Below are positions 1-64,000 of a stretch of 64,000 nucleotides of DNA, one piece after another; the first letter of the stretch is position 1, and each line of letters opens with the position of its first letter. The notes below the pieces were generated by a model. That model worked only from the letters and a program-made list of their open reading frames with translations. It searched no databases and was not told the origin of the DNA. The stretch comes from a virus. The position numbers were made by a program, and so were the translations under genes. The stretch spans positions 1 to 64,000 of the IMG/VR virus record IMGVR_UViG_3300021142_000012; one strand, 5' to 3'.

Positions 1-668
1 GTAGTAGTGGACAAGTCAAAACTCAACTGACTTTGATCAACACAGCTGGCAATGCTAATACTGGCAGTGCTATCGATTTCTTTACCTATACTGGTGCAGG
101 TAATGGTGTTCCTGGAGCTAGAATACAGTCTGTAGACGATGGCAATTTTAGTAGCAATTTCAGTATTGCATTAAAAACCACAGGTGGTAACGGCAACGGT
201 AGTCTAACAACACTGTGGACATTTGGCAGTGATGGAAATCTAACATTCCCAGACAACACAGTACAGACCACAGCGCCATTACCGTATGTAAAAACTGCTT
301 ATAATGCTGCCAATGCAACAGCAACCATGGGTACTGTTACAGCCTCGTGGGTAATTGTTGGCTTAGGCTATCATGTAGTATATAGTACCCTGAGCTCCTC
401 TGATGTTACTTACGCTTATTCGGGTATGAATATTATTGCAGGTGTCACTACTTCGTTTAACAGCAGCGGAACGTATGTTATGAACGCGGCAAACAATCCT
501 AATCCGCCATGGTTCGTTGGCATTCTAAATACTATAGGCGATGTACAAATTGTTTACATACAAGATATAACTAACAGCAAAGTATATAGAGTGACAGCTA
601 TAGCTACTACAACATATGCTGGATACAGCCCGGTTCCTGGTAGCATACTGATTGAACAAATCATTTAA
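1..668 (+). CDS. Tail fibre/structural protein, 5'-truncated by the window edge
   Basis: Frame is open from position 3; Thr/Gly/Asn-rich; contains WTFGSDGNLTFPDNTVQTTA, a motif typical of phage fibre proteins. Confidence 0.6.
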   Translation, partial: SSGQVKTQLTLINTAGNANTGSAIDFFTYTGAGNGVPGARIQSVDDGNFSSNFSIALKTTGGNGNGSLTTLWTFGSDGNLTFPDNTVQTTAPLPYVKTAYNAANATATMGTVTASWVIVGLGYHVVYSTLSSSDVTYAYSGMNIIAGVTTSFNSSGTYVMNAANNPNPPWFVGILNTIGDVQIVYIQDITNSKVYRVTAIATTTYAGYSPVPGSILIEQII

Positions 669-695
669 CGGTAAATATACTAAAGAGAGCAGATT

Positions 696-1277
696 ATGTC
701 AATACAACCAATACTTATAGGTAACTACGCAAACGATGGCACAGGTGATGATCTGCGTACCGCATTTCAAAAAGTAAATGCTAATTTTGCTGCCCTAAAT
801 ACCGGACTGGTTGCTGTAACATCTGGTGCTAATGTAGGTGCAGGTACTGGCATTTACAAGGACGTTAACCTAACAACACTAGAATTTAAAAGTTTAACCA
901 GTGCTAATAATTCTGTTATTATCAGTGATCAAGGTAACACTATCGACCTAGCTAGTAGTTCTGCACTACACACTGATCCAACTCCTTATCTAACTGCTGA
1001 CCTAGATATCCAAGGTCATCGTATTATTGATTCTCTACACACTGGAGATGTACAAGCAACAGTGTATGGAATTAATATTCCTAACTTGTCTGCAATATTT
1101 GGACTAGTATTTGCCGCTAATAAGTTATCAATTGACTTCGGTGTTACTGGTAATATGGTAGCAACAGGATCTGCAAATCCAGCGACAGATACTAAAGGTA
1201 TTAATCTTGACTGCGTTGGTGTGAATTTTAGCGATGCACTCTTGAACAATCCATTAGATTTTGGCACATTCGTCTAA
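696..1277 (+). CDS. Baseplate wedge protein with a T4 gp9/gp10-like N-terminus
   Basis: N-terminal IGNYANDGTGDDLRTAFQKVNANF matches the gp9/gp10 N-terminal motif. Confidence 0.75.
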   Translation: MSIQPILIGNYANDGTGDDLRTAFQKVNANFAALNTGLVAVTSGANVGAGTGIYKDVNLTTLEFKSLTSANNSVIISDQGNTIDLASSSALHTDPTPYLTADLDIQGHRIIDSLHTGDVQATVYGINIPNLSAIFGLVFAANKLSIDFGVTGNMVATGSANPATDTKGINLDCVGVNFSDALLNNPLDFGTFV

Positions 1278-1289
1278 TCGAGGAACAAT

Positions 1290-3920
1290 ATGGCCTTAAC
1301 CGTATGGACACAACCCTCAGGCTATAGTCTAGGATCATTTCCAGAAAATACAAAATTTAATCAAAGTTTACCTGTAAGTAATGATACAGGAGTTGCCTAC
1401 TCTATCATCAGTGGAAAACTACCTCCTGGGCTAAATCTTGTAGGAAACCACATTTCCGGAACACCGTACGAAGTTGCTAGAACTACTACATTTGAGTTCT
1501 GTATTCGAGCTAGCCTTAATGGTCAATTTAGTGATCGAACACTAAACATAACTATTCAAAATATCGATGGGCCGGTATTCATAACATCAGCAGGTGAACT
1601 TAACATCGGGCCTGAACAACAGTATTTCCTGCAAGATAAAACTTACGTAGATTTTCAACTTAATGTATTTGATGGTAATGTTTCGGCTGGTGCTAAACTA
1701 AACTTTTTTATCGATGCCGATGGAGGCGAATTGCCTCCCGGACTATCCTTAACCGATGATGGTAGAATTACAGGTTTTGTTTTGCCGGCACTTAGCGTAA
1801 TTCCAACTACCGGTGATGGTAGTTACGATAATAGCTACTATGATAACTTTGCCTACGATTTCGGTCTACTAAGTAATAACGGCTTTGATAGTTATAACTA
1901 TGATGATGTATTTTATGACTACAATCTTAGTCAAACTGTTCCTCGCCAACTTAACAGAACCTATCAGTTTGTAGTATCAGTCACTGATGGTAATATCCTA
2001 ACCAAAAGAACATTTCAAATTTTCGTAGTAGGTGATGATTTCCTTAAAGCTGACAACACTGTTATTCGTGATGGTACTACACTGTTTACTGCTGACGTAA
2101 CATATCTACGAGCACCAGTTTGGTCTACTAGTAGTAACTTAGGTATCCATCGTGCTGACAATTATATTACAGTTCTATTAACAACATATGATGTGGAAAA
2201 TGTATTATATACTCTCGAGCTAGTTAATGCTAGAATACAAGCAACTTCAGTTCGAGTACTAACATCCGATAACAAGCAGGCCGGCACTAGCATTACAGTA
2301 TATCAAACCAGCGTGGCTCCGATTATAGGACAATATTTTACACTGACCGGACGGGTAAATGGTACTACTAGTTTACTCTATAGGATACTAGGAGTATCTC
2401 CTATTGGTAACGGATATTATAGATTAACTGTGGATCAGCAACTAGAAGTTGATATTCCGGATAACACTATCTTATTGATAGGCGATCTATGCCAATTGCC
2501 CACAGGTATGGCATTTGATCAAAACTATAATGAGATTGCCGGACGAGTCCCATATCAGCCTGCTATCACTAGATATTATAACTTTACTGTAACAGCTACT
2601 CGTATCAGTCCAAGCGGAGAAGTAGCACAATCAAGCAGATTATTTACAATAGGTATCATCGGTGAAGTTGACAGTACTATCTCATGGAATACTCCAGCTA
2701 ACTTAGGAATTATCTCAGCTAATTTTATTAGCAATTTAGTTATTAGTGCAACCACTAGTGTACCTAATGCACAATTAGTATATACTGTAGTAGGAGGAAA
2801 ATTGCCTCCGGGACTTACACTTGATGGTGATGGTGAAATTTCGGGTAAAGCTAATCAATTTGCAAATTCTAGTGCAGGTACATTGGGATTAACCACTTTT
2901 GATACTGGGTGGAATAGCACACATAATATATCAACACCGACAACATTCGATAAAAGCACAACAACATTTGATCGTGTTTATAAATTTACTATACAGGCAC
3001 AAGATCAATATGGATACAGTGCAATTACTCGCACATTTAGCTTAACGGTAAGTACACCGAATCAAGTTACATTTAGTAATATTCGTGTACAACCATATCT
3101 TAATCTAACGCAACGTGCCGCATTTAAAAACTTTATCACAAATACTGCCATCTTTACTCCGGATAGTGTCTATAGACTGAACGATCCAAACTTTGGACTG
3201 CAAACAACTCTTAGTATGATTATCTATGCTGGCATACAAACAGAAGCAGCCGCAGCTTACGTAGGGGCTATTGGACTTAATCACAAAAAGAAAAACTTCT
3301 ATTTTGGAGATATTAAAAAAGCAACAGCATTTATCCCTGGAACCAAGACAGCAGTATATGAAATACTCTATGTTGAGATGCAAGATCCATTAGAGCCAAA
3401 TGGTAAACGATTACCTAACTCGTTACCCAATCTTAGCCCAGAGGACAGTATAATTTCAGCTGACAACAGCGAAGCTTACTTTACCCGATTGGGCGGTGCT
3501 GGTAATCCAGATGAGCCTATCATAAGTGTAGATTCAACAGCATATCAAACAAGTAATCCGCAAGCTACTAAGTATTTTCCAAATAGTATTAGTAACTGGA
3601 GAGATAGAATAGCCGCAACAACAGATCATTTTGATGCTAATGGCAAATCTATTGCTGGGCAATCGGAACGTAATTATTTGCCTTTATGGATGCGTAGTAT
3701 CCAACCCGGCACTTATGAAGAATTAGGATTTACCCTAGCTGTTCCTCTCATGTATTGTAAGGTAGGAACTGCGGATAAAATTTTATTAAATATCAAAAAC
3801 CTAAGTACCTTCGACTTCAAACAGCTAAATTATACAGCAGATCGCTATATAATAGATTCTGTGCTAGGTCAATCTAGCGATAAATATCTAGTATTTAGAA
3901 ACGACAGGATAACCGTATGA
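1290..3920 (+). CDS. Virion/baseplate protein with repeated putative Ig (He_PIG-like) domains
   Basis: Repeated G(K/E)LPPGLxLxxxGxI(S/T)G motifs; 876 aa; lies in the structural operon. Confidence 0.7.
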   Translation: MALTVWTQPSGYSLGSFPENTKFNQSLPVSNDTGVAYSIISGKLPPGLNLVGNHISGTPYEVARTTTFEFCIRASLNGQFSDRTLNITIQNIDGPVFITSAGELNIGPEQQYFLQDKTYVDFQLNVFDGNVSAGAKLNFFIDADGGELPPGLSLTDDGRITGFVLPALSVIPTTGDGSYDNSYYDNFAYDFGLLSNNGFDSYNYDDVFYDYNLSQTVPRQLNRTYQFVVSVTDGNILTKRTFQIFVVGDDFLKADNTVIRDGTTLFTADVTYLRAPVWSTSSNLGIHRADNYITVLLTTYDVENVLYTLELVNARIQATSVRVLTSDNKQAGTSITVYQTSVAPIIGQYFTLTGRVNGTTSLLYRILGVSPIGNGYYRLTVDQQLEVDIPDNTILLIGDLCQLPTGMAFDQNYNEIAGRVPYQPAITRYYNFTVTATRISPSGEVAQSSRLFTIGIIGEVDSTISWNTPANLGIISANFISNLVISATTSVPNAQLVYTVVGGKLPPGLTLDGDGEISGKANQFANSSAGTLGLTTFDTGWNSTHNISTPTTFDKSTTTFDRVYKFTIQAQDQYGYSAITRTFSLTVSTPNQVTFSNIRVQPYLNLTQRAAFKNFITNTAIFTPDSVYRLNDPNFGLQTTLSMIIYAGIQTEAAAAYVGAIGLNHKKKNFYFGDIKKATAFIPGTKTAVYEILYVEMQDPLEPNGKRLPNSLPNLSPEDSIISADNSEAYFTRLGGAGNPDEPIISVDSTAYQTSNPQATKYFPNSISNWRDRIAATTDHFDANGKSIAGQSERNYLPLWMRSIQPGTYEELGFTLAVPLMYCKVGTADKILLNIKNLSTFDFKQLNYTADRYIIDSVLGQSSDKYLVFRNDRITV

Positions 3921-4723
3921 GTAATATAAACACATCAGCAATTAACGTAGCTTTCCCAGTAGCAGGGCAAGATAATGATACACAAGGATTTCGCGATAAT
4001 TTTAATAATATCGTAGGAGCACTCAGCACGGCCAAATCTGAAATTGGGCTATTGCAAACTAACAGTGTATTGACTGCTAGTTTAGATGGTCTTAATTCTA
4101 CTGTTACTAATAATCTCGGACAAAGCACATTATATAATGGCATACTACAACAAATGTATGCTACTACCTATTCTAATCAAGTTAGTGCACCAACATTTAT
4201 TGATCTAAACAATGGTGCGCTACAGTCATTTATTATGACAGCTGATGTAGCATTTACATTTACCAACTGGCCACCTAGTGGACAATTTGGTGTTGTTCGT
4301 GTTATGTTATCCAGTGATGGTACAACCGAAAGAAATGCAACATTTTATAGCGCCAATGGTGGAACAATCAAATATGGCAATGCTGGTATTAATCCTCTTG
4401 GATTCCAAACTCCATTTCCGACTCCGGCGCAGGTTTCCTACTCTACTGTAGGTACTGCACCTGCGGCTCAAGCAACACTAGTACTAGCAAGTGTAATTAA
4501 TATACAGCCTGGATTAACTGTAACAGGTACAAATATTCCAGCTAGCACTATAGTTCAAAGTGTTAATTTGAATACAAATAGTGTAACTCTTAACAATAAT
4601 ATTTCTGCTCAAATTTTAGCAGGTAATTTTATTACATTTAGTTATTCAGGACCTCGCGTTATTGAAGCATGGACCAATAACGGCGGATCTACAGTTTATC
4701 TAACTCAAGTAGCTGATTTCTAA
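3917..4723 (+). CDS. Virion structural protein
   Basis: FPVAGQDNDTQGFRDNF N-terminus; beta-rich composition; ATGA overlap with the upstream gene. Confidence 0.6.
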   Translation: MSNINTSAINVAFPVAGQDNDTQGFRDNFNNIVGALSTAKSEIGLLQTNSVLTASLDGLNSTVTNNLGQSTLYNGILQQMYATTYSNQVSAPTFIDLNNGALQSFIMTADVAFTFTNWPPSGQFGVVRVMLSSDGTTERNATFYSANGGTIKYGNAGINPLGFQTPFPTPAQVSYSTVGTAPAAQATLVLASVINIQPGLTVTGTNIPASTIVQSVNLNTNSVTLNNNISAQILAGNFITFSYSGPRVIEAWTNNGGSTVYLTQVADF

Positions 4724-4953
4724 TGCATCCATTAGTTCCAGAACTAGACAATTTAAAAACTCCTGAGATCGAAGCAAAAATTAATGATCTCACACGCAAG
4801 TATTTTATGACACAAAATGCTGATCTTCGAAATCAAATTGCCAAAGTTTTAGATGTTTACAAAGCAGAGCAACGGGTTCGCCAACAGGTAGAATACGAAA
4901 AAATGATGAATAATCGCGACAAAGGACTTGACAAACTAATCAACATCCAGTAA
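4723..4953 (+). CDS. Hypothetical protein
   Basis: 76-aa ORF coupled through a TAATG overlap. Confidence 0.65.
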   Translation: MHPLVPELDNLKTPEIEAKINDLTRKYFMTQNADLRNQIAKVLDVYKAEQRVRQQVEYEKMMNNRDKGLDKLINIQ

Positions 4954-4956
4954 AAT
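4928..4956 (+). promoter_or_regulatory. Sigma70-type promoter
   Basis: TTGACA-17 nt-TAAAAT just upstream of the DnaE fragment, embedded in the end of the upstream CDS. Confidence 0.65.
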
Positions 4957-4962
4957 AGTAGG

Positions 4963-5472
4963 ATGAGATTAGACAAGTTTAGCAATCCGATATTCGATGA
5001 ATTTGACATATTCGATGCTATCTATCAGGGTAAACTTACACACCTAAAGGATTTGACAGTAGATCCTAGTGATGAAATTACCAAACTAGAGACTATAGCA
5101 GAAATCCAATTTAATCAATATAATCCAGATCTAGAATCTGTTGCTATCAACGATTTCGATTCCGCACTACAAAGTGATTGGTTTATGCCCGAAGAATATA
5201 AACTGTACGATATCGTAGATTGGCTGTATTGTGAATGTCGTACTATAGAACAGAAAAATAGAGTTACAGAAGAACTTACAGCATTTGCTGAACGTGACAT
5301 GATCATGCTGTTAAAATGGCTCAAGTATTTTGTAGATACCATGAACAAAAATAACATAGTTTGGGGTGTAGGAAGAGGTAGTTCAGTAGCCAGTTATGTG
5401 CTGTATTTGATAGGTGTACACAGCATAGATAGTATGAAATATAATTTGGACTGGCAGGAATTCCTGAGATAA
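4963..5472 (+). CDS. DnaE (Pol III alpha)-like fragment ending before the catalytic PDxD motif
   Basis: WGVGRGSSVASYVLYLIGVHSIDSMKYNLDWQEFLR aligns with DnaE GxGRGS..SLVAY.LGIT.IDP..Y.L.FERFL. Confidence 0.75.
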   Translation: MRLDKFSNPIFDEFDIFDAIYQGKLTHLKDLTVDPSDEITKLETIAEIQFNQYNPDLESVAINDFDSALQSDWFMPEEYKLYDIVDWLYCECRTIEQKNRVTEELTAFAERDMIMLLKWLKYFVDTMNKNNIVWGVGRGSSVASYVLYLIGVHSIDSMKYNLDWQEFLR

Positions 5473-5499
5473 GTACTAGTATAATCCAAGGAGATTAAT

Positions 5500-5814
5500 A
5501 TGGCAATGAAAGAACAACAAAGATCAGTATATCGCTCAATGCAGGGTAAAGAGATTGATATGGGAAAACTAATGAATCAAAATGAAATGACTGTTGCTGT
5601 AGGTAACGTAAAAGTCAATGCTCGTGGTGACTTATTAGGCGCTGGCGGACAAATTATTAAAACTAGAGAAGAAGTACTTCGTGAAAGTCAGCCAAGTCAA
5701 TCAGTACCAGCTGAATCAGCAGTACCAAAAATAGTTCAACCAGCCGAAGTAGCAGGTATTGTAAAGACTGCTAAAAAGGATGTAGCTGATATGGATCCAG
5801 AGGGGCAAGAATGA
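5500..5814 (+). CDS. Hypothetical protein
   Basis: AAGGAG RBS; 104-aa ORF. Confidence 0.7.
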   Translation: MAMKEQQRSVYRSMQGKEIDMGKLMNQNEMTVAVGNVKVNARGDLLGAGGQIIKTREEVLRESQPSQSVPAESAVPKIVQPAEVAGIVKTAKKDVADMDPEGQE

Positions 5815-6209
5815 TAGGACCGATCAAAGGAACATTAAAACCAATACGTGATCATGTCCTAGCTACTGATATGTATTTTGGAGATCAAAAAACCAAATCT
5901 GGTATTATTATCCTCAATGATGACGGAAAGTCCGAAGGTATCCGTCCACGCTGGTGTAAAGTATGGGCTATTGGATCAGAACAAGAAGATGTCAAAGTTG
6001 GAGATTGGATCCTAGTCGAACACGGTCGATGGACTCGAGGCGTACAGTTGGAAAACGATGACGGCTCAACGTTTGATGTTCGTAGAATTGATGCTGAAGG
6101 AATTATGGCTATTAGTGATAGTAAACCCGAAGGTGTCGAAATTGGAACATTAGCTACCGCTACTAATGGTGAAAGCTATGAGTTTAGAAGTTTGCAAGAA
6201 GCATTTTAA
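5811..6209 (+). CDS. groES: GroES-like co-chaperonin
   Basis: LKPIRDHVL...KTKSGIII...VWAIG...DVKVGDWIL, the Cpn10 pattern. Confidence 0.8.
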   Translation: MIGPIKGTLKPIRDHVLATDMYFGDQKTKSGIIILNDDGKSEGIRPRWCKVWAIGSEQEDVKVGDWILVEHGRWTRGVQLENDDGSTFDVRRIDAEGIMAISDSKPEGVEIGTLATATNGESYEFRSLQEAF

Positions 6210-6227
6210 TATTTCCTCCTTTCGAGC

Positions 6228-6260
6228 AACAGGGCTATTGACAAGCCCTGTTTTCTTTTG
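6228..6260 (+). terminator. Intrinsic terminator overlapping a sigma70 promoter
   Basis: AACAGGGCT-attgaca-AGCCCTGTT stem followed by a T-rich tract. Confidence 0.7.
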
Positions 6261-6266
6261 TATAAT
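6238..6266 (+). promoter_or_regulatory. Consensus sigma70 promoter
   Basis: TTGACA-17 nt-TATAAT. Confidence 0.85.
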
Positions 6267-6284
6267 AGAAAAAAGGAGTATACC

Positions 6285-6530
6285 ATGAGTACACATGAAG
6301 AAGCAGTAAAAGATATTAAAAAAGCAAAAAGCGTCGTAGATGCTGAAATAGTTAAAGCTAAAAAGTTTTTCACGCATACCAGTGTTAGTATGCTTAAGAG
6401 TGGAGTTAGAATCGCCGCAGGATTAGCACTTGCAGGTGGTGGTTGGTTAGAAATGAATCCCTACATTCAAGGTGCTGGACTATTACTGATAGTAGCAGAG
6501 ATTCTAGGAATTTTTGAGGAATTAGTATGA
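6285..6530 (+). CDS. Small membrane protein
   Basis: AAGGAG RBS before ATG 6285; two hydrophobic C-terminal segments. Confidence 0.65.
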   Translation: MSTHEEAVKDIKKAKSVVDAEIVKAKKFFTHTSVSMLKSGVRIAAGLALAGGGWLEMNPYIQGAGLLLIVAEILGIFEELV

Positions 6531-7444
6531 AAGAACTTTGGGTAGAGAAGTATCGCCCTAGTACCATTGACGGTTATGTCTTTACCGATGATCATCAAAG
6601 AAGTCAAATAGAATCTTGGATCGCTGACAAAAGCATTCCACATTTGTTGTTCAGTGGCACAGCCGGTGTAGGTAAAACTACCTTAGCTAAGATCTTAATC
6701 GAACAAATGGATGTACAGGATTCCGATGTCTTATCTGCTAACGGATCAAAAGAAGCACGTAAGATTGAGTGGGTTGATAAATTGATCACATTCTGTCAAA
6801 CTATGCCGTTTGGTGATTTTAAGATTGTCTTGATTGACGAAGCTGACTACATGAATCCAAATTCAGTACAACCTGCACTTCGTAACCTAATGGAGGAATA
6901 TAGTCATTCGGTTCGCTTTATACTAACTTGTAACTATCCTAATAAGATATTACCGGCTATCCATAGTCGCTGTCAGCGCATCCATATTGAAAAAACTGAT
7001 CAAACAGAGTTCACTGCTCGTGTTGCAACTATACTAGTTGAAGAAAATATCGAATTTGATCTTGATACCTTAGACAGTTATGTTAAAGCAACTTATCCAG
7101 ACTTGCGTAAGTGTATTAATAATTTACAAATGAACAGCCTAGATGGTAAGTTACATGTTCCAGAAAAGGGCGGTAGCGAAGAACGCGATTATAAATTTGA
7201 AATGGTCGAATTATTTAAAGCTGGTAAGATTGCAGAAGCACGTAAATTAATCTGTAGTCAAGCAAGTACAGATGAAATGGAAGAAGTATATCGCTGGCTT
7301 TATGATAATGTTGAAGTATTCGGAGATGCGAAGAAACAGGATAACGCTATCCTTATTATTAAACAAGGACTAGTGGATCATGCTTTAGTTATTGATCCAG
7401 AGATTAATCTGGCTGCTACATTAATTAGACTAGCACATCTATAA
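6527..7444 (+). CDS. Clamp loader AAA+ subunit (RFC small subunit/T4 gp44-like)
   Basis: WVEKYRP, Walker A GTAGVGKTT, Walker B IDEAD, SRC motif. Confidence 0.92.
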   Translation: MKELWVEKYRPSTIDGYVFTDDHQRSQIESWIADKSIPHLLFSGTAGVGKTTLAKILIEQMDVQDSDVLSANGSKEARKIEWVDKLITFCQTMPFGDFKIVLIDEADYMNPNSVQPALRNLMEEYSHSVRFILTCNYPNKILPAIHSRCQRIHIEKTDQTEFTARVATILVEENIEFDLDTLDSYVKATYPDLRKCINNLQMNSLDGKLHVPEKGGSEERDYKFEMVELFKAGKIAEARKLICSQASTDEMEEVYRWLYDNVEVFGDAKKQDNAILIIKQGLVDHALVIDPEINLAATLIRLAHL

Positions 7445-7468
7445 CAGGGGGCCCGAAGGCCCCTCTGT
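7444..7468. terminator. Hairpin between the convergent clamp-loader and phoH genes
   Basis: GGGGCC-CGAA-GGCCCC; reads as a C(UUCG)G tetraloop on the minus strand. Confidence 0.75.
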
Positions 7469-7469
7469 A

Positions 7470-8186
7470 TTAGTCTCCATAAACTGACAACACCTCCTTC
7501 ACAGCATTATGGCGTTCGATGTCTTGTGCTTCAAACTGTACAATATCTATATGTTTGAGCTGGCTCTTGTTGGCAATTAAATTGCAAAAATCAATTAGTC
7601 CATTGTCGTTTAAACGATCTGCCTGAGCTAAATCACCTGTGACTACCATTTTACTTCCGTCTCCTAGGCGGGTTAGTAGCATCTTCATTTGATTTACTGT
7701 TGTGTTTTGACACTCGTCTGCAACGATATATGCGTTTTTAAATGTACGTCCACGCATATAGGCTAATGGTGATATCTCAATAACGCCCTCATCGAGCATT
7801 CTTGCGATATCTTTTTGTTGGTAGTACTCTCCGAATACATCAAATATAGGACGAGTCCATGGAGCCATCTTTTCATTAAGCGTACCTGGTAAAAATCCTA
7901 AATCTTCGTCTACGGAGACGGCGGGTCTTGTAACTACGATCTTGTCAACTTTACCCTCTTGAAACAATTTTATTCCATTTTGTACTGCTAACAAAGTTTT
8001 GCCTGTACCTGCAGGACCGATAGCAAATACAATGCTCTTGGTATCGTCTTGTAGTTTATTTAGGTAAATTTGTTGATTGGAATTGCGTGGATACAAACTC
8101 ACACGCTGCTTCTTTTGGGGAAGGTACGTTGGAAAATCTATTACTTGAACTTCAGATGTAAAGCGTTTTTTCACTCTTTTACTCAT
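7470..8186 (-). CDS. phoH: PhoH-like ATPase
   Basis: GPAGTGKT, LGFLPG, YMRGRTF, ADECQN, VTGDLAQ. Confidence 0.95.
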   Translation of the reverse strand: MSKRVKKRFTSEVQVIDFPTYLPQKKQRVSLYPRNSNQQIYLNKLQDDTKSIVFAIGPAGTGKTLLAVQNGIKLFQEGKVDKIVVTRPAVSVDEDLGFLPGTLNEKMAPWTRPIFDVFGEYYQQKDIARMLDEGVIEISPLAYMRGRTFKNAYIVADECQNTTVNQMKMLLTRLGDGSKMVVTGDLAQADRLNDNGLIDFCNLIANKSQLKHIDIVQFEAQDIERHNAVKEVLSVYGD

Positions 8187-8349
8187 CTAGTGGTCTCCTA
8201 CTCTTTGTTGTAAAAGTAGGACTTGTAGTGACCGCCTATTGATAACTACAGAGGTCCTACACTATTATTTAACGAATTGACAAAATAATAAAGTTATCAG
8301 TTATCGTTTCCAACCAGCTAAATAAGAGTAGAACTTTCTAGGACTGACT

Positions 8350-8943
8350 ATGCGCGACATTTTAGAAGTTATCAAGAATATTGACGACTTATACGAAAAT
8401 AATACTAATATGGCTATTTTAAAGGACATGGAACGTGTCTTTGATGAGCTCGATTTATACGTCTACGAGAACTGGGAAGACGGCGAACTAGCATCTGGAC
8501 CGTTCGTAGATCGTCACTGGATAACTGCTAGTTTTATGTGGCCTAAAGATAAGATGCCTAATCCTATAGCAGGTAAGCGTTTAATGGAATTAGGCTGTAA
8601 AATTAAGTACGAAAAAACTCATTTAATCGAAGTTCGTAAAGTTAAAAAACCTAGCGATCTGCGTCCAGGTACAAAGAAGGGTAAATTAGATCATAAACCA
8701 ATTTGGATCGTAGAAATACAGATGCCTAAGAAAATTGCGTTTGATATCTATCGCGGATATATGGACAGAATGAAAACAGAAATGGTTGGAACTTCTAAAG
8801 CACCGCAAGCAGGGACACCGGTTCCTGGAGGTCCTGCACCGACTACTGGAATGCCAACTCCGCCAACAGCAAGCCCAGCAGCGTCTACAGCAGGTGCTGC
8901 TCCAACAGCAGGTGCTCCAACAGCAGCCGCGGCAACAGTCTAA
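8350..8943 (+). CDS. Hypothetical protein with a Pro/Ala/Thr-rich tail
   Basis: 197-aa ORF downstream of a TAAATA motif and an AGGA RBS. Confidence 0.7.
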   Translation: MRDILEVIKNIDDLYENNTNMAILKDMERVFDELDLYVYENWEDGELASGPFVDRHWITASFMWPKDKMPNPIAGKRLMELGCKIKYEKTHLIEVRKVKKPSDLRPGTKKGKLDHKPIWIVEIQMPKKIAFDIYRGYMDRMKTEMVGTSKAPQAGTPVPGGPAPTTGMPTPPTASPAASTAGAAPTAGAPTAAAATV

Positions 8944-8951
8944 GGATTATC

Positions 8952-9686
8952 ATGGATTTAATAGAAAGCCTTAATGCTAAAGATTTGCGAAACTTTGTTC
9001 GTAAAGTTTTTGAAATTGATAGTTTTAAAAGCAAGATTGGTAATGACGAAGATACTGTAGTATTAAGTTTCACTGTTAACCAAGCAGAGCCAGCAGACGA
9101 CTTAGAAAATTTTGTCGAGATGGGCTATTCGTTTGTATTAGATGCTGATGTAAGTCCAGGCGAAACCGATGATGGTACTTACAAAGTTTTTATAGAACTT
9201 GAACGTGATCGTCACGTTGCAGAACATATCATGGAAATCCTTGAAGGACTAAGCAAAGTTACTGGGATCGATGACTGGCGTTTTAGATATTTTAAAAGTT
9301 TTAAAAGTCAAGCAGCAACTGAAGAAAATTTAGCAGCAGCAGTTCCAACTGATAAGGAATCATATGATATCGCAACTGAGCGATTTCAGTTAGAAAATTT
9401 TAGTAATTTCTTTAAAGATAGTTATGCAGACACTGTAGAACTGTTAGACGAGTCAATTACATTTAATAGAATTTATAAAGATCCTGTATCATTTGAAGTA
9501 ATAGATAGCGGTAGTAAACAAGAAGTATACGAAAAGATGCCCGGTGCAATTATGTTAGAAAGCAATGCAATCGCAGAAGCAATTTATCTAACAAAATTTA
9601 TTGGTAATTATAATATCACTAAGATCGGTGATACATTTATCTTTGAAAATGCAGGTTGGGCAGTCGCACTTAAAAGGAAAGCATAA
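8952..9686 (+). CDS. Hypothetical protein
   Basis: 244-aa ORF with an AAGGA RBS. Confidence 0.7.
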   Translation: MDLIESLNAKDLRNFVRKVFEIDSFKSKIGNDEDTVVLSFTVNQAEPADDLENFVEMGYSFVLDADVSPGETDDGTYKVFIELERDRHVAEHIMEILEGLSKVTGIDDWRFRYFKSFKSQAATEENLAAAVPTDKESYDIATERFQLENFSNFFKDSYADTVELLDESITFNRIYKDPVSFEVIDSGSKQEVYEKMPGAIMLESNAIAEAIYLTKFIGNYNITKIGDTFIFENAGWAVALKRKA

Positions 9687-10318
9687 TGGCAGACGGATTT
9701 ACATTTGATTTTAGTTTAGAAAAATGCACAGCAATTCTACAAAATAACCAATACTCACAACATTGGCATGAAGCCTTGAGTAAAATATTACCCGACTACG
9801 ATATTAACACACCAGAGCGTGTAGCCTGTTTCTTAGGACAGACTATGGTTGAATCCGCAGGTTATAACGCACTAGTAGAAAATCTAAACTATCGTCCAGA
9901 AACACTAGTTAAAATTTGGCCAAGTCATTTTCCTAATATGGAAGTTGCTAATGAATATGCACATCAACCAGAAAAGATTGCCAACAGAGCCTACGCAGGA
10001 CGTATGGGCAACGGTGACGAGGCATCAGGTGATGGTTGGAACTATTGCGGACGTGGCCTAATTCAAATTACAGGCAAAGCTAACTATGCAGCTTTTGCTG
10101 AAAGTATTGACACTCCGGTAGAACAAGTTCCAGAATTTTTAGGAACATTTGAAGGTGCTGTACAAAGTGCCTGTTGGTTCTGGGAAAATAACAATCTTAA
10201 TGCTCTAGCTGATAACGGTGATGTACTAGGCATTACTAAAAAAGTTAACGGCGGAACATTAGGCTTAGAAGAACGCCAACAACATACACAAAATGCACAT
10301 CAAGTGTTAATGGGCTAA
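9686..10318 (+). CDS. GH19 (chitinase-like) endolysin
   Basis: INTPERVACFLGQTMVES, ENLNY, GRGLIQITGKANY, ITKKVNGG. Confidence 0.9.
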   Translation: MADGFTFDFSLEKCTAILQNNQYSQHWHEALSKILPDYDINTPERVACFLGQTMVESAGYNALVENLNYRPETLVKIWPSHFPNMEVANEYAHQPEKIANRAYAGRMGNGDEASGDGWNYCGRGLIQITGKANYAAFAESIDTPVEQVPEFLGTFEGAVQSACWFWENNNLNALADNGDVLGITKKVNGGTLGLEERQQHTQNAHQVLMG

Positions 10319-10319
10319 T

Positions 10320-10778
10320 ATGTTCAATTGGATAGTACAGTATGTGCTTGGAGATTTACCTACTTGGATTTGGCCGGCTGTTGCTGGTGCAGGTTTAGGA
10401 GTATATTTCCTAGCAGGTATACTTGGACATTTCCCACAAATAAAACCTTATAGTATTTTTATTAGACCCGTAGCCGGAATAGTTATAGTAATGGGTATAT
10501 TCATGTACGGCGGTGCGGGAGTTGTTAGCATTTATCAGGCACAAATTAAAGAAATGGAGCAAAAAGTTGCTATTGCTGATCAAAAAAGCAAGGATGCAAA
10601 CGCTCTACTATCTCAAGCACAGGCACAAAAAACTAAAGTAATTCACGATGTACAAATAGTATATAAAAATCAAATCAATCAATCAGCTACTAAATTAGAT
10701 GCAGACTGTAAATTTGACAAGACTGCTAGTAAAATTTTAAATGAAGCTGCAACTAATCCTGTAAAGAATACAAAATGA
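10320..10778 (+). CDS. Putative inner-membrane spanin (Rz-like)
   Basis: N-terminal TM segments then a coiled coil; sits between the endolysin and a lipoprotein. Confidence 0.65.
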   Translation: MFNWIVQYVLGDLPTWIWPAVAGAGLGVYFLAGILGHFPQIKPYSIFIRPVAGIVIVMGIFMYGGAGVVSIYQAQIKEMEQKVAIADQKSKDANALLSQAQAQKTKVIHDVQIVYKNQINQSATKLDADCKFDKTASKILNEAATNPVKNTK

Positions 10779-11044
10779 AAAAATTATTAATCATTAGTTT
10801 ATTAATTTTATCAGGGTGTGCTGCTCAAAAGACTGCGGTACTTACATCATTTCCAGAGGTTCCACAAGATTTGTTAACTGCATGTCCTGATTTAAAAACT
10901 GTAGATACTGCGACTGAAAAATTAAGTGAAGTTTTACCAATAATTGTAGATAACTACAGCACTTATTATGAATGCAAAGTCAAAGTAGATACATGGGTTG
11001 AATGGTATAATAAACAAAAAGAAATACAAGATAGCATAAAATAA
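10775..11044 (+). CDS. Putative outer-membrane spanin lipoprotein (Rz1-like)
   Basis: Signal peptide with an LSGC lipobox; Pro-rich segment and further Cys residues. Confidence 0.75.
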   Translation: MKKLLIISLLILSGCAAQKTAVLTSFPEVPQDLLTACPDLKTVDTATEKLSEVLPIIVDNYSTYYECKVKVDTWVEWYNKQKEIQDSIK

Positions 11045-11056
11045 AAGGAGATTGCT

Positions 11057-11557
11057 ATGGGATTTTTTACAAAAATCGAAGAGTTGGCTGCAAGTAAACT
11101 AAAAGAAATATTTTTAGACAGTCAAAAATTAGTAGATGCTAGTGAAGATGCGATTGCTAGTTTAGAGGCAAAACTACTAGCTGAAAAACAAAAAGTAGCT
11201 GACTTGGCTGCCAAGGCTCAAGCTGCTGCTGAGGCTGCTGCCGAAAAGGCCAAGAGAGAAGCAGAAGATCTAGTAGATGCTGCTTTAGATGCTGCTGCTC
11301 GTGCTGCTAAACATGCCGCTGCTGTTCCAACACCAGTTGCACCAGTAGTTACTGCTGATCCAGCACCAGTTGCACCAGTAGTTACTGCTGATCCAACACC
11401 AGTTGCACCAGTAGTTACTGCTGATCCAGCACCAGTTGCACCAGTAGTTACTGCTGATCCAGCACCTGTAGATTTAGTTGCTGACTTATCTGGCCAAGGT
11501 GTTACTGCAACTGTGACTCAAACTGACCCAAACGTAGGACCGCCGACTGCGCAATAA
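11057..11557 (+). CDS. Ala-rich coiled-coil protein with PVAPVVTADP(A/T) repeats
   Basis: AAGGAG RBS; tandem peptide repeats. Confidence 0.7.
   Translation: MGFFTKIEELAASKLKEIFLDSQKLVDASEDAIASLEAKLLAEKQKVADLAAKAQAAAEAAAEKAKREAEDLVDAALDAAARAAKHAAAVPTPVAPVVTADPAPVAPVVTADPTPVAPVVTADPAPVAPVVTADPAPVDLVADLSGQGVTATVTQTDPNVGPPTAQ
11333..11466 (+). repeat. 33-bp tandem repeat, 4 copies
   Basis: Unit ccagttgcaccagtagttactgctgatcca(g/a)ca. Confidence 0.9.
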
Positions 11558-11589
11558 ATACTACTATTAAGCCAAAAGGAGCGAACTCA

Positions 11590-12174
11590 ATGGCACTATT
11601 AGATTCAATACTCGGGTTAATCACTAAAACCCCAAAAGATCCAGATGCACCAAAACCACCAGTTGGTTCACGTAGCGAACGTGAAGCCAAAATCAAAGAC
11701 AAAGCCGGTATGGTTATCAACGTTTTTGCTTTATTGCTTGCGGTTAATGTTTGGTATGGTGGTAAATTGTCTAGCACAGTATTAAACAACACAATTAAAG
11801 CTAGCGATGTTTATAATTTTTATCAAGCTAAGAGTCTTAAACAAGCCCTAGCAGAACAGAATCTCTACGATGCACAACAGCGAGGAGATCGAGTTCGTGC
11901 AGAGCAAATGCTATCTAAGATTGACAAGTATGAAAACGAACCAACCGAGGGTAAAAAAGCATTACTAGCTAAAGCTAATGCCTTAGAAGCAGAACGTGAT
12001 GATGCTAAAAAGCGTAGTCCATGGATCGGCTATGCATCAACTGCATATCAAATGGCTATTGTTATTTTATCAGCTAGTATCCTTGCTGTTAGCATGATGC
12101 TGTTTTGGAGTAGTTTTATTGTAGCGGGCTTAGGATTAGTTTTAAGTCTTAATGGAATATTTCTTTGGTTTTAA
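11590..12174 (+). CDS. DUF4337-like membrane protein
   Basis: TM - (SDVYNFYQAKSLKQ) coiled coil - two TMs, with QMAIVILSAS. Confidence 0.65.
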   Translation: MALLDSILGLITKTPKDPDAPKPPVGSRSEREAKIKDKAGMVINVFALLLAVNVWYGGKLSSTVLNNTIKASDVYNFYQAKSLKQALAEQNLYDAQQRGDRVRAEQMLSKIDKYENEPTEGKKALLAKANALEAERDDAKKRSPWIGYASTAYQMAIVILSASILAVSMMLFWSSFIVAGLGLVLSLNGIFLWF

Positions 12175-12193
12175 AATAAATTAGGAGCGAGCG

Positions 12194-12877
12194 ATGTCAA
12201 AAGAATCAAATAAAGATTGGATGCAGAAACTATGGCGTCCAATGATGGGTTGGATGTACATGCTAGTATGCGTGTGCGACATGATTGTATTTCCGGTACT
12301 GTGGGCGTTTTGGCAAGGATTTAATCATACTCCAATTACACAGTGGAATCCCTTAACACTACAAAGTGCTGGCCTGTTTCATATTGCCATGGGTGCGGTG
12401 CTAGGTATTAGTGCGTTTGGACGTACACAAGAAAAACTAGCAGGCACAGCCGCTAACCCAACTGCAACAAGTCAAACAATGACAAATAATACTAACATGT
12501 CAGGTGTTCCTGCAGGAATGGCAGGTGGCATGGGCGGTATGAACTCTGGAATGGGCGGTGGATTTGGTGGTGCTAGCTCTGGAGGATTTGGAGGAAGTAC
12601 TGGCGGGTTTGGCGGAAGTACTGGCGGGTTTGGAGGAAGTACTGGTGGATTTGGTGGAAGTACTGGCGGGTTTGGCGGAGCTCCTAGTGGTGGCTTTGGC
12701 GGAGCTCCTAGTGGTGGCTTTGGTAGTACTCCTACTACAACAACACCTCCAGCTTCGACAGGGGGATTTGGATCGGGTTTTAATAGCGGGTCAGGAACAA
12801 CACCCGCAGCACCTCCAGTAGCAGTAAATGCTAGTGGTAAGAAAGTTATTCCAACATTTAGTCAACCACCATTATAA
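12194..12877 (+). CDS. Holin-like membrane protein (3TM/GTA holin-like) with a Gly-rich tail
   Basis: WRPMMGW...LGISAFGRTQEK pattern; lies in the lysis cassette. Confidence 0.6.
   Translation: MSKESNKDWMQKLWRPMMGWMYMLVCVCDMIVFPVLWAFWQGFNHTPITQWNPLTLQSAGLFHIAMGAVLGISAFGRTQEKLAGTAANPTATSQTMTNNTNMSGVPAGMAGGMGGMNSGMGGGFGGASSGGFGGSTGGFGGSTGGFGGSTGGFGGSTGGFGGAPSGGFGGAPSGGFGSTPTTTTPPASTGGFGSGFNSGSGTTPAAPPVAVNASGKKVIPTFSQPPL
12583..12724 (+). repeat. Coding tandem repeats: GFGGSTG x4 (21 bp) and GFGGAPSG x2 (24 bp)
   Basis: Directly visible degenerate repeats. Confidence 0.85.
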
Positions 12878-12888
12878 GGAAAAATAAA

Positions 12889-13065
12889 ATGAAAAAACTA
12901 TTAACATTATTAGTAGCAAGTTGTTTTTTAGCTAGCCCAGTAATGGCTGCCAAGAAGCCAGCACCAGTTAAAAAAGAAGTTAAGCATCATAAGAAGTTCG
13001 ACGGCGAAAAAATGTCTGATACTAAACCAGATACTGCAAAGGCTCCTAATAAAAAGAAAAAGTAA
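12889..13065 (+). CDS. Small secreted Lys-rich protein (58 aa, not in the ORF track)
   Basis: AAGGA RBS; signal peptide MKKLLTLLVASCFLASPVMA followed by AKKPAPVKKEVKHHKK...KKKK. Confidence 0.7.
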   Translation: MKKLLTLLVASCFLASPVMAAKKPAPVKKEVKHHKKFDGEKMSDTKPDTAKAPNKKKK

Positions 13066-13080
13066 TTTTTGCTCAATCTC

Positions 13081-13109
13081 TTGACAGGTTCTCTTTAAGA
13101 TAGTATAAT
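13081..13109 (+). promoter_or_regulatory. Consensus sigma70 promoter for dnaJ-def-clpA
   Basis: TTGACA-17 nt-TATAAT. Confidence 0.85.
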
Positions 13110-13140
13110 TACTATATTAATTGGACCTGTTTTTACGACT

Positions 13141-13989
13141 ATGAACGATCACTATCAAACACTCGGTGTTAGCGAAGGTGCTAGCCCAGAAGAAATTAAA
13201 AAAGCCTATAGAAGCTTGGCCAATAAACATCACCCCGATAAAGGTGGTGACCAGGCTAAATTTAAAGACATTAGTGTAGCATATGAAACACTAAGTGATG
13301 CACAAAAGAAAGCCGAATACGATCAACAACGTATGTACGGTGGTGGCCAACAATTCCACTTTAATACCGGAAATATGCATGATATATTTGGAGGTATGCA
13401 TAATCCGTTTGGTGCTAATCATCCGTTTGGCGATATATTTGGCCGTCAAGTTCGCAGAAATCGCGATCTTAACATCACTTGTCAAATTAGTTTATTAGAT
13501 TCATATACCGGAAAACAATTAGAAGCAAACTATCAGCTACCAAGCGGACGTAATCAAAATGTTGTTATTAACATACCTCCCGGCATTAGTCACGGTGAAA
13601 CAATTCGGTATCAAGGACTAGGCGATGATAGCATTGCTGGTATCCAACGTGGTAATCTAAATGTTACTGTAGTGGTATTACCTGATCATGACTTTATACG
13701 TCAAGGTGATGACATTTATACTAATATTAATATTAGTCCTATTGAGGCTATGATTGGCTGCCGTAAGAAGGTTAAAACAATCACTGGTGAAGAGAAAGAA
13801 GTTGAGATACGAGCTGGAGTTGAAACCGGAACTGAATTTGCACAAGGCGGTGGTGGTTTTATTAATAATCATACCCGTAATAGAGGAAGATTTGTCAGCG
13901 TTGTTCAGATAAGAACTCCGGCAGTTACTGATCCTGTTATCATCGAACGGTTGCAACAACTGCAGAATGAACTTAGTAGTCGCTCCTAA
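13141..13989 (+). CDS. dnaJ: DnaJ-class co-chaperone lacking the Zn finger (CbpA-like)
   Basis: J domain with HPD, G/F-rich region, C-terminal domain. Confidence 0.9.
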   Translation: MNDHYQTLGVSEGASPEEIKKAYRSLANKHHPDKGGDQAKFKDISVAYETLSDAQKKAEYDQQRMYGGGQQFHFNTGNMHDIFGGMHNPFGANHPFGDIFGRQVRRNRDLNITCQISLLDSYTGKQLEANYQLPSGRNQNVVINIPPGISHGETIRYQGLGDDSIAGIQRGNLNVTVVVLPDHDFIRQGDDIYTNINISPIEAMIGCRKKVKTITGEEKEVEIRAGVETGTEFAQGGGGFINNHTRNRGRFVSVVQIRTPAVTDPVIIERLQQLQNELSSRS

Positions 13990-14476
13990 TCCAGTTTTAC
14001 AATCTAATGCAGTTGACTGGGATTTTAAATCTGGTAACGATCCTTTTACTCTTGAAAAAGAAATGATAGAAGTTATGCAGGCTAGTAATGGTATCGGACT
14101 AGCCGCTAATCAAGTTGGTTTACTTTCTAGAGTCTTTGTCATACAATTATTACAGCATCCAGAAATAAAAGAACCCTTTGCTATGTTCAATCCACAAGTT
14201 GTAGCAACTAGTGATGAGATGCAAACAGGTGAAGAAGGGTGCTTGAGCTTTCCAGATTTATTTTTAGAAGTTAAGCGACCAAAAGAAATCGTATCGAAAT
14301 ATTTTGATAAACATGGAAAAGAGTGTATAATAACATTAACAGATATTGATGCTAGATGTTTCTTACACGAATTAGACCATTTAAATGGCGTGTGCTTTAC
14401 AGAAAAAGTCAGTGCCTTAAAATTAGCATTTGCAATTAAAAAACAAAGGAAGCAGAATGGTAGAACCAAGCGATAA
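13967..14476 (+). CDS. def: Peptide deformylase
   Basis: GIGLAANQVG, EGCLS, HELDH. Confidence 0.95.
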   Translation: MNLVVAPNPVLQSNAVDWDFKSGNDPFTLEKEMIEVMQASNGIGLAANQVGLLSRVFVIQLLQHPEIKEPFAMFNPQVVATSDEMQTGEEGCLSFPDLFLEVKRPKEIVSKYFDKHGKECIITLTDIDARCFLHELDHLNGVCFTEKVSALKLAFAIKKQRKQNGRTKR

Positions 14477-16745
14477 TTTACAAGCAGTATTTGAAAAAGC
14501 AATTGATACTGCTAAGAAACTACATCATGAATATTTAACAATAGAGCATCTGTTGTTTGCCATGTTGATGGAGGATACCTTTGCAAATTGCGTAACCGGA
14601 TATGGTGCTAACATCGACGAATTGAAAAAAGATCTAGCAGACTACTTACAAAATAAATGCCAAGAAATTACCGTAGAAGATGTTGTAGTTAAACCCAAAA
14701 AGACACAGGCAGTTGAACGCATTCTTAATCGTGCGTTTACACAAGTTCTATTTAATGGACGTCAACGCATTGAGCCAACTGATGCGTTCCTTGCTATGAT
14801 GGGCGAAAAACGTTCATGGGCATTATATTATATTCAAAAGGTCGGCATTGATAAAGACAAGTTTAATGACTATGTTAACAATACCGTTGAAGAAAGTCCA
14901 GAGGAAGATGGACATGAAGATAACAGTAGTAGTTCAAAGGCACTAGCTTCATATACTACTAATCTTAATGATTCAGTTAAGAAAGGTAAAGTTGATCCGG
15001 TTATAGGCCGTATAGACGAACTAGAAAATATTGCCTTGGCCCTTGGCAGACGTAGTAAAAATAACATAATTCTAGTTGGAGATCCTGGAGTAGGTAAGAC
15101 TGCCATAGCAGAGGGACTTGCCTTCAATATCGTAAAAGGTGCCGTTCCGGATTTCTTAAAGGACTATACGGTCTATAACCTAGACATTAGTGCAATGCTT
15201 GCCGGTAGTAAATATCGTGGCGATTTTGAAGAACGCTTTAAAATGGTCTTGAAAGGTCTTTCTAAGAAAGGTAAGACTGTGTTGTTCATTGATGAAGCAC
15301 ACATGATCTCCGGTGCTGGATCTGCTAGCAACTCAGCTAACGATCTCGCTAACATGATGAAACCTGCTCTAAGCAAAGGCAATATCAAAGTTGTAGCATC
15401 AACTACATGGGAAGAATATCGTAAACACTTTGAAAAGGATCGTGCTTTGATGCGCCGTTTCCAACGCATCACTGTTGACGAGCCAACTGAAGAAGTATGT
15501 TTGCAGATCCTTAAGGGTATTAAGAAATACTATGAAGGATTCCATAATGTTAAGATTGACAATGAAGCATTACAAGCCGCAATTAAGTTGTCTGTTAAAT
15601 ATCAGACTGATAAAAAATTACCAGATAAGGCTATTGACTTAATCGATTTGGCTGCTTCACGCTTTAATCTAAAACTAGCAGAAGAACGAGTTATCACATC
15701 ACGCGAGATTCAATTTGAACTTGCTAAAATGACTAACATTCCTTTAGAGCAAGTTGCAGAAACAGAAAGTGCTCAAGTTATTGGACTACAGAACAAACTA
15801 GAATTAGATGTTTATGGTCAAGATGGCGCACTACAGGAAGTAGTTGATAAGATTATTGTTGCCCAAGCAGGATTAAAATCAGAAAATAAACCAATTGGAT
15901 CATTTGTATTCATGGGCCCAACAGGTTGCGGTAAGACTGAAACTGCTAAATCTTTATCTAAAAACCTAGGTGTTAAACTTCTACGTTTTGATATGAGTGA
16001 GTACCAGGAGAAGCATAGTATCTCTAAGTTAATTGGTAGCCCTCCGGGTTATGTTGGCTTCGAAGAAAATGCAGGACTATTGATTACACAGATCCAAGAA
16101 GCTCCTAATGCTGTTCTATTGCTAGACGAAGTTGAAAAAGCACATCCAGATGTAATGACAGTGCTGTTGCAAATCATGGATAATGGATTTGTTACTGGAT
16201 CAAATGGTAAACGAGCAGACTGCCGTAACTTAATTCTTATTCTTACTACTAATGCTGGTGCCGCTGATGCTGAAAAGAATACTATTGGATTCGGTGGACA
16301 AGAAAAAGATTATAGCGATAAAGAGCTTAAGAAATTCTTTACACCAGAATTCCGTAATCGACTTGATGCTATTATTACATTCAATAAACTATCTAAAGAC
16401 GTAATGGTCAAGATTGTTGATAAGTTTATCGAAGAGATTAGAGTACAAATTAAAGATAAAGGTATTCGTATCAAGGTTGATAAAGAAGCAGTTGAATGGT
16501 TAATTACTAAAGGCTTCGATCCTAAAATGGGTGCTCGTCCGTTAGCACGTGTTATTGACAAAGAAATTAAACGTGACCTTGCTCGTATGATGCTATTTGG
16601 TGATCTTAGAGCCGGTGGTTGGTTAACTGTTACTGTTGAAGATAATAAGCTTCGCTTAGTTGGTAAACCAAAGCCAGCTAAAACAGTACCATTGTTGACT
16701 ACTGATACTGCTACCGAGACAGAAGATGGAATACAAGGTAACTAG
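14457..16745 (+). CDS. clpA: ClpA-like Hsp100 ATPase
   Basis: Clp N domain; two AAA+ modules (GDPGVGKT, GPTGCGKT); IGF ClpP-docking loop. Confidence 0.92.
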   Translation: MVEPSDNLQAVFEKAIDTAKKLHHEYLTIEHLLFAMLMEDTFANCVTGYGANIDELKKDLADYLQNKCQEITVEDVVVKPKKTQAVERILNRAFTQVLFNGRQRIEPTDAFLAMMGEKRSWALYYIQKVGIDKDKFNDYVNNTVEESPEEDGHEDNSSSSKALASYTTNLNDSVKKGKVDPVIGRIDELENIALALGRRSKNNIILVGDPGVGKTAIAEGLAFNIVKGAVPDFLKDYTVYNLDISAMLAGSKYRGDFEERFKMVLKGLSKKGKTVLFIDEAHMISGAGSASNSANDLANMMKPALSKGNIKVVASTTWEEYRKHFEKDRALMRRFQRITVDEPTEEVCLQILKGIKKYYEGFHNVKIDNEALQAAIKLSVKYQTDKKLPDKAIDLIDLAASRFNLKLAEERVITSREIQFELAKMTNIPLEQVAETESAQVIGLQNKLELDVYGQDGALQEVVDKIIVAQAGLKSENKPIGSFVFMGPTGCGKTETAKSLSKNLGVKLLRFDMSEYQEKHSISKLIGSPPGYVGFEENAGLLITQIQEAPNAVLLLDEVEKAHPDVMTVLLQIMDNGFVTGSNGKRADCRNLILILTTNAGAADAEKNTIGFGGQEKDYSDKELKKFFTPEFRNRLDAIITFNKLSKDVMVKIVDKFIEEIRVQIKDKGIRIKVDKEAVEWLITKGFDPKMGARPLARVIDKEIKRDLARMMLFGDLRAGGWLTVTVEDNKLRLVGKPKPAKTVPLLTTDTATETEDGIQGN

Positions 16746-17379
16746 ACAGTTATTTCGGAACAAATACCAATACAAAATTGTGTTGGTATCTTCTGGTGCT
16801 CAATGTTTTAGATCGGGTGATCTTGATGCTATCTATGAACAGTTGACTAAACTTATTCCGTTAGTCGGTTCCGATCAAATTGAGCAGCGTAGTCATTACT
16901 GGGCAATTACTAAGATTAAAAGCAAGGAAGAATTGGATCACTGCTTTAAATTGCACAAACAACTATCTAAAATGTCTGATTTTGAGATCAGGATAGAAAG
17001 CCCGTGGATTACTGTTTACAGTAATAATAAAGCTGATATCGATAATCTTAAAAAAATAGATGTAACAAAAGTCAAGTATATTAGCGAGCCAGCTAAAAAT
17101 AGTGTGTTAGAGCAAGGCGTTGTAATCATGACCAGTGATGATTATGACTATAAAGTTACTATGGGTAAGACAACCAAGGAGTATTTGGCCTTTGTTGAAT
17201 GGGCTGAAACTAATAAAAAACTAAAGCTAACTAAGAGCTGTATTAGAGATCTTAGTAAAAATATGTCCTGGGGCGGAACCCATTTTTATGTAGCAGGCGA
17301 AAAAAACTTGTTGCTAGCTAAGATGCATTTAGGTGGCAGTATCAATAAAATCGAGCGTGTAGTCAAATCAGACCAATAG
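16726..17379 (+). CDS. Hypothetical protein
   Basis: 217-aa ORF overlapping the clpA end. Confidence 0.65.
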   Translation: MEYKVTRQLFRNKYQYKIVLVSSGAQCFRSGDLDAIYEQLTKLIPLVGSDQIEQRSHYWAITKIKSKEELDHCFKLHKQLSKMSDFEIRIESPWITVYSNNKADIDNLKKIDVTKVKYISEPAKNSVLEQGVVIMTSDDYDYKVTMGKTTKEYLAFVEWAETNKKLKLTKSCIRDLSKNMSWGGTHFYVAGEKNLLLAKMHLGGSINKIERVVKSDQ

Positions 17380-17450
17380 TTCGAAATTGTTATTACGATA
17401 AATAGTATATCCGTAGCTAACGGGCTATGCTATATTATATTGGGCTAAAA

Positions 17451-17822
17451 ATGCGTATTACAGAACTATTAGAAGGTAAAAAATTCGACGATTTAGAGTT
17501 TGTTCAAAAAACAGGCGATAAGGATGAGATCAACTTTGATCTAGTCGATGATCTAACACATTTCATGCATAATGACGATAATGTATATAGAAATCACGTT
17601 TATCCAGTTGTTGCTAAATGTATACATCTTCTAAAAACTAAACAAGATTTCAAGCCTACAGTGTTTGAAAAAGCAGCACAAGAGTGCTATAAATTATATT
17701 TACAAGAGTATCCAATTCGCCACCTTCCAGACGAACTTGATAAAGATGATTGTAAAAAAGTCTGTGAAAAACTATACAACGATTTCAAACAACATCACGC
17801 AGACGGTCTGTATAAGGACTAA
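17451..17822 (+). CDS. Probable internal head protein
   Basis: N-terminus MRITELLEG; GATAAATA motif upstream. Confidence 0.55.
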   Translation: MRITELLEGKKFDDLEFVQKTGDKDEINFDLVDDLTHFMHNDDNVYRNHVYPVVAKCIHLLKTKQDFKPTVFEKAAQECYKLYLQEYPIRHLPDELDKDDCKKVCEKLYNDFKQHHADGLYKD

Positions 17823-17824
17823 TC

Positions 17825-19018
17825 GTGCTGTTACGAGAGCTATTCCTCAGTGAAGCCGAAGTTGCGCCAGTTAAACAATTGGGCAGAACTTTTAACCACC
17901 TTGAAGATTTAGCTTTCTTACATAATTCAACGGGTGCAATTGAAGCACTAGATCATCTTAAAGAACTTACTGCCGGCAAAGGCGAACAATTAAGATTAAA
18001 GTGGGATGGTAGTCCACAGATATATTGGGGACGAGATGAACAAGGTACATTTGTTCTTGCTGGTCATAATCAATGGCTACGTAGAGTGAAACCTAGTCGC
18101 CCGGAAGATGTTCAAGATTTTATTGCTAACCAAAGCGGCAGTCCTAAGACTCCAGAAGAAAAGGCAGAACGTGATCGTTTTGCACAACACTTTTCATCAC
18201 TATGGCCAATCTTTGAATCTGCAACACCTGCTAAATTCCGTGGCTATGTTTATGCCGATGCACTATTTCTAAGCCAGCCACCGATGGATGCTAATGGTGT
18301 TTACAACTTCCATCCTAATCCGAAAAGCAAAACAGTCTATCATGTTAAGAGCAATAGTCAGTTAGGTAAAAGAATCGCCGGTGCAGAGATTATGGTTGTA
18401 GGACATGGAATTTTTGAACAGTTCGGTGCTCCGGATAATACACAACAGCCGAAAGCCAGTTTTGATGAATTTAATTCAAACCCACAATTAATTGTTATGG
18501 GGCCAGAGTATGTATCGACTCCGACTAAAGTAGATACGCAAGAAATTGATCGTGTTGAAGCAGACATTAAACAATCTGCTAGTGTTATTGATAGTTTCCT
18601 AGCAATAGCATCTACCCCAGGTGCAGGTTTGAGCAATTTAAAAGAAGGTGTACTATATCCATTTGTTAATTGGGCAGCGAAAACTAGTCAATTAGATAAT
18701 TTAAGTAGTGATTTATTTTATAGTTGGTTAGCACAACAAGATACTAAAAAAGTTAGCCAGCCTAAGAAAGATAAAATTTCAAGTCCACACTATACACCAG
18801 CACTAGATGCAATCTTTAGAATTGTGTTAGAGATCATGACACTTAAAGAACATGTAATGAGTCAAGCAGCTGAAGGTTCAACTAGCGATGTGTGGGCAAC
18901 TAACGGTGAAGGACATGTTCGTTATAAAAGTCCACATCACCAGTTTAGTCACGTTAAGTTTGTACCTCGAAGAGATATTCAAACAGCTAATGGCCATATT
19001 CCGGCTTGGACACCATAA
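17825..19018 (+). CDS. Ligase/capping-enzyme-superfamily nucleotidyltransferase-like protein (DUF6267-like)
   Basis: NHLED, LKWDGSP (KxDG), EGHV and VKFV motifs; GTG start. Confidence 0.5.
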   Translation: MLLRELFLSEAEVAPVKQLGRTFNHLEDLAFLHNSTGAIEALDHLKELTAGKGEQLRLKWDGSPQIYWGRDEQGTFVLAGHNQWLRRVKPSRPEDVQDFIANQSGSPKTPEEKAERDRFAQHFSSLWPIFESATPAKFRGYVYADALFLSQPPMDANGVYNFHPNPKSKTVYHVKSNSQLGKRIAGAEIMVVGHGIFEQFGAPDNTQQPKASFDEFNSNPQLIVMGPEYVSTPTKVDTQEIDRVEADIKQSASVIDSFLAIASTPGAGLSNLKEGVLYPFVNWAAKTSQLDNLSSDLFYSWLAQQDTKKVSQPKKDKISSPHYTPALDAIFRIVLEIMTLKEHVMSQAAEGSTSDVWATNGEGHVRYKSPHHQFSHVKFVPRRDIQTANGHIPAWTP

Positions 19019-19650
19019 TGCGATTAAGAGAACTATACGAATCTACTCATAAAGCTACTGTTGCTTTTTGCTTCGGCCGTTTTAATCCGCCACATCAGGG
19101 ACATGCTCGGGTATGGGAAGCAGTTAAGCATGCCGGTCAACATTGGTACATAGGAACTAATCCCGGTACTATTGGTCCTAACGATCCATTACCGTTCGAT
19201 GTTAAAACTGCTTGGATGACTGCTATCGATCCTAGTATACAAGGACACATACTAGGTGAAACAAGTATTGTTACATTGGCTGCACGAATTTATCAACAAG
19301 TAGGCGATGGCGCAACTATTGCCTACGTAACCGACGCAACTGACTGGGCATGGGCTGGCAAGTTATTGCATCAATATAACGGAAAGGAAAGTACACATGG
19401 TTACTTTAATTTTTCTAAGATTATCCATGTACCGAGCCCACGTGTAAGCAGTGCCACTGCATTACGCACTGCTGCTCGTGCAGGAGATATGAATGCATTT
19501 TATCAAGCAGCAGGTACAGATCCCAACTTAGAAGTTAATGGTCAACACTACTACGATACTGTTGTTGCCGCAGTTGGACAACAACCTGAAAAAGTTAAAA
19601 AAGTTAAAAAGGAAAAAGAAAATGGAAGAGAAATATCACCTAGCACTTAA
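19018..19650 (+). CDS. HxGH cytidylyltransferase/NMNAT-like nucleotidyltransferase
   Basis: FGRFNPPHQGH and SSATALR motifs. Confidence 0.8.
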   Translation: MRLRELYESTHKATVAFCFGRFNPPHQGHARVWEAVKHAGQHWYIGTNPGTIGPNDPLPFDVKTAWMTAIDPSIQGHILGETSIVTLAARIYQQVGDGATIAYVTDATDWAWAGKLLHQYNGKESTHGYFNFSKIIHVPSPRVSSATALRTAARAGDMNAFYQAAGTDPNLEVNGQHYYDTVVAAVGQQPEKVKKVKKEKENGREISPST

Positions 19651-20059
19651 GACAGCATTTGCTAGCGAATTTAGTTTCTATCTAAAAGCACATAATTTTC
19701 ATTGGAATGTTGAAGGTCCACTATTTGCTCAGTTGCATGAATTGTTTCAAACTATCTACGAAGAAGTATATGGAGCAATAGATCCTTTTGCAGAACACCT
19801 ACGTGCTTTACAAGTATATGCTCCTGCAAGTCTGCAAAAATTCAGTATGTTGACTACTGTACAAGATGAAAATCATGTTCCGGATTGGAGCAGTATGCTA
19901 CAAGAGTTGTTATCAGATAGTGAAAAGATGGCTAACATATTCCGCATTACATTTGAAATGGCTGAACAGCACGGAGATCACGGACTTAGTAACTTTCTCG
20001 CAGATCGCCAGGATCAACATAAGAAGCATAGCTGGATGTTACGTAGTTCATTAAAATGA
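19622..20059 (+). CDS. dps: Dps-family ferritin-like protein
   Basis: KAHNFHWNVEGPLFAQLHELF...DPFAEHLR...KHSWML. Confidence 0.92.
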   Translation: MEEKYHLALKTAFASEFSFYLKAHNFHWNVEGPLFAQLHELFQTIYEEVYGAIDPFAEHLRALQVYAPASLQKFSMLTTVQDENHVPDWSSMLQELLSDSEKMANIFRITFEMAEQHGDHGLSNFLADRQDQHKKHSWMLRSSLK

Positions 20060-20352
20060 AACAGTATCGTATCTCTACTGAAAATCTAAATCAAGATAGT
20101 CCAGAGGACTGTTTACTAGATCCTAACGATCCTGTAAATGAAATTAAAAGTTTACAATATCTAGCTGGACTAGGACATAGTGCCAGATTACATGAGTATA
20201 AAGTAGAGCAGGGTAGTAACATTTCAGTCACTGGAAGTGAAAAGGCACAAATACAAAGAGAGCTAAATATTAAACCGGGTGACTTAGAATGGTTTAAGTT
20301 ATGGTTTAGCCGTCCTTACTGGAATGGCACTCCTCCGGAGTTTAAAGGGTAA
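20056..20352 (+). CDS. Hypothetical protein
   Basis: 98-aa ORF with ATGA overlap. Confidence 0.65.
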   Translation: MKQYRISTENLNQDSPEDCLLDPNDPVNEIKSLQYLAGLGHSARLHEYKVEQGSNISVTGSEKAQIQRELNIKPGDLEWFKLWFSRPYWNGTPPEFKG

Positions 20353-20354
20353 GT

Positions 20355-20750
20355 ATGAAAATTTTAGATATTATTTCTAAAACACCAGAAGTTATCGTCG
20401 AAAGAACTGGTAAACCGCATCCACATCATGATGCTGTGCATCAAGGATTCAGTCGCCAGCGTGATCCAGGTGGGTACTATCCTTCGTATCATCAGTACAG
20501 AACTGGTATGGCTATTAGTATGGCTGATGGCAGTAAGAAAAAATTAGATGTTGATCACGAAAGTTGGATGGGTCCATATTGGACTTTCCATCCTTATACT
20601 GACGTAGAACACGATATGATTCAACAGACAAAACGCAGTGTTCCTACAGAATACGATCAAGTCAAGCCTCGTACTCCTAGTAAAGAACCCAATGAAATAC
20701 ATAGAGTTAGCCCAGTAGCTGCTCAAAAACGAAATAAACACGGAATATAA
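20355..20750 (+). CDS. Probable internal head protein; paralog of 20752-21147
   Basis: Shares QYRxGMA, YTDxE and VSPVAxxKxNKxG motifs with the next gene. Confidence 0.6.
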   Translation: MKILDIISKTPEVIVERTGKPHPHHDAVHQGFSRQRDPGGYYPSYHQYRTGMAISMADGSKKKLDVDHESWMGPYWTFHPYTDVEHDMIQQTKRSVPTEYDQVKPRTPSKEPNEIHRVSPVAAQKRNKHGI

Positions 20751-20751
20751 T

Positions 20752-21147
20752 ATGAGAGCCAGTGAATTTATACGCAAGCAGATAGCAGAAGATGTTCCTT
20801 ATGCTGGCAAAGGTGCTAAAAAATTGCATCCACATCAATTACAAGCACTTAAAAATGCTATGAGTGTACCTAATATTAGCATGAATAAGTCCAATGGTAG
20901 TCCTTATATGCAGTATCGATTCGGTATGGCTATGGCTAATCCTAACATGGAGCCTGCTGGTCCTATGAGCGGCGATCCCTTAATCACAGCCTACACTGAT
21001 GCAGAAATGCAAAAAGTTAAAGATGCTGCTAAAACTGTAGGTGCAGGTGCTATTACTCATATTAGCGATGGTATTAGTAACGAACCTGTAGAAACAAATA
21101 AAGTAAGTCCTGTAGCTAGTCCTAAGAAGAACAAATACGGAGTATAA
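20752..21147 (+). CDS. Probable internal head protein; paralog of 20355-20750
   Basis: MRASEFI N-terminus; shared motifs. Confidence 0.6.
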   Translation: MRASEFIRKQIAEDVPYAGKGAKKLHPHQLQALKNAMSVPNISMNKSNGSPYMQYRFGMAMANPNMEPAGPMSGDPLITAYTDAEMQKVKDAAKTVGAGAITHISDGISNEPVETNKVSPVASPKKNKYGV

Positions 21148-21148
21148 T

Positions 21149-21340
21149 GTGAGAATCCGTGAAATATTAGAATCAGCTACAGCAGGTGCTACAAGCGCAG
21201 GAAACATTGCTAGTGTGGCTAATCCTAAGGTTGCCTATAGTAAAAAGACAGCACAACCTAAGAAAAAAGACGGTACAGCCGTGAACGCTGTAGATATGAA
21301 GGGCGTGAGTTTATTCGGCGGCCCAATGATAAAACGATAA
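21149..21340 (+). CDS. Small probable internal head protein
   Basis: GTG start; MRIREILESATAGATSAGNIA. Confidence 0.6.
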   Translation: MRIREILESATAGATSAGNIASVANPKVAYSKKTAQPKKKDGTAVNAVDMKGVSLFGGPMIKR

Positions 21341-21368
21341 ATACATAAAGATAACGGAGTTTACCAAA

Positions 21369-22577
21369 ATGCAAGATAACATGAATCCAGCAAGCGACCC
21401 AAGTCACGTAGATCGTGAAGGTGCTATGGCCAAATCTGACTTATACAAGTTAGCTAATTATTCGCTTAAATTATTCAAAAAACTACATGACGATGATCAG
21501 TTAGAAGGTTGGGTACAAGCTAAAGTTACTAAGGCTGCTGACTATATTGCATCAGTGTACCATTATCTAGAATATGAAATGAAGTTTAGTGAATATGGTA
21601 AGCATCTTGATGATGTTGAAACACTAAGTGAAAGCCAACGTGCAGAATTAAAATCACGTTTGTTTGAAGCTAAAGAAAAAATGAAAGAGCTAAAAAAGGC
21701 TCAGGCTAAGAAAGCTCAAGGTAAAGAAGAAGTTAAAGAAGGTACAGAAATGTGCCCAACTTGCGGTACTCCACACGCTGTTGCTACACCAATTAGTGCA
21801 AAAGCAAAAGCGGCTGCTGAAAAACATAGAAAGTTACATGCATTTGTTGATAAGAAAATTAAAGATGCAAACGGCAATGGTATTCCAGACGACGAAGAAG
21901 TCGATGAGTGTGAAACTACCGCAATGCCAATGACTGTAGCTGAAACTGCTGAAAAGACCAGCGAACGTAACATTGAAATGAAAAAACAAGGTGGCGGAAC
22001 TGTTAAAGTTAAAGCTACTCAATATAAAGGTCATCAAAGCAAGGCTGCTGATAAAGAAGCTAAAAAAGATCTTGACGAAGCTGGTAAAGATCCTAAAGCT
22101 AAAAAAGATTATGATCATGATGGACATATTGAATCTGCAAAGGACGAAGTATGGGGTTCACGTGCTAAAGCTGCTGCCAAAGCGGGTAAGCCATTTAAAG
22201 AAAGTTTAAAAGGCGGACAAAAGAAATTAGATGTTGACCATGATGGCGATATCGAAGCTGATGACCTAGCAGACTTACGTGCTGGTAAGAAAGCTAAAGA
22301 AAAGAAAGTCGATGAAGCTAAACCAAGTGCCGGTCTAAGCAAGGCTAAAAAATCTTCTATTGTTAAGAAAGCTAAAGCAGGCGGCGACATTGGTAAGCCA
22401 GGTAAGAGTTTTGACAAAGTGGCTAAAGCCGCAGGTGGTGGTGAGAAAGGCGAAAAGATTGCCGCTGCTGCTATGTGGAAAAATGCTAAAGAGTCAGTTG
22501 AACTAACACCAGTTGCTATTAACGAATCATCAGATTTAAATCGTCTAAAAGCATTAACAAAACATTTACTAGGTTAA
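21369..22577 (+). CDS. Lys/Glu-rich probable prohead core/internal protein
   Basis: Many (L/I/V)xE sites; DxDxDG repeats; GATAAATA motif upstream. Confidence 0.55.
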   Translation: MQDNMNPASDPSHVDREGAMAKSDLYKLANYSLKLFKKLHDDDQLEGWVQAKVTKAADYIASVYHYLEYEMKFSEYGKHLDDVETLSESQRAELKSRLFEAKEKMKELKKAQAKKAQGKEEVKEGTEMCPTCGTPHAVATPISAKAKAAAEKHRKLHAFVDKKIKDANGNGIPDDEEVDECETTAMPMTVAETAEKTSERNIEMKKQGGGTVKVKATQYKGHQSKAADKEAKKDLDEAGKDPKAKKDYDHDGHIESAKDEVWGSRAKAAAKAGKPFKESLKGGQKKLDVDHDGDIEADDLADLRAGKKAKEKKVDEAKPSAGLSKAKKSSIVKKAKAGGDIGKPGKSFDKVAKAAGGGEKGEKIAAAAMWKNAKESVELTPVAINESSDLNRLKALTKHLLG

Positions 22578-22581
22578 TATC

Positions 22582-23040
22582 ATGAGAATGATTGATGTTG
22601 ATTCAAGTTTGTTAGACGAAGGTGCTATAGGACAAATAGCTGCTGGGCAAACTGCTCCTCAAGAAGATCCAACAGTAGTTGATCTTAAGCAGCTATTAAC
22701 AACCGAGCAAGAACCTTGGAAGCAAAACTTAACTAAGTGGCGTATTCAATATTACTTAGATAACAAAAATGATCCAGAGAATCCAAGTATTCCATTAACC
22801 GGTCAAGGTCAGCGTAAACCAGTTGTTGATTCAATGACATGGATCAAACAAAATCCAACTCTTATACAACGTGGACTAGTACCAAATGATGCACTACCTC
22901 CAGAAGCACAACAGCCCGGTGTAGTTGATCAAATTAAGAGCGGTGCTAGTGCTATTGGTAATGCAGTTAAAGGTATATTCAAAGAAAGTACTGAATTAGA
23001 TCAACTTAAAGAACTAACAAGTAAAATTTTAAAAGGTTAA
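22582..23040 (+). CDS. Hypothetical (probable internal head) protein
   Basis: C-terminus ESTELDQLKELTSKILKG resembles the C-terminus of the upstream gene. Confidence 0.55.
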   Translation: MRMIDVDSSLLDEGAIGQIAAGQTAPQEDPTVVDLKQLLTTEQEPWKQNLTKWRIQYYLDNKNDPENPSIPLTGQGQRKPVVDSMTWIKQNPTLIQRGLVPNDALPPEAQQPGVVDQIKSGASAIGNAVKGIFKESTELDQLKELTSKILKG

Positions 23041-23044
23041 TACC

Positions 23045-23818
23045 ATGGACATGAAGCGCATATTGCAAGCGTTTGATGGTGTTGCTGAAAAACCTAAAGC
23101 ACAAGCAGGAGATATGGCTAAGTTTTTAGCCATTGTTGACTCAGCTGTTAAAGAACCCCAATCAGAAACTCTTAATGAAGGAAAAAATCCTCATAAGGTA
23201 GCATTGCCTGTACAAATGGCAATGCAACATTATCAACAAGCACCTGTAGAGAAAAAAAGAATTATTGGATCTGGTATACTAAACAAATATGTTACAGATG
23301 TAGAAGATCGTATATCTGAAGAACTACAACAACAGCAACAACGTAAACGTCAACTAGTTAATCAGTATGCACAAACTATTGCAGAACGTGTCTTAATGCG
23401 TGAAGGCAAAGAAACAGCTCTTGATAAATTCCGTAAAGGTGCAGACGAGCGTAAAGCAAAACACGATAAAATCGAAACAGATCGTAAAGCTGCGGCAGCG
23501 CAGGGCAAGACAGATGTTAAGGGTGCGATTGATCGCTTAGAAAAAAATCTTTCAGAAAATGAACATCATAGTCCAGAAGATTTAGGTAGTGCTGATGCAT
23601 ACTACGGTCGTCCTGCAGATCATAGAAAACATAATTTAGATGATCACGAACACATTCGTGCTTACTACCATGGCTATCGCAGCGGCGAAGATGCACATCA
23701 TCCAGATAACTATAATGAAAGCCTACGCACTGACAATCCGTGCTGGAAAGGTTACAAACCAGTAGGTACTAAAAAGAAGGGCGGCAAGACAGTACCTAAC
23801 TGTGTGCCAAAGGAATAA
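23045..23818 (+). CDS. Hypothetical (probable internal head) protein with a CWKGY...VPNCVP tail
   Basis: 257-aa ORF; modules separated by xxE sites. Confidence 0.55.
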   Translation: MDMKRILQAFDGVAEKPKAQAGDMAKFLAIVDSAVKEPQSETLNEGKNPHKVALPVQMAMQHYQQAPVEKKRIIGSGILNKYVTDVEDRISEELQQQQQRKRQLVNQYAQTIAERVLMREGKETALDKFRKGADERKAKHDKIETDRKAAAAQGKTDVKGAIDRLEKNLSENEHHSPEDLGSADAYYGRPADHRKHNLDDHEHIRAYYHGYRSGEDAHHPDNYNESLRTDNPCWKGYKPVGTKKKGGKTVPNCVPKE

Positions 23819-23820
23819 AA

Positions 23821-25755
23821 ATGGATTTAAAATCATTAATAGCTAAAATGGATGCTATCGAGCAGTTAGACGAAAGATGGCAAGACCGTAGTAAACTAAA
23901 TTTAGATGCTGTACAGCAAGCAGTTGGTAATAATCAAGATACACAAAGTCGTTATGCTACTCTAGCTAAACTAGCCAGTGATAATGGGTTACCAGGATTG
24001 TATGATCCTGTAGAAGGCGGGTACGTTGATAATAAAGGTGGATCGCATATGACTGCACCATCAGATGTTGACGTACAACTATCTAGTTTAGGTCTACTAC
24101 CAAACAAGGCATCAACATCAACAATGCTCGGTCGTTTAAATCCGTTTGGCGACTCAAGCTCTTCTCGCGATGCACAGCTACAAGCTGCTAGCCAAGATTA
24201 CAATAAACAGCGTACTGCTGGTCTGGCACATGATGCAACTATTGATAAAGTTCAGAGTCTAATGGATAAGTTAGCAGCCGCTAAGGCAGCACATCCAGTA
24301 GGAGATACACCACCGACAGCAACACCAACTGTACAAGCTGGTAAAACTATTACTATCGGTGATGGTGTTACTATATCTCTACAAGGTGATAAACTTATTG
24401 CTAAACAGAAGGACGGAAAAACTGCCGAAGTACCTTGGGCATCAGCAGAACCTACTCTTAAGGCTCTTCTAGGTGCTGATGGTGTTACACAGTTACAACA
24501 AAAATTAAAAGAGTCTCGTAGTATTTCAGAAGATCTAGTTGAGTCATTTGGTTACACAACAGAATCAGAAGCAACACTAGGACAACAAGCCGCAGTAGGT
24601 GCAGGTACTTACGCAGGTATCAAAGGCATTGGCAAAGCATTAGGCAAAGTAGTTCCTGGTGCTGGTGCAGCATTTGGTGCAGCTGATGCTTATAATCGTT
24701 ATAAGAGTGGTGACTATCTTGGTGCCGGCCTTGCTGGGCTAAGTGGTGCACTAAGTTTAATCCCAGGTGTAGGTTGGATTCCGGCACTGGCAATTGATGC
24801 ATTTAACTTTGGTCGAGATATGACTAGTGGACCTAAAGCTAGCCCCGAAGCTGCCGAGAAACATCCACAACCAGGTGGTTCTATTGCAAAATTGCAGAAA
24901 ATGATTGGTACAGAACCAGATGGTATTTGGGGACCAAAATCTACAGAAGCACTTAAACAGTGGCAAACACAAAAAGGAATTACTGTTGACGGTATTCCTG
25001 GTCCAGAAACATTCAATGCTGCTGGCATACAACTAGCAGAAGGTATGGTTCCACGTACTACAGCTGAATTAATTAAAGAAACACAAGAACGTTTAGAAGA
25101 ATTAGAAAATCCAGATCCATTATTATTCTTATTAGAAGATGGCAGACTAATTGCTGTTCGTTCCGATAATGAGATTATTGAAATCGACGAAGGTACTGCT
25201 GGCACTCTTTTCAATCTTGGTAAAGATGCTTTTAAAGGAATTAAGAATTTGGCTAGAGGAGCACGTGCAGGGTTCAAAGCTCCTAGTTCAGCAAGAGTCG
25301 GTGCATTGAAAGGTGTTGCCGGTGCTGGCGCTAAAGCAGGAAAGTTCGCTAAACTAAACCCAGGTAAAACTGCGGCTGTAGCCGGACTAGGCGGTTTAGG
25401 TGCTGGTTATGAGTTGGGCGGTAGCGATAGTGACGATTCAGAAACTATTGCACATAATGCTAGTGGTAGTGGTTCAGAACAGGCAGCGGCACCCGCACAG
25501 CCTTCCGCAGAAGAAATTGCAGCCGCAAAAGAATTACAGCAAGCTATTACTGATATGAAGGCATTAGATCCACAAAGTCAAGATAAAGAAATCCAATTTA
25601 CTGCTAAACAAGCAGAAGCTGAATTGGCTCCATACTTGCCATTCTTAGATAGTAATCAAGCAGGTAAAGAATCTAATTCAACAAGCTCAATAAATAGTGC
25701 AAATTCTACACTCAAGGACGTTAGTGCTGCCGTAGGCAAAGCTATTAATAAGTAA
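23821..25755 (+). CDS. Large probable internal/ejected protein with a peptidoglycan-binding domain
   Basis: DGIWGPKSTEALKQWQ...ITVDGIPGPET (PG_binding_1-like); Gly/Ala hydrophobic helices. Confidence 0.65.
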   Translation: MDLKSLIAKMDAIEQLDERWQDRSKLNLDAVQQAVGNNQDTQSRYATLAKLASDNGLPGLYDPVEGGYVDNKGGSHMTAPSDVDVQLSSLGLLPNKASTSTMLGRLNPFGDSSSSRDAQLQAASQDYNKQRTAGLAHDATIDKVQSLMDKLAAAKAAHPVGDTPPTATPTVQAGKTITIGDGVTISLQGDKLIAKQKDGKTAEVPWASAEPTLKALLGADGVTQLQQKLKESRSISEDLVESFGYTTESEATLGQQAAVGAGTYAGIKGIGKALGKVVPGAGAAFGAADAYNRYKSGDYLGAGLAGLSGALSLIPGVGWIPALAIDAFNFGRDMTSGPKASPEAAEKHPQPGGSIAKLQKMIGTEPDGIWGPKSTEALKQWQTQKGITVDGIPGPETFNAAGIQLAEGMVPRTTAELIKETQERLEELENPDPLLFLLEDGRLIAVRSDNEIIEIDEGTAGTLFNLGKDAFKGIKNLARGARAGFKAPSSARVGALKGVAGAGAKAGKFAKLNPGKTAAVAGLGGLGAGYELGGSDSDDSETIAHNASGSGSEQAAAPAQPSAEEIAAAKELQQAITDMKALDPQSQDKEIQFTAKQAEAELAPYLPFLDSNQAGKESNSTSSINSANSTLKDVSAAVGKAINK

Positions 25756-25759
25756 TACA

Positions 25760-25786
25760 AAATGGCAGATTTATTTCTGCCATTTC
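25760..25786 (+). terminator. Hairpin at the end of the internal-protein block
   Basis: AAATGGCAGA-tttatt-TCTGCCATTT. Confidence 0.65.
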
Positions 25787-25798
25787 CACCTCTAAAAT

Positions 25799-25827
25799 TT
25801 GACAATACAAGATAATTAAAGTACAAT
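25799..25827 (+). promoter_or_regulatory. Sigma70 promoter for the dsbA-like gene and polymerase
   Basis: TTGACA-17 nt-TACAAT. Confidence 0.75.
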
Positions 25828-25849
25828 AGGCAAATAGAAGGAGAATTTA

Positions 25850-26104
25850 ATGTCACGATCATACGGTCCAGAAGAAAAGGCAAAGTTAGAAAGATTAATC
25901 ACTGAAGGTTCAACAGTGCTACGTGAAGTAGAAGATCTATCAGAAGGCTTAAAAGAAACAGTTAAGGCAGTTGCAGAAGAGTTACAAATCAAACCATCAG
26001 TAATTAACAAAGCTATTAAGATTGCACATAAAGGCGATTGGGCTAGTCATAATGAAGATTGGGAAGAGATTCAAGCTATACTTGACATTACTAAACGTAT
26101 CTAG
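25850..26104 (+). CDS. T4 DsbA/GapR-like dsDNA-binding protein
   Basis: 84-aa helical protein; LKETVKAVAEELQIKPSVINKAIKIAHK. Confidence 0.6.
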   Translation: MSRSYGPEEKAKLERLITEGSTVLREVEDLSEGLKETVKAVAEELQIKPSVINKAIKIAHKGDWASHNEDWEEIQAILDITKRI

Positions 26105-26121
26105 TATAGTTTTAAAAAGAA

Positions 26122-26177
26122 AGGTCAGCTGGCCACAAACAGCATACAGGTATATGCAAGCCCTAAATTGCATGGAG
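26122..26177 (+). promoter_or_regulatory. Tandem hairpins in the polymerase leader (putative translational operator)
   Basis: GCTG-gccacaaa-CAGC and ATGCAA-gccctaaa-TTGCAT directly before the GGAG RBS. Confidence 0.55.
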
Positions 26178-26187
26178 AAGAAGATAT

Positions 26188-28854
26188 ATGTCTTATGTAG
26201 ACGCATGGTTTGATCGCGAAAATGATATCATTCGAGTGGTCGAGCGTAATAAAAAACAAGAACGTGAATTCCGTGACATTCCTGTCAAGCACACGTTTTA
26301 TGTAAAAGATCCACGAGGAAAGCATCAGTCGATCTATAGCGAGCCTGTTCAACGGATCGTTTGTAAGAATACCAAAGAGCTTCGCAAAGAAATGGCTATC
26401 AATTCTGGTAAGCAATTATACGAAGCCGATATCAATCCTATTTTTGTAACACTCAGTGAAAACTATCTTAATCAAGATCCTCCTAAGCTAAACACAGCAT
26501 TTTTCGATATTGAGGTAGACTTTGATCCAGAACGTGGCTATGCGTCACCCGATGATGCATTCATGCCAATTACTGCCATTGCTGTCTACCTACAATGGAT
26601 GCAAACTATGATATGTCTAGCTGTACCTCCAAAAACATTAACTATGGAGGAAGCTAAAGAACAGGTCAAAGAATTCGATAATGTAATGCTGTATGCAACA
26701 GAAGCAGAAATGCTAGATGTGTTTTTAGATTTAATTAAAGATGCTGACGTTATTAGTGGTTGGAACTCCGAAGGGTTTGACGTACCTTATACAGTTAATC
26801 GTGTAACTAAAGCTCTAAGTAAAGATGATACTAGACGGTTTTGCCTATTTGATCAATTTCCAAAAAGACGCGAATATGAAAAATATGGTCGACAATCAGT
26901 TACCTATGATTTTGTAGGTCGTGTTCACATAGATAGTTTAGAGCTGTATCGTAAATACACCTACGAAGAACGCCATTCGTATCGATTAGATGCTATTGCC
27001 GAATATGAATTAGGGCAACGTAAGACACAGTACGAAGGCACATTGGATCAGTTATATAATAATGATTTTAAAACATTCGTTGAGTATAATATCAATGACT
27101 GCCAACTGCTCGAGGATCTCGATAAGAAACTTAAATTTATCGACCTTGCTAACACACTAGCACACGAAAACACAGTGCTACTACAGACAACAATGGGTGC
27201 GGTAGCTGTTACAGAACAAGCTATTATTAATGAAGCACATCGTAGAAATATGATTGTGCCCAATCGCACTAAGATGGATGAACGCGAAGATACTCAAGCG
27301 GCTGGAGCCTATGTTGCTCATCCTAAAGAAGGACTACAAGATTGGATCGGATCTCTAGATATTAACTCACTATATCCTAGTGCGATTAGAGCACTTAACA
27401 TGGGGCCGGAGACTATTGTAGGACAGCTTCGTCCAATCCGAACTAAAGAATTTATTGAAAATCAAATGGCTAAAAGTAAAAGTTTTGCGGCTGCTTGGGA
27501 AGGTAAGTTCGGCACAGACGAATATGAAGCTGTAATGAATCAAGAAATTGGCACAGACATTACAATTGATTGGGAAAACGGTGATAGTGATATACTAAGT
27601 GCCGCAGAAGTCTATAGACTTATATTTGAAAGTAATCAACCTTGGATGTTGAGTGCTAATGGTACTATCTTTACACACGAGACAGAAGGTATTATTCCAG
27701 GGCTACTAAAACGTTGGTATGCTGAACGTAAAGAGATGCAGGCCAAACTCAAGGAGGCTATAAATGCTGGAAATAAAATTGAAGAAGAATATTGGGATAA
27801 ACGCCAATTGGTTAAAAAGATTAACCTCAATTCGCTTTACGGCGCCATCCTCAATCCTGGCTGTCGCTTTTTTGATAAGCGTATTGGCCAATCTACAACT
27901 CTTACTGGGCGTCAAATTGCCAAACACATGGCTTCTAAAGTCAATGAAATCATCACTGGTGAATACAATCACGTCGGAAAAGCAGTCATCTACGGTGATA
28001 CAGACTCCTGTTATTTTAGCGCCTACAAAACCCTTAAGAAAGAAATAGACAGTGGTGCCATTCCTTGGACGAAGGAAACTGTTATACAACTATATGATCA
28101 AATCGGTGAAGAGGTTAATCAAACCTTTCCGCAGTTTATGTTAGATGCGTTCCATGTACCAAAGGCCCGCGGTGAAGTTATTAAAGCTGGACGAGAAATT
28201 GTAGCATCAAAAGGCTTGTTCATTACTAAGAAACGATATGCTGTTCTCTATTACGATAAGGAAGGCAAGCGTGTAGACGTAGATGGTAAACCAGGTAAGA
28301 TCAAAGCCATGGGTCTAGACCTTAAGCGCAGTGATACTCCGGAGTTTATCCAAAACTTCTTAAGTGATGTACTCGAAATGGTTCTTATGGGTAAGCCCGA
28401 ACAAGAAGTACTAGATCATATTAGCGAATTCCGTATTAGATTCAAAGCTCGCCCAGGCTGGGAAAAAGGCTCGCCAAAGCGTGCTAACAATATCACAGAA
28501 TACGAAGCTAAGGAAAAGAAACAAGGTAAAGCCAATATGCCCGGACATGTCCGTGCAAGCATCAATTGGATGACATTAAAGCGAATGTTCGATGACAAGT
28601 ATTCAATGAATATTACAGACGGACAAAAGGTTATTGTTTGTAAGCTCAAGCCCAATCCTTTAGAATTTACCTCAGTGGCGTATCCAGTAGACGAATTGAG
28701 ACTACCGCAGTGGTTCAAAGACTTACCATTTGATCATTCTGAAATGGAGCAGACTATTATTGATAATAAATTAGATAATCTTATTGGAGTACTTCATTGG
28801 GATATTACCTCAACAGAAGAAAAGAATACTTTTAATAGTTTATTTGAGTTTTAA
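26188..28854 (+). CDS. Family B DNA polymerase (T4 gp43-like)
   Basis: Exonuclease FDIE, WNSEGFD and YNINDC; polymerase DINSLYPS, KINLNSLYG and YGDTDS. Confidence 0.97.
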   Translation: MSYVDAWFDRENDIIRVVERNKKQEREFRDIPVKHTFYVKDPRGKHQSIYSEPVQRIVCKNTKELRKEMAINSGKQLYEADINPIFVTLSENYLNQDPPKLNTAFFDIEVDFDPERGYASPDDAFMPITAIAVYLQWMQTMICLAVPPKTLTMEEAKEQVKEFDNVMLYATEAEMLDVFLDLIKDADVISGWNSEGFDVPYTVNRVTKALSKDDTRRFCLFDQFPKRREYEKYGRQSVTYDFVGRVHIDSLELYRKYTYEERHSYRLDAIAEYELGQRKTQYEGTLDQLYNNDFKTFVEYNINDCQLLEDLDKKLKFIDLANTLAHENTVLLQTTMGAVAVTEQAIINEAHRRNMIVPNRTKMDEREDTQAAGAYVAHPKEGLQDWIGSLDINSLYPSAIRALNMGPETIVGQLRPIRTKEFIENQMAKSKSFAAAWEGKFGTDEYEAVMNQEIGTDITIDWENGDSDILSAAEVYRLIFESNQPWMLSANGTIFTHETEGIIPGLLKRWYAERKEMQAKLKEAINAGNKIEEEYWDKRQLVKKINLNSLYGAILNPGCRFFDKRIGQSTTLTGRQIAKHMASKVNEIITGEYNHVGKAVIYGDTDSCYFSAYKTLKKEIDSGAIPWTKETVIQLYDQIGEEVNQTFPQFMLDAFHVPKARGEVIKAGREIVASKGLFITKKRYAVLYYDKEGKRVDVDGKPGKIKAMGLDLKRSDTPEFIQNFLSDVLEMVLMGKPEQEVLDHISEFRIRFKARPGWEKGSPKRANNITEYEAKEKKQGKANMPGHVRASINWMTLKRMFDDKYSMNITDGQKVIVCKLKPNPLEFTSVAYPVDELRLPQWFKDLPFDHSEMEQTIIDNKLDNLIGVLHWDITSTEEKNTFNSLFEF

Positions 28855-28859
28855 ATTGC

Positions 28860-28888
28860 TTGACTTTATCCAAAAACCTAAATATAAT
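28860..28888 (+). promoter_or_regulatory. Sigma70 promoter with an embedded CTAAATA
   Basis: TTGACT-17 nt-TATAAT. Confidence 0.75.
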
Positions 28889-28908
28889 CATACAACATGG
28901 AGAAACAT

Positions 28909-29640
28909 ATGAAAGATATATTACAAGACCTAGTAGCACATACACACTCACTAGGGTTTATTCCGCTAGTTAAAGTTTCTAGTACTGCATCAGCAACTGA
29001 TATCGAAGCTATGGCCGAAGATCGTTCAGTTATTGTACAGGCTAAAACAAATAGCCCAGTAGATGAGTTCGAAGGCGTATTTGGTATGCCTAACTTAAAC
29101 AAGTTAGATATTCATTTAAAGTGTCCAGAATATAAAGAAGATGCAAAGATTAGTATTGTTACAGCAGAACGTAACGGTGAAACTATTCCAACAGGTTTAC
29201 ATTTTGTAAATGCCGCAGGCGATTTTGAAAATAACTATCGTTTTATGAATACTGAAGTTATCAATGAAAAACTTCGTTCAGTTAAGATGCGTCAAGTACC
29301 TTGGGACATTGAGTTTGAACCAACTATTGCTAGTATTCAAAAATTACGCTTTCAAGCGGCGGCACACTCGGAAGAGACAGTGTTTGAAGTTAAGACAGAC
29401 GGTACTAATTTGATATTCAGCTTTGGCGATGCGTCAACACACGCTGGCTCATTTATTTTTGCATCGAATGTTGTTGGCAAATTGAAACAAACTTGGGCAT
29501 GGCCTGTTAATCAAGTTATGGCAATCTTAGCGTTAGCTGGCGACAAAACTATGCGTATTGCAGATGCAGGTGCTATGCAAATTAGTGTAAACAGTGGTTT
29601 AGCTGAGTACAACTATATTCTTCCAGCACAAAGCAAGTAA
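28909..29640 (+). CDS. Putative sliding clamp (gp45/PCNA-like)
   Basis: ~243 aa, immediately after the polymerase; beta/alpha two-domain pattern ending YNYILPA; a clamp loader is present in the window. Confidence 0.6.
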   Translation: MKDILQDLVAHTHSLGFIPLVKVSSTASATDIEAMAEDRSVIVQAKTNSPVDEFEGVFGMPNLNKLDIHLKCPEYKEDAKISIVTAERNGETIPTGLHFVNAAGDFENNYRFMNTEVINEKLRSVKMRQVPWDIEFEPTIASIQKLRFQAAAHSEETVFEVKTDGTNLIFSFGDASTHAGSFIFASNVVGKLKQTWAWPVNQVMAILALAGDKTMRIADAGAMQISVNSGLAEYNYILPAQSK

Positions 29641-31322
29641 TGAATAAGAATCTAACTGCTACACAAAACGACTATGCCTTCTTTTTGCCGGCAACGTCTG
29701 GATTCTATAGTACTTTCATAGGCAAACAACGCTATAGTAACTATGTAGATCCTGCACGTATTCCTGCTAGTTTTACCAACGGCGTAGAAGGTTTGAACTA
29801 TCTAGAACCCGATAAAGGTATGTTTTATTTCGATCATTGTTTGTATTCGGCAGGACATGCTAACTTAGATTTGTCTAAGCCAGATGAAACCGAAGACATG
29901 TTTCGTAATAGAGATCGTACAACCAGTTGGGTATTAGGTGACTCTGGTGGTTTCCAGATCGGTAAAGGTGTGTGGGCAGGTGAATGGAAGGATCCGACCG
30001 GTCCAGAAGTGCTGGCTAAATTACAGGATTGTATTGCTAAGGGTGTTGAATTAATCCCAGTATACGATGCTAGCGGAACACAAAAAGTAGATAAGAACGG
30101 AAATCCAAAGTTTACTAAGTTTGATCATGTTAAAGATTATACTGCTAAATTAGAAGCCGCACAAAAGAAGCGTGAACAAGTATTAGCATGGATGGATGCA
30201 CTTATGGACTATGGCATGGTACTTGATATTCCAGCATGGGTAGAACGCAGTGAAGTCGGTAAGGCGGCAACCGGTATTGAAAGTTATGATCAAGCCGTAG
30301 AAGCAACCAAATACAACAATGAATACTTTATCAAGCATCGTACAGGTGCTTGCAAGTTCTTAAATGTGCTTCAAGGCGAAACACACACCCAAGCTGAAGA
30401 CTGGTATCAGAAAATGAAAGACTTTTGTGATCCTAAAGTCTATGGCGACAAGGCTTTTAATGGTTGGGCCATGGGTGGACAGAATATGTGTGACGTAGAA
30501 TTAGTTTTGAAAAGATTAGTGGCATTACGCTTTGACGGACTCCTTAAAAAGGGTCAACATGATTGGATGCACTTCCTGGGCACCTCTAAGTTAGAGTGGG
30601 CAACTTTATTAACTGACATACAACGTGCCGTAAGGAAATATCATAATGAAAACTTTACCATCTCTTTTGATTGCGCCTCACCGTTCCTTGCAACAGCAAA
30701 CGGTCAAATCTACATCAACACTGAAACAGAGCATAACGAAAAATGGGTCTACCGTATGCAGGCTAGCGCAGACGATAAAAAGTACGCACACGACACAAGA
30801 CTGTTTAAAGATGCAGTAATACAAGACAAATGGTTTGATAAGTTTGAATCTAGTCCTATTATCGATCAAGTGCAAATAAAAGATATCTGTATCTATGCGC
30901 CCGGCGACCTAAATAAGAATAGTAAAGAAGGTAAGACTAGTTGGGATAGTTTTAGCTATGCTATTATGATGGGACATAATGTGTGGATGCATATTAATGC
31001 TGTACAAGAAGCCAATCGTCAATATGATAAAGGTGTTTCTCCTGCTATGTTGATTCAAAGACTTACAGGAAAATTATTTAAAGATGTAGTAGATGAGATA
31101 TTCTCTATCAATGATAGGACTTTAGCTCTTGAAGCTGTCAACAAGTATCATAAATTTTTTGAAACTATTATTGGTACTAGAGGTGCAACAGGCAAAAAAC
31201 TCACTAATGCACATACCTATGCAGACGAACTTGACATTCCTCGAGTTGATTATAGTGATTTGAAACCTGTAAAAAAAGAAGAACCCGTAACTAACACATT
31301 TGACAGTTTATTTGAAGTATGA
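29640..31322 (+). CDS. dpdA: DpdA-like DNA-guanine transglycosylase (TGT fold)
   Basis: TGT motifs DSGGFQ, MVLDIP, VLQG, AMGG, HFLG, SFDCAS and HN; neighbours folE, queD and queE. Confidence 0.8.
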   Translation: MNKNLTATQNDYAFFLPATSGFYSTFIGKQRYSNYVDPARIPASFTNGVEGLNYLEPDKGMFYFDHCLYSAGHANLDLSKPDETEDMFRNRDRTTSWVLGDSGGFQIGKGVWAGEWKDPTGPEVLAKLQDCIAKGVELIPVYDASGTQKVDKNGNPKFTKFDHVKDYTAKLEAAQKKREQVLAWMDALMDYGMVLDIPAWVERSEVGKAATGIESYDQAVEATKYNNEYFIKHRTGACKFLNVLQGETHTQAEDWYQKMKDFCDPKVYGDKAFNGWAMGGQNMCDVELVLKRLVALRFDGLLKKGQHDWMHFLGTSKLEWATLLTDIQRAVRKYHNENFTISFDCASPFLATANGQIYINTETEHNEKWVYRMQASADDKKYAHDTRLFKDAVIQDKWFDKFESSPIIDQVQIKDICIYAPGDLNKNSKEGKTSWDSFSYAIMMGHNVWMHINAVQEANRQYDKGVSPAMLIQRLTGKLFKDVVDEIFSINDRTLALEAVNKYHKFFETIIGTRGATGKKLTNAHTYADELDIPRVDYSDLKPVKKEEPVTNTFDSLFEV

Positions 31323-32536
31323 AAAAACGAATAGGTATCATCGGAGTCGGTACTGCTGGCATTGTTAATCTTTCTTATTTTTTAAGTTTGTTAAGCAATG
31401 ACTACGAAGTCGTATCTATATACGATCCGTCGATACCTATTCTCGGTATTGGTGAAAGTACTAATCCCGGATTTATTAGAATACTAGAGCAGGGTACTAG
31501 ATTTTCTATTTCCGAAGATACGCACCATCTTGATAGCACATACAAATTTGGAACCCAATTTATTAATTGGCGAGAGCATGATTGGCTTAATCCATTAATT
31601 GGCGGCGGTATCGCTGTGCATTTTAATAATTTTAAATTAAAAGAATTTGCTTTTGAACGATTTGCCAAATTATGGCCAAAAAAGTTTTCTGTAATTGAAG
31701 GAACAGTTAATGAAACTATTGATAAGTTTAATAGTGTTAAGCTCATCATCGATGGAAGCGAAGAACTATTTGATTATATCATAGATTGTAGCGGATTTCC
31801 CAAGGACTATTCTACAGACTATGTTCATAGTAGTTGTAGTCTGCTAAACCATTGCTATGTACATAGTTTTGAAAAATTTGATCCTATACCCTATACAGAA
31901 CATATTGCTACCCAAAACGGTTGGATGTTCGGTATTCCGTTGCAATCTAGAAAAACATATGGCTACTTATTCAATGACACTATCACTACAGAAGACGATG
32001 CCAAACAAGATATGGCAGCTACTTTAAAAATTTCAGTTAGCGAATTAAAATTAAGAGAATACAAATTCAAACCTTATTATACTACTAGACTAGTTAATAA
32101 TAATATTATGAAGAATGGTAATCAAGCATTGTTCTTTGAACCGATTAGTGCTACTTCGATTAATCAGTATGTTAGTACCTGTCATATTTTGTTTGATTAT
32201 ATTATGGAAAATATATCTGAAGAACAGGCTAATGCACAATTTATTCACGAATCGAATGTAACTGAGGATATCATAAATTATTATTATCACGGTGGTACTA
32301 ATTTTGACAGCACATTTTGGCAAGCAGCCAAAAAAAATGCCATCAATAATCTTAAAGATAACCAACGTTTTAAAACAATCTTAGACCAAAATCAAATGGC
32401 AAATGACATCGGACTTCCATATAATGGCCCCGCCCATTTGTTCACTGCTTATAGTCTACAGATTATTGATGAAGGATTTGGCTATAATTACTTCAAAGGT
32501 TCTCCAAGACCGTTTGACAATGTAGACAAATCATAG
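31319..32536 (+). CDS. Divergent flavin-dependent tryptophan-halogenase-like protein
   Basis: GVGTAG, GIGEST, TYKFG, IDCSGF, GWMFGIP, FFEPISAT. Confidence 0.7.
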   Translation: MKKRIGIIGVGTAGIVNLSYFLSLLSNDYEVVSIYDPSIPILGIGESTNPGFIRILEQGTRFSISEDTHHLDSTYKFGTQFINWREHDWLNPLIGGGIAVHFNNFKLKEFAFERFAKLWPKKFSVIEGTVNETIDKFNSVKLIIDGSEELFDYIIDCSGFPKDYSTDYVHSSCSLLNHCYVHSFEKFDPIPYTEHIATQNGWMFGIPLQSRKTYGYLFNDTITTEDDAKQDMAATLKISVSELKLREYKFKPYYTTRLVNNNIMKNGNQALFFEPISATSINQYVSTCHILFDYIMENISEEQANAQFIHESNVTEDIINYYYHGGTNFDSTFWQAAKKNAINNLKDNQRFKTILDQNQMANDIGLPYNGPAHLFTAYSLQIIDEGFGYNYFKGSPRPFDNVDKS

Positions 32537-32542
32537 TATAAT
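32514..32542 (+). promoter_or_regulatory. Consensus sigma70 promoter
   Basis: TTGACA-17 nt-TATAAT overlapping the end of the CDS. Confidence 0.8.
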
Positions 32543-32570
32543 CATATATAACCAAACATTAAGGTAAAGC

Positions 32571-33098
32571 ATGAAACGTAATTATAAAACAGGAGTATCA
32601 GAACAAGTTACTTTGTTTACAGGTATAGAAATTGAACGTACCCCTGCATATGGTATGAAAACATTATTTGTAGTAGGAGTACAGGATGGCGATGTATTAG
32701 GGCATATAGCTAAAATACAAAATTGTACTCACGTATATTTCGGTGCTAATCAGAGTTTTCCAAAGCTAAAAACTAATGATGCAGCCGGTTGGAAACCTTG
32801 GGAAGATATGATTCAAAGCTGTTTGGATGCAGGATTATGGTGCACCTTAGATTTTGATGTTGCCCAAGCTGAAGGATTGCTTGAAAGTGGTTTAACCGAA
32901 TGTCGTAGATTTATTCCACAAGTTAGTGTAAAATTACCTTATCTAGCACAGTTAGGTTATAATGCTACAATTAAAATCGACGATAAAGATTTTGAAGCAA
33001 GTAATCCAGGTGTATGGTGTGTACCGATTGGTGCCATTACACAACGCAAGTACTTTACCAATTGGGATGAATATGGCAAGGATGAAATCATAGCATGA
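32571..33098 (+). CDS. Hypothetical protein in the deazaguanine cluster
   Basis: 175-aa ORF; first gene after the promoter. Confidence 0.7.
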   Translation: MKRNYKTGVSEQVTLFTGIEIERTPAYGMKTLFVVGVQDGDVLGHIAKIQNCTHVYFGANQSFPKLKTNDAAGWKPWEDMIQSCLDAGLWCTLDFDVAQAEGLLESGLTECRRFIPQVSVKLPYLAQLGYNATIKIDDKDFEASNPGVWCVPIGAITQRKYFTNWDEYGKDEIIA

Positions 33099-33688
33099 AC
33101 AACCAAATTAAACAACAAATAGAAAATCTAATATGCAAGCCCTTAATAGGCATGCCAGTTCCTACTAATCAAGGCGGTCACGCCGGAAGAGAAGTTGAAA
33201 CGATTCTAGAAAATATGGGTGTTCCGATTAAAAAAGGATCAGGTGCAGATATTACAATACAGGTAACGTTGCTCGGTATAAAATATTTTATCGAAGTAAA
33301 GACACGAGATAAAGACGCAACAAGCCCACATACAGTCGGAACTATACATACAGATAATTTGTCAGTATGCTATGAAGATTCAAATATATGGGAAAAATTG
33401 CAATATCAAATTAGAATTACTACAGAAAATGGTATAATAATTAAATCTGAATTATATGATTTTACTAGAAAACATATACAAGATAAATTTAAAGAAGCAT
33501 ATGATTATGGTATAAAGTATATTATTGCTAACGAATTTTGTTCATCTACACCAATAGATGGGCATTGGGCATATTTTGAAAGAAAGGCTGCCGAATCAAA
33601 TAGTTTTCAATACCGGTTAAGCAAAAATGATATGCCTGCAATAGAAAGAATGGCCAAGACAGTTGACAATTTATTTGAAGAACTTTAA
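33095..33688 (+). CDS. PD-(D/E)xK restriction-endonuclease-like protein
   Basis: GREVE...GADI...IEVKTR. Confidence 0.6.
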   Translation: MNNQIKQQIENLICKPLIGMPVPTNQGGHAGREVETILENMGVPIKKGSGADITIQVTLLGIKYFIEVKTRDKDATSPHTVGTIHTDNLSVCYEDSNIWEKLQYQIRITTENGIIIKSELYDFTRKHIQDKFKEAYDYGIKYIIANEFCSSTPIDGHWAYFERKAAESNSFQYRLSKNDMPAIERMAKTVDNLFEEL

Positions 33689-33689
33689 C

Positions 33690-34079
33690 ATGATAATTCG
33701 ACAAGATATTAGACCAAACAAAATGATCTGGGTTACCTTTCGTAAAGAAGGTATTCATCGTTATCCGGCTGCCGCTACAGATCCTAACTTGTGTACCGCA
33801 GGAGAATATGATGTTAGTTTCCTAGCTAATGCACATAGACATATATTCCATTTTAAAGTTTGGATTGGTGTAGAACATAACGATCGCGATATTGAATTTA
33901 TTCAATTTAAACGCTGGTGTGAAAGTTTGTACAATCAAGATATTTTACAGCTTGATTTTCAAAGTTGCGAAATGATGAGTGATGCATTGTATGCTCAGAT
34001 TGAAGCAAGGTACCCGGGCCGTGAGGTTTGGATTGAGGTCTCCGAAGATGGAGAAAATGGTAGTTTCATCAAATATTAA
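33690..34079 (+). CDS. queD: QueD/PTPS-like T-fold enzyme
   Basis: EGIH...HRHIFHF...DIEF...SCEMM...EVSEDGENG. Confidence 0.7.
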   Translation: MIIRQDIRPNKMIWVTFRKEGIHRYPAAATDPNLCTAGEYDVSFLANAHRHIFHFKVWIGVEHNDRDIEFIQFKRWCESLYNQDILQLDFQSCEMMSDALYAQIEARYPGREVWIEVSEDGENGSFIKY

Positions 34080-34089
34080 AGGTAAGACA

Positions 34090-34356
34090 ATGGCTCTGAA
34101 AAATTATAAAGAGTATAAGTATTTTGAAAATCGTCCTGATGTAGTAAAGATTTTTGAAGATCTTGAAAAGTTCCAAGATTTTTGTCGGTTGGAAATGGCT
34201 CCATTCGATGAAAGTCACTTGTACAACAGAGAAAGCTGGGCATGGAGAAACTATGAAAAGAGTCTTCGTCCTAAAAAGCCTTGGGATGGTCAAAAGAAGC
34301 AATGGACAGGTGAACGTAAACCTTACCAAGGAAAGAACTCAAGATATCAACAATGA
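34090..34356 (+). CDS. Hypothetical protein
   Basis: AAGG RBS before ATG 34090. Confidence 0.6.
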   Translation: MALKNYKEYKYFENRPDVVKIFEDLEKFQDFCRLEMAPFDESHLYNRESWAWRNYEKSLRPKKPWDGQKKQWTGERKPYQGKNSRYQQ

Positions 34357-35447
34357 CAGTCTATATAGTTGATCTAGAAGCAGTAGAAACGAGGTACACG
34401 GGTCAGTGGAAGACTCATGTGCCTCACCTCTTACGAAAGGCAGGACACGATGTTCAAATTATCTCTGGGCCTGAGGATATTCCTAAAGCCACTACTCCTG
34501 GTGCTTTTCTTAATTTTGGTGGCACCAATATATACAAGGCTAGTCAAGTTGAAAAGATTAGTCGCTTATTTTGCGCCGGATCAATTAATCCTGGTGATCA
34601 CTTCTTGTTTACTGATGCTTGGCATCCTGGTATCATAAATTTAAAGTATATGAGTGAACTGTTACAGATTCCTGTAACAACACATGGCTTGTGGCATGCT
34701 GGATCATATGATCCTCAAGATTTCTTAGGAAGATTAATTGGCAATGCTAAATGGGTGCGACGAGCAGAACAAAGTTTTTATCACGCTTATGATCATAACT
34801 ATTTTGCTACAGAATTCCATGTGAAATTATTCTTTGACGAATTATTACACAATGGGTTGGCTAGTGAAAATCCGTGGTACGAAGAAGATTGGGCAGAACG
34901 CTATAAAGGTGGAAAGATTGTGCGCACTGGTTGGCCAATGGAATATATGGAAGATGCCTTGCTAATGTATAAAGGTATGGAAAAGCGTGATCTTATTCTT
35001 TTTCCACACAGAATCGCTCCAGAAAAGCAAGTTGAAATTTTTAGAGACTTAGCAGAACATTTACCACAATATGAATTTGTAGTGTGCCAAGATAAGCAAT
35101 TAAGTAAAAACGAATATCATAATTTGTTAGGTGAAGCGAAAATGGTATTCAGTGCCAACTTACAAGAAACGCTAGGTATTAGTTGGTATGAAGGATGCAT
35201 TGTGGGTGCTATTCCCATGGTTCCTGATAGATTGAGCTATAGTGAAATGGCATTAGATGATTTCAAATATCCTAGCGAATGGACTGAAAACTATGCAAGC
35301 TATGAAAGACACCGTGAAGAAATTATCGCTAAGATTAAAAGTCAGATGGATTCGTATCAGAGATTGGTACCGACAATTTACAAACAAACCGAAATCCTAC
35401 GCGACAATTTCTTTTCCGCAGACGTGTTACTCGACCATATCAAGTAA
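34353..35447 (+). CDS. GT-B fold glycosyltransferase
   Basis: FPHRIAPEK and the ETLGISWYEG (Ex7E) motif. Confidence 0.8.
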   Translation: MTVYIVDLEAVETRYTGQWKTHVPHLLRKAGHDVQIISGPEDIPKATTPGAFLNFGGTNIYKASQVEKISRLFCAGSINPGDHFLFTDAWHPGIINLKYMSELLQIPVTTHGLWHAGSYDPQDFLGRLIGNAKWVRRAEQSFYHAYDHNYFATEFHVKLFFDELLHNGLASENPWYEEDWAERYKGGKIVRTGWPMEYMEDALLMYKGMEKRDLILFPHRIAPEKQVEIFRDLAEHLPQYEFVVCQDKQLSKNEYHNLLGEAKMVFSANLQETLGISWYEGCIVGAIPMVPDRLSYSEMALDDFKYPSEWTENYASYERHREEIIAKIKSQMDSYQRLVPTIYKQTEILRDNFFSADVLLDHIK

Positions 35448-35829
35448 CGATACTATTACATTGACATCAACATCTACACAAGGACTTACAATAGGCGGTG
35501 GGTATACATCATATACTATCGGTAGTGGCATTGCAAGTCTTTCTGCTAGTAGTCCTAGTACTATTACTGTGACTGGTTTTGGTGGTGCAGGTACTACTAA
35601 TCCCTGCGTTGTCAATATCGGTGCTGGTTACAATCCGTGCTGGAATACTTCTACAGGATTTGGTGGTACAACAATATGGGGCGAAGATTTTATAGATCGT
35701 GTACCCGATATTAACCGAATCAACGACATGTGCAAGCAATATCCAGCATTAGATATTGCTTGGACCAAATTTAAAACAACTTATAGACTTGTAAAAGACG
35801 ATTATGATGCTTCAAAAACTTCTAACTAA
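35293..35829 (+). CDS. Hypothetical Thr/Gly-rich protein (start uncertain)
   Basis: Open frame fills the gap to the cupin gene; the upstream ATGs lie inside the glycosyltransferase gene. Confidence 0.5.
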   Translation: MQAMKDTVKKLSLRLKVRWIRIRDWYRQFTNKPKSYATISFPQTCYSTISSNDTITLTSTSTQGLTIGGGYTSYTIGSGIASLSASSPSTITVTGFGGAGTTNPCVVNIGAGYNPCWNTSTGFGGTTIWGEDFIDRVPDINRINDMCKQYPALDIAWTKFKTTYRLVKDDYDASKTSN

Positions 35830-36283
35830 ATTTTTAAATTTCCTTGATCAACACGGCCGTAAACGAATAATTATGGATCGTATTGATAATGAGCCATATC
35901 TTGAAAGATATTATGTATTGTTTAATACTAGACAACACAAAGGTTTTAACGTATACCTGCATAAATTCCTTAAAGGTGATCCAGATGATGTTCATGATCA
36001 TCCATGGCCATATGCTACCTTTATTTTGAGCGGTGGATACTATGAGTGGATTCCGCAATTTAATTCAGATGGCACAAAGAGCTGTGAGATTCGAAAGTGG
36101 CGTGGGCCCGGGCATTTCCGTATTTGTCGCCCAGATAGTTATCACAGAGTAGAACTGAAGCCGGGTGTAACTGCATGGACATTGTTTATGCCGGGGCCGC
36201 ATCGTAGACAATGGGGATTTCTTGTCAACAATAAATGGATACACAATGACGACTATCTTACAAGCCGTAAACAAAATGGCTAG
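35807..36283 (+). CDS. Cupin-fold metalloprotein
   Basis: HDHPW...LSGGYYE...YHRVEL. Confidence 0.7.
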   Translation: MLQKLLTKFLNFLDQHGRKRIIMDRIDNEPYLERYYVLFNTRQHKGFNVYLHKFLKGDPDDVHDHPWPYATFILSGGYYEWIPQFNSDGTKSCEIRKWRGPGHFRICRPDSYHRVELKPGVTAWTLFMPGPHRRQWGFLVNNKWIHNDDYLTSRKQNG

Positions 36284-36620
36284 CAGTATAACGGTTCCAA
36301 ATGGCGGAACTACCAGCCAAATATTATATTCTACAGGTACATCAACAAATTGGTCACCTGCTCAAAATTACGAGCAAGTAATGACTGTTAATGCCGGCGA
36401 AAGCAATCCTACATTAACTGTTAAAGGTAATATGGTCATTAACGGTATTGATTTAGAAGAACGGCTAAAAACAATTGAAAAACTCTTGGCAATTCCAGAA
36501 AGAGATGCTAAAATAGAAGCTAAACATCCAAGACTTAAGAAATTATATGATGAATATATTTCAGCACTAGAGCAATATAGGACTTGGGACAAACTAAAAG
36601 GTGATGAAGATGTTACATGA
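36276..36620 (+). CDS. Hypothetical protein
   Basis: ORF overlapping both neighbours. Confidence 0.6.
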   Translation: MASSITVPNGGTTSQILYSTGTSTNWSPAQNYEQVMTVNAGESNPTLTVKGNMVINGIDLEERLKTIEKLLAIPERDAKIEAKHPRLKKLYDEYISALEQYRTWDKLKGDEDVT

Positions 36621-36834
36621 ATCAGTTAAACAAAAAGAATTTGTAGTTAAAGAACGTGAAGATTATAGACTACGTGTTACACGGCACGAAGTTCTTGCAC
36701 CAAAAGGTTTGCACAGTATTGATTTTATTCAAGAAAGTTTAAAAGACGGCAAAGTTATAGCATCACAAACTTATAACTTTTTCATGACTAAGGAAGATAT
36801 TAAAATACTATGCGAAGGACTATTAAATGACTGA
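36610..36834 (+). CDS. Hypothetical protein
   Basis: Short ORF overlapping both neighbours. Confidence 0.55.
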   Translation: MLHESVKQKEFVVKEREDYRLRVTRHEVLAPKGLHSIDFIQESLKDGKVIASQTYNFFMTKEDIKILCEGLLND

Positions 36835-37045
36835 TCGATTAGAAGAATTATATCAAGAGATGTTAAATGTAACATCGCATATGGTTGAAGAATATGGTGG
36901 TATGGAAGTTGCTGCTATTATGATGGCGCAGGCCCTTAGCATTTATAAAACTGGTTTAGATGAAATCGACTATAACAAAATGGTCGATAGTATTTCTGCT
37001 AGTCGTTCTAAGGTTCAAAAATTTACTCCAACTTTTTTACAATGA
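36827..37045 (+). CDS. Hypothetical protein
   Basis: AAGGA RBS; 72 aa. Confidence 0.6.
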   Translation: MTDRLEELYQEMLNVTSHMVEEYGGMEVAAIMMAQALSIYKTGLDEIDYNKMVDSISASRSKVQKFTPTFLQ

Positions 37046-37590
37046 AAAAACGTACTATTAGTAATGACGAATATAGAGGACTAGTTCAAAATATTTGTCG
37101 AGAAATCGAATTAAGCAAGTGGCGTCCAGATTATATTGTGGGTATTACTCGAGGTGGACTGGTTCCTGCTGTTATGATTAGTCAATATTTTGATATACCC
37201 ATGTGGACCTTACGAGTTAATCTGCGTGATCATGCAGAAACAGAATCAAACTCTTGGATGGCTGAAGATGCTTTCGGCTATATACCAGAGGACTGGCGTG
37301 AAGGTATTGATAAACGTGACGATCCTACATTTAGCAAAAAAATACTTGTAGTTGATGATATCAATGATACAGGTGCTACTATTAATTGGATTACAGAAGA
37401 TTGGCAATCCAACTGCTTGCCTAAGGAAGAACGTTGGAATCATGTATGGAATCAGAATGTTCGATTTGCAGTAGTCATCGATAATGTAGCTAGCAAGTGT
37501 AATGTTAAGATGGATTTTTGTGGCGAAGAAATTAACAAAGAAGAAGATCCAGTATGGATTGACTTCCCGTATGAAGGATGGTGGAAATGA
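37042..37590 (+). CDS. Type I phosphoribosyltransferase (xanthine/guanine PRT-like)
   Basis: VGITRGGLVPA and the PRPP-binding ILVVDDINDTGAT. Confidence 0.88.
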   Translation: MKKRTISNDEYRGLVQNICREIELSKWRPDYIVGITRGGLVPAVMISQYFDIPMWTLRVNLRDHAETESNSWMAEDAFGYIPEDWREGIDKRDDPTFSKKILVVDDINDTGATINWITEDWQSNCLPKEERWNHVWNQNVRFAVVIDNVASKCNVKMDFCGEEINKEEDPVWIDFPYEGWWK

Positions 37591-37799
37591 CCTCAGCATT
37601 ATTAAAACTTATTTTAGGCGTTACATTAATTGTAATCGCTATAACACTAGGACCGCTAGCAGGTATTTGGAGTCTAAATACACTGTTTCCAATATTGGAT
37701 ATACCATATACTTTAGAAACATGGTGTGCGTACTTCTTGTTATTCGGTAGTATTACAGGACTTCGATTTGGATTGAATAGGAAAAAGAGCAATGACTGA
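37587..37799 (+). CDS. Small membrane protein
   Basis: Hydrophobic ORF with ATGA overlap. Confidence 0.6.
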   Translation: MTSALLKLILGVTLIVIAITLGPLAGIWSLNTLFPILDIPYTLETWCAYFLLFGSITGLRFGLNRKKSND

Positions 37800-37962
37800 A
37801 CTAACTCCTCAAGCTCTTGAAGAAAAGATTAAAAAAGTCGAAGACGATTTAAAGCTATTACGTACTACAGGTGATGCTAGTCGTAAAACTGAAGTTCTTA
37901 ACGAATATATTGAATATCTTAAAGACGAGTTAAGAGACCTACAGAGTGCTCGCCGCCCATAA
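37792..37962 (+). CDS. Small coiled-coil protein (56 aa, not in the ORF track)
   Basis: MTELTPQALEEKIKKVEDDLK...SARRP. Confidence 0.6.
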   Translation: MTELTPQALEEKIKKVEDDLKLLRTTGDASRKTEVLNEYIEYLKDELRDLQSARRP

Positions 37963-38515
37963 TTTAAACTCTCTTAGTCCGTTTATTCGCGGATATTACA
38001 TAGATCCGGAGATATGCGATCGCATTGTAGCTGAATCCAATCTGCGTAAGAAAGATTTTATGCAGGGTCAACTAATCAATAATGCTGTAGAATTTACAGG
38101 TGGACGATTAGACGATTATACCCCTGCTGTCCGAGATCCATATGTCGAAGCACTGTTTGAGGTAATCGAAGAGTACAAGAAAGAGTTTAAATTTTCTTAT
38201 GAAATTATAGATATGTGGGGCTTACCTCCCGGAATGAAAGTACAATACTATACTCCAGGGCAAGCATTTAGAATATGGCATTGCGAAAGTAGTGGGGATC
38301 CTGTTTCCACATCAAGACATTTAGTCTATATGACATATCTAAATACGATTGAAGACGAAGGTGGTACTGAATTTTATCATCAACAGATAAAGGTTAAACC
38401 AGAAAAAGGATTGACCCTAATTTGGCCTGTTGATTGGACTCATACACACCGAGGAGTTCCTTCGGCTACAGAAGAAAAATATATTATTACAGGATGGTGG
38501 ACGTTTCAACGATGA
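37946..38515 (+). CDS. 2OG-Fe(II) oxygenase (prolyl-hydroxylase-like)
   Basis: WHCE...YLN...GGTEF...HTHRG...KYIITGW. Confidence 0.88.
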   Translation: MLAAHNLNSLSPFIRGYYIDPEICDRIVAESNLRKKDFMQGQLINNAVEFTGGRLDDYTPAVRDPYVEALFEVIEEYKKEFKFSYEIIDMWGLPPGMKVQYYTPGQAFRIWHCESSGDPVSTSRHLVYMTYLNTIEDEGGTEFYHQQIKVKPEKGLTLIWPVDWTHTHRGVPSATEEKYIITGWWTFQR

Positions 38516-39075
38516 AAGAACATGTTATAAACAAAACTAACGATTTTATTCGTGGATATTACATAGATCCAGAGATATGCGATCGTATAGTATCTGAATC
38601 TAAAATACACAACTTTAGAAGTGGTGTAATGCAGTATACTGATATTAATCTAGAAGAGTTTAGTAAGGAAACTTGTGATTCATATACAAACGCCCTGTTT
38701 GAAGTTATTGAAGAATATAAAAAAGAGTTCCGGTGGAGTTATGAAAAGGTAGTCATGTGGGGATTGCCTCAAGGTATCAAAGTACAACACTATGCTCCAG
38801 GCAAATGGTACGATCAATGGCATTGCGAACGTGCAGGTGATGTACCATCACTATTTCGTCATCTAGTATACATGACATACTTAAACGATGTCGAAGATGG
38901 CGGTGGTACTGAATTCTATCATCAAAAGATTATAACTAAGGCAGAAAAAGGATTGACCCTAATTTGGCCGGTTGACTGGACTCATATGCACAGAGGCGTA
39001 GTTGCACCAACTGAAGAAAAAATGATTATTACCGGATGGTGGATGTTTAAAGGACCAGAAGATGAGATTAAGTAA
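38512..39075 (+). CDS. 2OG-Fe(II) oxygenase, tandem paralog
   Basis: WHCE...YLNDVEDGGGTEF...HMHRG...KMIITGW. Confidence 0.88.
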   Translation: MKEHVINKTNDFIRGYYIDPEICDRIVSESKIHNFRSGVMQYTDINLEEFSKETCDSYTNALFEVIEEYKKEFRWSYEKVVMWGLPQGIKVQHYAPGKWYDQWHCERAGDVPSLFRHLVYMTYLNDVEDGGGTEFYHQKIITKAEKGLTLIWPVDWTHMHRGVVAPTEEKMIITGWWMFKGPEDEIK

Positions 39076-39319
39076 AAAACATCAAAATTGGGATAGTCGC
39101 ATACCTGCTCGAGATGAGGGATATGTTCATGTAGTTAGATTACCCTGGACTGGTCAATCTAGCTATTGGTGGAATGAAGCATGTGCCGATATTATGGAAG
39201 TATTTGGATTGCCCGGTGACCGATTTACCAGCCATCCTACAGCAGATTACATGGATTTTTATTTTAAATCAGAAAAGGACGCAACATTATGCAAAATACT
39301 AGTATCAGAGAAAAATTAG
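39062..39319 (+). CDS. Hypothetical protein
   Basis: 85-aa ORF. Confidence 0.6.
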   Translation: MRLSKKHQNWDSRIPARDEGYVHVVRLPWTGQSSYWWNEACADIMEVFGLPGDRFTSHPTADYMDFYFKSEKDATLCKILVSEKN

Positions 39320-39489
39320 AAACCTTTGTTGTTGCTATCATAGGCATCATTGGATTCGGTTTTGCCCTTTATTGGAATTATACCCATCCTCATGTTACTG
39401 TTAAGTATGATTGCTCAATAGCTGAAATTAGCCCAGACTATCCTGTACAAGTTAAAGAAGGTTGTCGTAAGCTAAATGCCAGAAAATGA
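39289..39489 (+). CDS. Small membrane protein with a Cys pair
   Basis: TM segment followed by YDCSIAEISPDYPVQVKEGCR. Confidence 0.55.
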   Translation: MQNTSIREKLETFVVAIIGIIGFGFALYWNYTHPHVTVKYDCSIAEISPDYPVQVKEGCRKLNARK

Positions 39490-39584
39490 AAAGCGATACC
39501 AGAGTACTTGTAATCATGTGGATTAGTTTGGCTATACTAGGCGGTGCATTGGGCTTAATAATCTACGGAATACAATCATTATTG

Positions 39585-39614
39585 TTGACAGCGACCTAAA
39601 TAAACCTATATAAT
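39585..39614 (+). promoter_or_regulatory. Sigma70 promoter of folE with an embedded CTAAATA
   Basis: TTGACA-18 nt-TATAAT. Confidence 0.7.
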
Positions 39615-39618
39615 AACA

Positions 39619-39653
39619 TATAGACATCCACGTCTATAACTCGGAGAACAGAT
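39619..39653 (+). ncRNA. Candidate cis-regulatory RNA (mini-pseudoknot) in the folE leader
   Basis: TATAGAC-atccac-GTCTATA stem; loop UCC is complementary to GGA of the RBS. Confidence 0.4.
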
Positions 39654-40466
39654 TTGACAACATTTACAACAGAAGACTTAAAAGCAGTATTAGAAAATAA
39701 TCCTGATCTAGTTAAAGAAGCACCATATCATCCAGGATACGAGGATGCTGCCATGAACATGGGCGATAAAGGATATGAAGAAGCAAATCTTGCTGATGCT
39801 ATCCGTTTCAATATGAAGCGTGATAAGAAACGCTTTTGGGCCGGAGACAATATTAGTGAATATGTAGTTGGGCATAGAGATGAACTAATTGCTAATGCAA
39901 CTAAAGCCTTTGAAGGAGTGTTAGACGCACTCTTGATTGATAGAGAAACAGATCCAAACTCACAAGGCACAGCACGACGCTTGGCCAAGATGTATTTTAA
40001 CGAAATTATGGGAGGTCGATATGATCCAGCACCAGATTGCACAGCTTTTCCAAATGATAGCCAAGATAGATATGAAGGTATGCTTGTTGTTCGTAGCGAG
40101 TTGCGTTCTATGTGTAGCCATCACCATCAACCTGTTAGTGGTGTTGCATACATCGGAATTATTGCAGCCAATAAACTTATTGGCTTGTCTAAATATACTA
40201 GGATTGCTCAGTGGTGTGCTCGTCGTGGCACTCTTCAAGAAGAACTCTGTAACGACATCGCCCGAGAAATAATGCGGGCAACTGATTCAGAGCATGTGGG
40301 CGTGTATATTCAGGCCACGCATGGTTGCTGTGAAAATCGTGGCATCATGGCGCATTCGAGTCTGACACAGACCACTGTGCTCAAAGGTGCATTCAACACA
40401 GACCCAGGAACCAAGAAAGAGTTCATGGACAATATCAAACTTCAACAGGACTTTGCCCCAAGATGA
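39654..40466 (+). CDS. folE: GTP cyclohydrolase I
   Basis: SMCSHH, IGLSK, LQEEL, HGCCENRG; TTG start. Confidence 0.95.
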   Translation: MTTFTTEDLKAVLENNPDLVKEAPYHPGYEDAAMNMGDKGYEEANLADAIRFNMKRDKKRFWAGDNISEYVVGHRDELIANATKAFEGVLDALLIDRETDPNSQGTARRLAKMYFNEIMGGRYDPAPDCTAFPNDSQDRYEGMLVVRSELRSMCSHHHQPVSGVAYIGIIAANKLIGLSKYTRIAQWCARRGTLQEELCNDIAREIMRATDSEHVGVYIQATHGCCENRGIMAHSSLTQTTVLKGAFNTDPGTKKEFMDNIKLQQDFAPR

Positions 40467-40693
40467 TGAACGCAAAAGAACTAGCAGATCAACTAATTAA
40501 TCGAGCTAAAAATATGCAAGAATTTATAGTATTTCGTGATATGGAAAATATTGTCTTTGATGGCCGTCCATTTCCATATACTATCAATCACTCAATGGGA
40601 ATGCCCGCAGAAATACTTGTACCGGCATTGACTCAAGAAGAAGCAGAACAACAGGTCAACAATTGGTTAGACGGACAGAGAGACTCGGCATGA
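40463..40693 (+). CDS. Hypothetical protein
   Basis: ORF coupled by ATGA overlap. Confidence 0.55.
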   Translation: MMNAKELADQLINRAKNMQEFIVFRDMENIVFDGRPFPYTINHSMGMPAEILVPALTQEEAEQQVNNWLDGQRDSA

Positions 40694-40881
40694 TTATTTC
40701 TATTTTATGCTTCTTCCTAGGAATGTTAGCAGGCTACAATCTTAGTCAAACACCAAAAGATGTTGTATTGGACGATAAACTTAGAGCAAATTTAGCTGTG
40801 GCTGAAAACCTAAATACTAGTCTTAAAAAAGATTTAGAAGAAGCCAAAGAAACAATTTGGAAATTAAAACACTCTAAATGA
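40690..40881 (+). CDS. Small membrane-anchored coiled-coil protein
   Basis: TM segment followed by a coiled coil. Confidence 0.55.
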   Translation: MIISILCFFLGMLAGYNLSQTPKDVVLDDKLRANLAVAENLNTSLKKDLEEAKETIWKLKHSK

Positions 40882-41057
40882 AAAAAATACTTGCTAGAAT
40901 AGCCAGCGAGATGTTATACTACTTAGGGCATTGGATTAGTTTTCCAATGCAGTTGTTTGATTGGGCATGGTTGTATCCAACATATAACAAACTAATGTCG
41001 TGGAGTAGTAACATACAAGACTGGGCAGGCAATGATAAACCGTGGATTAAGATATGA
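40878..41057 (+). CDS. Small Trp-rich protein (59 aa, not in the ORF track)
   Basis: ATGA overlaps at both ends; MKKILARIASEMLYYLGHW...KPWIKI. Confidence 0.55.
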   Translation: MKKILARIASEMLYYLGHWISFPMQLFDWAWLYPTYNKLMSWSSNIQDWAGNDKPWIKI

Positions 41058-41899
41058 GTAAACTTAAAGTAGCAGAATTGTTTTATAGTATACAAGGTGA
41101 AGGACGCTTTATGGGTGTACCCAGCGTGTTCCTTAGAACTTTTGGCTGCAATTTTTCTTGTAGGGGATTTGGTATGCCCAAAGGCGAATTAAGTGAGGAA
41201 TACTTAAAAGTAGACCCAATAAATTTTAAAACGTACAATGAACTTCCACTAGTGAGTACAGGGTGTGATAGTTATGCATCATGGGATCCTAGATTTAAAG
41301 ATCTTAGCCCGATGATAGAAAGCGATGGAATTGTTGATCGCATTATGGAGATACTTCCATATAAAGGTTGGGTAGATGAACACTTGGTTATCACAGGCGG
41401 TGAACCTCTGCTAGGTTGGCAACGTGCTTATCCTGATTTGTTAGATCATACTTATATGAAACCATTGCGTGATATTACATTTGAAACAAATGGTACTCAA
41501 AAATTAACTGATGATTTTAAAGAATATTTGTTGGATTGGACTTTACGCGATCATAACTTTAAACAAATTACATTTAGCGTCAGTGCTAAATTAAGTTCAA
41601 GCGGTGAGCTTGCTAGCGATGCTATTAAACCCGAAGTCGTTAATGAGTATCAGGAAGTAGGATTTACATATCTCAAATTTGTAGTTGCTACAGAAGATGA
41701 TGCTGAAGAAGCATTAGAAACAGCAGACATTTATAGAGAAAATGGATTCACTGGGCCTGTATACTTAATGCCAGTCGGTGGCGTTGAAAGTGTGTATAGT
41801 CTCAATAATCGTCGTGTTGCAGAATTGGCTATGAAGATGGGCTTGCGTTACAGTGATCGTTTACAAGTCCCATTATTTAAAAATGAGTGGGGAACCTAA
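41054..41899 (+). CDS. queE: QueE, 7-carboxy-7-deazaguanine synthase (radical SAM)
   Basis: ELFYSIQGEG, FLRTFGCNFSC...CDS, ITGGEP, FETNGT. Confidence 0.88.
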   Translation: MSKLKVAELFYSIQGEGRFMGVPSVFLRTFGCNFSCRGFGMPKGELSEEYLKVDPINFKTYNELPLVSTGCDSYASWDPRFKDLSPMIESDGIVDRIMEILPYKGWVDEHLVITGGEPLLGWQRAYPDLLDHTYMKPLRDITFETNGTQKLTDDFKEYLLDWTLRDHNFKQITFSVSAKLSSSGELASDAIKPEVVNEYQEVGFTYLKFVVATEDDAEEALETADIYRENGFTGPVYLMPVGGVESVYSLNNRRVAELAMKMGLRYSDRLQVPLFKNEWGT

Positions 41900-42330
41900 T
41901 GAAAAAATTATTAAGAAGATGGCTAGGTATTAGTGCGTTAGAAGCTGAAAAAGAATTATTACAACAGGCTAGAGACAAAGCAGTCGCTGAAACAGTGATA
42001 GCTCAAACCAAAGAAGAACAAGCCAAAATGGATCCAAAGGATCGTGCTACTGCTCGAGGAGAGCCGTGGGTATCTGTGTTAGACACACATATTAACAAAG
42101 ATAATATTCGTAATGGATTTTTTGAGTTAGATTGGAATGATATCTTTGTTCAAGAATTGATTGCTTCCGGATATGGCTATGAAGCAGATCCGCCAGAGCA
42201 AATTGTAGATCGTTGGTTTAGAGATCTAGCAAGAAATATGTTAGCAGAAGAAGGAATGGATCCTAATAGATCTACTTCTGGATATATTAATGTATCTAAG
42301 ATCAGTAATACCAAATCGGAAATATCATGA
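41899..42330 (+). CDS. Hypothetical protein
   Basis: ORF coupled by TAATG overlap. Confidence 0.65.
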   Translation: MKKLLRRWLGISALEAEKELLQQARDKAVAETVIAQTKEEQAKMDPKDRATARGEPWVSVLDTHINKDNIRNGFFELDWNDIFVQELIASGYGYEADPPEQIVDRWFRDLARNMLAEEGMDPNRSTSGYINVSKISNTKSEIS

Positions 42331-42917
42331 CCTATAAAGTTATAGATTCGAATGAGTATATCGATACATATAATTTTAGTTCATTAATTACCAAAGCTGA
42401 TACTCAAGAAATAATGCAGATTTCTAAAAGCATTATTGACAGCGGTCTTTATTTTGAAAATAGCCCAAAATATCAAACTAAAGAAAATTTGTTTGGGCGA
42501 GATGAAAAAGTATTCTTAAAAATGCGCCAAAGTTTTATCTATAGTTGCTTTATGTATTTGGGTAAGGAAGTAAAGATTAAAGGCATCAATAGTTGGGTGT
42601 TTATGACTAAGAAAAGCGATGAACCTGATCGTGACAATCTTTGGCACAAGCATCATTACGATGAACCCTGGGGTAAATTGAGCGGCATTTTCTATTTACA
42701 TATACCAGATGATATTGTTGATAGAGAACTATGCGGTACTGAATTTAGTGAAACTAGTGAAAATGTAAGAGCCCAATTACCAACTAAAACCTTCTTTGTA
42801 AGGCCAAAAGACTTGACTTGGCACATATATCCTAGTAAAATGTGGCATAGGTCCGGAATTACCAATTCCGATGAATATCGTTTTGTTTATGCCGCAGATA
42901 TGGATTATTACGAATGA
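42327..42917 (+). CDS. Putative 2OG-Fe(II)/DSBH oxygenase
   Basis: WHKH...LSGIFYL...GTEF...YPSKMWHR. Confidence 0.65.
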   Translation: MTYKVIDSNEYIDTYNFSSLITKADTQEIMQISKSIIDSGLYFENSPKYQTKENLFGRDEKVFLKMRQSFIYSCFMYLGKEVKIKGINSWVFMTKKSDEPDRDNLWHKHHYDEPWGKLSGIFYLHIPDDIVDRELCGTEFSETSENVRAQLPTKTFFVRPKDLTWHIYPSKMWHRSGITNSDEYRFVYAADMDYYE

Positions 42918-43603
42918 TAAATCGTATTAGGAGTTTGTATCCTACAACAGAGTTTACTCCCAGTTGGAATTTTCCCATCTATACTAGTCAATGGGCTGAT
43001 ATTGAAAAAATAGACAAGATTAGAAATTGGCTACTTGAAAAAGAACAAGATTTTATTACTGCATATCCATATCATCACGATGGCGGAGCAGCCTTAGGAA
43101 AAGATAGTGTTACTAGTAGACATGGATTATATAGTCTATTTTGGTTTGAAAAAGAAATTCCAGAAATTATAGATCTATTAGAGTTTATTAGAAAATCTTA
43201 CATTGATTTTATTACAGAAGAAAATGCTAGTCCAAGAGAATCATATATTGTTTCTTGGTTTAATGTCGCTAGAAAGGGTCAAGATATTAAACAACATGCT
43301 CACGGCGCTGATCATGAATCGTATCTAAGTGGCAATATGCATCTAGATACCTATGACACATATAATGCATTTATATCACCTTATGATGATAGATCTTCTT
43401 TTATCAGAGATAATATCAAAGGCGGTATTTCTATGTTTCCAAGTTGCTTACCTCATTACAGTAGTGTGTACCAAGGCGATGAACCTCGCGTAAGTATAGC
43501 GTTTGATTTAAGAATTAAGCCAACAAAACAACATGGTTTCGGAGTTGAATCAATTCCGTTCATGAATACTAGCATTTATAATCAACTCACCGCAGAAAGT
43601 TAA
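42914..43603 (+). CDS. Putative 2OG-Fe(II) oxygenase (TIGR02466-like)
   Basis: SWFN...HAH...YLSG...FPSCLPH...RVSIAFD. Confidence 0.75.
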   Translation: MINRIRSLYPTTEFTPSWNFPIYTSQWADIEKIDKIRNWLLEKEQDFITAYPYHHDGGAALGKDSVTSRHGLYSLFWFEKEIPEIIDLLEFIRKSYIDFITEENASPRESYIVSWFNVARKGQDIKQHAHGADHESYLSGNMHLDTYDTYNAFISPYDDRSSFIRDNIKGGISMFPSCLPHYSSVYQGDEPRVSIAFDLRIKPTKQHGFGVESIPFMNTSIYNQLTAES

Positions 43604-43604
43604 T

Positions 43605-44603
43605 ATGACATACATTTTAGTTGATACAGCTAATACATTTTTCCGTGCTAGACACGTAGTACAAGGCGATGCCGATATTAAGTTAGGTATGGCATTCCAC
43701 ATTACATTTAACAGTATTAAGAAAGCATGGCAGGACTTTGGCGGTACTCATGTGGTGTTTTGCTTAGAAGGTCGTAGTTGGCGTAAGGACTATTACAAAC
43801 CTTACAAGGCAAATCGTCAAGAAACTCGCGATGCTATGACAGTTAAACAGCAAGAAGAAGATAAATTGTTTTGGGAAGCATTTGATCAATTTAAAGACTT
43901 TATTAGTGAAAAAACTAATTGTACAGTACTACAACATAAACAACTAGAAGCAGATGATTTAATTGCAGGTTGGGTACAGGCACATCCAGATGCAAAGCAT
44001 GTTATCATTTCAACAGATGGTGACTTCGCACAACTAATCAGCCCTAATGTGAGCCAATATAACGGTGTGGGTGATTTACATATTACACACGAAGGTATCT
44101 TTGATGCTAAAGGTAAACCTGTTAAAGATAAAAAAACAGGCGAGCCCAAGCCAGCACAAGATCCAGAATGGATGCTATTCGAAAAATGCATGCGTGGTGA
44201 TACCAGTGATAATGTCTTCTCGGCGTATCCAGGTGTGCGTACTAAAGGTTCTAAAAACAAAGTTGGGTTGATGGAGGCGTTTGCTGATCGTAAGACTAAA
44301 GGATATAATTGGAATAATCTAATGCTTCAGCGTTGGGTAGATCACAATGGTGTAGAACATCGTGTCTTAGAAGATTATCAACGTAATGTACAGTTATGTG
44401 ATCTAACAGCACAACCTGATGATATTAAAGTTTTAATTAAAGAGACGATTGAAGCAGGTGCAAAACCTAAAGATATAACACAAGTAGGTATTCGTATGCT
44501 AAAGTTTTGTAATGCATGGGACATGAAAAAGATTGCAGACAATGTCCAACAATATGCAGAACCGTTACAGGCCAAATACAACAGAGAGGTAGTAATTGAT
44601 TAA
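43605..44603 (+). CDS. rnh: T4 RNase H-like 5'-3' exonuclease
   Basis: LVDTAN, YKANR, LEADD, STDGDFAQL, GDTSDNV. Confidence 0.9.
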   Translation: MTYILVDTANTFFRARHVVQGDADIKLGMAFHITFNSIKKAWQDFGGTHVVFCLEGRSWRKDYYKPYKANRQETRDAMTVKQQEEDKLFWEAFDQFKDFISEKTNCTVLQHKQLEADDLIAGWVQAHPDAKHVIISTDGDFAQLISPNVSQYNGVGDLHITHEGIFDAKGKPVKDKKTGEPKPAQDPEWMLFEKCMRGDTSDNVFSAYPGVRTKGSKNKVGLMEAFADRKTKGYNWNNLMLQRWVDHNGVEHRVLEDYQRNVQLCDLTAQPDDIKVLIKETIEAGAKPKDITQVGIRMLKFCNAWDMKKIADNVQQYAEPLQAKYNREVVID

Positions 44604-46086
44604 AGCACGTGGTGTAAAGAAAGTAGTAATTGTAGGTGGCGGCACTAGTTCATGGTTGACTGCCGCATGTTTATCATTTCAAAAACCTCACTATGAGATT
44701 ATAGTGATTGATAAAGAGGTAGGTACTCCTGTAGGGGTTGGCGAAGGAACCTTATTGGGATTTGCTGATAGCATGTCTAAAGCTGGATTTAATATAGAGG
44801 ACTGGTTTTTTGAAATTGATGCAACTTTTAAATCAGGGATATTATTTCCAGGTTGGACTAACGATGGCACAGATGTATGGCATCCATTCATGTTCCCCCA
44901 ATATACTAATATCAATATTTCAAATTTAGATTTATGGTCAAAACATCAAAATCTAGATCTTAAAACTACCGCATTAGCATTGTATGATGTGTCTGTTAAT
45001 CTTAAGAAGGTCGACCGTGATACCTTGCTTAACTATGCTTACCATATTGACTGCGGTAAATTAGTTTCTTTTATACAAAAGAAAATTGTAAACATTCGCA
45101 AAGTATCATTAATTAAATCAGAAGTAGTTGATATACAAAGAGATAATAAAGAAATATCTAAATTAGTTTTAAAAGACGGGCAAGAAATAACCGCAGATTT
45201 GTTTGTTGATTGCACAGGATTTAAAGGTATGTTAAACGAAGCACCTGATCGTGTGACATTTGAAAATCGTTTATGGTGTAATACTGCGGTTGCTGGTCAT
45301 ATTCCGTATATTGACAAAGCAACAGAGATGAATCCGTATGTTGTTAGTGAAGCTGTTGATCACGGGTGGATTTGGAATATCCCTGTACAGACACGTATCG
45401 GTTCCGGACTGGTGTTTAACAGAGATATCACTAGTGTAGAAGAAGCAAAAGAATATTTCTGTAAGTATTGGGATAACAGAATATCTCCCGAAAATCTTAA
45501 AGTAATCAACTGGACTCCATTTTATAATCGAAATATGTGGCACGGTAATGTTGTTAGTGTTGGACTAAGTGCAGGATTTATCGAACCATTAGAAAGTACT
45601 GGTGTTGCATTAATTGTTAGCGGCATATATGAAATGATTGCAAGATTGGACTTAGATTATTACACAGAAAAAGATGCTGACATGTTTAATTCAAAACTAG
45701 CAATGTTTTTCGAAGAAGCAGTTGATTTTGTAAGTATGCATTATTCTATTAGCGAAAAAGATATACCTTTCTGGAATTGGGTTAAAGAAACTAGATTTAA
45801 ATCCGATACTCAAAAAATCTTTGAAGAAAAATTAGCAAACAATTATCCATTACCGATGGTTGGCAAAGGTGCAATTTTTTCCGGAGCAAATTGGTTTGGT
45901 TGGCTAATACAATTAGGTTATCCTATGGGCAATAAGAATGTTCCATTGTCAGATGAAGAAATTGAACAACTTATATCTAGCCATAAGACTACTGAATTAA
46001 ACAAAACAACTGCTATACTACACACAGAGTATATAGAAGTATTAAGGCGTGAAGAAGAACCATTTTTAGGATTTTCAGGAACTTGA
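44596..46086 (+). CDS. Flavin-dependent tryptophan-halogenase-like protein
   Basis: VGGGT, GVGEGT, ATFKSGI, GWIWNIP, GFIEPLESTG. Confidence 0.85.
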   Translation: MIKARGVKKVVIVGGGTSSWLTAACLSFQKPHYEIIVIDKEVGTPVGVGEGTLLGFADSMSKAGFNIEDWFFEIDATFKSGILFPGWTNDGTDVWHPFMFPQYTNINISNLDLWSKHQNLDLKTTALALYDVSVNLKKVDRDTLLNYAYHIDCGKLVSFIQKKIVNIRKVSLIKSEVVDIQRDNKEISKLVLKDGQEITADLFVDCTGFKGMLNEAPDRVTFENRLWCNTAVAGHIPYIDKATEMNPYVVSEAVDHGWIWNIPVQTRIGSGLVFNRDITSVEEAKEYFCKYWDNRISPENLKVINWTPFYNRNMWHGNVVSVGLSAGFIEPLESTGVALIVSGIYEMIARLDLDYYTEKDADMFNSKLAMFFEEAVDFVSMHYSISEKDIPFWNWVKETRFKSDTQKIFEEKLANNYPLPMVGKGAIFSGANWFGWLIQLGYPMGNKNVPLSDEEIEQLISSHKTTELNKTTAILHTEYIEVLRREEEPFLGFSGT

Positions 46087-46088
46087 AT

Positions 46089-46229
46089 ATGATATATCTA
46101 TCGTTGTTTATAATATGGGCATTGGCTGTTGTATTCATCTGGTGTTTTATCAAAGGTGCATATAATGGTTGTAATGGCGGATGTATGCAAGGTCGCAAAG
46201 AATGTAATTGCAAATATGGAAAAAAATAA
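46089..46229 (+). CDS. Small TM protein with a Cys-rich tail (46 aa, not in the ORF track)
   Basis: MIYLSLFIIWALAVVFIWCFIKG...CNGGCMQGRKECNC. Confidence 0.6.
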   Translation: MIYLSLFIIWALAVVFIWCFIKGAYNGCNGGCMQGRKECNCKYGKK

Positions 46230-47365
46230 TGGCTACTAAAGAAGAAAAACAAGAACTAATAGAAATTTTAAAGTTCACTCCACGCACATACAAAATTAGT
46301 ATGTGGGGCTACGGTGGTGAAAAGGTCATGGGTCGTGTGCCACGCGAAGTCTGGGACTACTGTATGAATAACCAAGTAGACTTGCAAGACATTGCCTGGA
46401 ATTCAGAGGCGGTCGAAGACATGGATCTCGATGAAGATCTGTTGCCATTTCCTCCAGGAAGCTGGTACGAATGTGATGGTATGGCGCACTCAAATGGTGT
46501 TTCACGTAGTGCTGGTACACTACAAATTGAAGATGAAAATGATAATTCTATCGTCGAAACACCGCTTGATAATTTTAGTGGTGATAATGTAGACGACGAA
46601 AGTCCGGAATTTGATTGTACTAATGAAGCATGGATCGGCGAAGCCGCCGAAGGTGAAGTAGTGTTTGTTGGTAGCTCAAACGAAAAAGGTACATTCTTCG
46701 AGGGCGAGATTGAGCTCAAACAACCGTTTGATATCCGCAAGCTAGTTTTACAATACGAAGAAATCGACGGTGAAGAATTGGTCTACGGTGTTACCTATGA
46801 CGGTGAAGATATCGACAACTGGGGTGGTAGCACAGATGGCAAGAGTTCAGACTTTGATATGTATCTTGTAGGTAAGGATAGCACGTGGACACGCTATGCC
46901 CCAGAAGAAAAAGATTGGGGTCATCCAGAATATGGTTCAAGTCCGAGCGATTGGGAAAAGTCGCCTAAGTTTGAGTTTGCAAAACACAAGCCAGTATATC
47001 CCGGATACTACAATGCTGTATGGTCAAACTTTGGTACTACATACGGTAGCTTGTATTGGGATGGCAAAGAGTTTGGCGAGTGGGAATACGGTAAGTTCAA
47101 ACCACAATCCGGAGTACAGACCTGGCAAGGGTACAACTGGGACACTACAGATTGGTCTAATCAGCCGCCAGAGCCACCCGGTATCGCATGCGACAATAAA
47201 GAGTGTGGCTGGGTAGGAATGAGTGAAGAACGCAGGACCGACGATGACTACAACGATCATTGTCCTGAATGTGATGGCACAGAGTTTAGCTGGATTGATT
47301 ATGATCCAGACACCGAAGAAGGGTGTGCTAATCGTGCAAAGTATTGCCAACAAAATACGAGATAA
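46229..47365 (+). CDS. Acidic hypothetical protein with a C-terminal Zn ribbon
   Basis: CDNKEC...CPEC. Confidence 0.7.
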   Translation: MATKEEKQELIEILKFTPRTYKISMWGYGGEKVMGRVPREVWDYCMNNQVDLQDIAWNSEAVEDMDLDEDLLPFPPGSWYECDGMAHSNGVSRSAGTLQIEDENDNSIVETPLDNFSGDNVDDESPEFDCTNEAWIGEAAEGEVVFVGSSNEKGTFFEGEIELKQPFDIRKLVLQYEEIDGEELVYGVTYDGEDIDNWGGSTDGKSSDFDMYLVGKDSTWTRYAPEEKDWGHPEYGSSPSDWEKSPKFEFAKHKPVYPGYYNAVWSNFGTTYGSLYWDGKEFGEWEYGKFKPQSGVQTWQGYNWDTTDWSNQPPEPPGIACDNKECGWVGMSEERRTDDDYNDHCPECDGTEFSWIDYDPDTEEGCANRAKYCQQNTR

Positions 47366-47417
47366 ATACATACATTACTATAGTGCCTTAGGGGCTTAGT
47401 AATACAAGGAGAATAAT

Positions 47418-47897
47418 ATGACAGAAATACACGCCAAGCCTATTGTGGATGGTAAGTTTTGGATTGTAGAGCAAGACGGCTCTAAAATCGCAACACTACA
47501 CAAAAAAGAAAACAACAAGTTTGTACTATCAAGTACCAACGGTGAAGTAATGTTTAACCGTAAAGATGATCTTACTAAACAGTTTGGTAAAGACTTTTTC
47601 CTAACTAGCGATAAAATTAAAGTTACTCAAGCAGAACCAAATGAGTGCTATGACTATCCTACTAGCTGCCGCCCATACAATTCAGTCTATGATGTTCAAA
47701 AACGATTGCCGTTGTTTACTAAAAGCAATCAAAGCAAGAGTAGCTATTGTGCAGGCTATTATACAATTAAATTTGATAAAGGTTGGGTCAAGAGTTTTTG
47801 TCCTAAATATATTACACTGCAACGGTATCCATATAAAGGACCATTTAAGTCAGAGTTTGAAATGAAAATGGTATTAAGTAATGCAAAATCAGATTAA
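47418..47897 (+). CDS. Hypothetical protein
   Basis: AAGGAG RBS; GATAAATA upstream. Confidence 0.75.
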   Translation: MTEIHAKPIVDGKFWIVEQDGSKIATLHKKENNKFVLSSTNGEVMFNRKDDLTKQFGKDFFLTSDKIKVTQAEPNECYDYPTSCRPYNSVYDVQKRLPLFTKSNQSKSSYCAGYYTIKFDKGWVKSFCPKYITLQRYPYKGPFKSEFEMKMVLSNAKSD

Positions 47898-48126
47898 TCT
47901 TTCTCCGGTAACTCAATTTATACAGCAAGTTCGGGCTGCCGAATTGAGCCAGGGTAAGGTTATCAGTATAGACATACAAAAGGCCAGATTATTAACTCTA
48001 GCACTAGCTGAAATGATGGACAAGATGAATCAAGATTATGAAACAATGTATAATCAACTGAAAAACAGCATTGATACTGATGTAGTATCAGTTACTATGG
48101 ACGGCGGAGACTTTAACGACAAATAG
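47881..48126 (+). CDS. Hypothetical protein
   Basis: 81-aa ORF. Confidence 0.6.
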   Translation: MQNQINLSPVTQFIQQVRAAELSQGKVISIDIQKARLLTLALAEMMDKMNQDYETMYNQLKNSIDTDVVSVTMDGGDFNDK

Positions 48127-48158
48127 TGATAAATATACGTAGTTAATTGGAGCCTCAT

Positions 48159-48443
48159 ATGAGTAGACCTAAGCCACGTGTATTATTAGAAAACGTTAAT
48201 AAAAAGACCTACAAAGCAGAACAAATCCTAGAAGCAGAAGCTATCTGGGCAGTATTCTATAAAAATGAACCTTTTAATTTAAAGAGCTTTAATAGCCTCA
48301 CAAGTTACCCAGGCCCTAAATATAAAAAAGTATCTTTTTCAAATCCCGGTCATGCACATAATTTGGCTAAAAAATTGAACTTAACATTTGGAACCGGAGA
48401 TTTCCAAGTTGTTATGCTGACGCAGGGCACTATCATAAAATGA
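48159..48443 (+). CDS. Hypothetical basic protein
   Basis: GGAG RBS; MSRPKP N-terminus. Confidence 0.7.
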   Translation: MSRPKPRVLLENVNKKTYKAEQILEAEAIWAVFYKNEPFNLKSFNSLTSYPGPKYKKVSFSNPGHAHNLAKKLNLTFGTGDFQVVMLTQGTIIK

Positions 48444-48847
48444 TAACCCGTGATGCCCTGACTAAAATATTTTTACAACAATGGGGCAAGAGTGTTGACG
48501 AAGCTAATATAAATCTTTATTCTCGTCAATGGTGGCAATCAAATCGAGCAAATAAACAAACTGCATTACGACTAAGCGATGACGGTTTTGACTTTTTAAT
48601 CGATATTTTAGAAATACAGTCCTACGAAATCCCATTTACCGAACCAATTGAGCTGAGTCCTCAGACTATTATATTTTTGGAAAAATATATCGACTGCCCA
48701 TACTATCTAACACCATTGAGTATCACAGTTTTTTCCGAACGAAAAAGTTTTGAACTGATGTTGTTTTCTGACGATATTCGCAAATTTGGCTTGATTAAGG
48801 CTATAAACGAGCGTGAAAAAGATTCAGAATCTTTAAAAAAGAATTGA
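48440..48847 (+). CDS. Hypothetical protein
   Basis: ORF coupled by ATGA overlap. Confidence 0.7.
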   Translation: MITRDALTKIFLQQWGKSVDEANINLYSRQWWQSNRANKQTALRLSDDGFDFLIDILEIQSYEIPFTEPIELSPQTIIFLEKYIDCPYYLTPLSITVFSERKSFELMLFSDDIRKFGLIKAINEREKDSESLKKN

Positions 48848-48872
48848 CTTTATCGCTAGTTGATAGTATAAT
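48844..48872 (+). promoter_or_regulatory. Sigma70 promoter
   Basis: TTGACT-17 nt-TATAAT. Confidence 0.8.
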
Positions 48873-48918
48873 AATTACATAGCGTAGTAAATTAACCCCG
48901 TAAATAGAAAGGTATTAT

Positions 48919-50007
48919 ATGAGCGAAGTATACAGCCGTTTAGTAGGCCCTAGCGGTGCTAAAAAATCATTGCGTAAGGCTTTTAAAAATCAACGTCCAA
49001 TCTTCCTCTGGGGTCCTCCAGGTATTGGCAAATCCGATATTGTCAAACAACTAGGCACAGAATTAGAAGCTCATGTAATTGACGTTCGTTTGTCACTTTG
49101 GGAACCTACTGATATCAAAGGTATTCCATATTTTGATTCAAATGATGGTACTATGCGTTGGGCCCCTCCTTCAGAATTGCCAAGTGCAGAGTTTGCCAAA
49201 CAGCACAAACAGATTATTCTTTTCTTAGATGAAATGAACTCTGCGGCTCCGTCAGTACAAGCGGCAGCTTATCAGTTAGTTTTGAATCGCCGTGTTGGCA
49301 CTTATTCATTACCAAATAATGTTGTAATTGTTGCGGCTGGTAACCGTGAAACTGACAAAGGTGTTACCTATCGCATGCCTGCTCCGTTGGCTAATCGTTT
49401 TGTACACTTAGAAATGCAAGTTAATTGGGATGACTACTTTGAATGGGCAGTTGAAAATAAAATCCATAAGGATGTTGTCGGTTACTTAACTTTTTCCAAA
49501 AAATCACTTTACGATTTTGATCCAAAATCTAGCTCGCGTGCTTTTGCTACTCCACGTTCATGGTCCTTTGTCAGCGAATTATTACACGATGACGACACTG
49601 ATGTTGAAACACTAACCGATTTAGTGTCGGGTTCAGTTGGTGAAGGTCTAGCAATTAGTTTTATGGCACATCGTAAACATGCAAGCAAGATGCCTGATCC
49701 GCGTGATATTTTAAGCGGCAAGGTTAAAAAAATGGAAACTAAAGAAATTTCAGCAATGTATTCTTTGACCGTTTCATTATGTTACGAATTAAAAGAAGCC
49801 TGCGACAAGAAAGCTAAAAATTGGAATGATCAAGTTAATAACTTCTTCCGTTTTATTATGGATAACTTTGAAACAGAATTAGTTATCATGGGTACTAAAT
49901 TGGCATTGTCTAGCTACAAACTGCCATTGGATCCGGATGAAATTAGCTGTTTTGATGAATTCCACAGCAAATTTGGAAAATACATCAGCGCCGCAACTGA
50001 GAAATAA
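48919..50007 (+). CDS. MoxR/dynein-related AAA+ ATPase
   Basis: GPPGIGKS, LFLDEMN, AAGNR, LANRF, TPRSW. Confidence 0.88.
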   Translation: MSEVYSRLVGPSGAKKSLRKAFKNQRPIFLWGPPGIGKSDIVKQLGTELEAHVIDVRLSLWEPTDIKGIPYFDSNDGTMRWAPPSELPSAEFAKQHKQIILFLDEMNSAAPSVQAAAYQLVLNRRVGTYSLPNNVVIVAAGNRETDKGVTYRMPAPLANRFVHLEMQVNWDDYFEWAVENKIHKDVVGYLTFSKKSLYDFDPKSSSRAFATPRSWSFVSELLHDDDTDVETLTDLVSGSVGEGLAISFMAHRKHASKMPDPRDILSGKVKKMETKEISAMYSLTVSLCYELKEACDKKAKNWNDQVNNFFRFIMDNFETELVIMGTKLALSSYKLPLDPDEISCFDEFHSKFGKYISAATEK

Positions 50008-50023
50008 TTTGGTTTTGTGCCGA

Positions 50024-50052
50024 TTGACACCTCCTTCGGGAGGTGTTATAAT
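50024..50052 (+). promoter_or_regulatory. Consensus sigma70 promoter whose spacer is a UUCG hairpin
   Basis: TTGACA-cctccttcgggaggtgt-TATAAT. Confidence 0.8.
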
Positions 50053-50082
50053 ATATACTATAGTGAACAAACAGGAGCAGAA

Positions 50083-51282
50083 ATGTCGCATACAGATCCA
50101 ATTATAGATAAAATTATTGTAGCTCGTGTAGGGCTATTGCTACGTCATCCTTTCTTTGGCAACATGGCGACACGTTTACAAATTAAAGAAGGCTCCGATT
50201 GGCTTACAACAGCCGCAACCGACGGGCGTGCTATCTATTTTAGCCGTCCATTCTTTGAAAAATTAACTACTAAACAAATCGAATTCGTTATTGCACACGA
50301 AATTATGCACAATGTATTTGATCACATGACACGTCGGGAAGGACGTGATCCTAAAATTTTTAATATTGCCGCTGACTATTGTGTAAATGGACAATTGGTC
50401 CGTGATCGTATCGGTGAGACTATTCCAGAAATTAAAATGTTCCATGATACCAAATACTATGGTTGGGGTGCCGAACAAGTTTATGATGATATCTTTGAAA
50501 AGATGGATGAGCAAGAATTAGAAGCATTGGGCCAACTTATCGACGAACACATCGATTGGGGTGATGACGGCAATGATGGTAATAATGGGCAAGGTAATAG
50601 ACCTAAATATTCTAAAGAAGAATTAAAACAAATCCGTGATGAAATTCGTGAAGCTACTATGCAGGCTGCACAGGCCGCAGGTGCAGGTAATGTACCAGCA
50701 AGTGTACAACGAATGATTAAAGAACTAACAGAACCAAAAATGAATTGGCGTCAATTGTTGCGCCAACAGATCCAAAGTATCATTAAAAATGATTATTCAT
50801 TTATGCGCCCTAATCGTAAAGGTTGGCATATGAACGCAATTTTGCCCGGTACACAATTTGACACTACTATCGATATCTGTGTAGGCATTGATATGTCAGG
50901 CAGTATCGGCGATACTCAGGCCAAAGACTTTATCGGAGAAGTCAAAGGCATTATGCAAGAGTATAAAGATTTCAATCTTAAGTTATGGTGCTTTGATACT
51001 CAGGTTTATAACGAAGCAAATTTCGACGGCTACACTGCTGATGAATTTGACAACTACGAAGTTATGGGTGGCGGCGGCACTGACTTTGACGCCAATTGGG
51101 AATACATGAAGGAAAATGATATTCAACCTAAAAAGTTTATCATGTTTACAGATGGCTATCCTTGCGGCTCTTGGGGTGATGAAAACTATTGCGAAACATT
51201 GTTTATTATTCACGGTAGTAACAGTATTGTTCCGCCTTGGGGCGAATATGCCTATTACGAAGGTGTTAAAGAAACTGCATAA
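50083..51282 (+). CDS. HExxH metallopeptidase-like plus VWA protein (DUF2201-like)
   Basis: TAATDG, HEIMH, MIDAS DMSGS, GGGGTDF, FTDG. Confidence 0.85.
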   Translation: MSHTDPIIDKIIVARVGLLLRHPFFGNMATRLQIKEGSDWLTTAATDGRAIYFSRPFFEKLTTKQIEFVIAHEIMHNVFDHMTRREGRDPKIFNIAADYCVNGQLVRDRIGETIPEIKMFHDTKYYGWGAEQVYDDIFEKMDEQELEALGQLIDEHIDWGDDGNDGNNGQGNRPKYSKEELKQIRDEIREATMQAAQAAGAGNVPASVQRMIKELTEPKMNWRQLLRQQIQSIIKNDYSFMRPNRKGWHMNAILPGTQFDTTIDICVGIDMSGSIGDTQAKDFIGEVKGIMQEYKDFNLKLWCFDTQVYNEANFDGYTADEFDNYEVMGGGGTDFDANWEYMKENDIQPKKFIMFTDGYPCGSWGDENYCETLFIIHGSNSIVPPWGEYAYYEGVKETA

Positions 51283-51569
51283 TGGCGTTAAAGAATAGTA
51301 AACCTAATCCTTTAAATTACTTTGATTTACGAAGAGTAGAATTTGCAGCCCCGCATTTTAAGTACATAATCTTAGAAAAATATACTCCAAATTATATCAA
51401 AATGATCGATGATTGGATCAGTAAAAATTTAAATAATAGGTATTACATAGGGCAGTTTTTAATGCTAGATCACAATAACGTAATAGTATACACTACTAGA
51501 GTCGGTTTTGAAAGTGAAAAAGAACTTAGCTTCTTCAATCTTGCCTGTCCAGTTTTACAACAGAGATAA
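51282..51569 (+). CDS. Hypothetical protein
   Basis: ORF coupled by TAATG overlap. Confidence 0.65.
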   Translation: MALKNSKPNPLNYFDLRRVEFAAPHFKYIILEKYTPNYIKMIDDWISKNLNNRYYIGQFLMLDHNNVIVYTTRVGFESEKELSFFNLACPVLQQR

Positions 51570-51597
51570 TTATATACGTACATATTAAGGAGATACT

Positions 51598-51849
51598 ATG
51601 TCAGATACAGTAGATACACAAGAACAACAAACGGCTGCTCCAGAAGCACAAGCTCAACAGCCAAATCCAAATGAATTAACAATTAACGATCTTAACGCAA
51701 TGAAAGTTATTATCGATATCGCTAGTTCACGTGGTGCATTCCAACCAAAAGAAATGAAAGTAGTTGGACAAACTTATGAAAAATTAGAAGCGTTCCTAGC
51801 TGAAGTACAGAAACAAGCAGAAGCAGCGAAGGCCGCACAAGGACAATAA
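51598..51849 (+). CDS. Hypothetical protein
   Basis: AAGGAG RBS. Confidence 0.7.
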   Translation: MSDTVDTQEQQTAAPEAQAQQPNPNELTINDLNAMKVIIDIASSRGAFQPKEMKVVGQTYEKLEAFLAEVQKQAEAAKAAQGQ

Positions 51850-51850
51850 A

Positions 51851-52519
51851 ATGGCTACATTAAAACATGTAGGTAGAATTAAATCAACAGGCAAACGAGT
51901 AGTCGTTGCCTATAGAACACTACCTGGTGATGCGCATCACGCATTAGTAGTACTAACAGAAGGACTAAGCGATAGTTATCACAATGCTCTTATTAGTGCT
52001 GTTGAAAGCAATGCTGGTCAAGAAGCAAACGAATTTGCTGAAGCAATGGATCGTACACAAACTCCAGATGGCTACAATATGCTACATGCATTCCATAGTC
52101 AAGGTAAACTAGTAAAACTACCTACAGCTGATGTTGAAATGTTGCCAAGTCCCGGAGTAACTGTATTGTTAAGCGAATTGAATCAGATTATTGCTGAGCA
52201 ACGCGGTGTTCCAGTAGACGAACTATCAGTTAAGCCAAGCGAAGCTGAATTAAAACGTCAAGCAAAAGCTACAGAAGCACGTACACGTGATCTCGGCGAA
52301 CCAGCGGCTGCTGAAAGTGATACATCTAAAACAACTAGCTCAAGTATTAATGAGTCAATTGATCTTGATATCCCAGATAGCCCAACTGCTACTCCAGAAT
52401 CAAGAGCAAAACAATATCGTAGTCAAGCTGACAAATTAGCTAAACAAGCGGCAGAGTTCCGTAGAAAAGCTGAAGAATTAGTTCCTACAGTTAAGAAGAA
52501 ATCTAAAGACGCTGCTTGA
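51851..52519 (+). CDS. Hypothetical protein
   Basis: 222-aa ORF. Confidence 0.7.
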   Translation: MATLKHVGRIKSTGKRVVVAYRTLPGDAHHALVVLTEGLSDSYHNALISAVESNAGQEANEFAEAMDRTQTPDGYNMLHAFHSQGKLVKLPTADVEMLPSPGVTVLLSELNQIIAEQRGVPVDELSVKPSEAELKRQAKATEARTRDLGEPAAAESDTSKTTSSSINESIDLDIPDSPTATPESRAKQYRSQADKLAKQAAEFRRKAEELVPTVKKKSKDAA

Positions 52520-52521
52520 TA

Positions 52522-52842
52522 ATGACATCTAAGGGAAAAAATCTTCCCGAGGATGTCATAAAACATTGGCCAGAAATATTTGGTGAGGTTCATTTAAATG
52601 TGATGCCTCTTAGGTATCTCCATACCGTTCTGGTTAATTTTAAGGATGGCAAAACTTGGGAAATTAAAATAACAGCCGCTGCTCGTAAAGAAGGGTGGGC
52701 TACCTTTGAAAAGACCTTAAGTGAACTTTGTAGAAGTTATGAATCTAGTATCGAAGATATTGATTTTAAATTAGACACAGATTTACTTAAAAAGCATGTC
52801 GAACAAAGCACACAACAATTTTTAAAGAAAAGAAAGTTATAA
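52522..52842 (+). CDS. Hypothetical protein
   Basis: ORF filling the gap before thyX. Confidence 0.65.
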   Translation: MTSKGKNLPEDVIKHWPEIFGEVHLNVMPLRYLHTVLVNFKDGKTWEIKITAAARKEGWATFEKTLSELCRSYESSIEDIDFKLDTDLLKKHVEQSTQQFLKKRKL

Positions 52843-53526
52843 ATGAATGTTCGATTACTCAGTTACTCCCAACCCACACAGGAATTTGCAGATTTGGGCA
52901 TCCAAGATGCGCAGGAACTCATTGCGTATTGCGCCCGTGTCAGCAATCCCAGCAATCAACTTAACACCGAAACATCAGCAAAACTCATCCAATACCTCAT
53001 CAAACACCAGCACTGGAGCCCACTCGAAATGGTCTCAGCCTGTATTGAAATCACCACAACAAGAGATATTGCAAGACAAATCCTTAGACATAGAAGCTTC
53101 AGTTTCCAAGAGTTCAGTCAGCGATATGCTGACCCTACTAAAGACTTGTCGTTTGTACTGCGAGATGCGAGAAGACAAGATCTCAAAAATAGACAAAACT
53201 CCGTAGAGCTAGACTTAACGAATGATGCAGATCGATTCCTTGCTACGCAATGGGAAGAAATGCAGAAACGAGTTACTAGAGAATCATTAAATGCATATGA
53301 ATGGGCTATTAGTGCTGGTATTGCTAAAGAGCAAGCACGTGCTGTATTGCCAGAAGGCTTAATTGAAAGTCGTTTATATATGAATGGTACACTGCGTAGC
53401 TGGATACACTTTATTGAGCTACGTTCAGCTAATGGCACACAAAAGGAACATCAAGAAGTTGCTATTGCCTGTGCAAAAGTTATTGCTGAGATCTTTCCAA
53501 TGACCACTGATCTTTTAGCCAAGTAA
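52843..53526 (+). CDS. thyX: Flavin-dependent thymidylate synthase
   Basis: HWSPLE, RHRSFSFQEFSQRY, EQARAVLP. Confidence 0.95.
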   Translation: MNVRLLSYSQPTQEFADLGIQDAQELIAYCARVSNPSNQLNTETSAKLIQYLIKHQHWSPLEMVSACIEITTTRDIARQILRHRSFSFQEFSQRYADPTKDLSFVLRDARRQDLKNRQNSVELDLTNDADRFLATQWEEMQKRVTRESLNAYEWAISAGIAKEQARAVLPEGLIESRLYMNGTLRSWIHFIELRSANGTQKEHQEVAIACAKVIAEIFPMTTDLLAK

Positions 53527-54826
53527 AATCATTTATTTTAGAAAGTGCCACTGGATCAGTGGCATTTCTTTCACCGTATTCTCTGCCTTGAATAGCACCC
53601 ATATATGCATGAGCACCATATGGCACATCTTCATTTAATTGGCACCATGCATCTAATCGAGACAATGCTTCTTCGTTATTAATTACTGCCAATTTACAAC
53701 ACTCTCTAAATGCACTGCGCCACGTACTAAATGAACTTGTATTAAATGCAGTAATATTACTTACAGTATCAACTACTTTAAATTTATTACTAATATTCAT
53801 AGTCATATCCATCGTGCTTGTATTCATATCAATAGTAAGCTGTTTTGGAAATAACTTAACACCACCGTATCCGTATTCTAAATTGTTAATAGGATTTCGG
53901 CTGCGCCAAACATGTACCATATTTTGATCATAGTACGGAACTTGATAATTGAAATCAAAGTCTTCAACTAGTTCTGCATCTGCATCGACTACCCAAAACA
54001 TATTAGTAGTAGATAATTTAGCAGCTTCAATATGAGCATTATGTATTCCCACTACCCCGTTAATTCTGTGAATATTTCTGTGGGGTGATCTAGATTTTAA
54101 TTTTTCAAAGTTGCTATCAGCAAACTCTTCATAATATGAGATAAAAACAATATCAAATAGATTAGGATCGCTAGCTATAATATCTATTTCTTTTTTGTTT
54201 ATAAAAAATCGATTGTTTATTTCTCTACTAGTTATTTTATGTTTTTTTGGAACTAAGCATATACCGTCATAATATTCGCCATTGCGAAACACGTGTACTA
54301 CTGTTTGATCATAATACGGCACTTGATAATCAAAATTAAAAGAGCTAGATACTATTAAATCATTCCATACAACCCAAAACATATTAGTTTTAGAACTAGC
54401 TAGTGCTGTTTGATATTCTTCAAATGTACTAACATAAAAAATATTATAGGGCTTTGGTATACTTGCTAGTATATCTACTTCTTTTTTGTTGATAAAAAAT
54501 CTGTAGTCTAATTCTCTATTAGTTATTTTATTTAATTTTGGAACTAGGCATACTCCGTCGTAGTACTTGCCGTTTCGAAATACATGAATAAATTCCTGGT
54601 CCCATTCGGGAACTTTGTATTCAAAATTAAAACTGTCTAGTATTTCTAAATTATCCCACACCACCCAAAACATTTTTGTAAATGCTTTTTTAACTGCCTG
54701 ATCAAATGCTGTACGAATATTATCTGTAATTATGACACGTTTAATTAATGGAAATCTTTCTTGTAGCTTAGAAAAGGCAGCACGCGAGTGATCTGTATCA
54801 GAGCAAAGAAATATAATATCATACAC
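53480..54826 (-). CDS. GT-A-like glycosyltransferase with three internal repeats
   Basis: Three TxMFWVV repeats; the last has VDAD and YGYGGVKL. Confidence 0.65.
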   Translation of the reverse strand: MYDIIFLCSDTDHSRAAFSKLQERFPLIKRVIITDNIRTAFDQAVKKAFTKMFWVVWDNLEILDSFNFEYKVPEWDQEFIHVFRNGKYYDGVCLVPKLNKITNRELDYRFFINKKEVDILASIPKPYNIFYVSTFEEYQTALASSKTNMFWVVWNDLIVSSSFNFDYQVPYYDQTVVHVFRNGEYYDGICLVPKKHKITSREINNRFFINKKEIDIIASDPNLFDIVFISYYEEFADSNFEKLKSRSPHRNIHRINGVVGIHNAHIEAAKLSTTNMFWVVDADAELVEDFDFNYQVPYYDQNMVHVWRSRNPINNLEYGYGGVKLFPKQLTIDMNTSTMDMTMNISNKFKVVDTVSNITAFNTSSFSTWRSAFRECCKLAVINNEEALSRLDAWCQLNEDVPYGAHAYMGAIQGREYGERNATDPVALSKINDFTWLKDQWSLERSQQ

Positions 54827-55718
54827 GACGAATTATCCTCGGAGTATTTTGATATACTGTTTTAAAAAACTTACTACTATCTGGGTCGAGATCCGATATT
54901 TCTAACTTAGAGTTCTTGATAAGTTCTCGTCCATAAAATTTACATAAGTCGATTTGTGCGTCTACGTCTTTCTGTTTATGATTATCATTCCAGTAGGTTG
55001 TTAAATATTCAAAATCGCGAACATTAGCATAGTCCCAATCCGTGCAGTTAGTTAAGTATGCACCTTCACGTGCTCCTAACATACTATAAAACCCATTTTC
55101 TACATCAGTGCCAACTGAACACCATACTAGGAGTCTATGATAATTTTGCCACCAAATAGTTTTAAGATCTTTTACCTTGGCACCTTGATCTAATGACATT
55201 TTTACACCTTCACGGAACCCTGCCCTCCATGCTTGGAATGGAGTAGCATTAGTATAACTTTCACTATAATTTTCATTAAACTGATAGTATCGATCATCAA
55301 AACAAAACTCAACTAGACCCTTAGTGTCAGAGGGATCTGAATTTTCATGGGTTCGCATTTCATTTACAAACTTACGAGTCCAAAGTTTTAAACCACCATT
55401 GCCGTACATGAGTCCGTTAACATGAACACGGCCGCACCAACTAAAAACATTTTCACTGGTTAATCCCAGTGCATCTAAGTCTATATTAACTTCTAAAAAT
55501 TTAGGATCTACAATATTATCAGCATCTACAGTGACAAAGTATTCAGTTTCGCTAAGTGCGGCACAGGCTTTATGTGCGGCATCACTGCCTTTAACTCCGT
55601 GAACACGTTTAGCCCAGGGTGCTTTTGATAATAAATCTGCATAATTTTTCTCAGCATTTGGTTCATCATAACTTAGAAATATAATGTCTTGTTCTATAAT
55701 TTTAATTGGATCACTCAT
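54819..55718 (-). CDS. GT-A-like glycosyltransferase
   Basis: DIIFLSYDEP, VDAD, YGNGGLKL, AWRAGFRE. Confidence 0.65.
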   Translation of the reverse strand: MSDPIKIIEQDIIFLSYDEPNAEKNYADLLSKAPWAKRVHGVKGSDAAHKACAALSETEYFVTVDADNIVDPKFLEVNIDLDALGLTSENVFSWCGRVHVNGLMYGNGGLKLWTRKFVNEMRTHENSDPSDTKGLVEFCFDDRYYQFNENYSESYTNATPFQAWRAGFREGVKMSLDQGAKVKDLKTIWWQNYHRLLVWCSVGTDVENGFYSMLGAREGAYLTNCTDWDYANVRDFEYLTTYWNDNHKQKDVDAQIDLCKFYGRELIKNSKLEISDLDPDSSKFFKTVYQNTPRIIRRV

Positions 55719-56304
55719 TTACTATCCTTAATTTATAGCTTCTAAAAGCTATCTTTGAGCTAATTGAAATCTTAGTTATGTCTTGTTCTAATTTACTTTC
55801 AAATGGTACTTTTATTTTATCATTATTTACTAGCAGTTGCACATCTAATGGGATTGTTCTAATTAAAAAATCAAAGTCTGTTTCCAGTGTTACAAAAAAT
55901 ATCACAGTTGAAATAATCAAATTGTCATTAATAAATTTTTTATATACAGGATCCAAACTAATATACCATGCTTGATCTGGGCTATTCCATTCAACAGTGC
56001 AATCTGTTTTTGCTTTCTTTTCTGTGATCCACTCGAATAGATTATTTTTGAAAGCATACCCTTGATCTGTTTTCTGCACAATCGCAAACTCAGTCTTTCC
56101 ATCAGCCGTACGCTTATTACCAACTAGATAATCACCAAACTTATATTCACCTGAAATAAACGGATCGGCATCCTCACGTGTAATTTCAATATAATGTTGA
56201 AAGGTAGGATTCTTTGCATTTCCGACACAGAGAATTCCACCAGATTTTTTATCGTAGTGTAGATAAAATTTTATCGGTTCGACTTTATTTTTTCTTTTTG
56301 CCAT
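55711..56304 (-). CDS. Hypothetical protein
   Basis: Coupled ORF inside the glycosyltransferase operon. Confidence 0.65.
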   Translation of the reverse strand: MAKRKNKVEPIKFYLHYDKKSGGILCVGNAKNPTFQHYIEITREDADPFISGEYKFGDYLVGNKRTADGKTEFAIVQKTDQGYAFKNNLFEWITEKKAKTDCTVEWNSPDQAWYISLDPVYKKFINDNLIISTVIFFVTLETDFDFLIRTIPLDVQLLVNNDKIKVPFESKLEQDITKISISSKIAFRSYKLRIVNE

Positions 56305-57139
56305 CTAATGTATTCTCTAATCTTGTAACTATTTCTTTACTTAAAAAATCTTTCTCTACATAGTGAAATAATTTAGTCTGTTTAATATTGCCTACTATTA
56401 AATTACCCTTGGTATTTAAAACAAACGGTACAGTATCTTGCCAAGTCGCTGGCAATGGTTGCCAACCTTGTATAGCAGGTTTCATATGTATAAATTCTAA
56501 CGGGCTAGATTCGTCTATAATATGCTGATGCCCACCCATTATTTCTATTGCGACTGCCGAAGCTAAATCCATACTTAACCAATTTTGATAATCCACAGGA
56601 GCAAACTTAGTCCATGACCATTCCCAATTATTACAGACAAATTCTAATACTTTATAAAACTCTAATGCCAGTTGACTTTTCTTAAAATAATGTAATGCAA
56701 AATATGGATTAGTTAGATTATTTGAACGAAATGCTTTGCGATATACTGTATCATTTATTGTTTCTAATTTATAGTTTTTAATACGACTACAAAAGGATAA
56801 ATCATGATTGCTACAATATTCCCACCAGCCATTGATATCTTCTAGCAGTAACATATCTGTATCTAGAACAATAGTTTCATGATACGGACTAGCATGAAAT
56901 AATTTCCAACGATTCTCTACCTTCCATTTAGTATTAACTGCATCGTCACGGAATGGTATAGGAATAATTTGATCAAATAATTTTTGGTACTTTTTAGGCA
57001 CAGGATCGTTAGTAACTAGGCTAATATCAGTAACCGTTGACTGACTTATTTTTATACTAAGGGCTAATGCATAGGCCTGTTTAATATAATCAATACCTTC
57101 TGAGTTTTGTGCAAGAACTAGAAATCCTTTAGACACCAT
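56285..57139 (-). CDS. GT-A (GT8-like) nucleotide-sugar transferase
   Basis: YIKQAYALALSIK, SPYHETIVLDTDM, FIHMK. Confidence 0.7.
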   Translation of the reverse strand: MVSKGFLVLAQNSEGIDYIKQAYALALSIKISQSTVTDISLVTNDPVPKKYQKLFDQIIPIPFRDDAVNTKWKVENRWKLFHASPYHETIVLDTDMLLLEDINGWWEYCSNHDLSFCSRIKNYKLETINDTVYRKAFRSNNLTNPYFALHYFKKSQLALEFYKVLEFVCNNWEWSWTKFAPVDYQNWLSMDLASAVAIEIMGGHQHIIDESSPLEFIHMKPAIQGWQPLPATWQDTVPFVLNTKGNLIVGNIKQTKLFHYVEKDFLSKEIVTRLENTLDGKKKK

Positions 57140-57974
57140 AACCTCCATCTATATAACGTATAATGCTAGATTTGTTCATAACATGCACATCAGTATCTTC
57201 AATTTTTGCTGCTATATATTCGCCTAGATGTTTTTCTTTTTCAACTAGAAATTGCATCTTTTGATCATTAATATCTAATAGTATATCTTTATCAATTGTG
57301 TAAAACATTTGTCCAGGTAAATCAGTAACGAACTCCCCGTTGGTTTTTCCATTCATTAAATGTATAGCAATACTAAATGCTATATCATTCCTATACATTG
57401 CATTTTCTATGCTGTATAAAACTCTAAAATAAAACCAGTTTGATTTAATATAACTAATCAAATCAAAGAAAGATTTAATAATAGGATTCTTATCAAAAAC
57501 AAAAACGGTAGCCCAATAAAATGGAATCGAATAACAATTTATCCTTTCAAATGCACTAGTGTCTCTCCATCCTGCTAAATCAAAACTTTTTCGATAGATT
57601 TGAAAATCGCTATCAGTATCTAATGCTAGTTTTAATATATTAGAATTAATAATATAGTCACTATCTAATACTAAGGTACGATCGTACGGTGTCAAATCAT
57701 AAACACTATTGCGAGATAAATTTTTCCATTCTACCAGTTTAGCTGATAATGTTCCATCATAAAACTTTTTGCTTGTTGGCTTTTCCGCAGGAATTTCAAT
57801 TACTTGATCAAAGGGATGATCAGGGTACGTGTCGTTAAGATATTTTACATTATCTGTTATAAGACTAACAGGGATGTTTAAAAATTTAGTCGCACGATTG
57901 GCTGCAAATATTGCAATTTTAACATAGTCAATAATTGAATTATTTTGAGCAAAAATTACTGCACCAACAGTCAT
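57129..57974 (-). CDS. GT-A-like nucleotide-sugar transferase
   Basis: TPYDRTLVLDSDY, RND, HVMNK. Confidence 0.65.
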   Translation of the reverse strand: MTVGAVIFAQNNSIIDYVKIAIFAANRATKFLNIPVSLITDNVKYLNDTYPDHPFDQVIEIPAEKPTSKKFYDGTLSAKLVEWKNLSRNSVYDLTPYDRTLVLDSDYIINSNILKLALDTDSDFQIYRKSFDLAGWRDTSAFERINCYSIPFYWATVFVFDKNPIIKSFFDLISYIKSNWFYFRVLYSIENAMYRNDIAFSIAIHLMNGKTNGEFVTDLPGQMFYTIDKDILLDINDQKMQFLVEKEKHLGEYIAAKIEDTDVHVMNKSSIIRYIDGGYGV

Positions 57975-58321
57975 AGCTCAACAATATCCTTAACTTTACG
58001 CTTGCTCTTTATTACTGTAAATTTAGCTGAATAATCATTTAACGCTTCAAAATATACAGCAGTTATACTATCAAAAAATTCTTGAACATTGTCAATAACA
58101 ACAGGAAAATTATTATCATCAACAAAAGGCAAATCATCAGTGTGACCTAAATCTAACGCTGTTTTAGTAAAGTTAATAAGACTAGGAGTTACTTTAAATG
58201 TTCCACCATTTTTGTAGTAGATACATTTTTGGTTAAACTCTTCTAAGATAATTCTTCTTTGATTTGATAGTGTAGCCATATAGCTAGCAACTTCAAATGC
58301 TTTTTCAATTCTTTCGTCCAT
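57971..58321 (-). CDS. Hypothetical protein
   Basis: GGAG RBS; first gene of the operon. Confidence 0.7.
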   Translation of the reverse strand: MDERIEKAFEVASYMATLSNQRRIILEEFNQKCIYYKNGGTFKVTPSLINFTKTALDLGHTDDLPFVDDNNFPVVIDNVQEFFDSITAVYFEALNDYSAKFTVIKSKRKVKDIVEL

Positions 58322-58341
58322 AGATAACTCCGTAATGTATC

Positions 58342-58370
58342 ATTGTACACTACAGTAATTAGCTTGTCAA
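58342..58370 (-). promoter_or_regulatory. Sigma70 promoter of the glycosyltransferase operon
   Basis: Minus-strand TTGACA-17 nt-TACAAT. Confidence 0.75.
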
Positions 58371-58393
58371 CCTATTAGAAGAAACTAAATTGA

Positions 58394-60592
58394 TTATAAA
58401 TGGGCTGGATTCCAGGTACCAACTATTACTACAATTCCTGATCCACCAACTGATGAACTTACAGTTGCACCAGATCCGCCGCCACCGCCACCAGTATTGG
58501 CAGTACCATCGGCACCTAGACTAGTATTTGAACTAGATCCTGCGCCACCGCCATATCCACCGCTAGCACCACCTGAGTATGCTCCGCCACCGCCACCGAC
58601 GTTAAACACAGATCCGTTAAAATTATAACTTACACCTGTACCACCTGTACCACCGCTACCTTGGCCTCCAGCACCACCACCGCCGCCACCAGATCCAGTA
58701 GCTCCTGCAAAACCTTGACCACTTGTACCAGCACCTCCAGCAGTACCGGCACCACCGCCACCAGAACCACCACTCAATGCGCCACCGTCTGCACCGCCTC
58801 CACGTCCACCACCATAGGCAGTATAGCCAAAAGCTGAACTATTTCCGCCTGTGCTTGCACTTGCGCCACCATTACCAACTGTTATGGTATAGATTGTTCC
58901 CGGTGTAGCAGGAACACCAGTTTGATGTAATACGCCACCGGCGCCACCGCCGCCGCCACCACTTCCACCATTGCGACCACCACCACCACCACCTCCTACT
59001 ACTAGTATTTCAAGATTGCCAACTAGGCTAGCAGGTGCTGTCCATGCTTGTGTAGAAGCCGAAGTAAATGTCTGTACCTGTGTCGATACATTAGAAGTGA
59101 TAATATAAGAAATAGCGACTATTGCAGAGTTACCAGTTTGATCAGTCATACTTAGACTAAAATTAAAAGTACCGTAGGTCGTTGGCGTTCCGGTAATAGT
59201 TAATGTATTGATTCCCGATACAGTTGTTGGTAAGGTTATTCCCGGTGGCATTGTACCGCTAGATAATGCAAATGTATAGGGTGCTTGACCACCAGAGGGG
59301 GTAAAGGTTTGGCTACTTGATACGTAACGAACTGCATTTACCGATGTAGGAGATAATCCAGTAATAGTACTTACTGTGGTTATAAACTGAGAAGTTGTTG
59401 ATGTTGCCGGAGGTAGTGCGTGCGATACATACGAACCTGTTGAATAATAGGCTTGCACATTACTAGTAACTATTCCGTCAACTACTTCGTCAATATTATA
59501 AGGAGAATTTTCACCTATTGAATTGTCTTCAAATAATACTGTAAAATATAAATTTGGGGCGATATAATACGCTTGGATTTTATAATCATTAGCCGTGTAG
59601 GCTGCATCTGCAGAAGTACTCTTTGAAAATATTGTTTGAGCACTAGTTGTTAGCTGCTGAAAACCAATGTTAGATGTTGTACCAGATCCTGTACAGGTTG
59701 TGCTATTATAGTTAAAATATATAGTACCCATTCCAGTAAATATTGTATTCCACGATATATCTTTACGATTGCTACTAGCACTAAATCCACCACCAGGTGC
59801 GGCTAATGTGGCGCTAAATTCTATCCTAGCACCTGCATTAAAAAATCCTCTGGCAGTGTTATCATCTGCAAATGGGATCGTAACCGTATGTTGAATAGTA
59901 CTGTTCCATCCTCCTCCATTTTGCAAAGCACCAAAGCTAAATGAACTATGACTGGCCATGTTAGTAGGCGGAACTGCTAGTCTGTTCGTTATGCAATCGT
60001 TGGCCATCGATAGGTATGCAGCTCGATCGGCATCTGTAATTTTATATCCTAGTGTTGTACTAGTTGTAGTATTATACGGCTCTGTTACTGTACTTCCTAA
60101 GTCAGTACCTGTTTGGTGCCAACGGCAACGTAACAAGTCTGATCTAAGATTGTGCCACTGTAGTGCTGATATTTTTGCATTAGCAGACACTTGACTACTA
60201 CTAACTGACTGATTATAACCAAAAGTTTTATCGGCAACGCTTGTTATAGGATTAGTGCCGCCCACTCCTAATACGGCTGCTACATATTGTTGTATTGTAT
60301 TGTAATCGTTATTAACACTTGAAGATGGTACATTTCCTACTCCTGGGCCAAGTGTTGGGCCGGCGTCAGTAAATGTTATTGTTGCACCAGATGCAACAGT
60401 TCCAGCATTTACTACTGTTAGAGTTACTGTATTACCTACAATTGATTGTACTTTAGCACCAGATCCAATATTTGTACCGGCAACAGACATCCCAGGAAGA
60501 ATTGGCTGTCCCAATACCTGGTTTACATTGATTGTATTACTACCGCTAGTTGATGTTTGTGTTGTAGTAGTTGTTACTATACGTGCCGTCAT
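58394..60592 (-). CDS. Tail fibre/virion protein with an Ig-like domain and a glycine-rich C-terminal domain
   Basis: GGQAPYTF..SSGTMPPGI Ig motif; LVVGGGGGGG...GGSGIVVI Gly-rich domain. Confidence 0.75.
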   Translation of the reverse strand: MTARIVTTTTTQTSTSGSNTINVNQVLGQPILPGMSVAGTNIGSGAKVQSIVGNTVTLTVVNAGTVASGATITFTDAGPTLGPGVGNVPSSSVNNDYNTIQQYVAAVLGVGGTNPITSVADKTFGYNQSVSSSQVSANAKISALQWHNLRSDLLRCRWHQTGTDLGSTVTEPYNTTTSTTLGYKITDADRAAYLSMANDCITNRLAVPPTNMASHSSFSFGALQNGGGWNSTIQHTVTIPFADDNTARGFFNAGARIEFSATLAAPGGGFSASSNRKDISWNTIFTGMGTIYFNYNSTTCTGSGTTSNIGFQQLTTSAQTIFSKSTSADAAYTANDYKIQAYYIAPNLYFTVLFEDNSIGENSPYNIDEVVDGIVTSNVQAYYSTGSYVSHALPPATSTTSQFITTVSTITGLSPTSVNAVRYVSSSQTFTPSGGQAPYTFALSSGTMPPGITLPTTVSGINTLTITGTPTTYGTFNFSLSMTDQTGNSAIVAISYIITSNVSTQVQTFTSASTQAWTAPASLVGNLEILVVGGGGGGGRNGGSGGGGGGAGGVLHQTGVPATPGTIYTITVGNGGASASTGGNSSAFGYTAYGGGRGGGADGGALSGGSGGGGAGTAGGAGTSGQGFAGATGSGGGGGGAGGQGSGGTGGTGVSYNFNGSVFNVGGGGGAYSGGASGGYGGGAGSSSNTSLGADGTANTGGGGGGSGATVSSSVGGSGIVVIVGTWNPAHL

Positions 60593-60640
60593 GCGTTATC
60601 CTATACTGTCTAATTGTAGTTATCCCTGTAAAAGGATAAG

Positions 60641-61540
60641 TTAGCCTAAAGCGGTTGAGGATGCTGGTGGCAAAGGAACACTTACATAGGATCCCGAAGC
60701 GTAGTAGGCTTGTACGATACTTGTTGTTATACCATCAACATTGATATCAAAGCCATATGGTGGGGGATTACCGGTTGCATTATCTTGAAATTGGATATTT
60801 AATGTTAAGTTTCCTGTACCATCGTACTTGGCTTGTACTACATAATCGTTAGCTGAATAAACTCCAGCTGGGGCAGGTTTAACAAATATAATACTATAAA
60901 CATTATTCAGTTCATAAAACCCAATACTAGAAGTATTTCCAGTGCCAGTGCAGGTAGTACTATGAGCTTTTAGGTAAACAGTGCCCATGCCAGCAAACAT
61001 TGACTGCCATGTTATATCTTTATTATTACTAGCACCACTAAATGTTCCTGTTTGAGTTGCACTTAATTCAATCCTACTACCTGTATTAAAAAAGAATCTA
61101 GCAGCATCATGGCTTGGCCAATTTATAGTTACTGTGTGCTGTATAGTACCATTCCATGCAGCAGATCTAACTACATTGCCAAAACTAAAACTACTGCGAG
61201 AAGCCTGTAAAGTTGGAGCATCAACTAGTCTATTTGCAAGAGCATTATTACTTTGTAGCAAATATGCTGCTCTATCGCTTTCAGTAATAGTAGTACTATG
61301 AGTAGGAACTGTTAATGCACCACTGTTATCAACACCGGTCTGATGCCACAGAGCATTTAAAATATCTGTTCTTAAATTTTGCCATTGCTGAGCAGAAACT
61401 GGGTTTTTAGGTGCTACTTGACTGCTATTTACAGTTTGACCATAACCAGTATCGCCTGATCCACTGCCTAGTACTATTCCAATGTTAGATTGTATCTGGT
61501 TATAGTCTGCCGCTATTATTGCTGTGTATTGACCTGCCAT
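60641..61540 (-). CDS. Virion structural protein, paralogous to the central domain of 58394-60592
   Basis: Shared DYNxIQ, QWxNLRxD..WHQTG and ARxFFNxGxRIE motifs. Confidence 0.7.
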   Translation of the reverse strand: MAGQYTAIIAADYNQIQSNIGIVLGSGSGDTGYGQTVNSSQVAPKNPVSAQQWQNLRTDILNALWHQTGVDNSGALTVPTHSTTITESDRAAYLLQSNNALANRLVDAPTLQASRSSFSFGNVVRSAAWNGTIQHTVTINWPSHDAARFFFNTGSRIELSATQTGTFSGASNNKDITWQSMFAGMGTVYLKAHSTTCTGTGNTSSIGFYELNNVYSIIFVKPAPAGVYSANDYVVQAKYDGTGNLTLNIQFQDNATGNPPPYGFDINVDGITTSIVQAYYASGSYVSVPLPPASSTALG

Positions 61541-61549
61541 GATATACCT

Positions 61550-63091
61550 TTAAAGAATAACTGCTTCAATTACTTTTACATTCTGATCGGGATTGTCTTC
61601 TAATGCTATGGCCATTATTCCAAAAGGCGGAATAGTTTGATTTGTACCCCAATTAACTGTTACTGCGCAACCGTCTGGGCCTGCAACCAACTGGTCGCCT
61701 TTACAAACTGCTCCTAATACTTTAACTGGTACTCGTCCTTTAAGTGCAACATAAACACCGCCTACTAGTTCGCTATTCATCATAAACGCAGGATTAGTTG
61801 ATATTGCACCTAATGCATAATCACCAAACTGACAAGCTGTAATTTCTTTATCGCCGCCTACTGTAACTACAGTACCAACTTCGTATTCTGCATCTGGTAG
61901 ATATTTCTCTGCTAAGTCAGCATAGTTAGCTGCTGTAGCTGTTCCTGAGAAGAAATTAGCTAATAATGAACCTGCTGTAACTGTTACACCATTAATAACT
62001 TGATCACTTGCTGTTCTCATTGCAACTGTGTCTGCAACTGCTGTAGCACTTGGATATTTTCCAACACCACCAAGTATTAATGTCTGTGCGGATGTTGCTG
62101 TTCCAGAGAATGTGTTAGCATAAACTGTACGCCATTGATTTAAATTAGTACCGATATCATTTGTGTTGCTGGTACCTGGTTGTAATGTTGTTCCGATTAG
62201 GGCTAGTGGAGTAACTGTTGCACTATTTGATTGAGTTTGAAATACAATCTTATCATTGATAATATTTTCAACTGTAGGATACAGTGTTGCATCTCCTGTC
62301 CAGGATGCAGTATTGAATACGTGCAATCTTGCAGGATTTCCTACAGTATATCCAATATCGGCAAACTGTACTAGTGTACTAAATGTTGCATTTGAAGATA
62401 ATGTAAAGTTACTAATATCATAACCGGCTAAGCGATCACTGTTAGATGCTGTTCCCCAGAATCTATGATTACTTGTAGTTTGACCTAATTGACTATTATT
62501 ATTTGTGTAGGCCAATGTAATACCCTGATGAATGTCTGTAAATCCTGTAATAGGATTAACTGAACCATCTAGTGTGAATGTTGCATCTGGGCTAATAATA
62601 TAAACTACTTGATTATTAGCTAGTGCTTCGATGACTGCATGACTATTGCCTAATACATCACGAACGCTGACAGATTGCATCTGTGTTGTTCCAGACCCTG
62701 CAACACCCTGTGGGCCAATTAGAACATAGCTACTTCCGTTCCAAGTATATAGTTGATTATTAACACTGTCGTACCAAAAATCACCGGCAGTTAATCCTGT
62801 AGGTGCTGTAGAAGAAGTTGTCGAGCCGCCGGTTGTGCGCCAGTTACTATTTTGATCATAGAACTTTAGCTTGTTGTTTGATGTATCATACCATAATTGT
62901 CCGGGTAATGGCTTACCTGGAGCATTATTATTGGCAAAATTTTCTAACAGATAGACAAAATTTTCATTTTGGATCGCACCGTAGCCGGCATAGTTTTTAC
63001 CTACAAGTTTTAAATCAAGTGTTTGATCAACAGTTCCGTCGGCTACAACTGTAATTTGTGTTCCGTTATATCTATTAATGGTATATGGCAT
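61550..63091 (-). CDS. Tail fibre/baseplate-associated protein with a C-terminal intramolecular-chaperone-like domain
   Basis: LVGKNYAGYG..NENFVYLLENFA N-terminus; ADLAEKY...ALKGRVPVKV C-terminus. Confidence 0.7.
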   Translation of the reverse strand: MPYTINRYNGTQITVVADGTVDQTLDLKLVGKNYAGYGAIQNENFVYLLENFANNNAPGKPLPGQLWYDTSNNKLKFYDQNSNWRTTGGSTTSSTAPTGLTAGDFWYDSVNNQLYTWNGSSYVLIGPQGVAGSGTTQMQSVSVRDVLGNSHAVIEALANNQVVYIISPDATFTLDGSVNPITGFTDIHQGITLAYTNNNSQLGQTTSNHRFWGTASNSDRLAGYDISNFTLSSNATFSTLVQFADIGYTVGNPARLHVFNTASWTGDATLYPTVENIINDKIVFQTQSNSATVTPLALIGTTLQPGTSNTNDIGTNLNQWRTVYANTFSGTATSAQTLILGGVGKYPSATAVADTVAMRTASDQVINGVTVTAGSLLANFFSGTATAANYADLAEKYLPDAEYEVGTVVTVGGDKEITACQFGDYALGAISTNPAFMMNSELVGGVYVALKGRVPVKVLGAVCKGDQLVAGPDGCAVTVNWGTNQTIPPFGIMAIALEDNPDQNVKVIEAVIL

Positions 63092-63132
63092 TTGCTAAGT
63101 CCTCAGTGCTTGTATTTATGCTATTTTAGCTG

Positions 63133-64000
63133 TTATAAGTTTTGTGTGAATGCCCAAGAGCCGGCAGTAAGGGTAAACAATTTTTTATAAACAACACTAC
63201 TTTGTGTGGTCCATAGACGGCAAATTACCCCGTTTTGATGTTCTGCCGGGGGGAACATTACAGTGATTACATTAGTAGCTATCTGCGCATCTGTTTGCCC
63301 TGTAGTATCGATATTTCCTAATGCCAAGGGTTGGCTGCTTGCTGTAGTATCTACGTAACTCTTGTTGGCTGCGTCGGTATTCTGTGTCGGGGTAGCTACA
63401 CTAGTAATTTTAGAACTACTTACATCAACTGTTCCTGTACCTTTAGGAGTTAGAGTAAGTGTTCCGTTAACAATACTTGGATTTGTAAAACTGATTGTGC
63501 TGCCAACAATACCAACGTTTGCTGCCTGAAGGGTGGTTAACGCACCAATACTAGTTAATCCCGGGGCACTTGTAACTGTTGGGCCTAGTTGATTATAAGA
63601 TAATACAGTAAATCCATTGATATTATAGGTTTTTGTATTAGCAACGTTAATAGTTTCTGAACTATTCCAGCTGGTAGTACTATTGCTCCATGTAATTGAT
63701 TTATCAGTAGTACCGTGTAGTACAATTCCACCACCATCTGCTGTAGTATCTGTAGGAGTAGCAACACTGCCTAATTCAATATATTTGTCACTTACTTTTA
63801 TAACTGTGGTATTAATTGCTGTCGTGGACCCTTTAACAGTTAAGCTACCTCGAATAACAGTATCACCATTAACATCTAACGCTGCTGTAGGCAACACAGT
63901 GTTGATACCGACATATTGGCTAGCAGCGTTAATGAAGAAGTTAGTCTGGACTCCGCCTGTTGTTAAAGTTTGAATTTGATAATTCTGCCCAACACTATTA
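63133..64000 (-). CDS. Tail fibre-like protein, 5'-truncated by the window edge
   Basis: Frame open to the window edge; ALDVNGD, TADGGGI, DAANKSYVD. Confidence 0.7.
   Translation of the reverse strand, partial: NSVGQNYQIQTLTTGGVQTNFFINAASQYVGINTVLPTAALDVNGDTVIRGSLTVKGSTTAINTTVIKVSDKYIELGSVATPTDTTADGGGIVLHGTTDKSITWSNSTTSWNSSETINVANTKTYNINGFTVLSYNQLGPTVTSAPGLTSIGALTTLQAANVGIVGSTISFTNPSIVNGTLTLTPKGTGTVDVSSSKITSVATPTQNTDAANKSYVDTTASSQPLALGNIDTTGQTDAQIATNVITVMFPPAEHQNGVICRLWTTQSSVVYKKLFTLTAGSWAFTQNL

Follow-up and report, generated by a model that had tools for sequence, protein, structure and literature searches.

A short hydrophobic-acidic peptide is common to the C-termini of the DNA polymerase and a DpdA-like transglycosylase encoded in one stretch of DNA from an uncultured giant phage (64,000 nucleotides, positions 1 to 64,000 of IMG/VR virus record IMGVR_UViG_3300021142_000012, hereafter the window). 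From this shared peptide, together with a modelled complex, we conclude that the replication sliding clamp is probably the docking site of the DpdA-like enzyme, which would modify DNA during copying. The proposal taken as a whole, that the transglycosylase docks by its polymerase-like peptide on a candidate clamp of 247 aa and that base exchange is thereby coupled to replication, appears to us fairly likely. No paper describing a clamp-docking tail on a DpdA-like enzyme was found in the literature.

The DpdA-like ORF (560 aa, 29640-31322) comes third in the order PolB, 247-aa ORF, DpdA-like ORF, and the latter two are joined by a TAATG overlap at 29638-29642, as an earlier reading of this DNA from its letters alone (the sequence-only reading) had described. 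Homologs of the candidate clamp gene begin at its second ATG, at 28909. A megablast search of the phage collection with this locus gave no match. The features concerned are:

6527-7444, + strand: gp44-like clamp-loader subunit, 305 aa (phrog_168, 'clamp loader of DNA polymerase', E 5e-78)
14430-16745: Lon-like ATP-dependent protease (phrog_4871, E 3e-251)
26188-28854, + strand: T4-type family B DNA polymerase (PolB), 888 aa (PF00136 and PF03104 matches; phrog_262, E 4e-200 over residues 6-886)
28825-28854, + strand: polymerase C-terminal peptide NTFNSLFEF and stop, from the translation; kept in 178/190 related polymerases
28861-28889, + strand: predicted sigma-70-like promoter, TTGACT-17 nt-TATAAT, 5' of the clamp gene, from direct reading of the sequence
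28897-29640, + strand: candidate sliding clamp, 247 aa (phrog_12062, function unknown)
29640-31184, + strand: TGT-fold catalytic core of the DpdA-like protein, residues 1-515, from the structure model
31185-31292, + strand: disordered linker of the DpdA-like protein, residues 516-551
31293-31322, + strand: C-terminal peptide NTFDSLFEV and stop, predicted clamp-docking motif, from the translation
33095-33688, + strand: nuclease-like ORF, 197 aa, C-terminus TVDNLFEEL, third bearer of the tail
39654-40466, + strand: GTP cyclohydrolase I, FolE (PF01227, E 1e-38; 56% identity to FolE of Vibrio phage 2.275.O)
41054-41899, + strand: QueE-like radical-SAM protein (30% identity to the annotated PA5oct QueE, E 4e-27; PF04055 match weak)

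The shared C-terminal peptide

The polymerase ends in STEEKNTFNSLFEF and stop (translation of 28705-28860) and the DpdA-like protein in KKEEPVTNTFDSLFEV and stop (translation of 31173-31325), with 7 of the last 9 residues identical, so that the common peptide noticed in the sequence-only reading is borne out. Its placing of the tail on a linker past the catalytic core also agrees with the structure model, where the protein is disordered from residue 516 (pLDDT <55) and the tail itself forms a short helix at 553-559. Among homologs, the linker before the motif differs in length and sequence.

Distinct DpdA-like homologs (192, from about 220 viral contigs) were compared with 1260 other ORFs, each of at least 200 aa, from the same loci. 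The motif [FY]xx[LF]F occurred within the last 50 residues of 148/192 homologs and of only 14/1260 control ORFs, so the tail match is not due to chance; in 178/190 polymerases it lay within the last 16 residues. The co-conservation of polymerase and DpdA C-termini that the sequence-only reading wished to see tested holds in that the motif is family-wide, but not as to its position, which is mostly internal. In most DpdA-like homologs roughly 30 aa of acidic extension, which that reading had not foreseen, come after the motif, the strictly terminal form seen here being in the minority, and about a quarter of the homologs are missing the strict motif. The acidic LxxLE extension was found in no other ORF. 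Polymerase and DpdA-like homolog tend to carry the same FF or LF variant (4/4 versus 5/129, Fisher p 1e-5, phylogeny not corrected for). Vibrio phage 2.275.O has NNTDLFDW on its polymerase and NNNDLFGW on its DpdA-like homolog, and in PA5oct the polymerase ends in HFDSLFGW and the DpdA-like homolog has an internal SFNSLFDV.

The candidate sliding clamp and predicted docking of the tail

In 221/225 loci, the DpdA-like gene has a homolog of the 247-aa protein encoded no more than 10 kb away, and in 198/202 distinct loci this homolog is upstream of and co-oriented with it. The gene directly follows PolB here and in PA5oct, Vibrio phage 2.275.O and Serratia phage BF, the last of which has no DpdA-like gene. 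As the phage encodes a gp44-like loader it should use a clamp of its own, and the canonical gp45 domains (PF09116, PF02916) were absent from four large relatives, namely PA5oct (record described as complete genome), a 372-kb virus record (CheckV 100%), Phosso and the partial Vibrio 2.275.O record. An hhalign comparison of the 247-aa family to a 90-sequence gp45 alignment was weak (prob 30-46%, P 5e-4 to 3e-5), although collinear over its whole length, and prob was 12% when nine T4-like gp45 sequences were used. The loader, the lack of any other clamp found and this weak match give the clamp fold indirect support only. The protein had no Pfam hit of any kind, the gp45/PCNA domains stayed without a match in the protein and in 89 homologs (E up to 1), a PDB search with the family profile returned noise only, and a test for an internal repeat of N-domain and C-domain was not significant. 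Single-sequence AF2 gave a pLDDT of 35 and the trimer within the complex job about 90; neighbours in the ESM Atlas bear the names PCNA or sliding clamp, and we take this as a lead only.

The sequence-only reading had suggested that the product of 28909-29640 be modelled with each peptide, and in a complex prediction with the DpdA-like tail the motif comes to lie in a clamp pocket of canonical appearance, while the controls fail. Prediction with three clamp copies and the DpdA-like tail scored 0.62 against 0.21 for the best of three controls, a pass by a mark that was attained by 58/80 solved complexes and 2/110 mismatched pairs, these counts being a rough calibration because the job took our own alignment and three copies of the clamp. 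The runs had at least 73% of their contacts in common, with a partner pLDDT of at least 65. In the model F554, L557 and F558 touch clamp residues 42-46, 127-134, 224-226 and 241-247, and lie in an interdomain/C-terminal pocket of the candidate clamp. Since clamp-peptide complexes have already been solved, the pass may partly reflect the predictor's memory of them or likeness to them.

These results also bear on whether the docking motif is real and its partner is another protein, such as the host beta clamp, the clamp loader, a helicase or SSB, with the 247-aa product being a virion or scaffold protein or the like. Bacterial beta-clamp ligands use QL[SD]LF-like motifs, to which xSLF is similar, sequence and profile tests for a clamp fold in the 247-aa protein are weak, and its PA5oct homolog was detected in virions by mass spectrometry and annotated 'structural protein'. 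Nevertheless, we think a different partner unlikely, given the phage-encoded loader with no other clamp found in complete relatives, the position of the gene after PolB even in DpdA-less jumbo phages, the end-to-end collinearity with gp45, and a complex model that docks the motif on the 247-aa protein where controls do not dock.

The fold of the DpdA-like enzyme and its 7-deazaguanine gene context

Pfam and PHROGs are blind to the fold of the 560-aa protein, and it was the structure model that confirmed the TGT fold called in the sequence-only reading by revealing a TGT-type (beta/alpha)8 barrel. Pfam TGT (PF01702) had no match in the protein at E up to 10 or in 67 homologs at E up to 0.01, and the family matched neither PHROGs nor, as a profile, any PDB sequence. 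Alignment of the family with E. coli Tgt (hhalign prob 91.7%) covered D89, D143 and D264 of Tgt, pairing GDSGGFQ with TDSGGFQ, LDIP with FDEC and FDCASP with FDCVMP; across the 67 homologs, D101 and D344 never vary and D196 is kept in at least 90%. The match ends ahead of the Zn subdomain, and, unlike in TGT with its Zn site (CxCxxC...H), no Cys at all is invariant or nearly so in the 67-sequence alignment. Full-length similarity to DpdA3 of the phiST CGPG_00065 type was not found either (hhalign prob 83% over only 88 columns). That phiST protein is 259 aa long, is without an LF tail and adjoins a DnaE-type polymerase.

The identification as DpdA thus stands as regards the TGT fold and its aligned catalytic Asp residues, but the enzyme belongs neither to Pfam TGT nor to the small DpdA3 type, and falls therefore in a separate long subfamily. 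We infer that the protein is a member of a long, so far unnamed subfamily of the TGT/DpdA kind, with predicted DNA-guanine transglycosylase activity. The family comprises 895 clusters at 50% identity; the 67-sequence alignment is too diverse to serve as a search query, and scans of viral contigs with single distant homologs found almost nothing.

The gene context supports assignment of the DpdA-like gene to a 7-deazaguanine cluster of FolE/QueE type. FolE and a QueE-like gene are in the window, QueE adjoins the homolog in PA5oct, and QueF, QueC, FolE and a YhhQ-like gene adjoin the homolog in Vibrio phage 2.275.O. In PA5oct DNA, G-containing restriction sites are resistant to cutting, and no other DpdA candidate is reported for this phage (PMC12191111).

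If the TGT-fold protein were not an inserter of 7-deazaguanine into DNA, it might act on tRNA or only excise bases, and its tail may still dock on the clamp. The want of Pfam TGT matches (0/67 homologs), the unconserved Zn-site cysteines and the partial phiST DpdA3 similarity would fit such other chemistry. We rate it as quite improbable in view of the conserved alignment of all three TGT-acting Asp residues, the FolE and QueE genes nearby with QueE, QueF, QueC, FolE and a YhhQ-type transporter in relatives, and the restriction-resistant G sites of PA5oct, for which no other DpdA candidate is reported; a clamp tether is also sensible for an enzyme acting on DNA.

Proposed mechanism and comparison with known systems

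In the proposed mechanism, the DpdA-like enzyme would put a 7-deazaguanine base, made by the products of the neighbouring FolE/QueE-type genes, into DNA. Past its folded core, a floppy linker would present the hydrophobic-acidic peptide F-x-S-L-F-E, as on the polymerase. The 247-aa product, from a gene presumably co-transcribed with that of the transglycosylase, would be a divergent sliding clamp loaded by the gp44-like loader and would take up the peptide in its interdomain/C-terminal pocket. Clamps remaining on newly replicated phage DNA would then recruit the transglycosylase and so couple base exchange to replication. Docking is a prediction of the complex model, whereas that the 247-aa protein folds as a clamp, that the substrate is DNA and that exchange is tied to the fork are inferences, as are the physical binding, processivity and phage-versus-host selectivity that a clamp-coupled DpdA would have.

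The closest known case is that of T4/RB69, where gp43, gp55 and gp33 bind gp45 by C-terminal tails and RB69 gp45 has been co-crystallised with the 11 C-terminal residues of the polymerase (reviewed, PMC2988020). As there, the polymerase and other proteins of one phage have in common a short hydrophobic-acidic peptide, borne on an unstructured linker that varies; the polymerase tail EEKNTFNSLFEF aligns with T4 gp43 EEKASLDFLFG in an equivalent position, and docking is likewise predicted, in the model, on the clamp face bearing the C-terminus. Unlike in T4/RB69, the clients would be a DNA base-exchange enzyme and a nuclease-like protein rather than a transcription factor, the candidate clamp has diverged beyond the reach of the Pfam gp45 models, and the motif is internal in most relatives and then followed by the acidic extension. 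That the common C-terminus is a turnover or regulation tag and not a tether, for instance a degron for the Lon-like ATP-dependent protease encoded in the window, is highly improbable, for although exposed hydrophobic C-termini can serve as degrons, the polymerase tail corresponds in position to the clamp-binding tail of T4 gp43, docking on the candidate clamp passes its controls, and a motif that is internal in most homologs is unlike a C-terminal degron.

DpdA enzymes are the expected agents of post-replicative exchange of G for 7-deazaguanine, and phage DpdA1-4 resemble the protein described here in being TGT-derived and accompanied by FolE/QueD/QueE-type genes (Cui, Hutinet et al. 2023, PMC10516641), a paper in which the clamp is mentioned 0 times. 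Unlike DpdA1-4, the DpdA-like protein bears a clamp-type tail; unlike phiST DpdA3, with its 259 aa, proteins of this family have about 500-600 aa and keep DSGGFQ, which phiST DpdA3 does not. An older hypothesis based on in vitro work, concerning T4 alpha-glucosyltransferase and gp45, holds the same idea of a phage DNA-modifying enzyme working from the clamp at the fork; a 2025 preprint reports no interaction of alpha-GT or beta-GT with gp45 in vitro or in vivo (doi 10.64898/2025.12.06.692756). No polymerase-like tail is involved in that T4 case, whereas for the DpdA-like protein the evidence is a conserved polymerase-like motif. In eukaryotes, DNMT1 and UNG2 bind PCNA through PIP boxes, and there too a short peptide that binds the clamp brings a DNA-modifying or repair enzyme to DNA that has just been replicated, though in another domain of life, with another motif, and for methylation or excision and not base exchange.

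Phage 7-deazaguanine is thought to be made by DpdA after replication, and some phages replace a large share of their G while sparing host DNA. For this a clamp-docking tail offers a concrete mechanism, recruitment to freshly loaded phage clamps, and if this is true a DNA base-exchange enzyme joins the clients of sliding clamps. The analysis also names the likely missing transglycosylase of the PA5oct-like Pseudomonas phages, which are culturable and whose modified G was deduced of late from restriction digests. It further defines an enzyme family of very large size that current domain libraries miss.

Other bearers of the tail

Among genes for replication or modification, such a tail occurs in just three across the whole 108-kb contig, these being the polymerase, the 560-aa ORF and the nuclease-like ORF at 33095-33688, with no gp55-like or gp33-like bearers seen. 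In the nuclease-like family, [LFM]F is within the last 7 residues of 10/10 complete homologs, and a D...E-x-K arrangement is collinear with MutH. Its Pfam NOV_C match is weak and its hhalign comparison with E. coli MutH was not significant (prob 6%), so that 'MutH-like' stays a lead only. The clamp of this large group of jumbo phages may, as a tentative extension that we hold to be possible but doubtful, act as a toolbelt for a DNA-hypermodification and DNA-policing set, in which the base-exchange enzyme, the PD-(D/E)xK-like nuclease and, in relatives, HNH nucleases would bear the polymerase's docking peptide. Were this so, the clamp tether would let a post-replicative transglycosylase attain near-complete, phage-specific guanine replacement, and could explain a possible failure of such enzymes when they are produced on their own in a foreign host.

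In the complete 372-kb relative, a census of tails yielded the polymerase as the sole C-terminal bearer, an LF-like end on a T4 baseplate protein there being taken as a coincidence. Two more ORFs of the 108-kb contig, a virion protein and a baseplate hub, have LF-like ends that were taken as coincidences likewise.

A polymerase-type C-terminal peptide on the DpdA-like protein

The window carries a replication block followed by a cluster of deazaguanine-related genes, with the following features relevant here:

26188-28854, T4-type PolB polymerase (PF00136, PF03104; phrog_262, E 4e-200 over residues 6-886)
28861-28889, promoter-like TTGACT-17 nt-TATAAT, consensus-like, preceding the 247-aa ORF
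28897-29640, 247-aa ORF, candidate clamp, between the polymerase and the 560-aa ORF
29640-31322, 560-aa DpdA-like ORF, downstream of the 247-aa ORF
31319-32536 and 44596-46086, flavin-dependent halogenase-like genes inside the deazaguanine cluster (PF04820; phrog_2928, E 1e-70 and 1e-106)
33095-33688, nuclease-like ORF, C-terminus TVDNLFEEL
39654-40466, FolE, deazaguanine-pathway gene
41054-41899, QueE-like gene
48919-50007, AAA ATPase (phrog_1297)

Translation of the polymerase ORF gives a C-terminus of ...EEKNTFNSLFEF and that of the 560-aa ORF ...KKEEPVTNTFDSLFEV, the common peptide noted in the sequence-only reading, which had also proposed TAATG coupling of the clamp gene to dpdA and a clamp gene start at 28909; the 247-aa stop does overlap the 560-aa start (TAATG, 29638-29642), and homologs of the 247-aa protein begin at that second ATG. 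The polymerase tail aligns with the T4 gp43 tail EEKASLDFLFG, the established gp45-binding peptide common to gp55 and gp33 and borne on variable linkers (PMC2988020). Within the contig, a 108-kb IMG/VR virus record that CheckV rates as 29% complete, [DN][SN]LFE-type ends were found on three members of the replication and modification block, namely the polymerase, the 560-aa ORF and the nuclease-like ORF. Two further ORFs with loosely similar ends encode a baseplate hub and a virion protein and were taken as coincidences.

Conservation of the tail across relatives

Polymerase and DpdA-like C-termini were compared, as had been suggested from the sequence, in about 220 viral-contig loci spanning the 560-aa family down to about 30% identity, and the motif recurred in both. 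[FY]xx[LF]F lay within the last 50 residues of 148 of 192 distinct complete homologs of the 560-aa protein; among the 1260 other ORFs from these loci with a length of 200 aa or more, only 14 had it there. In 178 of 190 polymerases it lay within the last 16 residues. The motif directly follows a conserved GTRG-x-GKK-x-N segment in 131 of the 192 homologs, where it precedes an extension of about 30 aa (41% Asp/Glu, usually with LxxLE); it forms the extreme C-terminus in 18, the window's included, and its strict form is absent in 43, some of which retain a looser xSLFE. The acidic extension, usually ending in LxxLE, occurs in loci L007-L083, in most other loci and in PA5oct (L001:5998-7620), and is absent from every other ORF of the loci.

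The two tails vary together. The polymerase of Vibrio phage 2.275.O ends NNTDLFDW and its DpdA-like homolog NNNDLFGW; the corresponding PA5oct sequences are HFDSLFGW and, at an internal position, SFNSLFDV; and FF variants co-occur in polymerase and homolog (4/4 vs 5/129; Fisher p 1e-5, uncorrected for shared ancestry). The LF end is kept in 10/10 complete homologs of the nuclease-like ORF. Small HNH endonucleases (PF01844) with polymerase-like tails, NNFFEEV or SKFFEEV, adjoin the DpdA-like gene in some relatives (L143:9225-9635, L127:11616-12032) and may be clamp-riding, perhaps homing, nucleases.

The 560-aa protein aligns with transglycosylases

Sequence searches of Pfam, PHROGs and PDB found no match for the 560-aa protein, even when a 67-sequence profile was used, although its family is very large and comprises 895 clusters at 50% identity. 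D101-S-G-G, P198, H311, G314 and D344 are invariant in the 67-sequence alignment, and hhalign of the family against E. coli Tgt (prob 91.7%) pairs GDSGGFQ with TDSGGFQ, LDIP with FDEC and FDCASP with FDCVMP, so matching the three Asp that act in TGT. The TGT-fold call made from sequence alone was confirmed by a structure model. The Zn-site cysteines of TGT are not conserved in the 67-sequence alignment. The phiST DpdA3 (259 aa) matches the family only partly, over 88 columns (hhalign prob 83%), and, unlike the window's protein, has no polymerase-like tail. The 560-aa protein is therefore read as representing a separate, long DpdA-like subfamily, whose substrate would be DNA.

Is the 247-aa protein a clamp?

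The weakest link of the whole reading is the clamp identity of the 247-aa protein. Folding from its single sequence gave no usable structure, and profile searches of Pfam and PDB with the protein and its homologs returned nothing. By hhalign, its family reached prob 12% against nine T4-like gp45 sequences. These results count against clamp identity or are neutral. With a 90-sequence gp45 alignment the hhalign match is weak (prob 30-46%; P 5e-4 in local and 3e-5 in global mode) but collinear from end to end, pairing residues 3-247 with 1-225, and counts in favour. A gp44-like clamp loader encoded by the same phage also counts for clamp identity. Synteny is conserved: the gene directly follows PolB in the window, in relatives and in Serratia phage BF, which lacks DpdA and whose polymerase ends NTGFFAWS; in 198 of 202 loci it is found upstream of the DpdA-like gene and in the same orientation. 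The canonical gp45 domain was not found in four large relatives, of which PA5oct and a 372-kb record are complete. Two GenBank records name homologs PCNA or sliding clamp, and ESM Atlas neighbours bear similar names; both are leads only. On the basis of virion mass spectrometry, the PA5oct copy carries the annotation 'structural protein', which counts against clamp identity or is neutral; a Hef-like homing endonuclease ORF interrupts the polymerase gene of that phage (L001:1-4834).

Predicted docking and its interpretation

Complex prediction with three copies of the 247-aa protein (own alignment) and residues 516-560 of the 560-aa enzyme scored 0.62, compared with 0.21 for the best of three controls. 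The mark was reached by 58/80 solved complexes and 2/110 mismatched pairs, counts that hold only roughly here because of the own alignment and multi-copy design. Because structures of clamp-peptide complexes exist (RB69 gp45, PCNA), the pass may in part stem from similarity to them. Runs had at least 73% of contacts in common, with partner pLDDT of at least 65. The enzyme tail is predicted to dock between the two halves of the 247-aa protein, adjoining its C-terminus, with the best-defined contacts made by T553, F554, L557 and F558 to residues 43-46, 132, 224-226 and 241-245; the pocket includes the nearly invariant V45, G225, P243 and A244.

The 560-aa enzyme is most economically read as a clamp-tethered DNA transglycosylase. 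The docking peptide of the polymerase would have been placed on the flexible tail of a TGT-fold enzyme co-transcribed with the clamp gene, and clamps on freshly replicated phage DNA would recruit base exchange, coupling it to the replication fork. In this reading the TGT fold, the peptide motif with its conservation and the gene order come from the analysis itself and the docking from a prediction, whereas the clamp fold, a DNA substrate and the link to the fork are inferred. Three alternatives were rated lower: another shared partner for the common peptide, which the docking predicted on the 247-aa protein argues against; a different chemistry of the 560-aa enzyme, which the Asp residues aligned with Tgt argue against; and a degron role, which the alignment of the polymerase tail with that of T4 gp43 argues against. 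For the clamp-tethered transglycosylase, full-text literature searches (DpdA with sliding clamp or jumbo phages; deazaguanine with clamp or replisome) gave no description, in agreement with the sequence-only reading, which knew of no clamp-coupled DpdA; the DpdA3/DpdA4 paper contains no mention of a clamp (PMC10516641). The nearest phage precedent is the old idea of T4 alpha-glucosyltransferase working from gp45, an interaction not reproduced in a 2025 preprint (doi 10.64898/2025.12.06.692756).

Deazaguanine genes and cultured relatives

Jumbo phages, namely the PA5oct group, Vibrio phage 2.275.O and Sinorhizobium phage Phosso, are the closest relatives in culture. PA5oct has the order polymerase, 247-aa homolog, small ORF and DpdA-like gene, with QueE farther along, and in 2.275.O QueF, a YhhQ-type transporter, QueC and FolE come after the DpdA-like gene. 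PA5oct DNA is resistant to enzymes whose sites contain G, and the study of that phage noted QueE/QueD-like genes but named no transglycosylase (PMC12191111).

The window also encodes a PRTase and several 2OG oxygenases. One gene set (33663-34079, 34353-35447, 37042-37590, 37946-39075, 42327-43603) has homologs in PA5oct ORF318 and ORF317; a 364-aa member gives a faint glycosyltransferase signal, and the set also includes the PRTase and four genes resembling 2OG-Fe(II) oxygenases. QueC and QueF were not found by similarity to the Vibrio phage copies. The first halogenase-like gene shares an ATGA overlap with the DpdA-like stop. Of about 85 loci, only 3 (the window's and those of two close relatives) have it in the neighbourhood of the enzyme gene, and it may serve to tailor the modified base. 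Elsewhere in the window, a Lon-like ATP-dependent protease (14430-16745, 771 aa; phrog_4871, E 3e-251) lies upstream of the replication block, and a large HNH endonuclease family protein (50017-51282, 421 aa; phrog_1314, E 1e-109) follows the AAA ATPase.

Follow-up and report, generated by a model that had tools for sequence, protein, structure and literature searches.

The leader of a phage folE gene, which encodes GTP cyclohydrolase I, is by comparative sequence evidence an H-type pseudoknot that sequesters the Shine-Dalgarno (SD) sequence. It belongs to a widespread structured RNA that is missing from Rfam and has at least 130 distinct copies. The leader lies in the window, a 64,000-nucleotide stretch of IMG/VR record IMGVR_UViG_3300021142_000012. 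The source record is a phage contig of 108 kb with 38% G+C and an estimated completeness of 29%; it is a fragment of a giant freshwater phage. The predicted pseudoknot spans about 24-28 nt of a leader of approximately 33 bases.

Materials and methods

FolE relatives in IMG/VR were searched by protein, blind to the leader, which yielded 80 loci; with the window, these made up 81 folE sources. The covariance model R1 was built from the folE leaders. A DNA pattern comprising loop, linker, and SD was also searched for, and 185,579 species genomes were scanned with a stringent pattern. Two thirds of the 130 pooled copies came from a pattern that fixes loop and SD, and the invariance of these elements is read from the two protein-based sets alone. 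The alignment held one representative per stem/loop/linker type and was cut past the third SD base, so that an inserted G aligns. The preQ1-I comparator was the type III riboswitch of the E. coli/Shigella yhhQ leader (RF00522; PDB 8FZA; PMC10622847, PMC11625349).

Results

The folE gene and its promoter

The gene and its promoter elements are as follows.

39585-39590, + strand: -35 hexamer TTGACA, from a consensus scan (12/12 promoter)
39596-39602, + strand: CTAAATA in the promoter spacer, present in the spacers of 78 of 127 motif-bearing folE promoters
39609-39614, + strand: -10 hexamer TATAAT, after an 18-nt spacer from the -35 hexamer
39654-40466, + strand: folE (GTP cyclohydrolase I), TTG start, 270 aa; Pfam PF01227 (GTP_cyclohydroI), 1.4e-38

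The FolE identity was also obtained from PHROG 2197 and the NCBIfam FolE models. No start codon intervenes between an in-frame stop and the TTG at 39654, and the conservation of this codon as ATG or TTG in homologues fixes the start there. Among motif-bearing leaders, 75 are followed by TTG and 52 by ATG; TTG starts are enriched in folE homologues with the motif and rare in those without it. Together, the start and second codon (39654-39659) spell TTGACA, a sequence identical to a -35 hexamer, as they do in over half of the genes that carry the motif. With no matching -10 after it in the window, the hexamer probably arises by chance from TTG next to ACA.

Only one other perfect 12/12 sigma-70 match occurs in the 32-48 kb region besides the folE promoter, which is among about a dozen near-consensus promoters that precede genes in the 108-kb record. 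A sigma-70-like promoter stands at equal distance in most homologous folE leaders. Given the usual 7-nt distance from the -10 hexamer, the transcription start is predicted at approximately 39620-39621. The spacer element CTAAATA is no general feature of the other strong promoters of the source genome. It resembles the late-promoter core of T4-like phages and may serve as an additional, late promoter or as an operator. In 26 other motif-bearing leaders, the promoter is of a second conserved type, TAGTTGTAATAAACTATTAGAGATGTTAAAATAA. Upstream, a hydrophobic-rich ORF of 37 codons (39486-39599) ends inside the folE promoter with its stop codon at 39597-39599; no family match was found for this ORF.

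Architecture of the leader

Read from 39620, the leader is AUAGAC-AUCCAC-GUCUAU-AACUC-GGAG-AACAGAU-UUG and begins within bases of the predicted start. Its parts are listed below.

39620-39625, + strand: 5' strand of stem P1, AUAGAC, with the conserved core G39623, A39624, C39625
39626-39631, + strand: hexaloop AUCCAC; A39626 is L1, U39627-C39629 form the 5' strand of P2, and A39630 and C39631 follow
39632-39637, + strand: 3' strand of P1, GUCUAU, paired with 39620-39625
39638-39642, + strand: linker L3, AACUC, nearly invariant across copies
39643-39646, + strand: SD sequence GGAG; GGA at 39643-39645 is the 3' strand of P2 and pairs with UCC at 39627-39629

A 7-nt spacer, AACAGAU, separates GGAG from the UUG start. 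The hairpin is the minimum-free-energy fold, at -7.8 kcal/mol against -3.4 +/- 1.9 for shuffled sequences, and one of 200 shuffles was as good. Across the copies, the median hairpin stability is -3.4 kcal/mol, and 19% are weaker than -2. The comparison of leaders described below establishes an H-type pseudoknot with a P1 of 3-6 bp, an L1 of A, a P2 of 3 bp, a junction of [A/U]C, and an L3 of about 5-8 nt with AACUC at its end.

Distribution of the motif

R1 detected the motif in 61 of the 81 folE sources, once in each, with scores of 35-64 bits versus at most 19 bits for everything else. These 61 share hairpin, loop, linker, and SD. About a quarter to half of related folE genes are without the motif. 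The DNA pattern gave at least 120 matches, and 119 of the 120 listed have the stem and then folE. Pooled from IMG/VR phage contigs, the distinct copies number at least 130 and span freshwater and marine-type contigs. In both R1 and pattern matches, the motif invariably heads either folE itself or a short ORF that has folE behind it. It also precedes folE genes of a second clade, whose enzyme is 39% identical to that of the window, and the promoter types there are the same. Because it is present in clades that are only 39% identical, the leader cassette is better conserved than the FolE protein. Each of five large motif-bearing genomes has exactly one strong R1 match, at folE; one of these genomes is complete (346 kb, with terminal repeats).

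The short ORF, of 129-132 aa, lies between motif and folE in eight loci (L104:548-937, L109, L119, L171, L059, L060, L077, and L017). Where it intervenes, the motif keeps the 5' end of the operon. The ORF overlaps the folE start (ATGA) and encodes an acidic tail ending in SLFEE; no significant match to it was obtained in Pfam (best E = 0.24), nor any in PHROG. A role as a trans-acting factor was rejected, as the ORF occurs in only eight loci and is absent from the source genome.

In two folE leaders (L002:2920-2952 and L005:25-57), the hairpin is cleanly deleted, and the promoter and AACTCGGAGAA are kept. These leaders are natural 'hairpin-less' controls.

The scan of 185,579 species genomes returned 17 matches, of which 15 were stem-less chance matches in high-GC coding DNA. 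The other two (L214 and L215) are folE contigs of 4-5.5 kb in two different Crocinitomicaceae MAGs and are probably phage contigs. They are a weak hint at best that Crocinitomicaceae is the host family, because these phages use sigma-70 promoters and SD sites. Four further matches (L139, L359, L360, and L411), like the high-GC ones of the scan, were dismissed as chance, since the stem, folE, or both are absent. A blastn comparison of 39400-40000 with 50,697 phage isolates gave no match. R1, run with filters off, did not detect the motif in the three isolates whose FolE is closest (Sinorhizobium phage Phosso, Rhizobium phage RHph_I1_18, and Vibrio phage 2.275.O), and searches of isolates by DNA or FolE found no cultured carrier. 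The distribution of the motif is, in effect, phage-only.

Covariation in P1

In each of the 130 distinct copies, the three loop-proximal positions of P1 are paired: the third always as G-C, the middle one in every Watson-Crick form (A-U 58, U-A 57, C-G 14, and G-C 1), and the closing one as C-G in 122 copies, A-U in five, and G-C in three. Among 49 distinct leaders, the middle pair is U-A in 27, A-U in 11, C-G in 10, and G-C in one; the closing pair is C-G in 41, A-U in five, and G-C in three; and the third pair is again invariant. The P1 covariation score of these 49 leaders was 0.274 versus 0.069 for shuffled sequences, with none of 500 shuffles as high, and it collapsed once the partners were slid. 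In the structural alignment of representatives, it was 0.408 versus 0.113. Wobble pairs in P1 were too few for the comparison of strands by G-U versus A-C counts. The outer P1 pairs are optional, which fits a transcript beginning 4-6 nt before the loop.

Covariation between the loop and the SD sequence

The loop reads AUCCAC in 82 of the 130 copies, AUCCUC in 47, and AUACCUC in one; hence, its last two positions (5-6 of the hexaloop) are AC in 82 and UC in 48. Rare loops in the second FolE clade are ACCC[A/U]C, AUCCCC, GUCCUC, and AUCCAU. The exceptions at positions 5-6 are CC in L290 and a decayed AU in L288, in which the loop C and GGA are both lost. L1 is a single A in all copies but one, which has G (L285). 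The linker is AACUC, or AACAUC in the GCA/UGC stem class, so that L3 as a whole reads (N)NUAACUC or UUAACAUC; in 118 of the 130 copies, 11 nt separate the end of the loop from GGA. Six unpaired positions are thus nearly invariant, namely A1, [A/U]5, C6, and the AAC of the linker.

UCC and GGA were invariant in the first protein-based set, and the variants came from the second FolE clade. In L295, the loop ACCCUC stands with the SD GGGAG. Targeted scans showed that, among true motifs, an ACCC loop is always accompanied by GGGAG and GGGAG always by an ACCC loop (L340, which is the L295 contig, L350, and L351, all three with a GCA stem; and L446, with a GAC stem). The remaining matches had neither stem nor folE. 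No copy with ACCC and GGAG or with AUCC and GGGAG was found in these scans. L446 has a FolE of the window type; L340, L350, and L351 belong to the other clade. For L446, L340, and L351, the nearest FolE relatives in each case have standard AUCC/GGAG leaders; therefore, the double change from U-A to C-G arose at least twice. In the 40 representative rows, the P2 pair U39627-A39645 is U-A in 37, C-G in three, and unpaired in none. One further copy, L056 (loop AUACCUC, SD UAGGAA), keeps 3 bp by a register shift to CCU:AGG.

The first-pass annotation, made from the letters of the window alone, had described the -10 box, hairpin, loop, linker, GGAG, and TTG correctly, as re-reading of the window confirmed. 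It had also placed a stem at the very 5' end of the folE mRNA and proposed that the UCC of the loop pairs with the GGA of the SD. P1 covariation supports the former, with the start position itself being predicted, and the change of U to C together with that of GGA to GGG, in at least two lineages, bears out the latter. The comparison of leaders from related phages that it had suggested found loop and linker conserved and the stems co-varying.

Pathway context

folE is followed 0.6 kb downstream by a second gene of the 7-deazaguanine pathway.

41054-41899, + strand: queE-like radical SAM gene; PHROG 2076 (9e-51) and QueE NCBIfam models

A queE homologue was near folE in 156 of the loci retrieved, and QueD (PTPS) and QueE were present in all five large motif-bearing genomes. 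QueC was not found in these five genomes, and the source record and five related genomes, of which one is complete, gave no TGT-family match. Because QueD and QueE are present and QueC and TGT absent, the pathway is one of 7-deazaguanine synthesis that lacks QueC, and folE is its first step. The earlier supposition that the leader sits on the first step of its pathway thus holds, with folE heading FolE-QueD-QueE.

Weak QueC matches adjoining queE were rejected, as they are to an NAD-synthase-family protein (PF02540, 5.6e-50). A gene for such a PP-loop protein directly follows queE at L484:964-1731 (genome G003) and G005:C1:52439-52633, in two related giant-phage genomes without QueC. The protein might amidate CDG; the presence of the gene does not track A or U at loop position 5.

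Second copies of the motif, or copies before queD or queE, were not found. Weak R1 matches before queD reflect a shared ribosome-binding stretch, UAACAUAGGAGAA, directly after the -10 box, with the hairpin absent. At queD, a conserved promoter, TTTACA-17-TATAAT, is directly followed by TAACATAGGAGAA (L489, which is G002:87600-87800; L490; L039:5639-5667; and similar loci). The GCA-class folE leaders share this ribosome-binding stretch but also have the hairpin, which is absent at queD.

Other genes of the neighborhood were recorded. Two tryptophan-halogenase-family genes (31319-32536 and 44596-46086; Pfam 2.3e-37; PHROG 1.4e-106) flank the deazaguanine genes. Four 2OG-Fe(II) oxygenase genes (37946-39075 and 42327-43603) and a phosphoribosyltransferase gene (37042-37590) are nearby. 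A 560-aa ORF (29640-31322) gave no Pfam, PHROG, or PDB sequence match.

Comparison with known RNAs

The closest likeness is to preQ1-I riboswitches. In type III, P2 is made with the GGA of the SD; in preQ1-I, an A/U-C dinucleotide precedes the 3' strand of P1, with the C base-pairing with the ligand, and linker adenines lie in the P1 minor groove (PMC11625349, PMC10622847). The folE leader is likewise an H-type pseudoknot of about 30 nt with SD bases in P2, A/U-C directly before the 3' strand of P1, and adenines in the 3' linker. preQ1-I is a 7-deazaguanine-linked translational OFF switch that buries the SD, and the folE leader, whose OFF role is putative, would be the same. The differences are as follows. 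The loop has 6 nt, versus approximately 9 in preQ1-I. L1 is A rather than U/UU. The closing pair of P1 is mostly C-G, whereas preQ1-I has a conserved 5'-G-C whose O6 contacts the aminomethyl group of preQ1. The linker ends in UC before P2 and has two conserved A, versus a run of 4-5 A. The P2 register is UCC:GGA, versus CCU:AGG in the E. coli RNA. The downstream gene is folE rather than yhhQ, queT, or queCDEF. Because three defining features fail (the closing pair, L1, and the A run before P2), the folE leader is a motif separate from preQ1-I. The first reading of the window had already noted a mismatch to the preQ1-I consensus and pointed to Rfam as a check; in agreement, cmscan against 4227 families at E <= 10 gave nothing relevant, and no preQ1 match was found on 39000-40200 or 39605-39675 (71 nt).

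The THF-II riboswitch, or folE motif RNA (PMC9881143), is, as the phage leader would be, a cis-regulatory RNA in a folE leader with translational control. It is a longer hairpin with internal loops from Gram-negative bacteria in a folate context, whereas the phage leader is a hairpin with a 6-nt loop plus a pseudoknot in a QueD/QueE context. Identity with THF-II was rejected, since the architecture differs and no Rfam match appeared at a permissive threshold.

Luteoviral frameshift pseudoknots, such as that of beet western yellows virus, have nearly the same topology and size, with a stem of 4-5 bp, a loop of 1-2 nt, a stem of 3 bp, 1-2 junction nt, and an A-containing minor-groove loop of about 7 nt. 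They occur within the reading frames of plant RNA viruses, where they stall the ribosome for frameshifting; unlike them, the folE pseudoknot is at the 5' end and contains the SD. In the T4 gene 32 leader, a pseudoknot upstream of the SD nucleates binding of the protein it regulates. With this leader and other phage operators, the folE leader shares a phage-encoded structure in the 5' leader and a role, putative at folE, in fixing how much a single gene is translated; it differs in that the SD is part of the knot and a protein partner is not evident. A full-text literature search found no description of a phage folE leader RNA, and folE, cyclohydrolase, and riboswitches all go unmentioned in the main text of a large survey of structured RNAs in IMG/VR.

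Discussion

The pseudoknot would fold at the very 5' end of the folE mRNA and act in cis, with the linker AACUC crossing the minor groove of P1. The folded state should block 30S binding because three of the four SD bases sit in P2; hiding of the ribosome-binding site would lower initiation at the mostly-TTG folE start. What, if anything, governs the fold was considered under four readings. We rank a ligand-stabilized OFF switch first because the helices are weak, the unpaired bases are nearly invariant, and the topology is that of preQ1-I. At the junction of P1 and P2, the invariant C faces an empty position, and a guanine-like base could insert there opposite it. A product of the pathway that resembles guanine (CDG, preQ0, or another 7-deazapurine related to them) would pair with this C before the 3' strand of P1, stack between P1 and P2, and stabilize an otherwise marginal fold. 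That the folE leader is an OFF riboswitch for such a product is a tentative proposal, to which we give somewhat less than an even chance, and both repression and ligand are part of what is proposed. A pterin or GTP as the ligand has no specific support.

The [A/U]C before the 3' strand of P1 and the GGA-containing P2 match the descriptions of preQ1-I type III, which favors a switch. On the other side, the motif is phage-only, although cells might also be expected to have a sensor for a common metabolite. The pocket would be extremely small, with a loop of 6 nt versus at least 9 in preQ1-I, and conserved loop and linker would also be expected for ligand-free base triples or a protein site. The lack of three preQ1-I pocket features (the 5'-G closing pair, U in L1, and the poly-A run ahead of P2) and the sizeable share of related folE genes without the motif weigh against a switch as well. 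Owing to the phage-only distribution and the very small loop, the riboswitch reading calls for caution.

A constitutive attenuator or 5'-end stabilizer fits the sequence data equally well as control by ligand or protein. In this case, an effector-free pseudoknot would cap the 5' end against decay and fix a low initiation rate under a very strong promoter; it might also serve as a temperature-sensitive throttle. Compact H-type pseudoknots of 26-28 nt, with a 3-bp second stem and an A-rich minor-groove loop, are stable without ligand in luteoviral frameshift signals, and such stability lends weight to the constitutive alternative. The hairpin starts only a few bases from where transcription is predicted to begin, the excess of weak TTG starts over ATG starts with the motif (75 versus 52) fits deliberately low translation, and confinement to phages agrees as well. 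However, the invariant unpaired C and its A/U-restricted neighbor would be left unexplained, as would the occurrence at folE only among strongly promoted genes, and marginal helices are odd for a purely protective or attenuating structure. We rank a constitutive role second, as a real possibility but one well below an even chance.

We consider it unlikely that the leader is an operator at which a phage or host protein, possibly FolE or another pathway enzyme, binds loop and linker and locks or unlocks the SD. T4 gp32, gp43, RegA, and the coat proteins of RNA phages act thus on their targets. Hairpins bound by proteins typically have, as here, a specific loop on a variable stem whose G-C/C-G core hardly varies; in addition, the motif is specific to phages, and the whole promoter-leader cassette is kept before FolE clades that are 39% identical. 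Nevertheless, no co-occurring candidate partner was found, the 129-132 aa ORF being confined to its eight loci, and the FolE N-terminal extensions vary in length (proteins of 227-282 aa). Moreover, P2 covariation shows that the loop is used in RNA-RNA pairing, which leaves little for a protein.

A DNA-level element, that is, an inverted repeat at +1 acting as a dimeric-repressor operator or cruciform, is very improbable: the repeat does overlap the predicted transcription start and the spacer does hold a second conserved motif, CTAAATA, but across 130 copies the middle pair varies through all four Watson-Crick forms and never mismatches, the loop is invariant and lacks symmetry, and the DNA reading is rejected because the loop co-varies with an SD 11 nt downstream, which only an RNA pseudoknot explains.

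Returning to the ligand-stabilized OFF switch, its fullest form is more speculative than the switch alone. The leader may represent a new riboswitch class with the smallest natural aptamer known (about 26 nt versus about 30-34 for preQ1-I), virus-only so far, which would sense CDG or a derivative accumulated without QueC, feed back on GTP cyclohydrolase I, and thereby gate the flow of host GTP into DNA hypermodification. If it is a riboswitch, the C-G floor of the pocket, flipped relative to preQ1-I, would by analogy reflect a ligand with a 7-substituent other than aminomethyl.

At 26 nt, the RNA is easy to synthesize, probe, and crystallize, and the question of a ligand is cheaply testable. 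Even if the pseudoknot proves constitutive or protein-operated, it is a covariation-backed structured RNA in two FolE clades. If it is ligand-sensing, the lower bound on the size of natural aptamers would move down, and viruses would have a riboswitch class of their own for the first time. No regulatory element would have been described earlier for 7-deazaguanine modification of phage DNA, and giant phages would be shown to meter the drain on host GTP.
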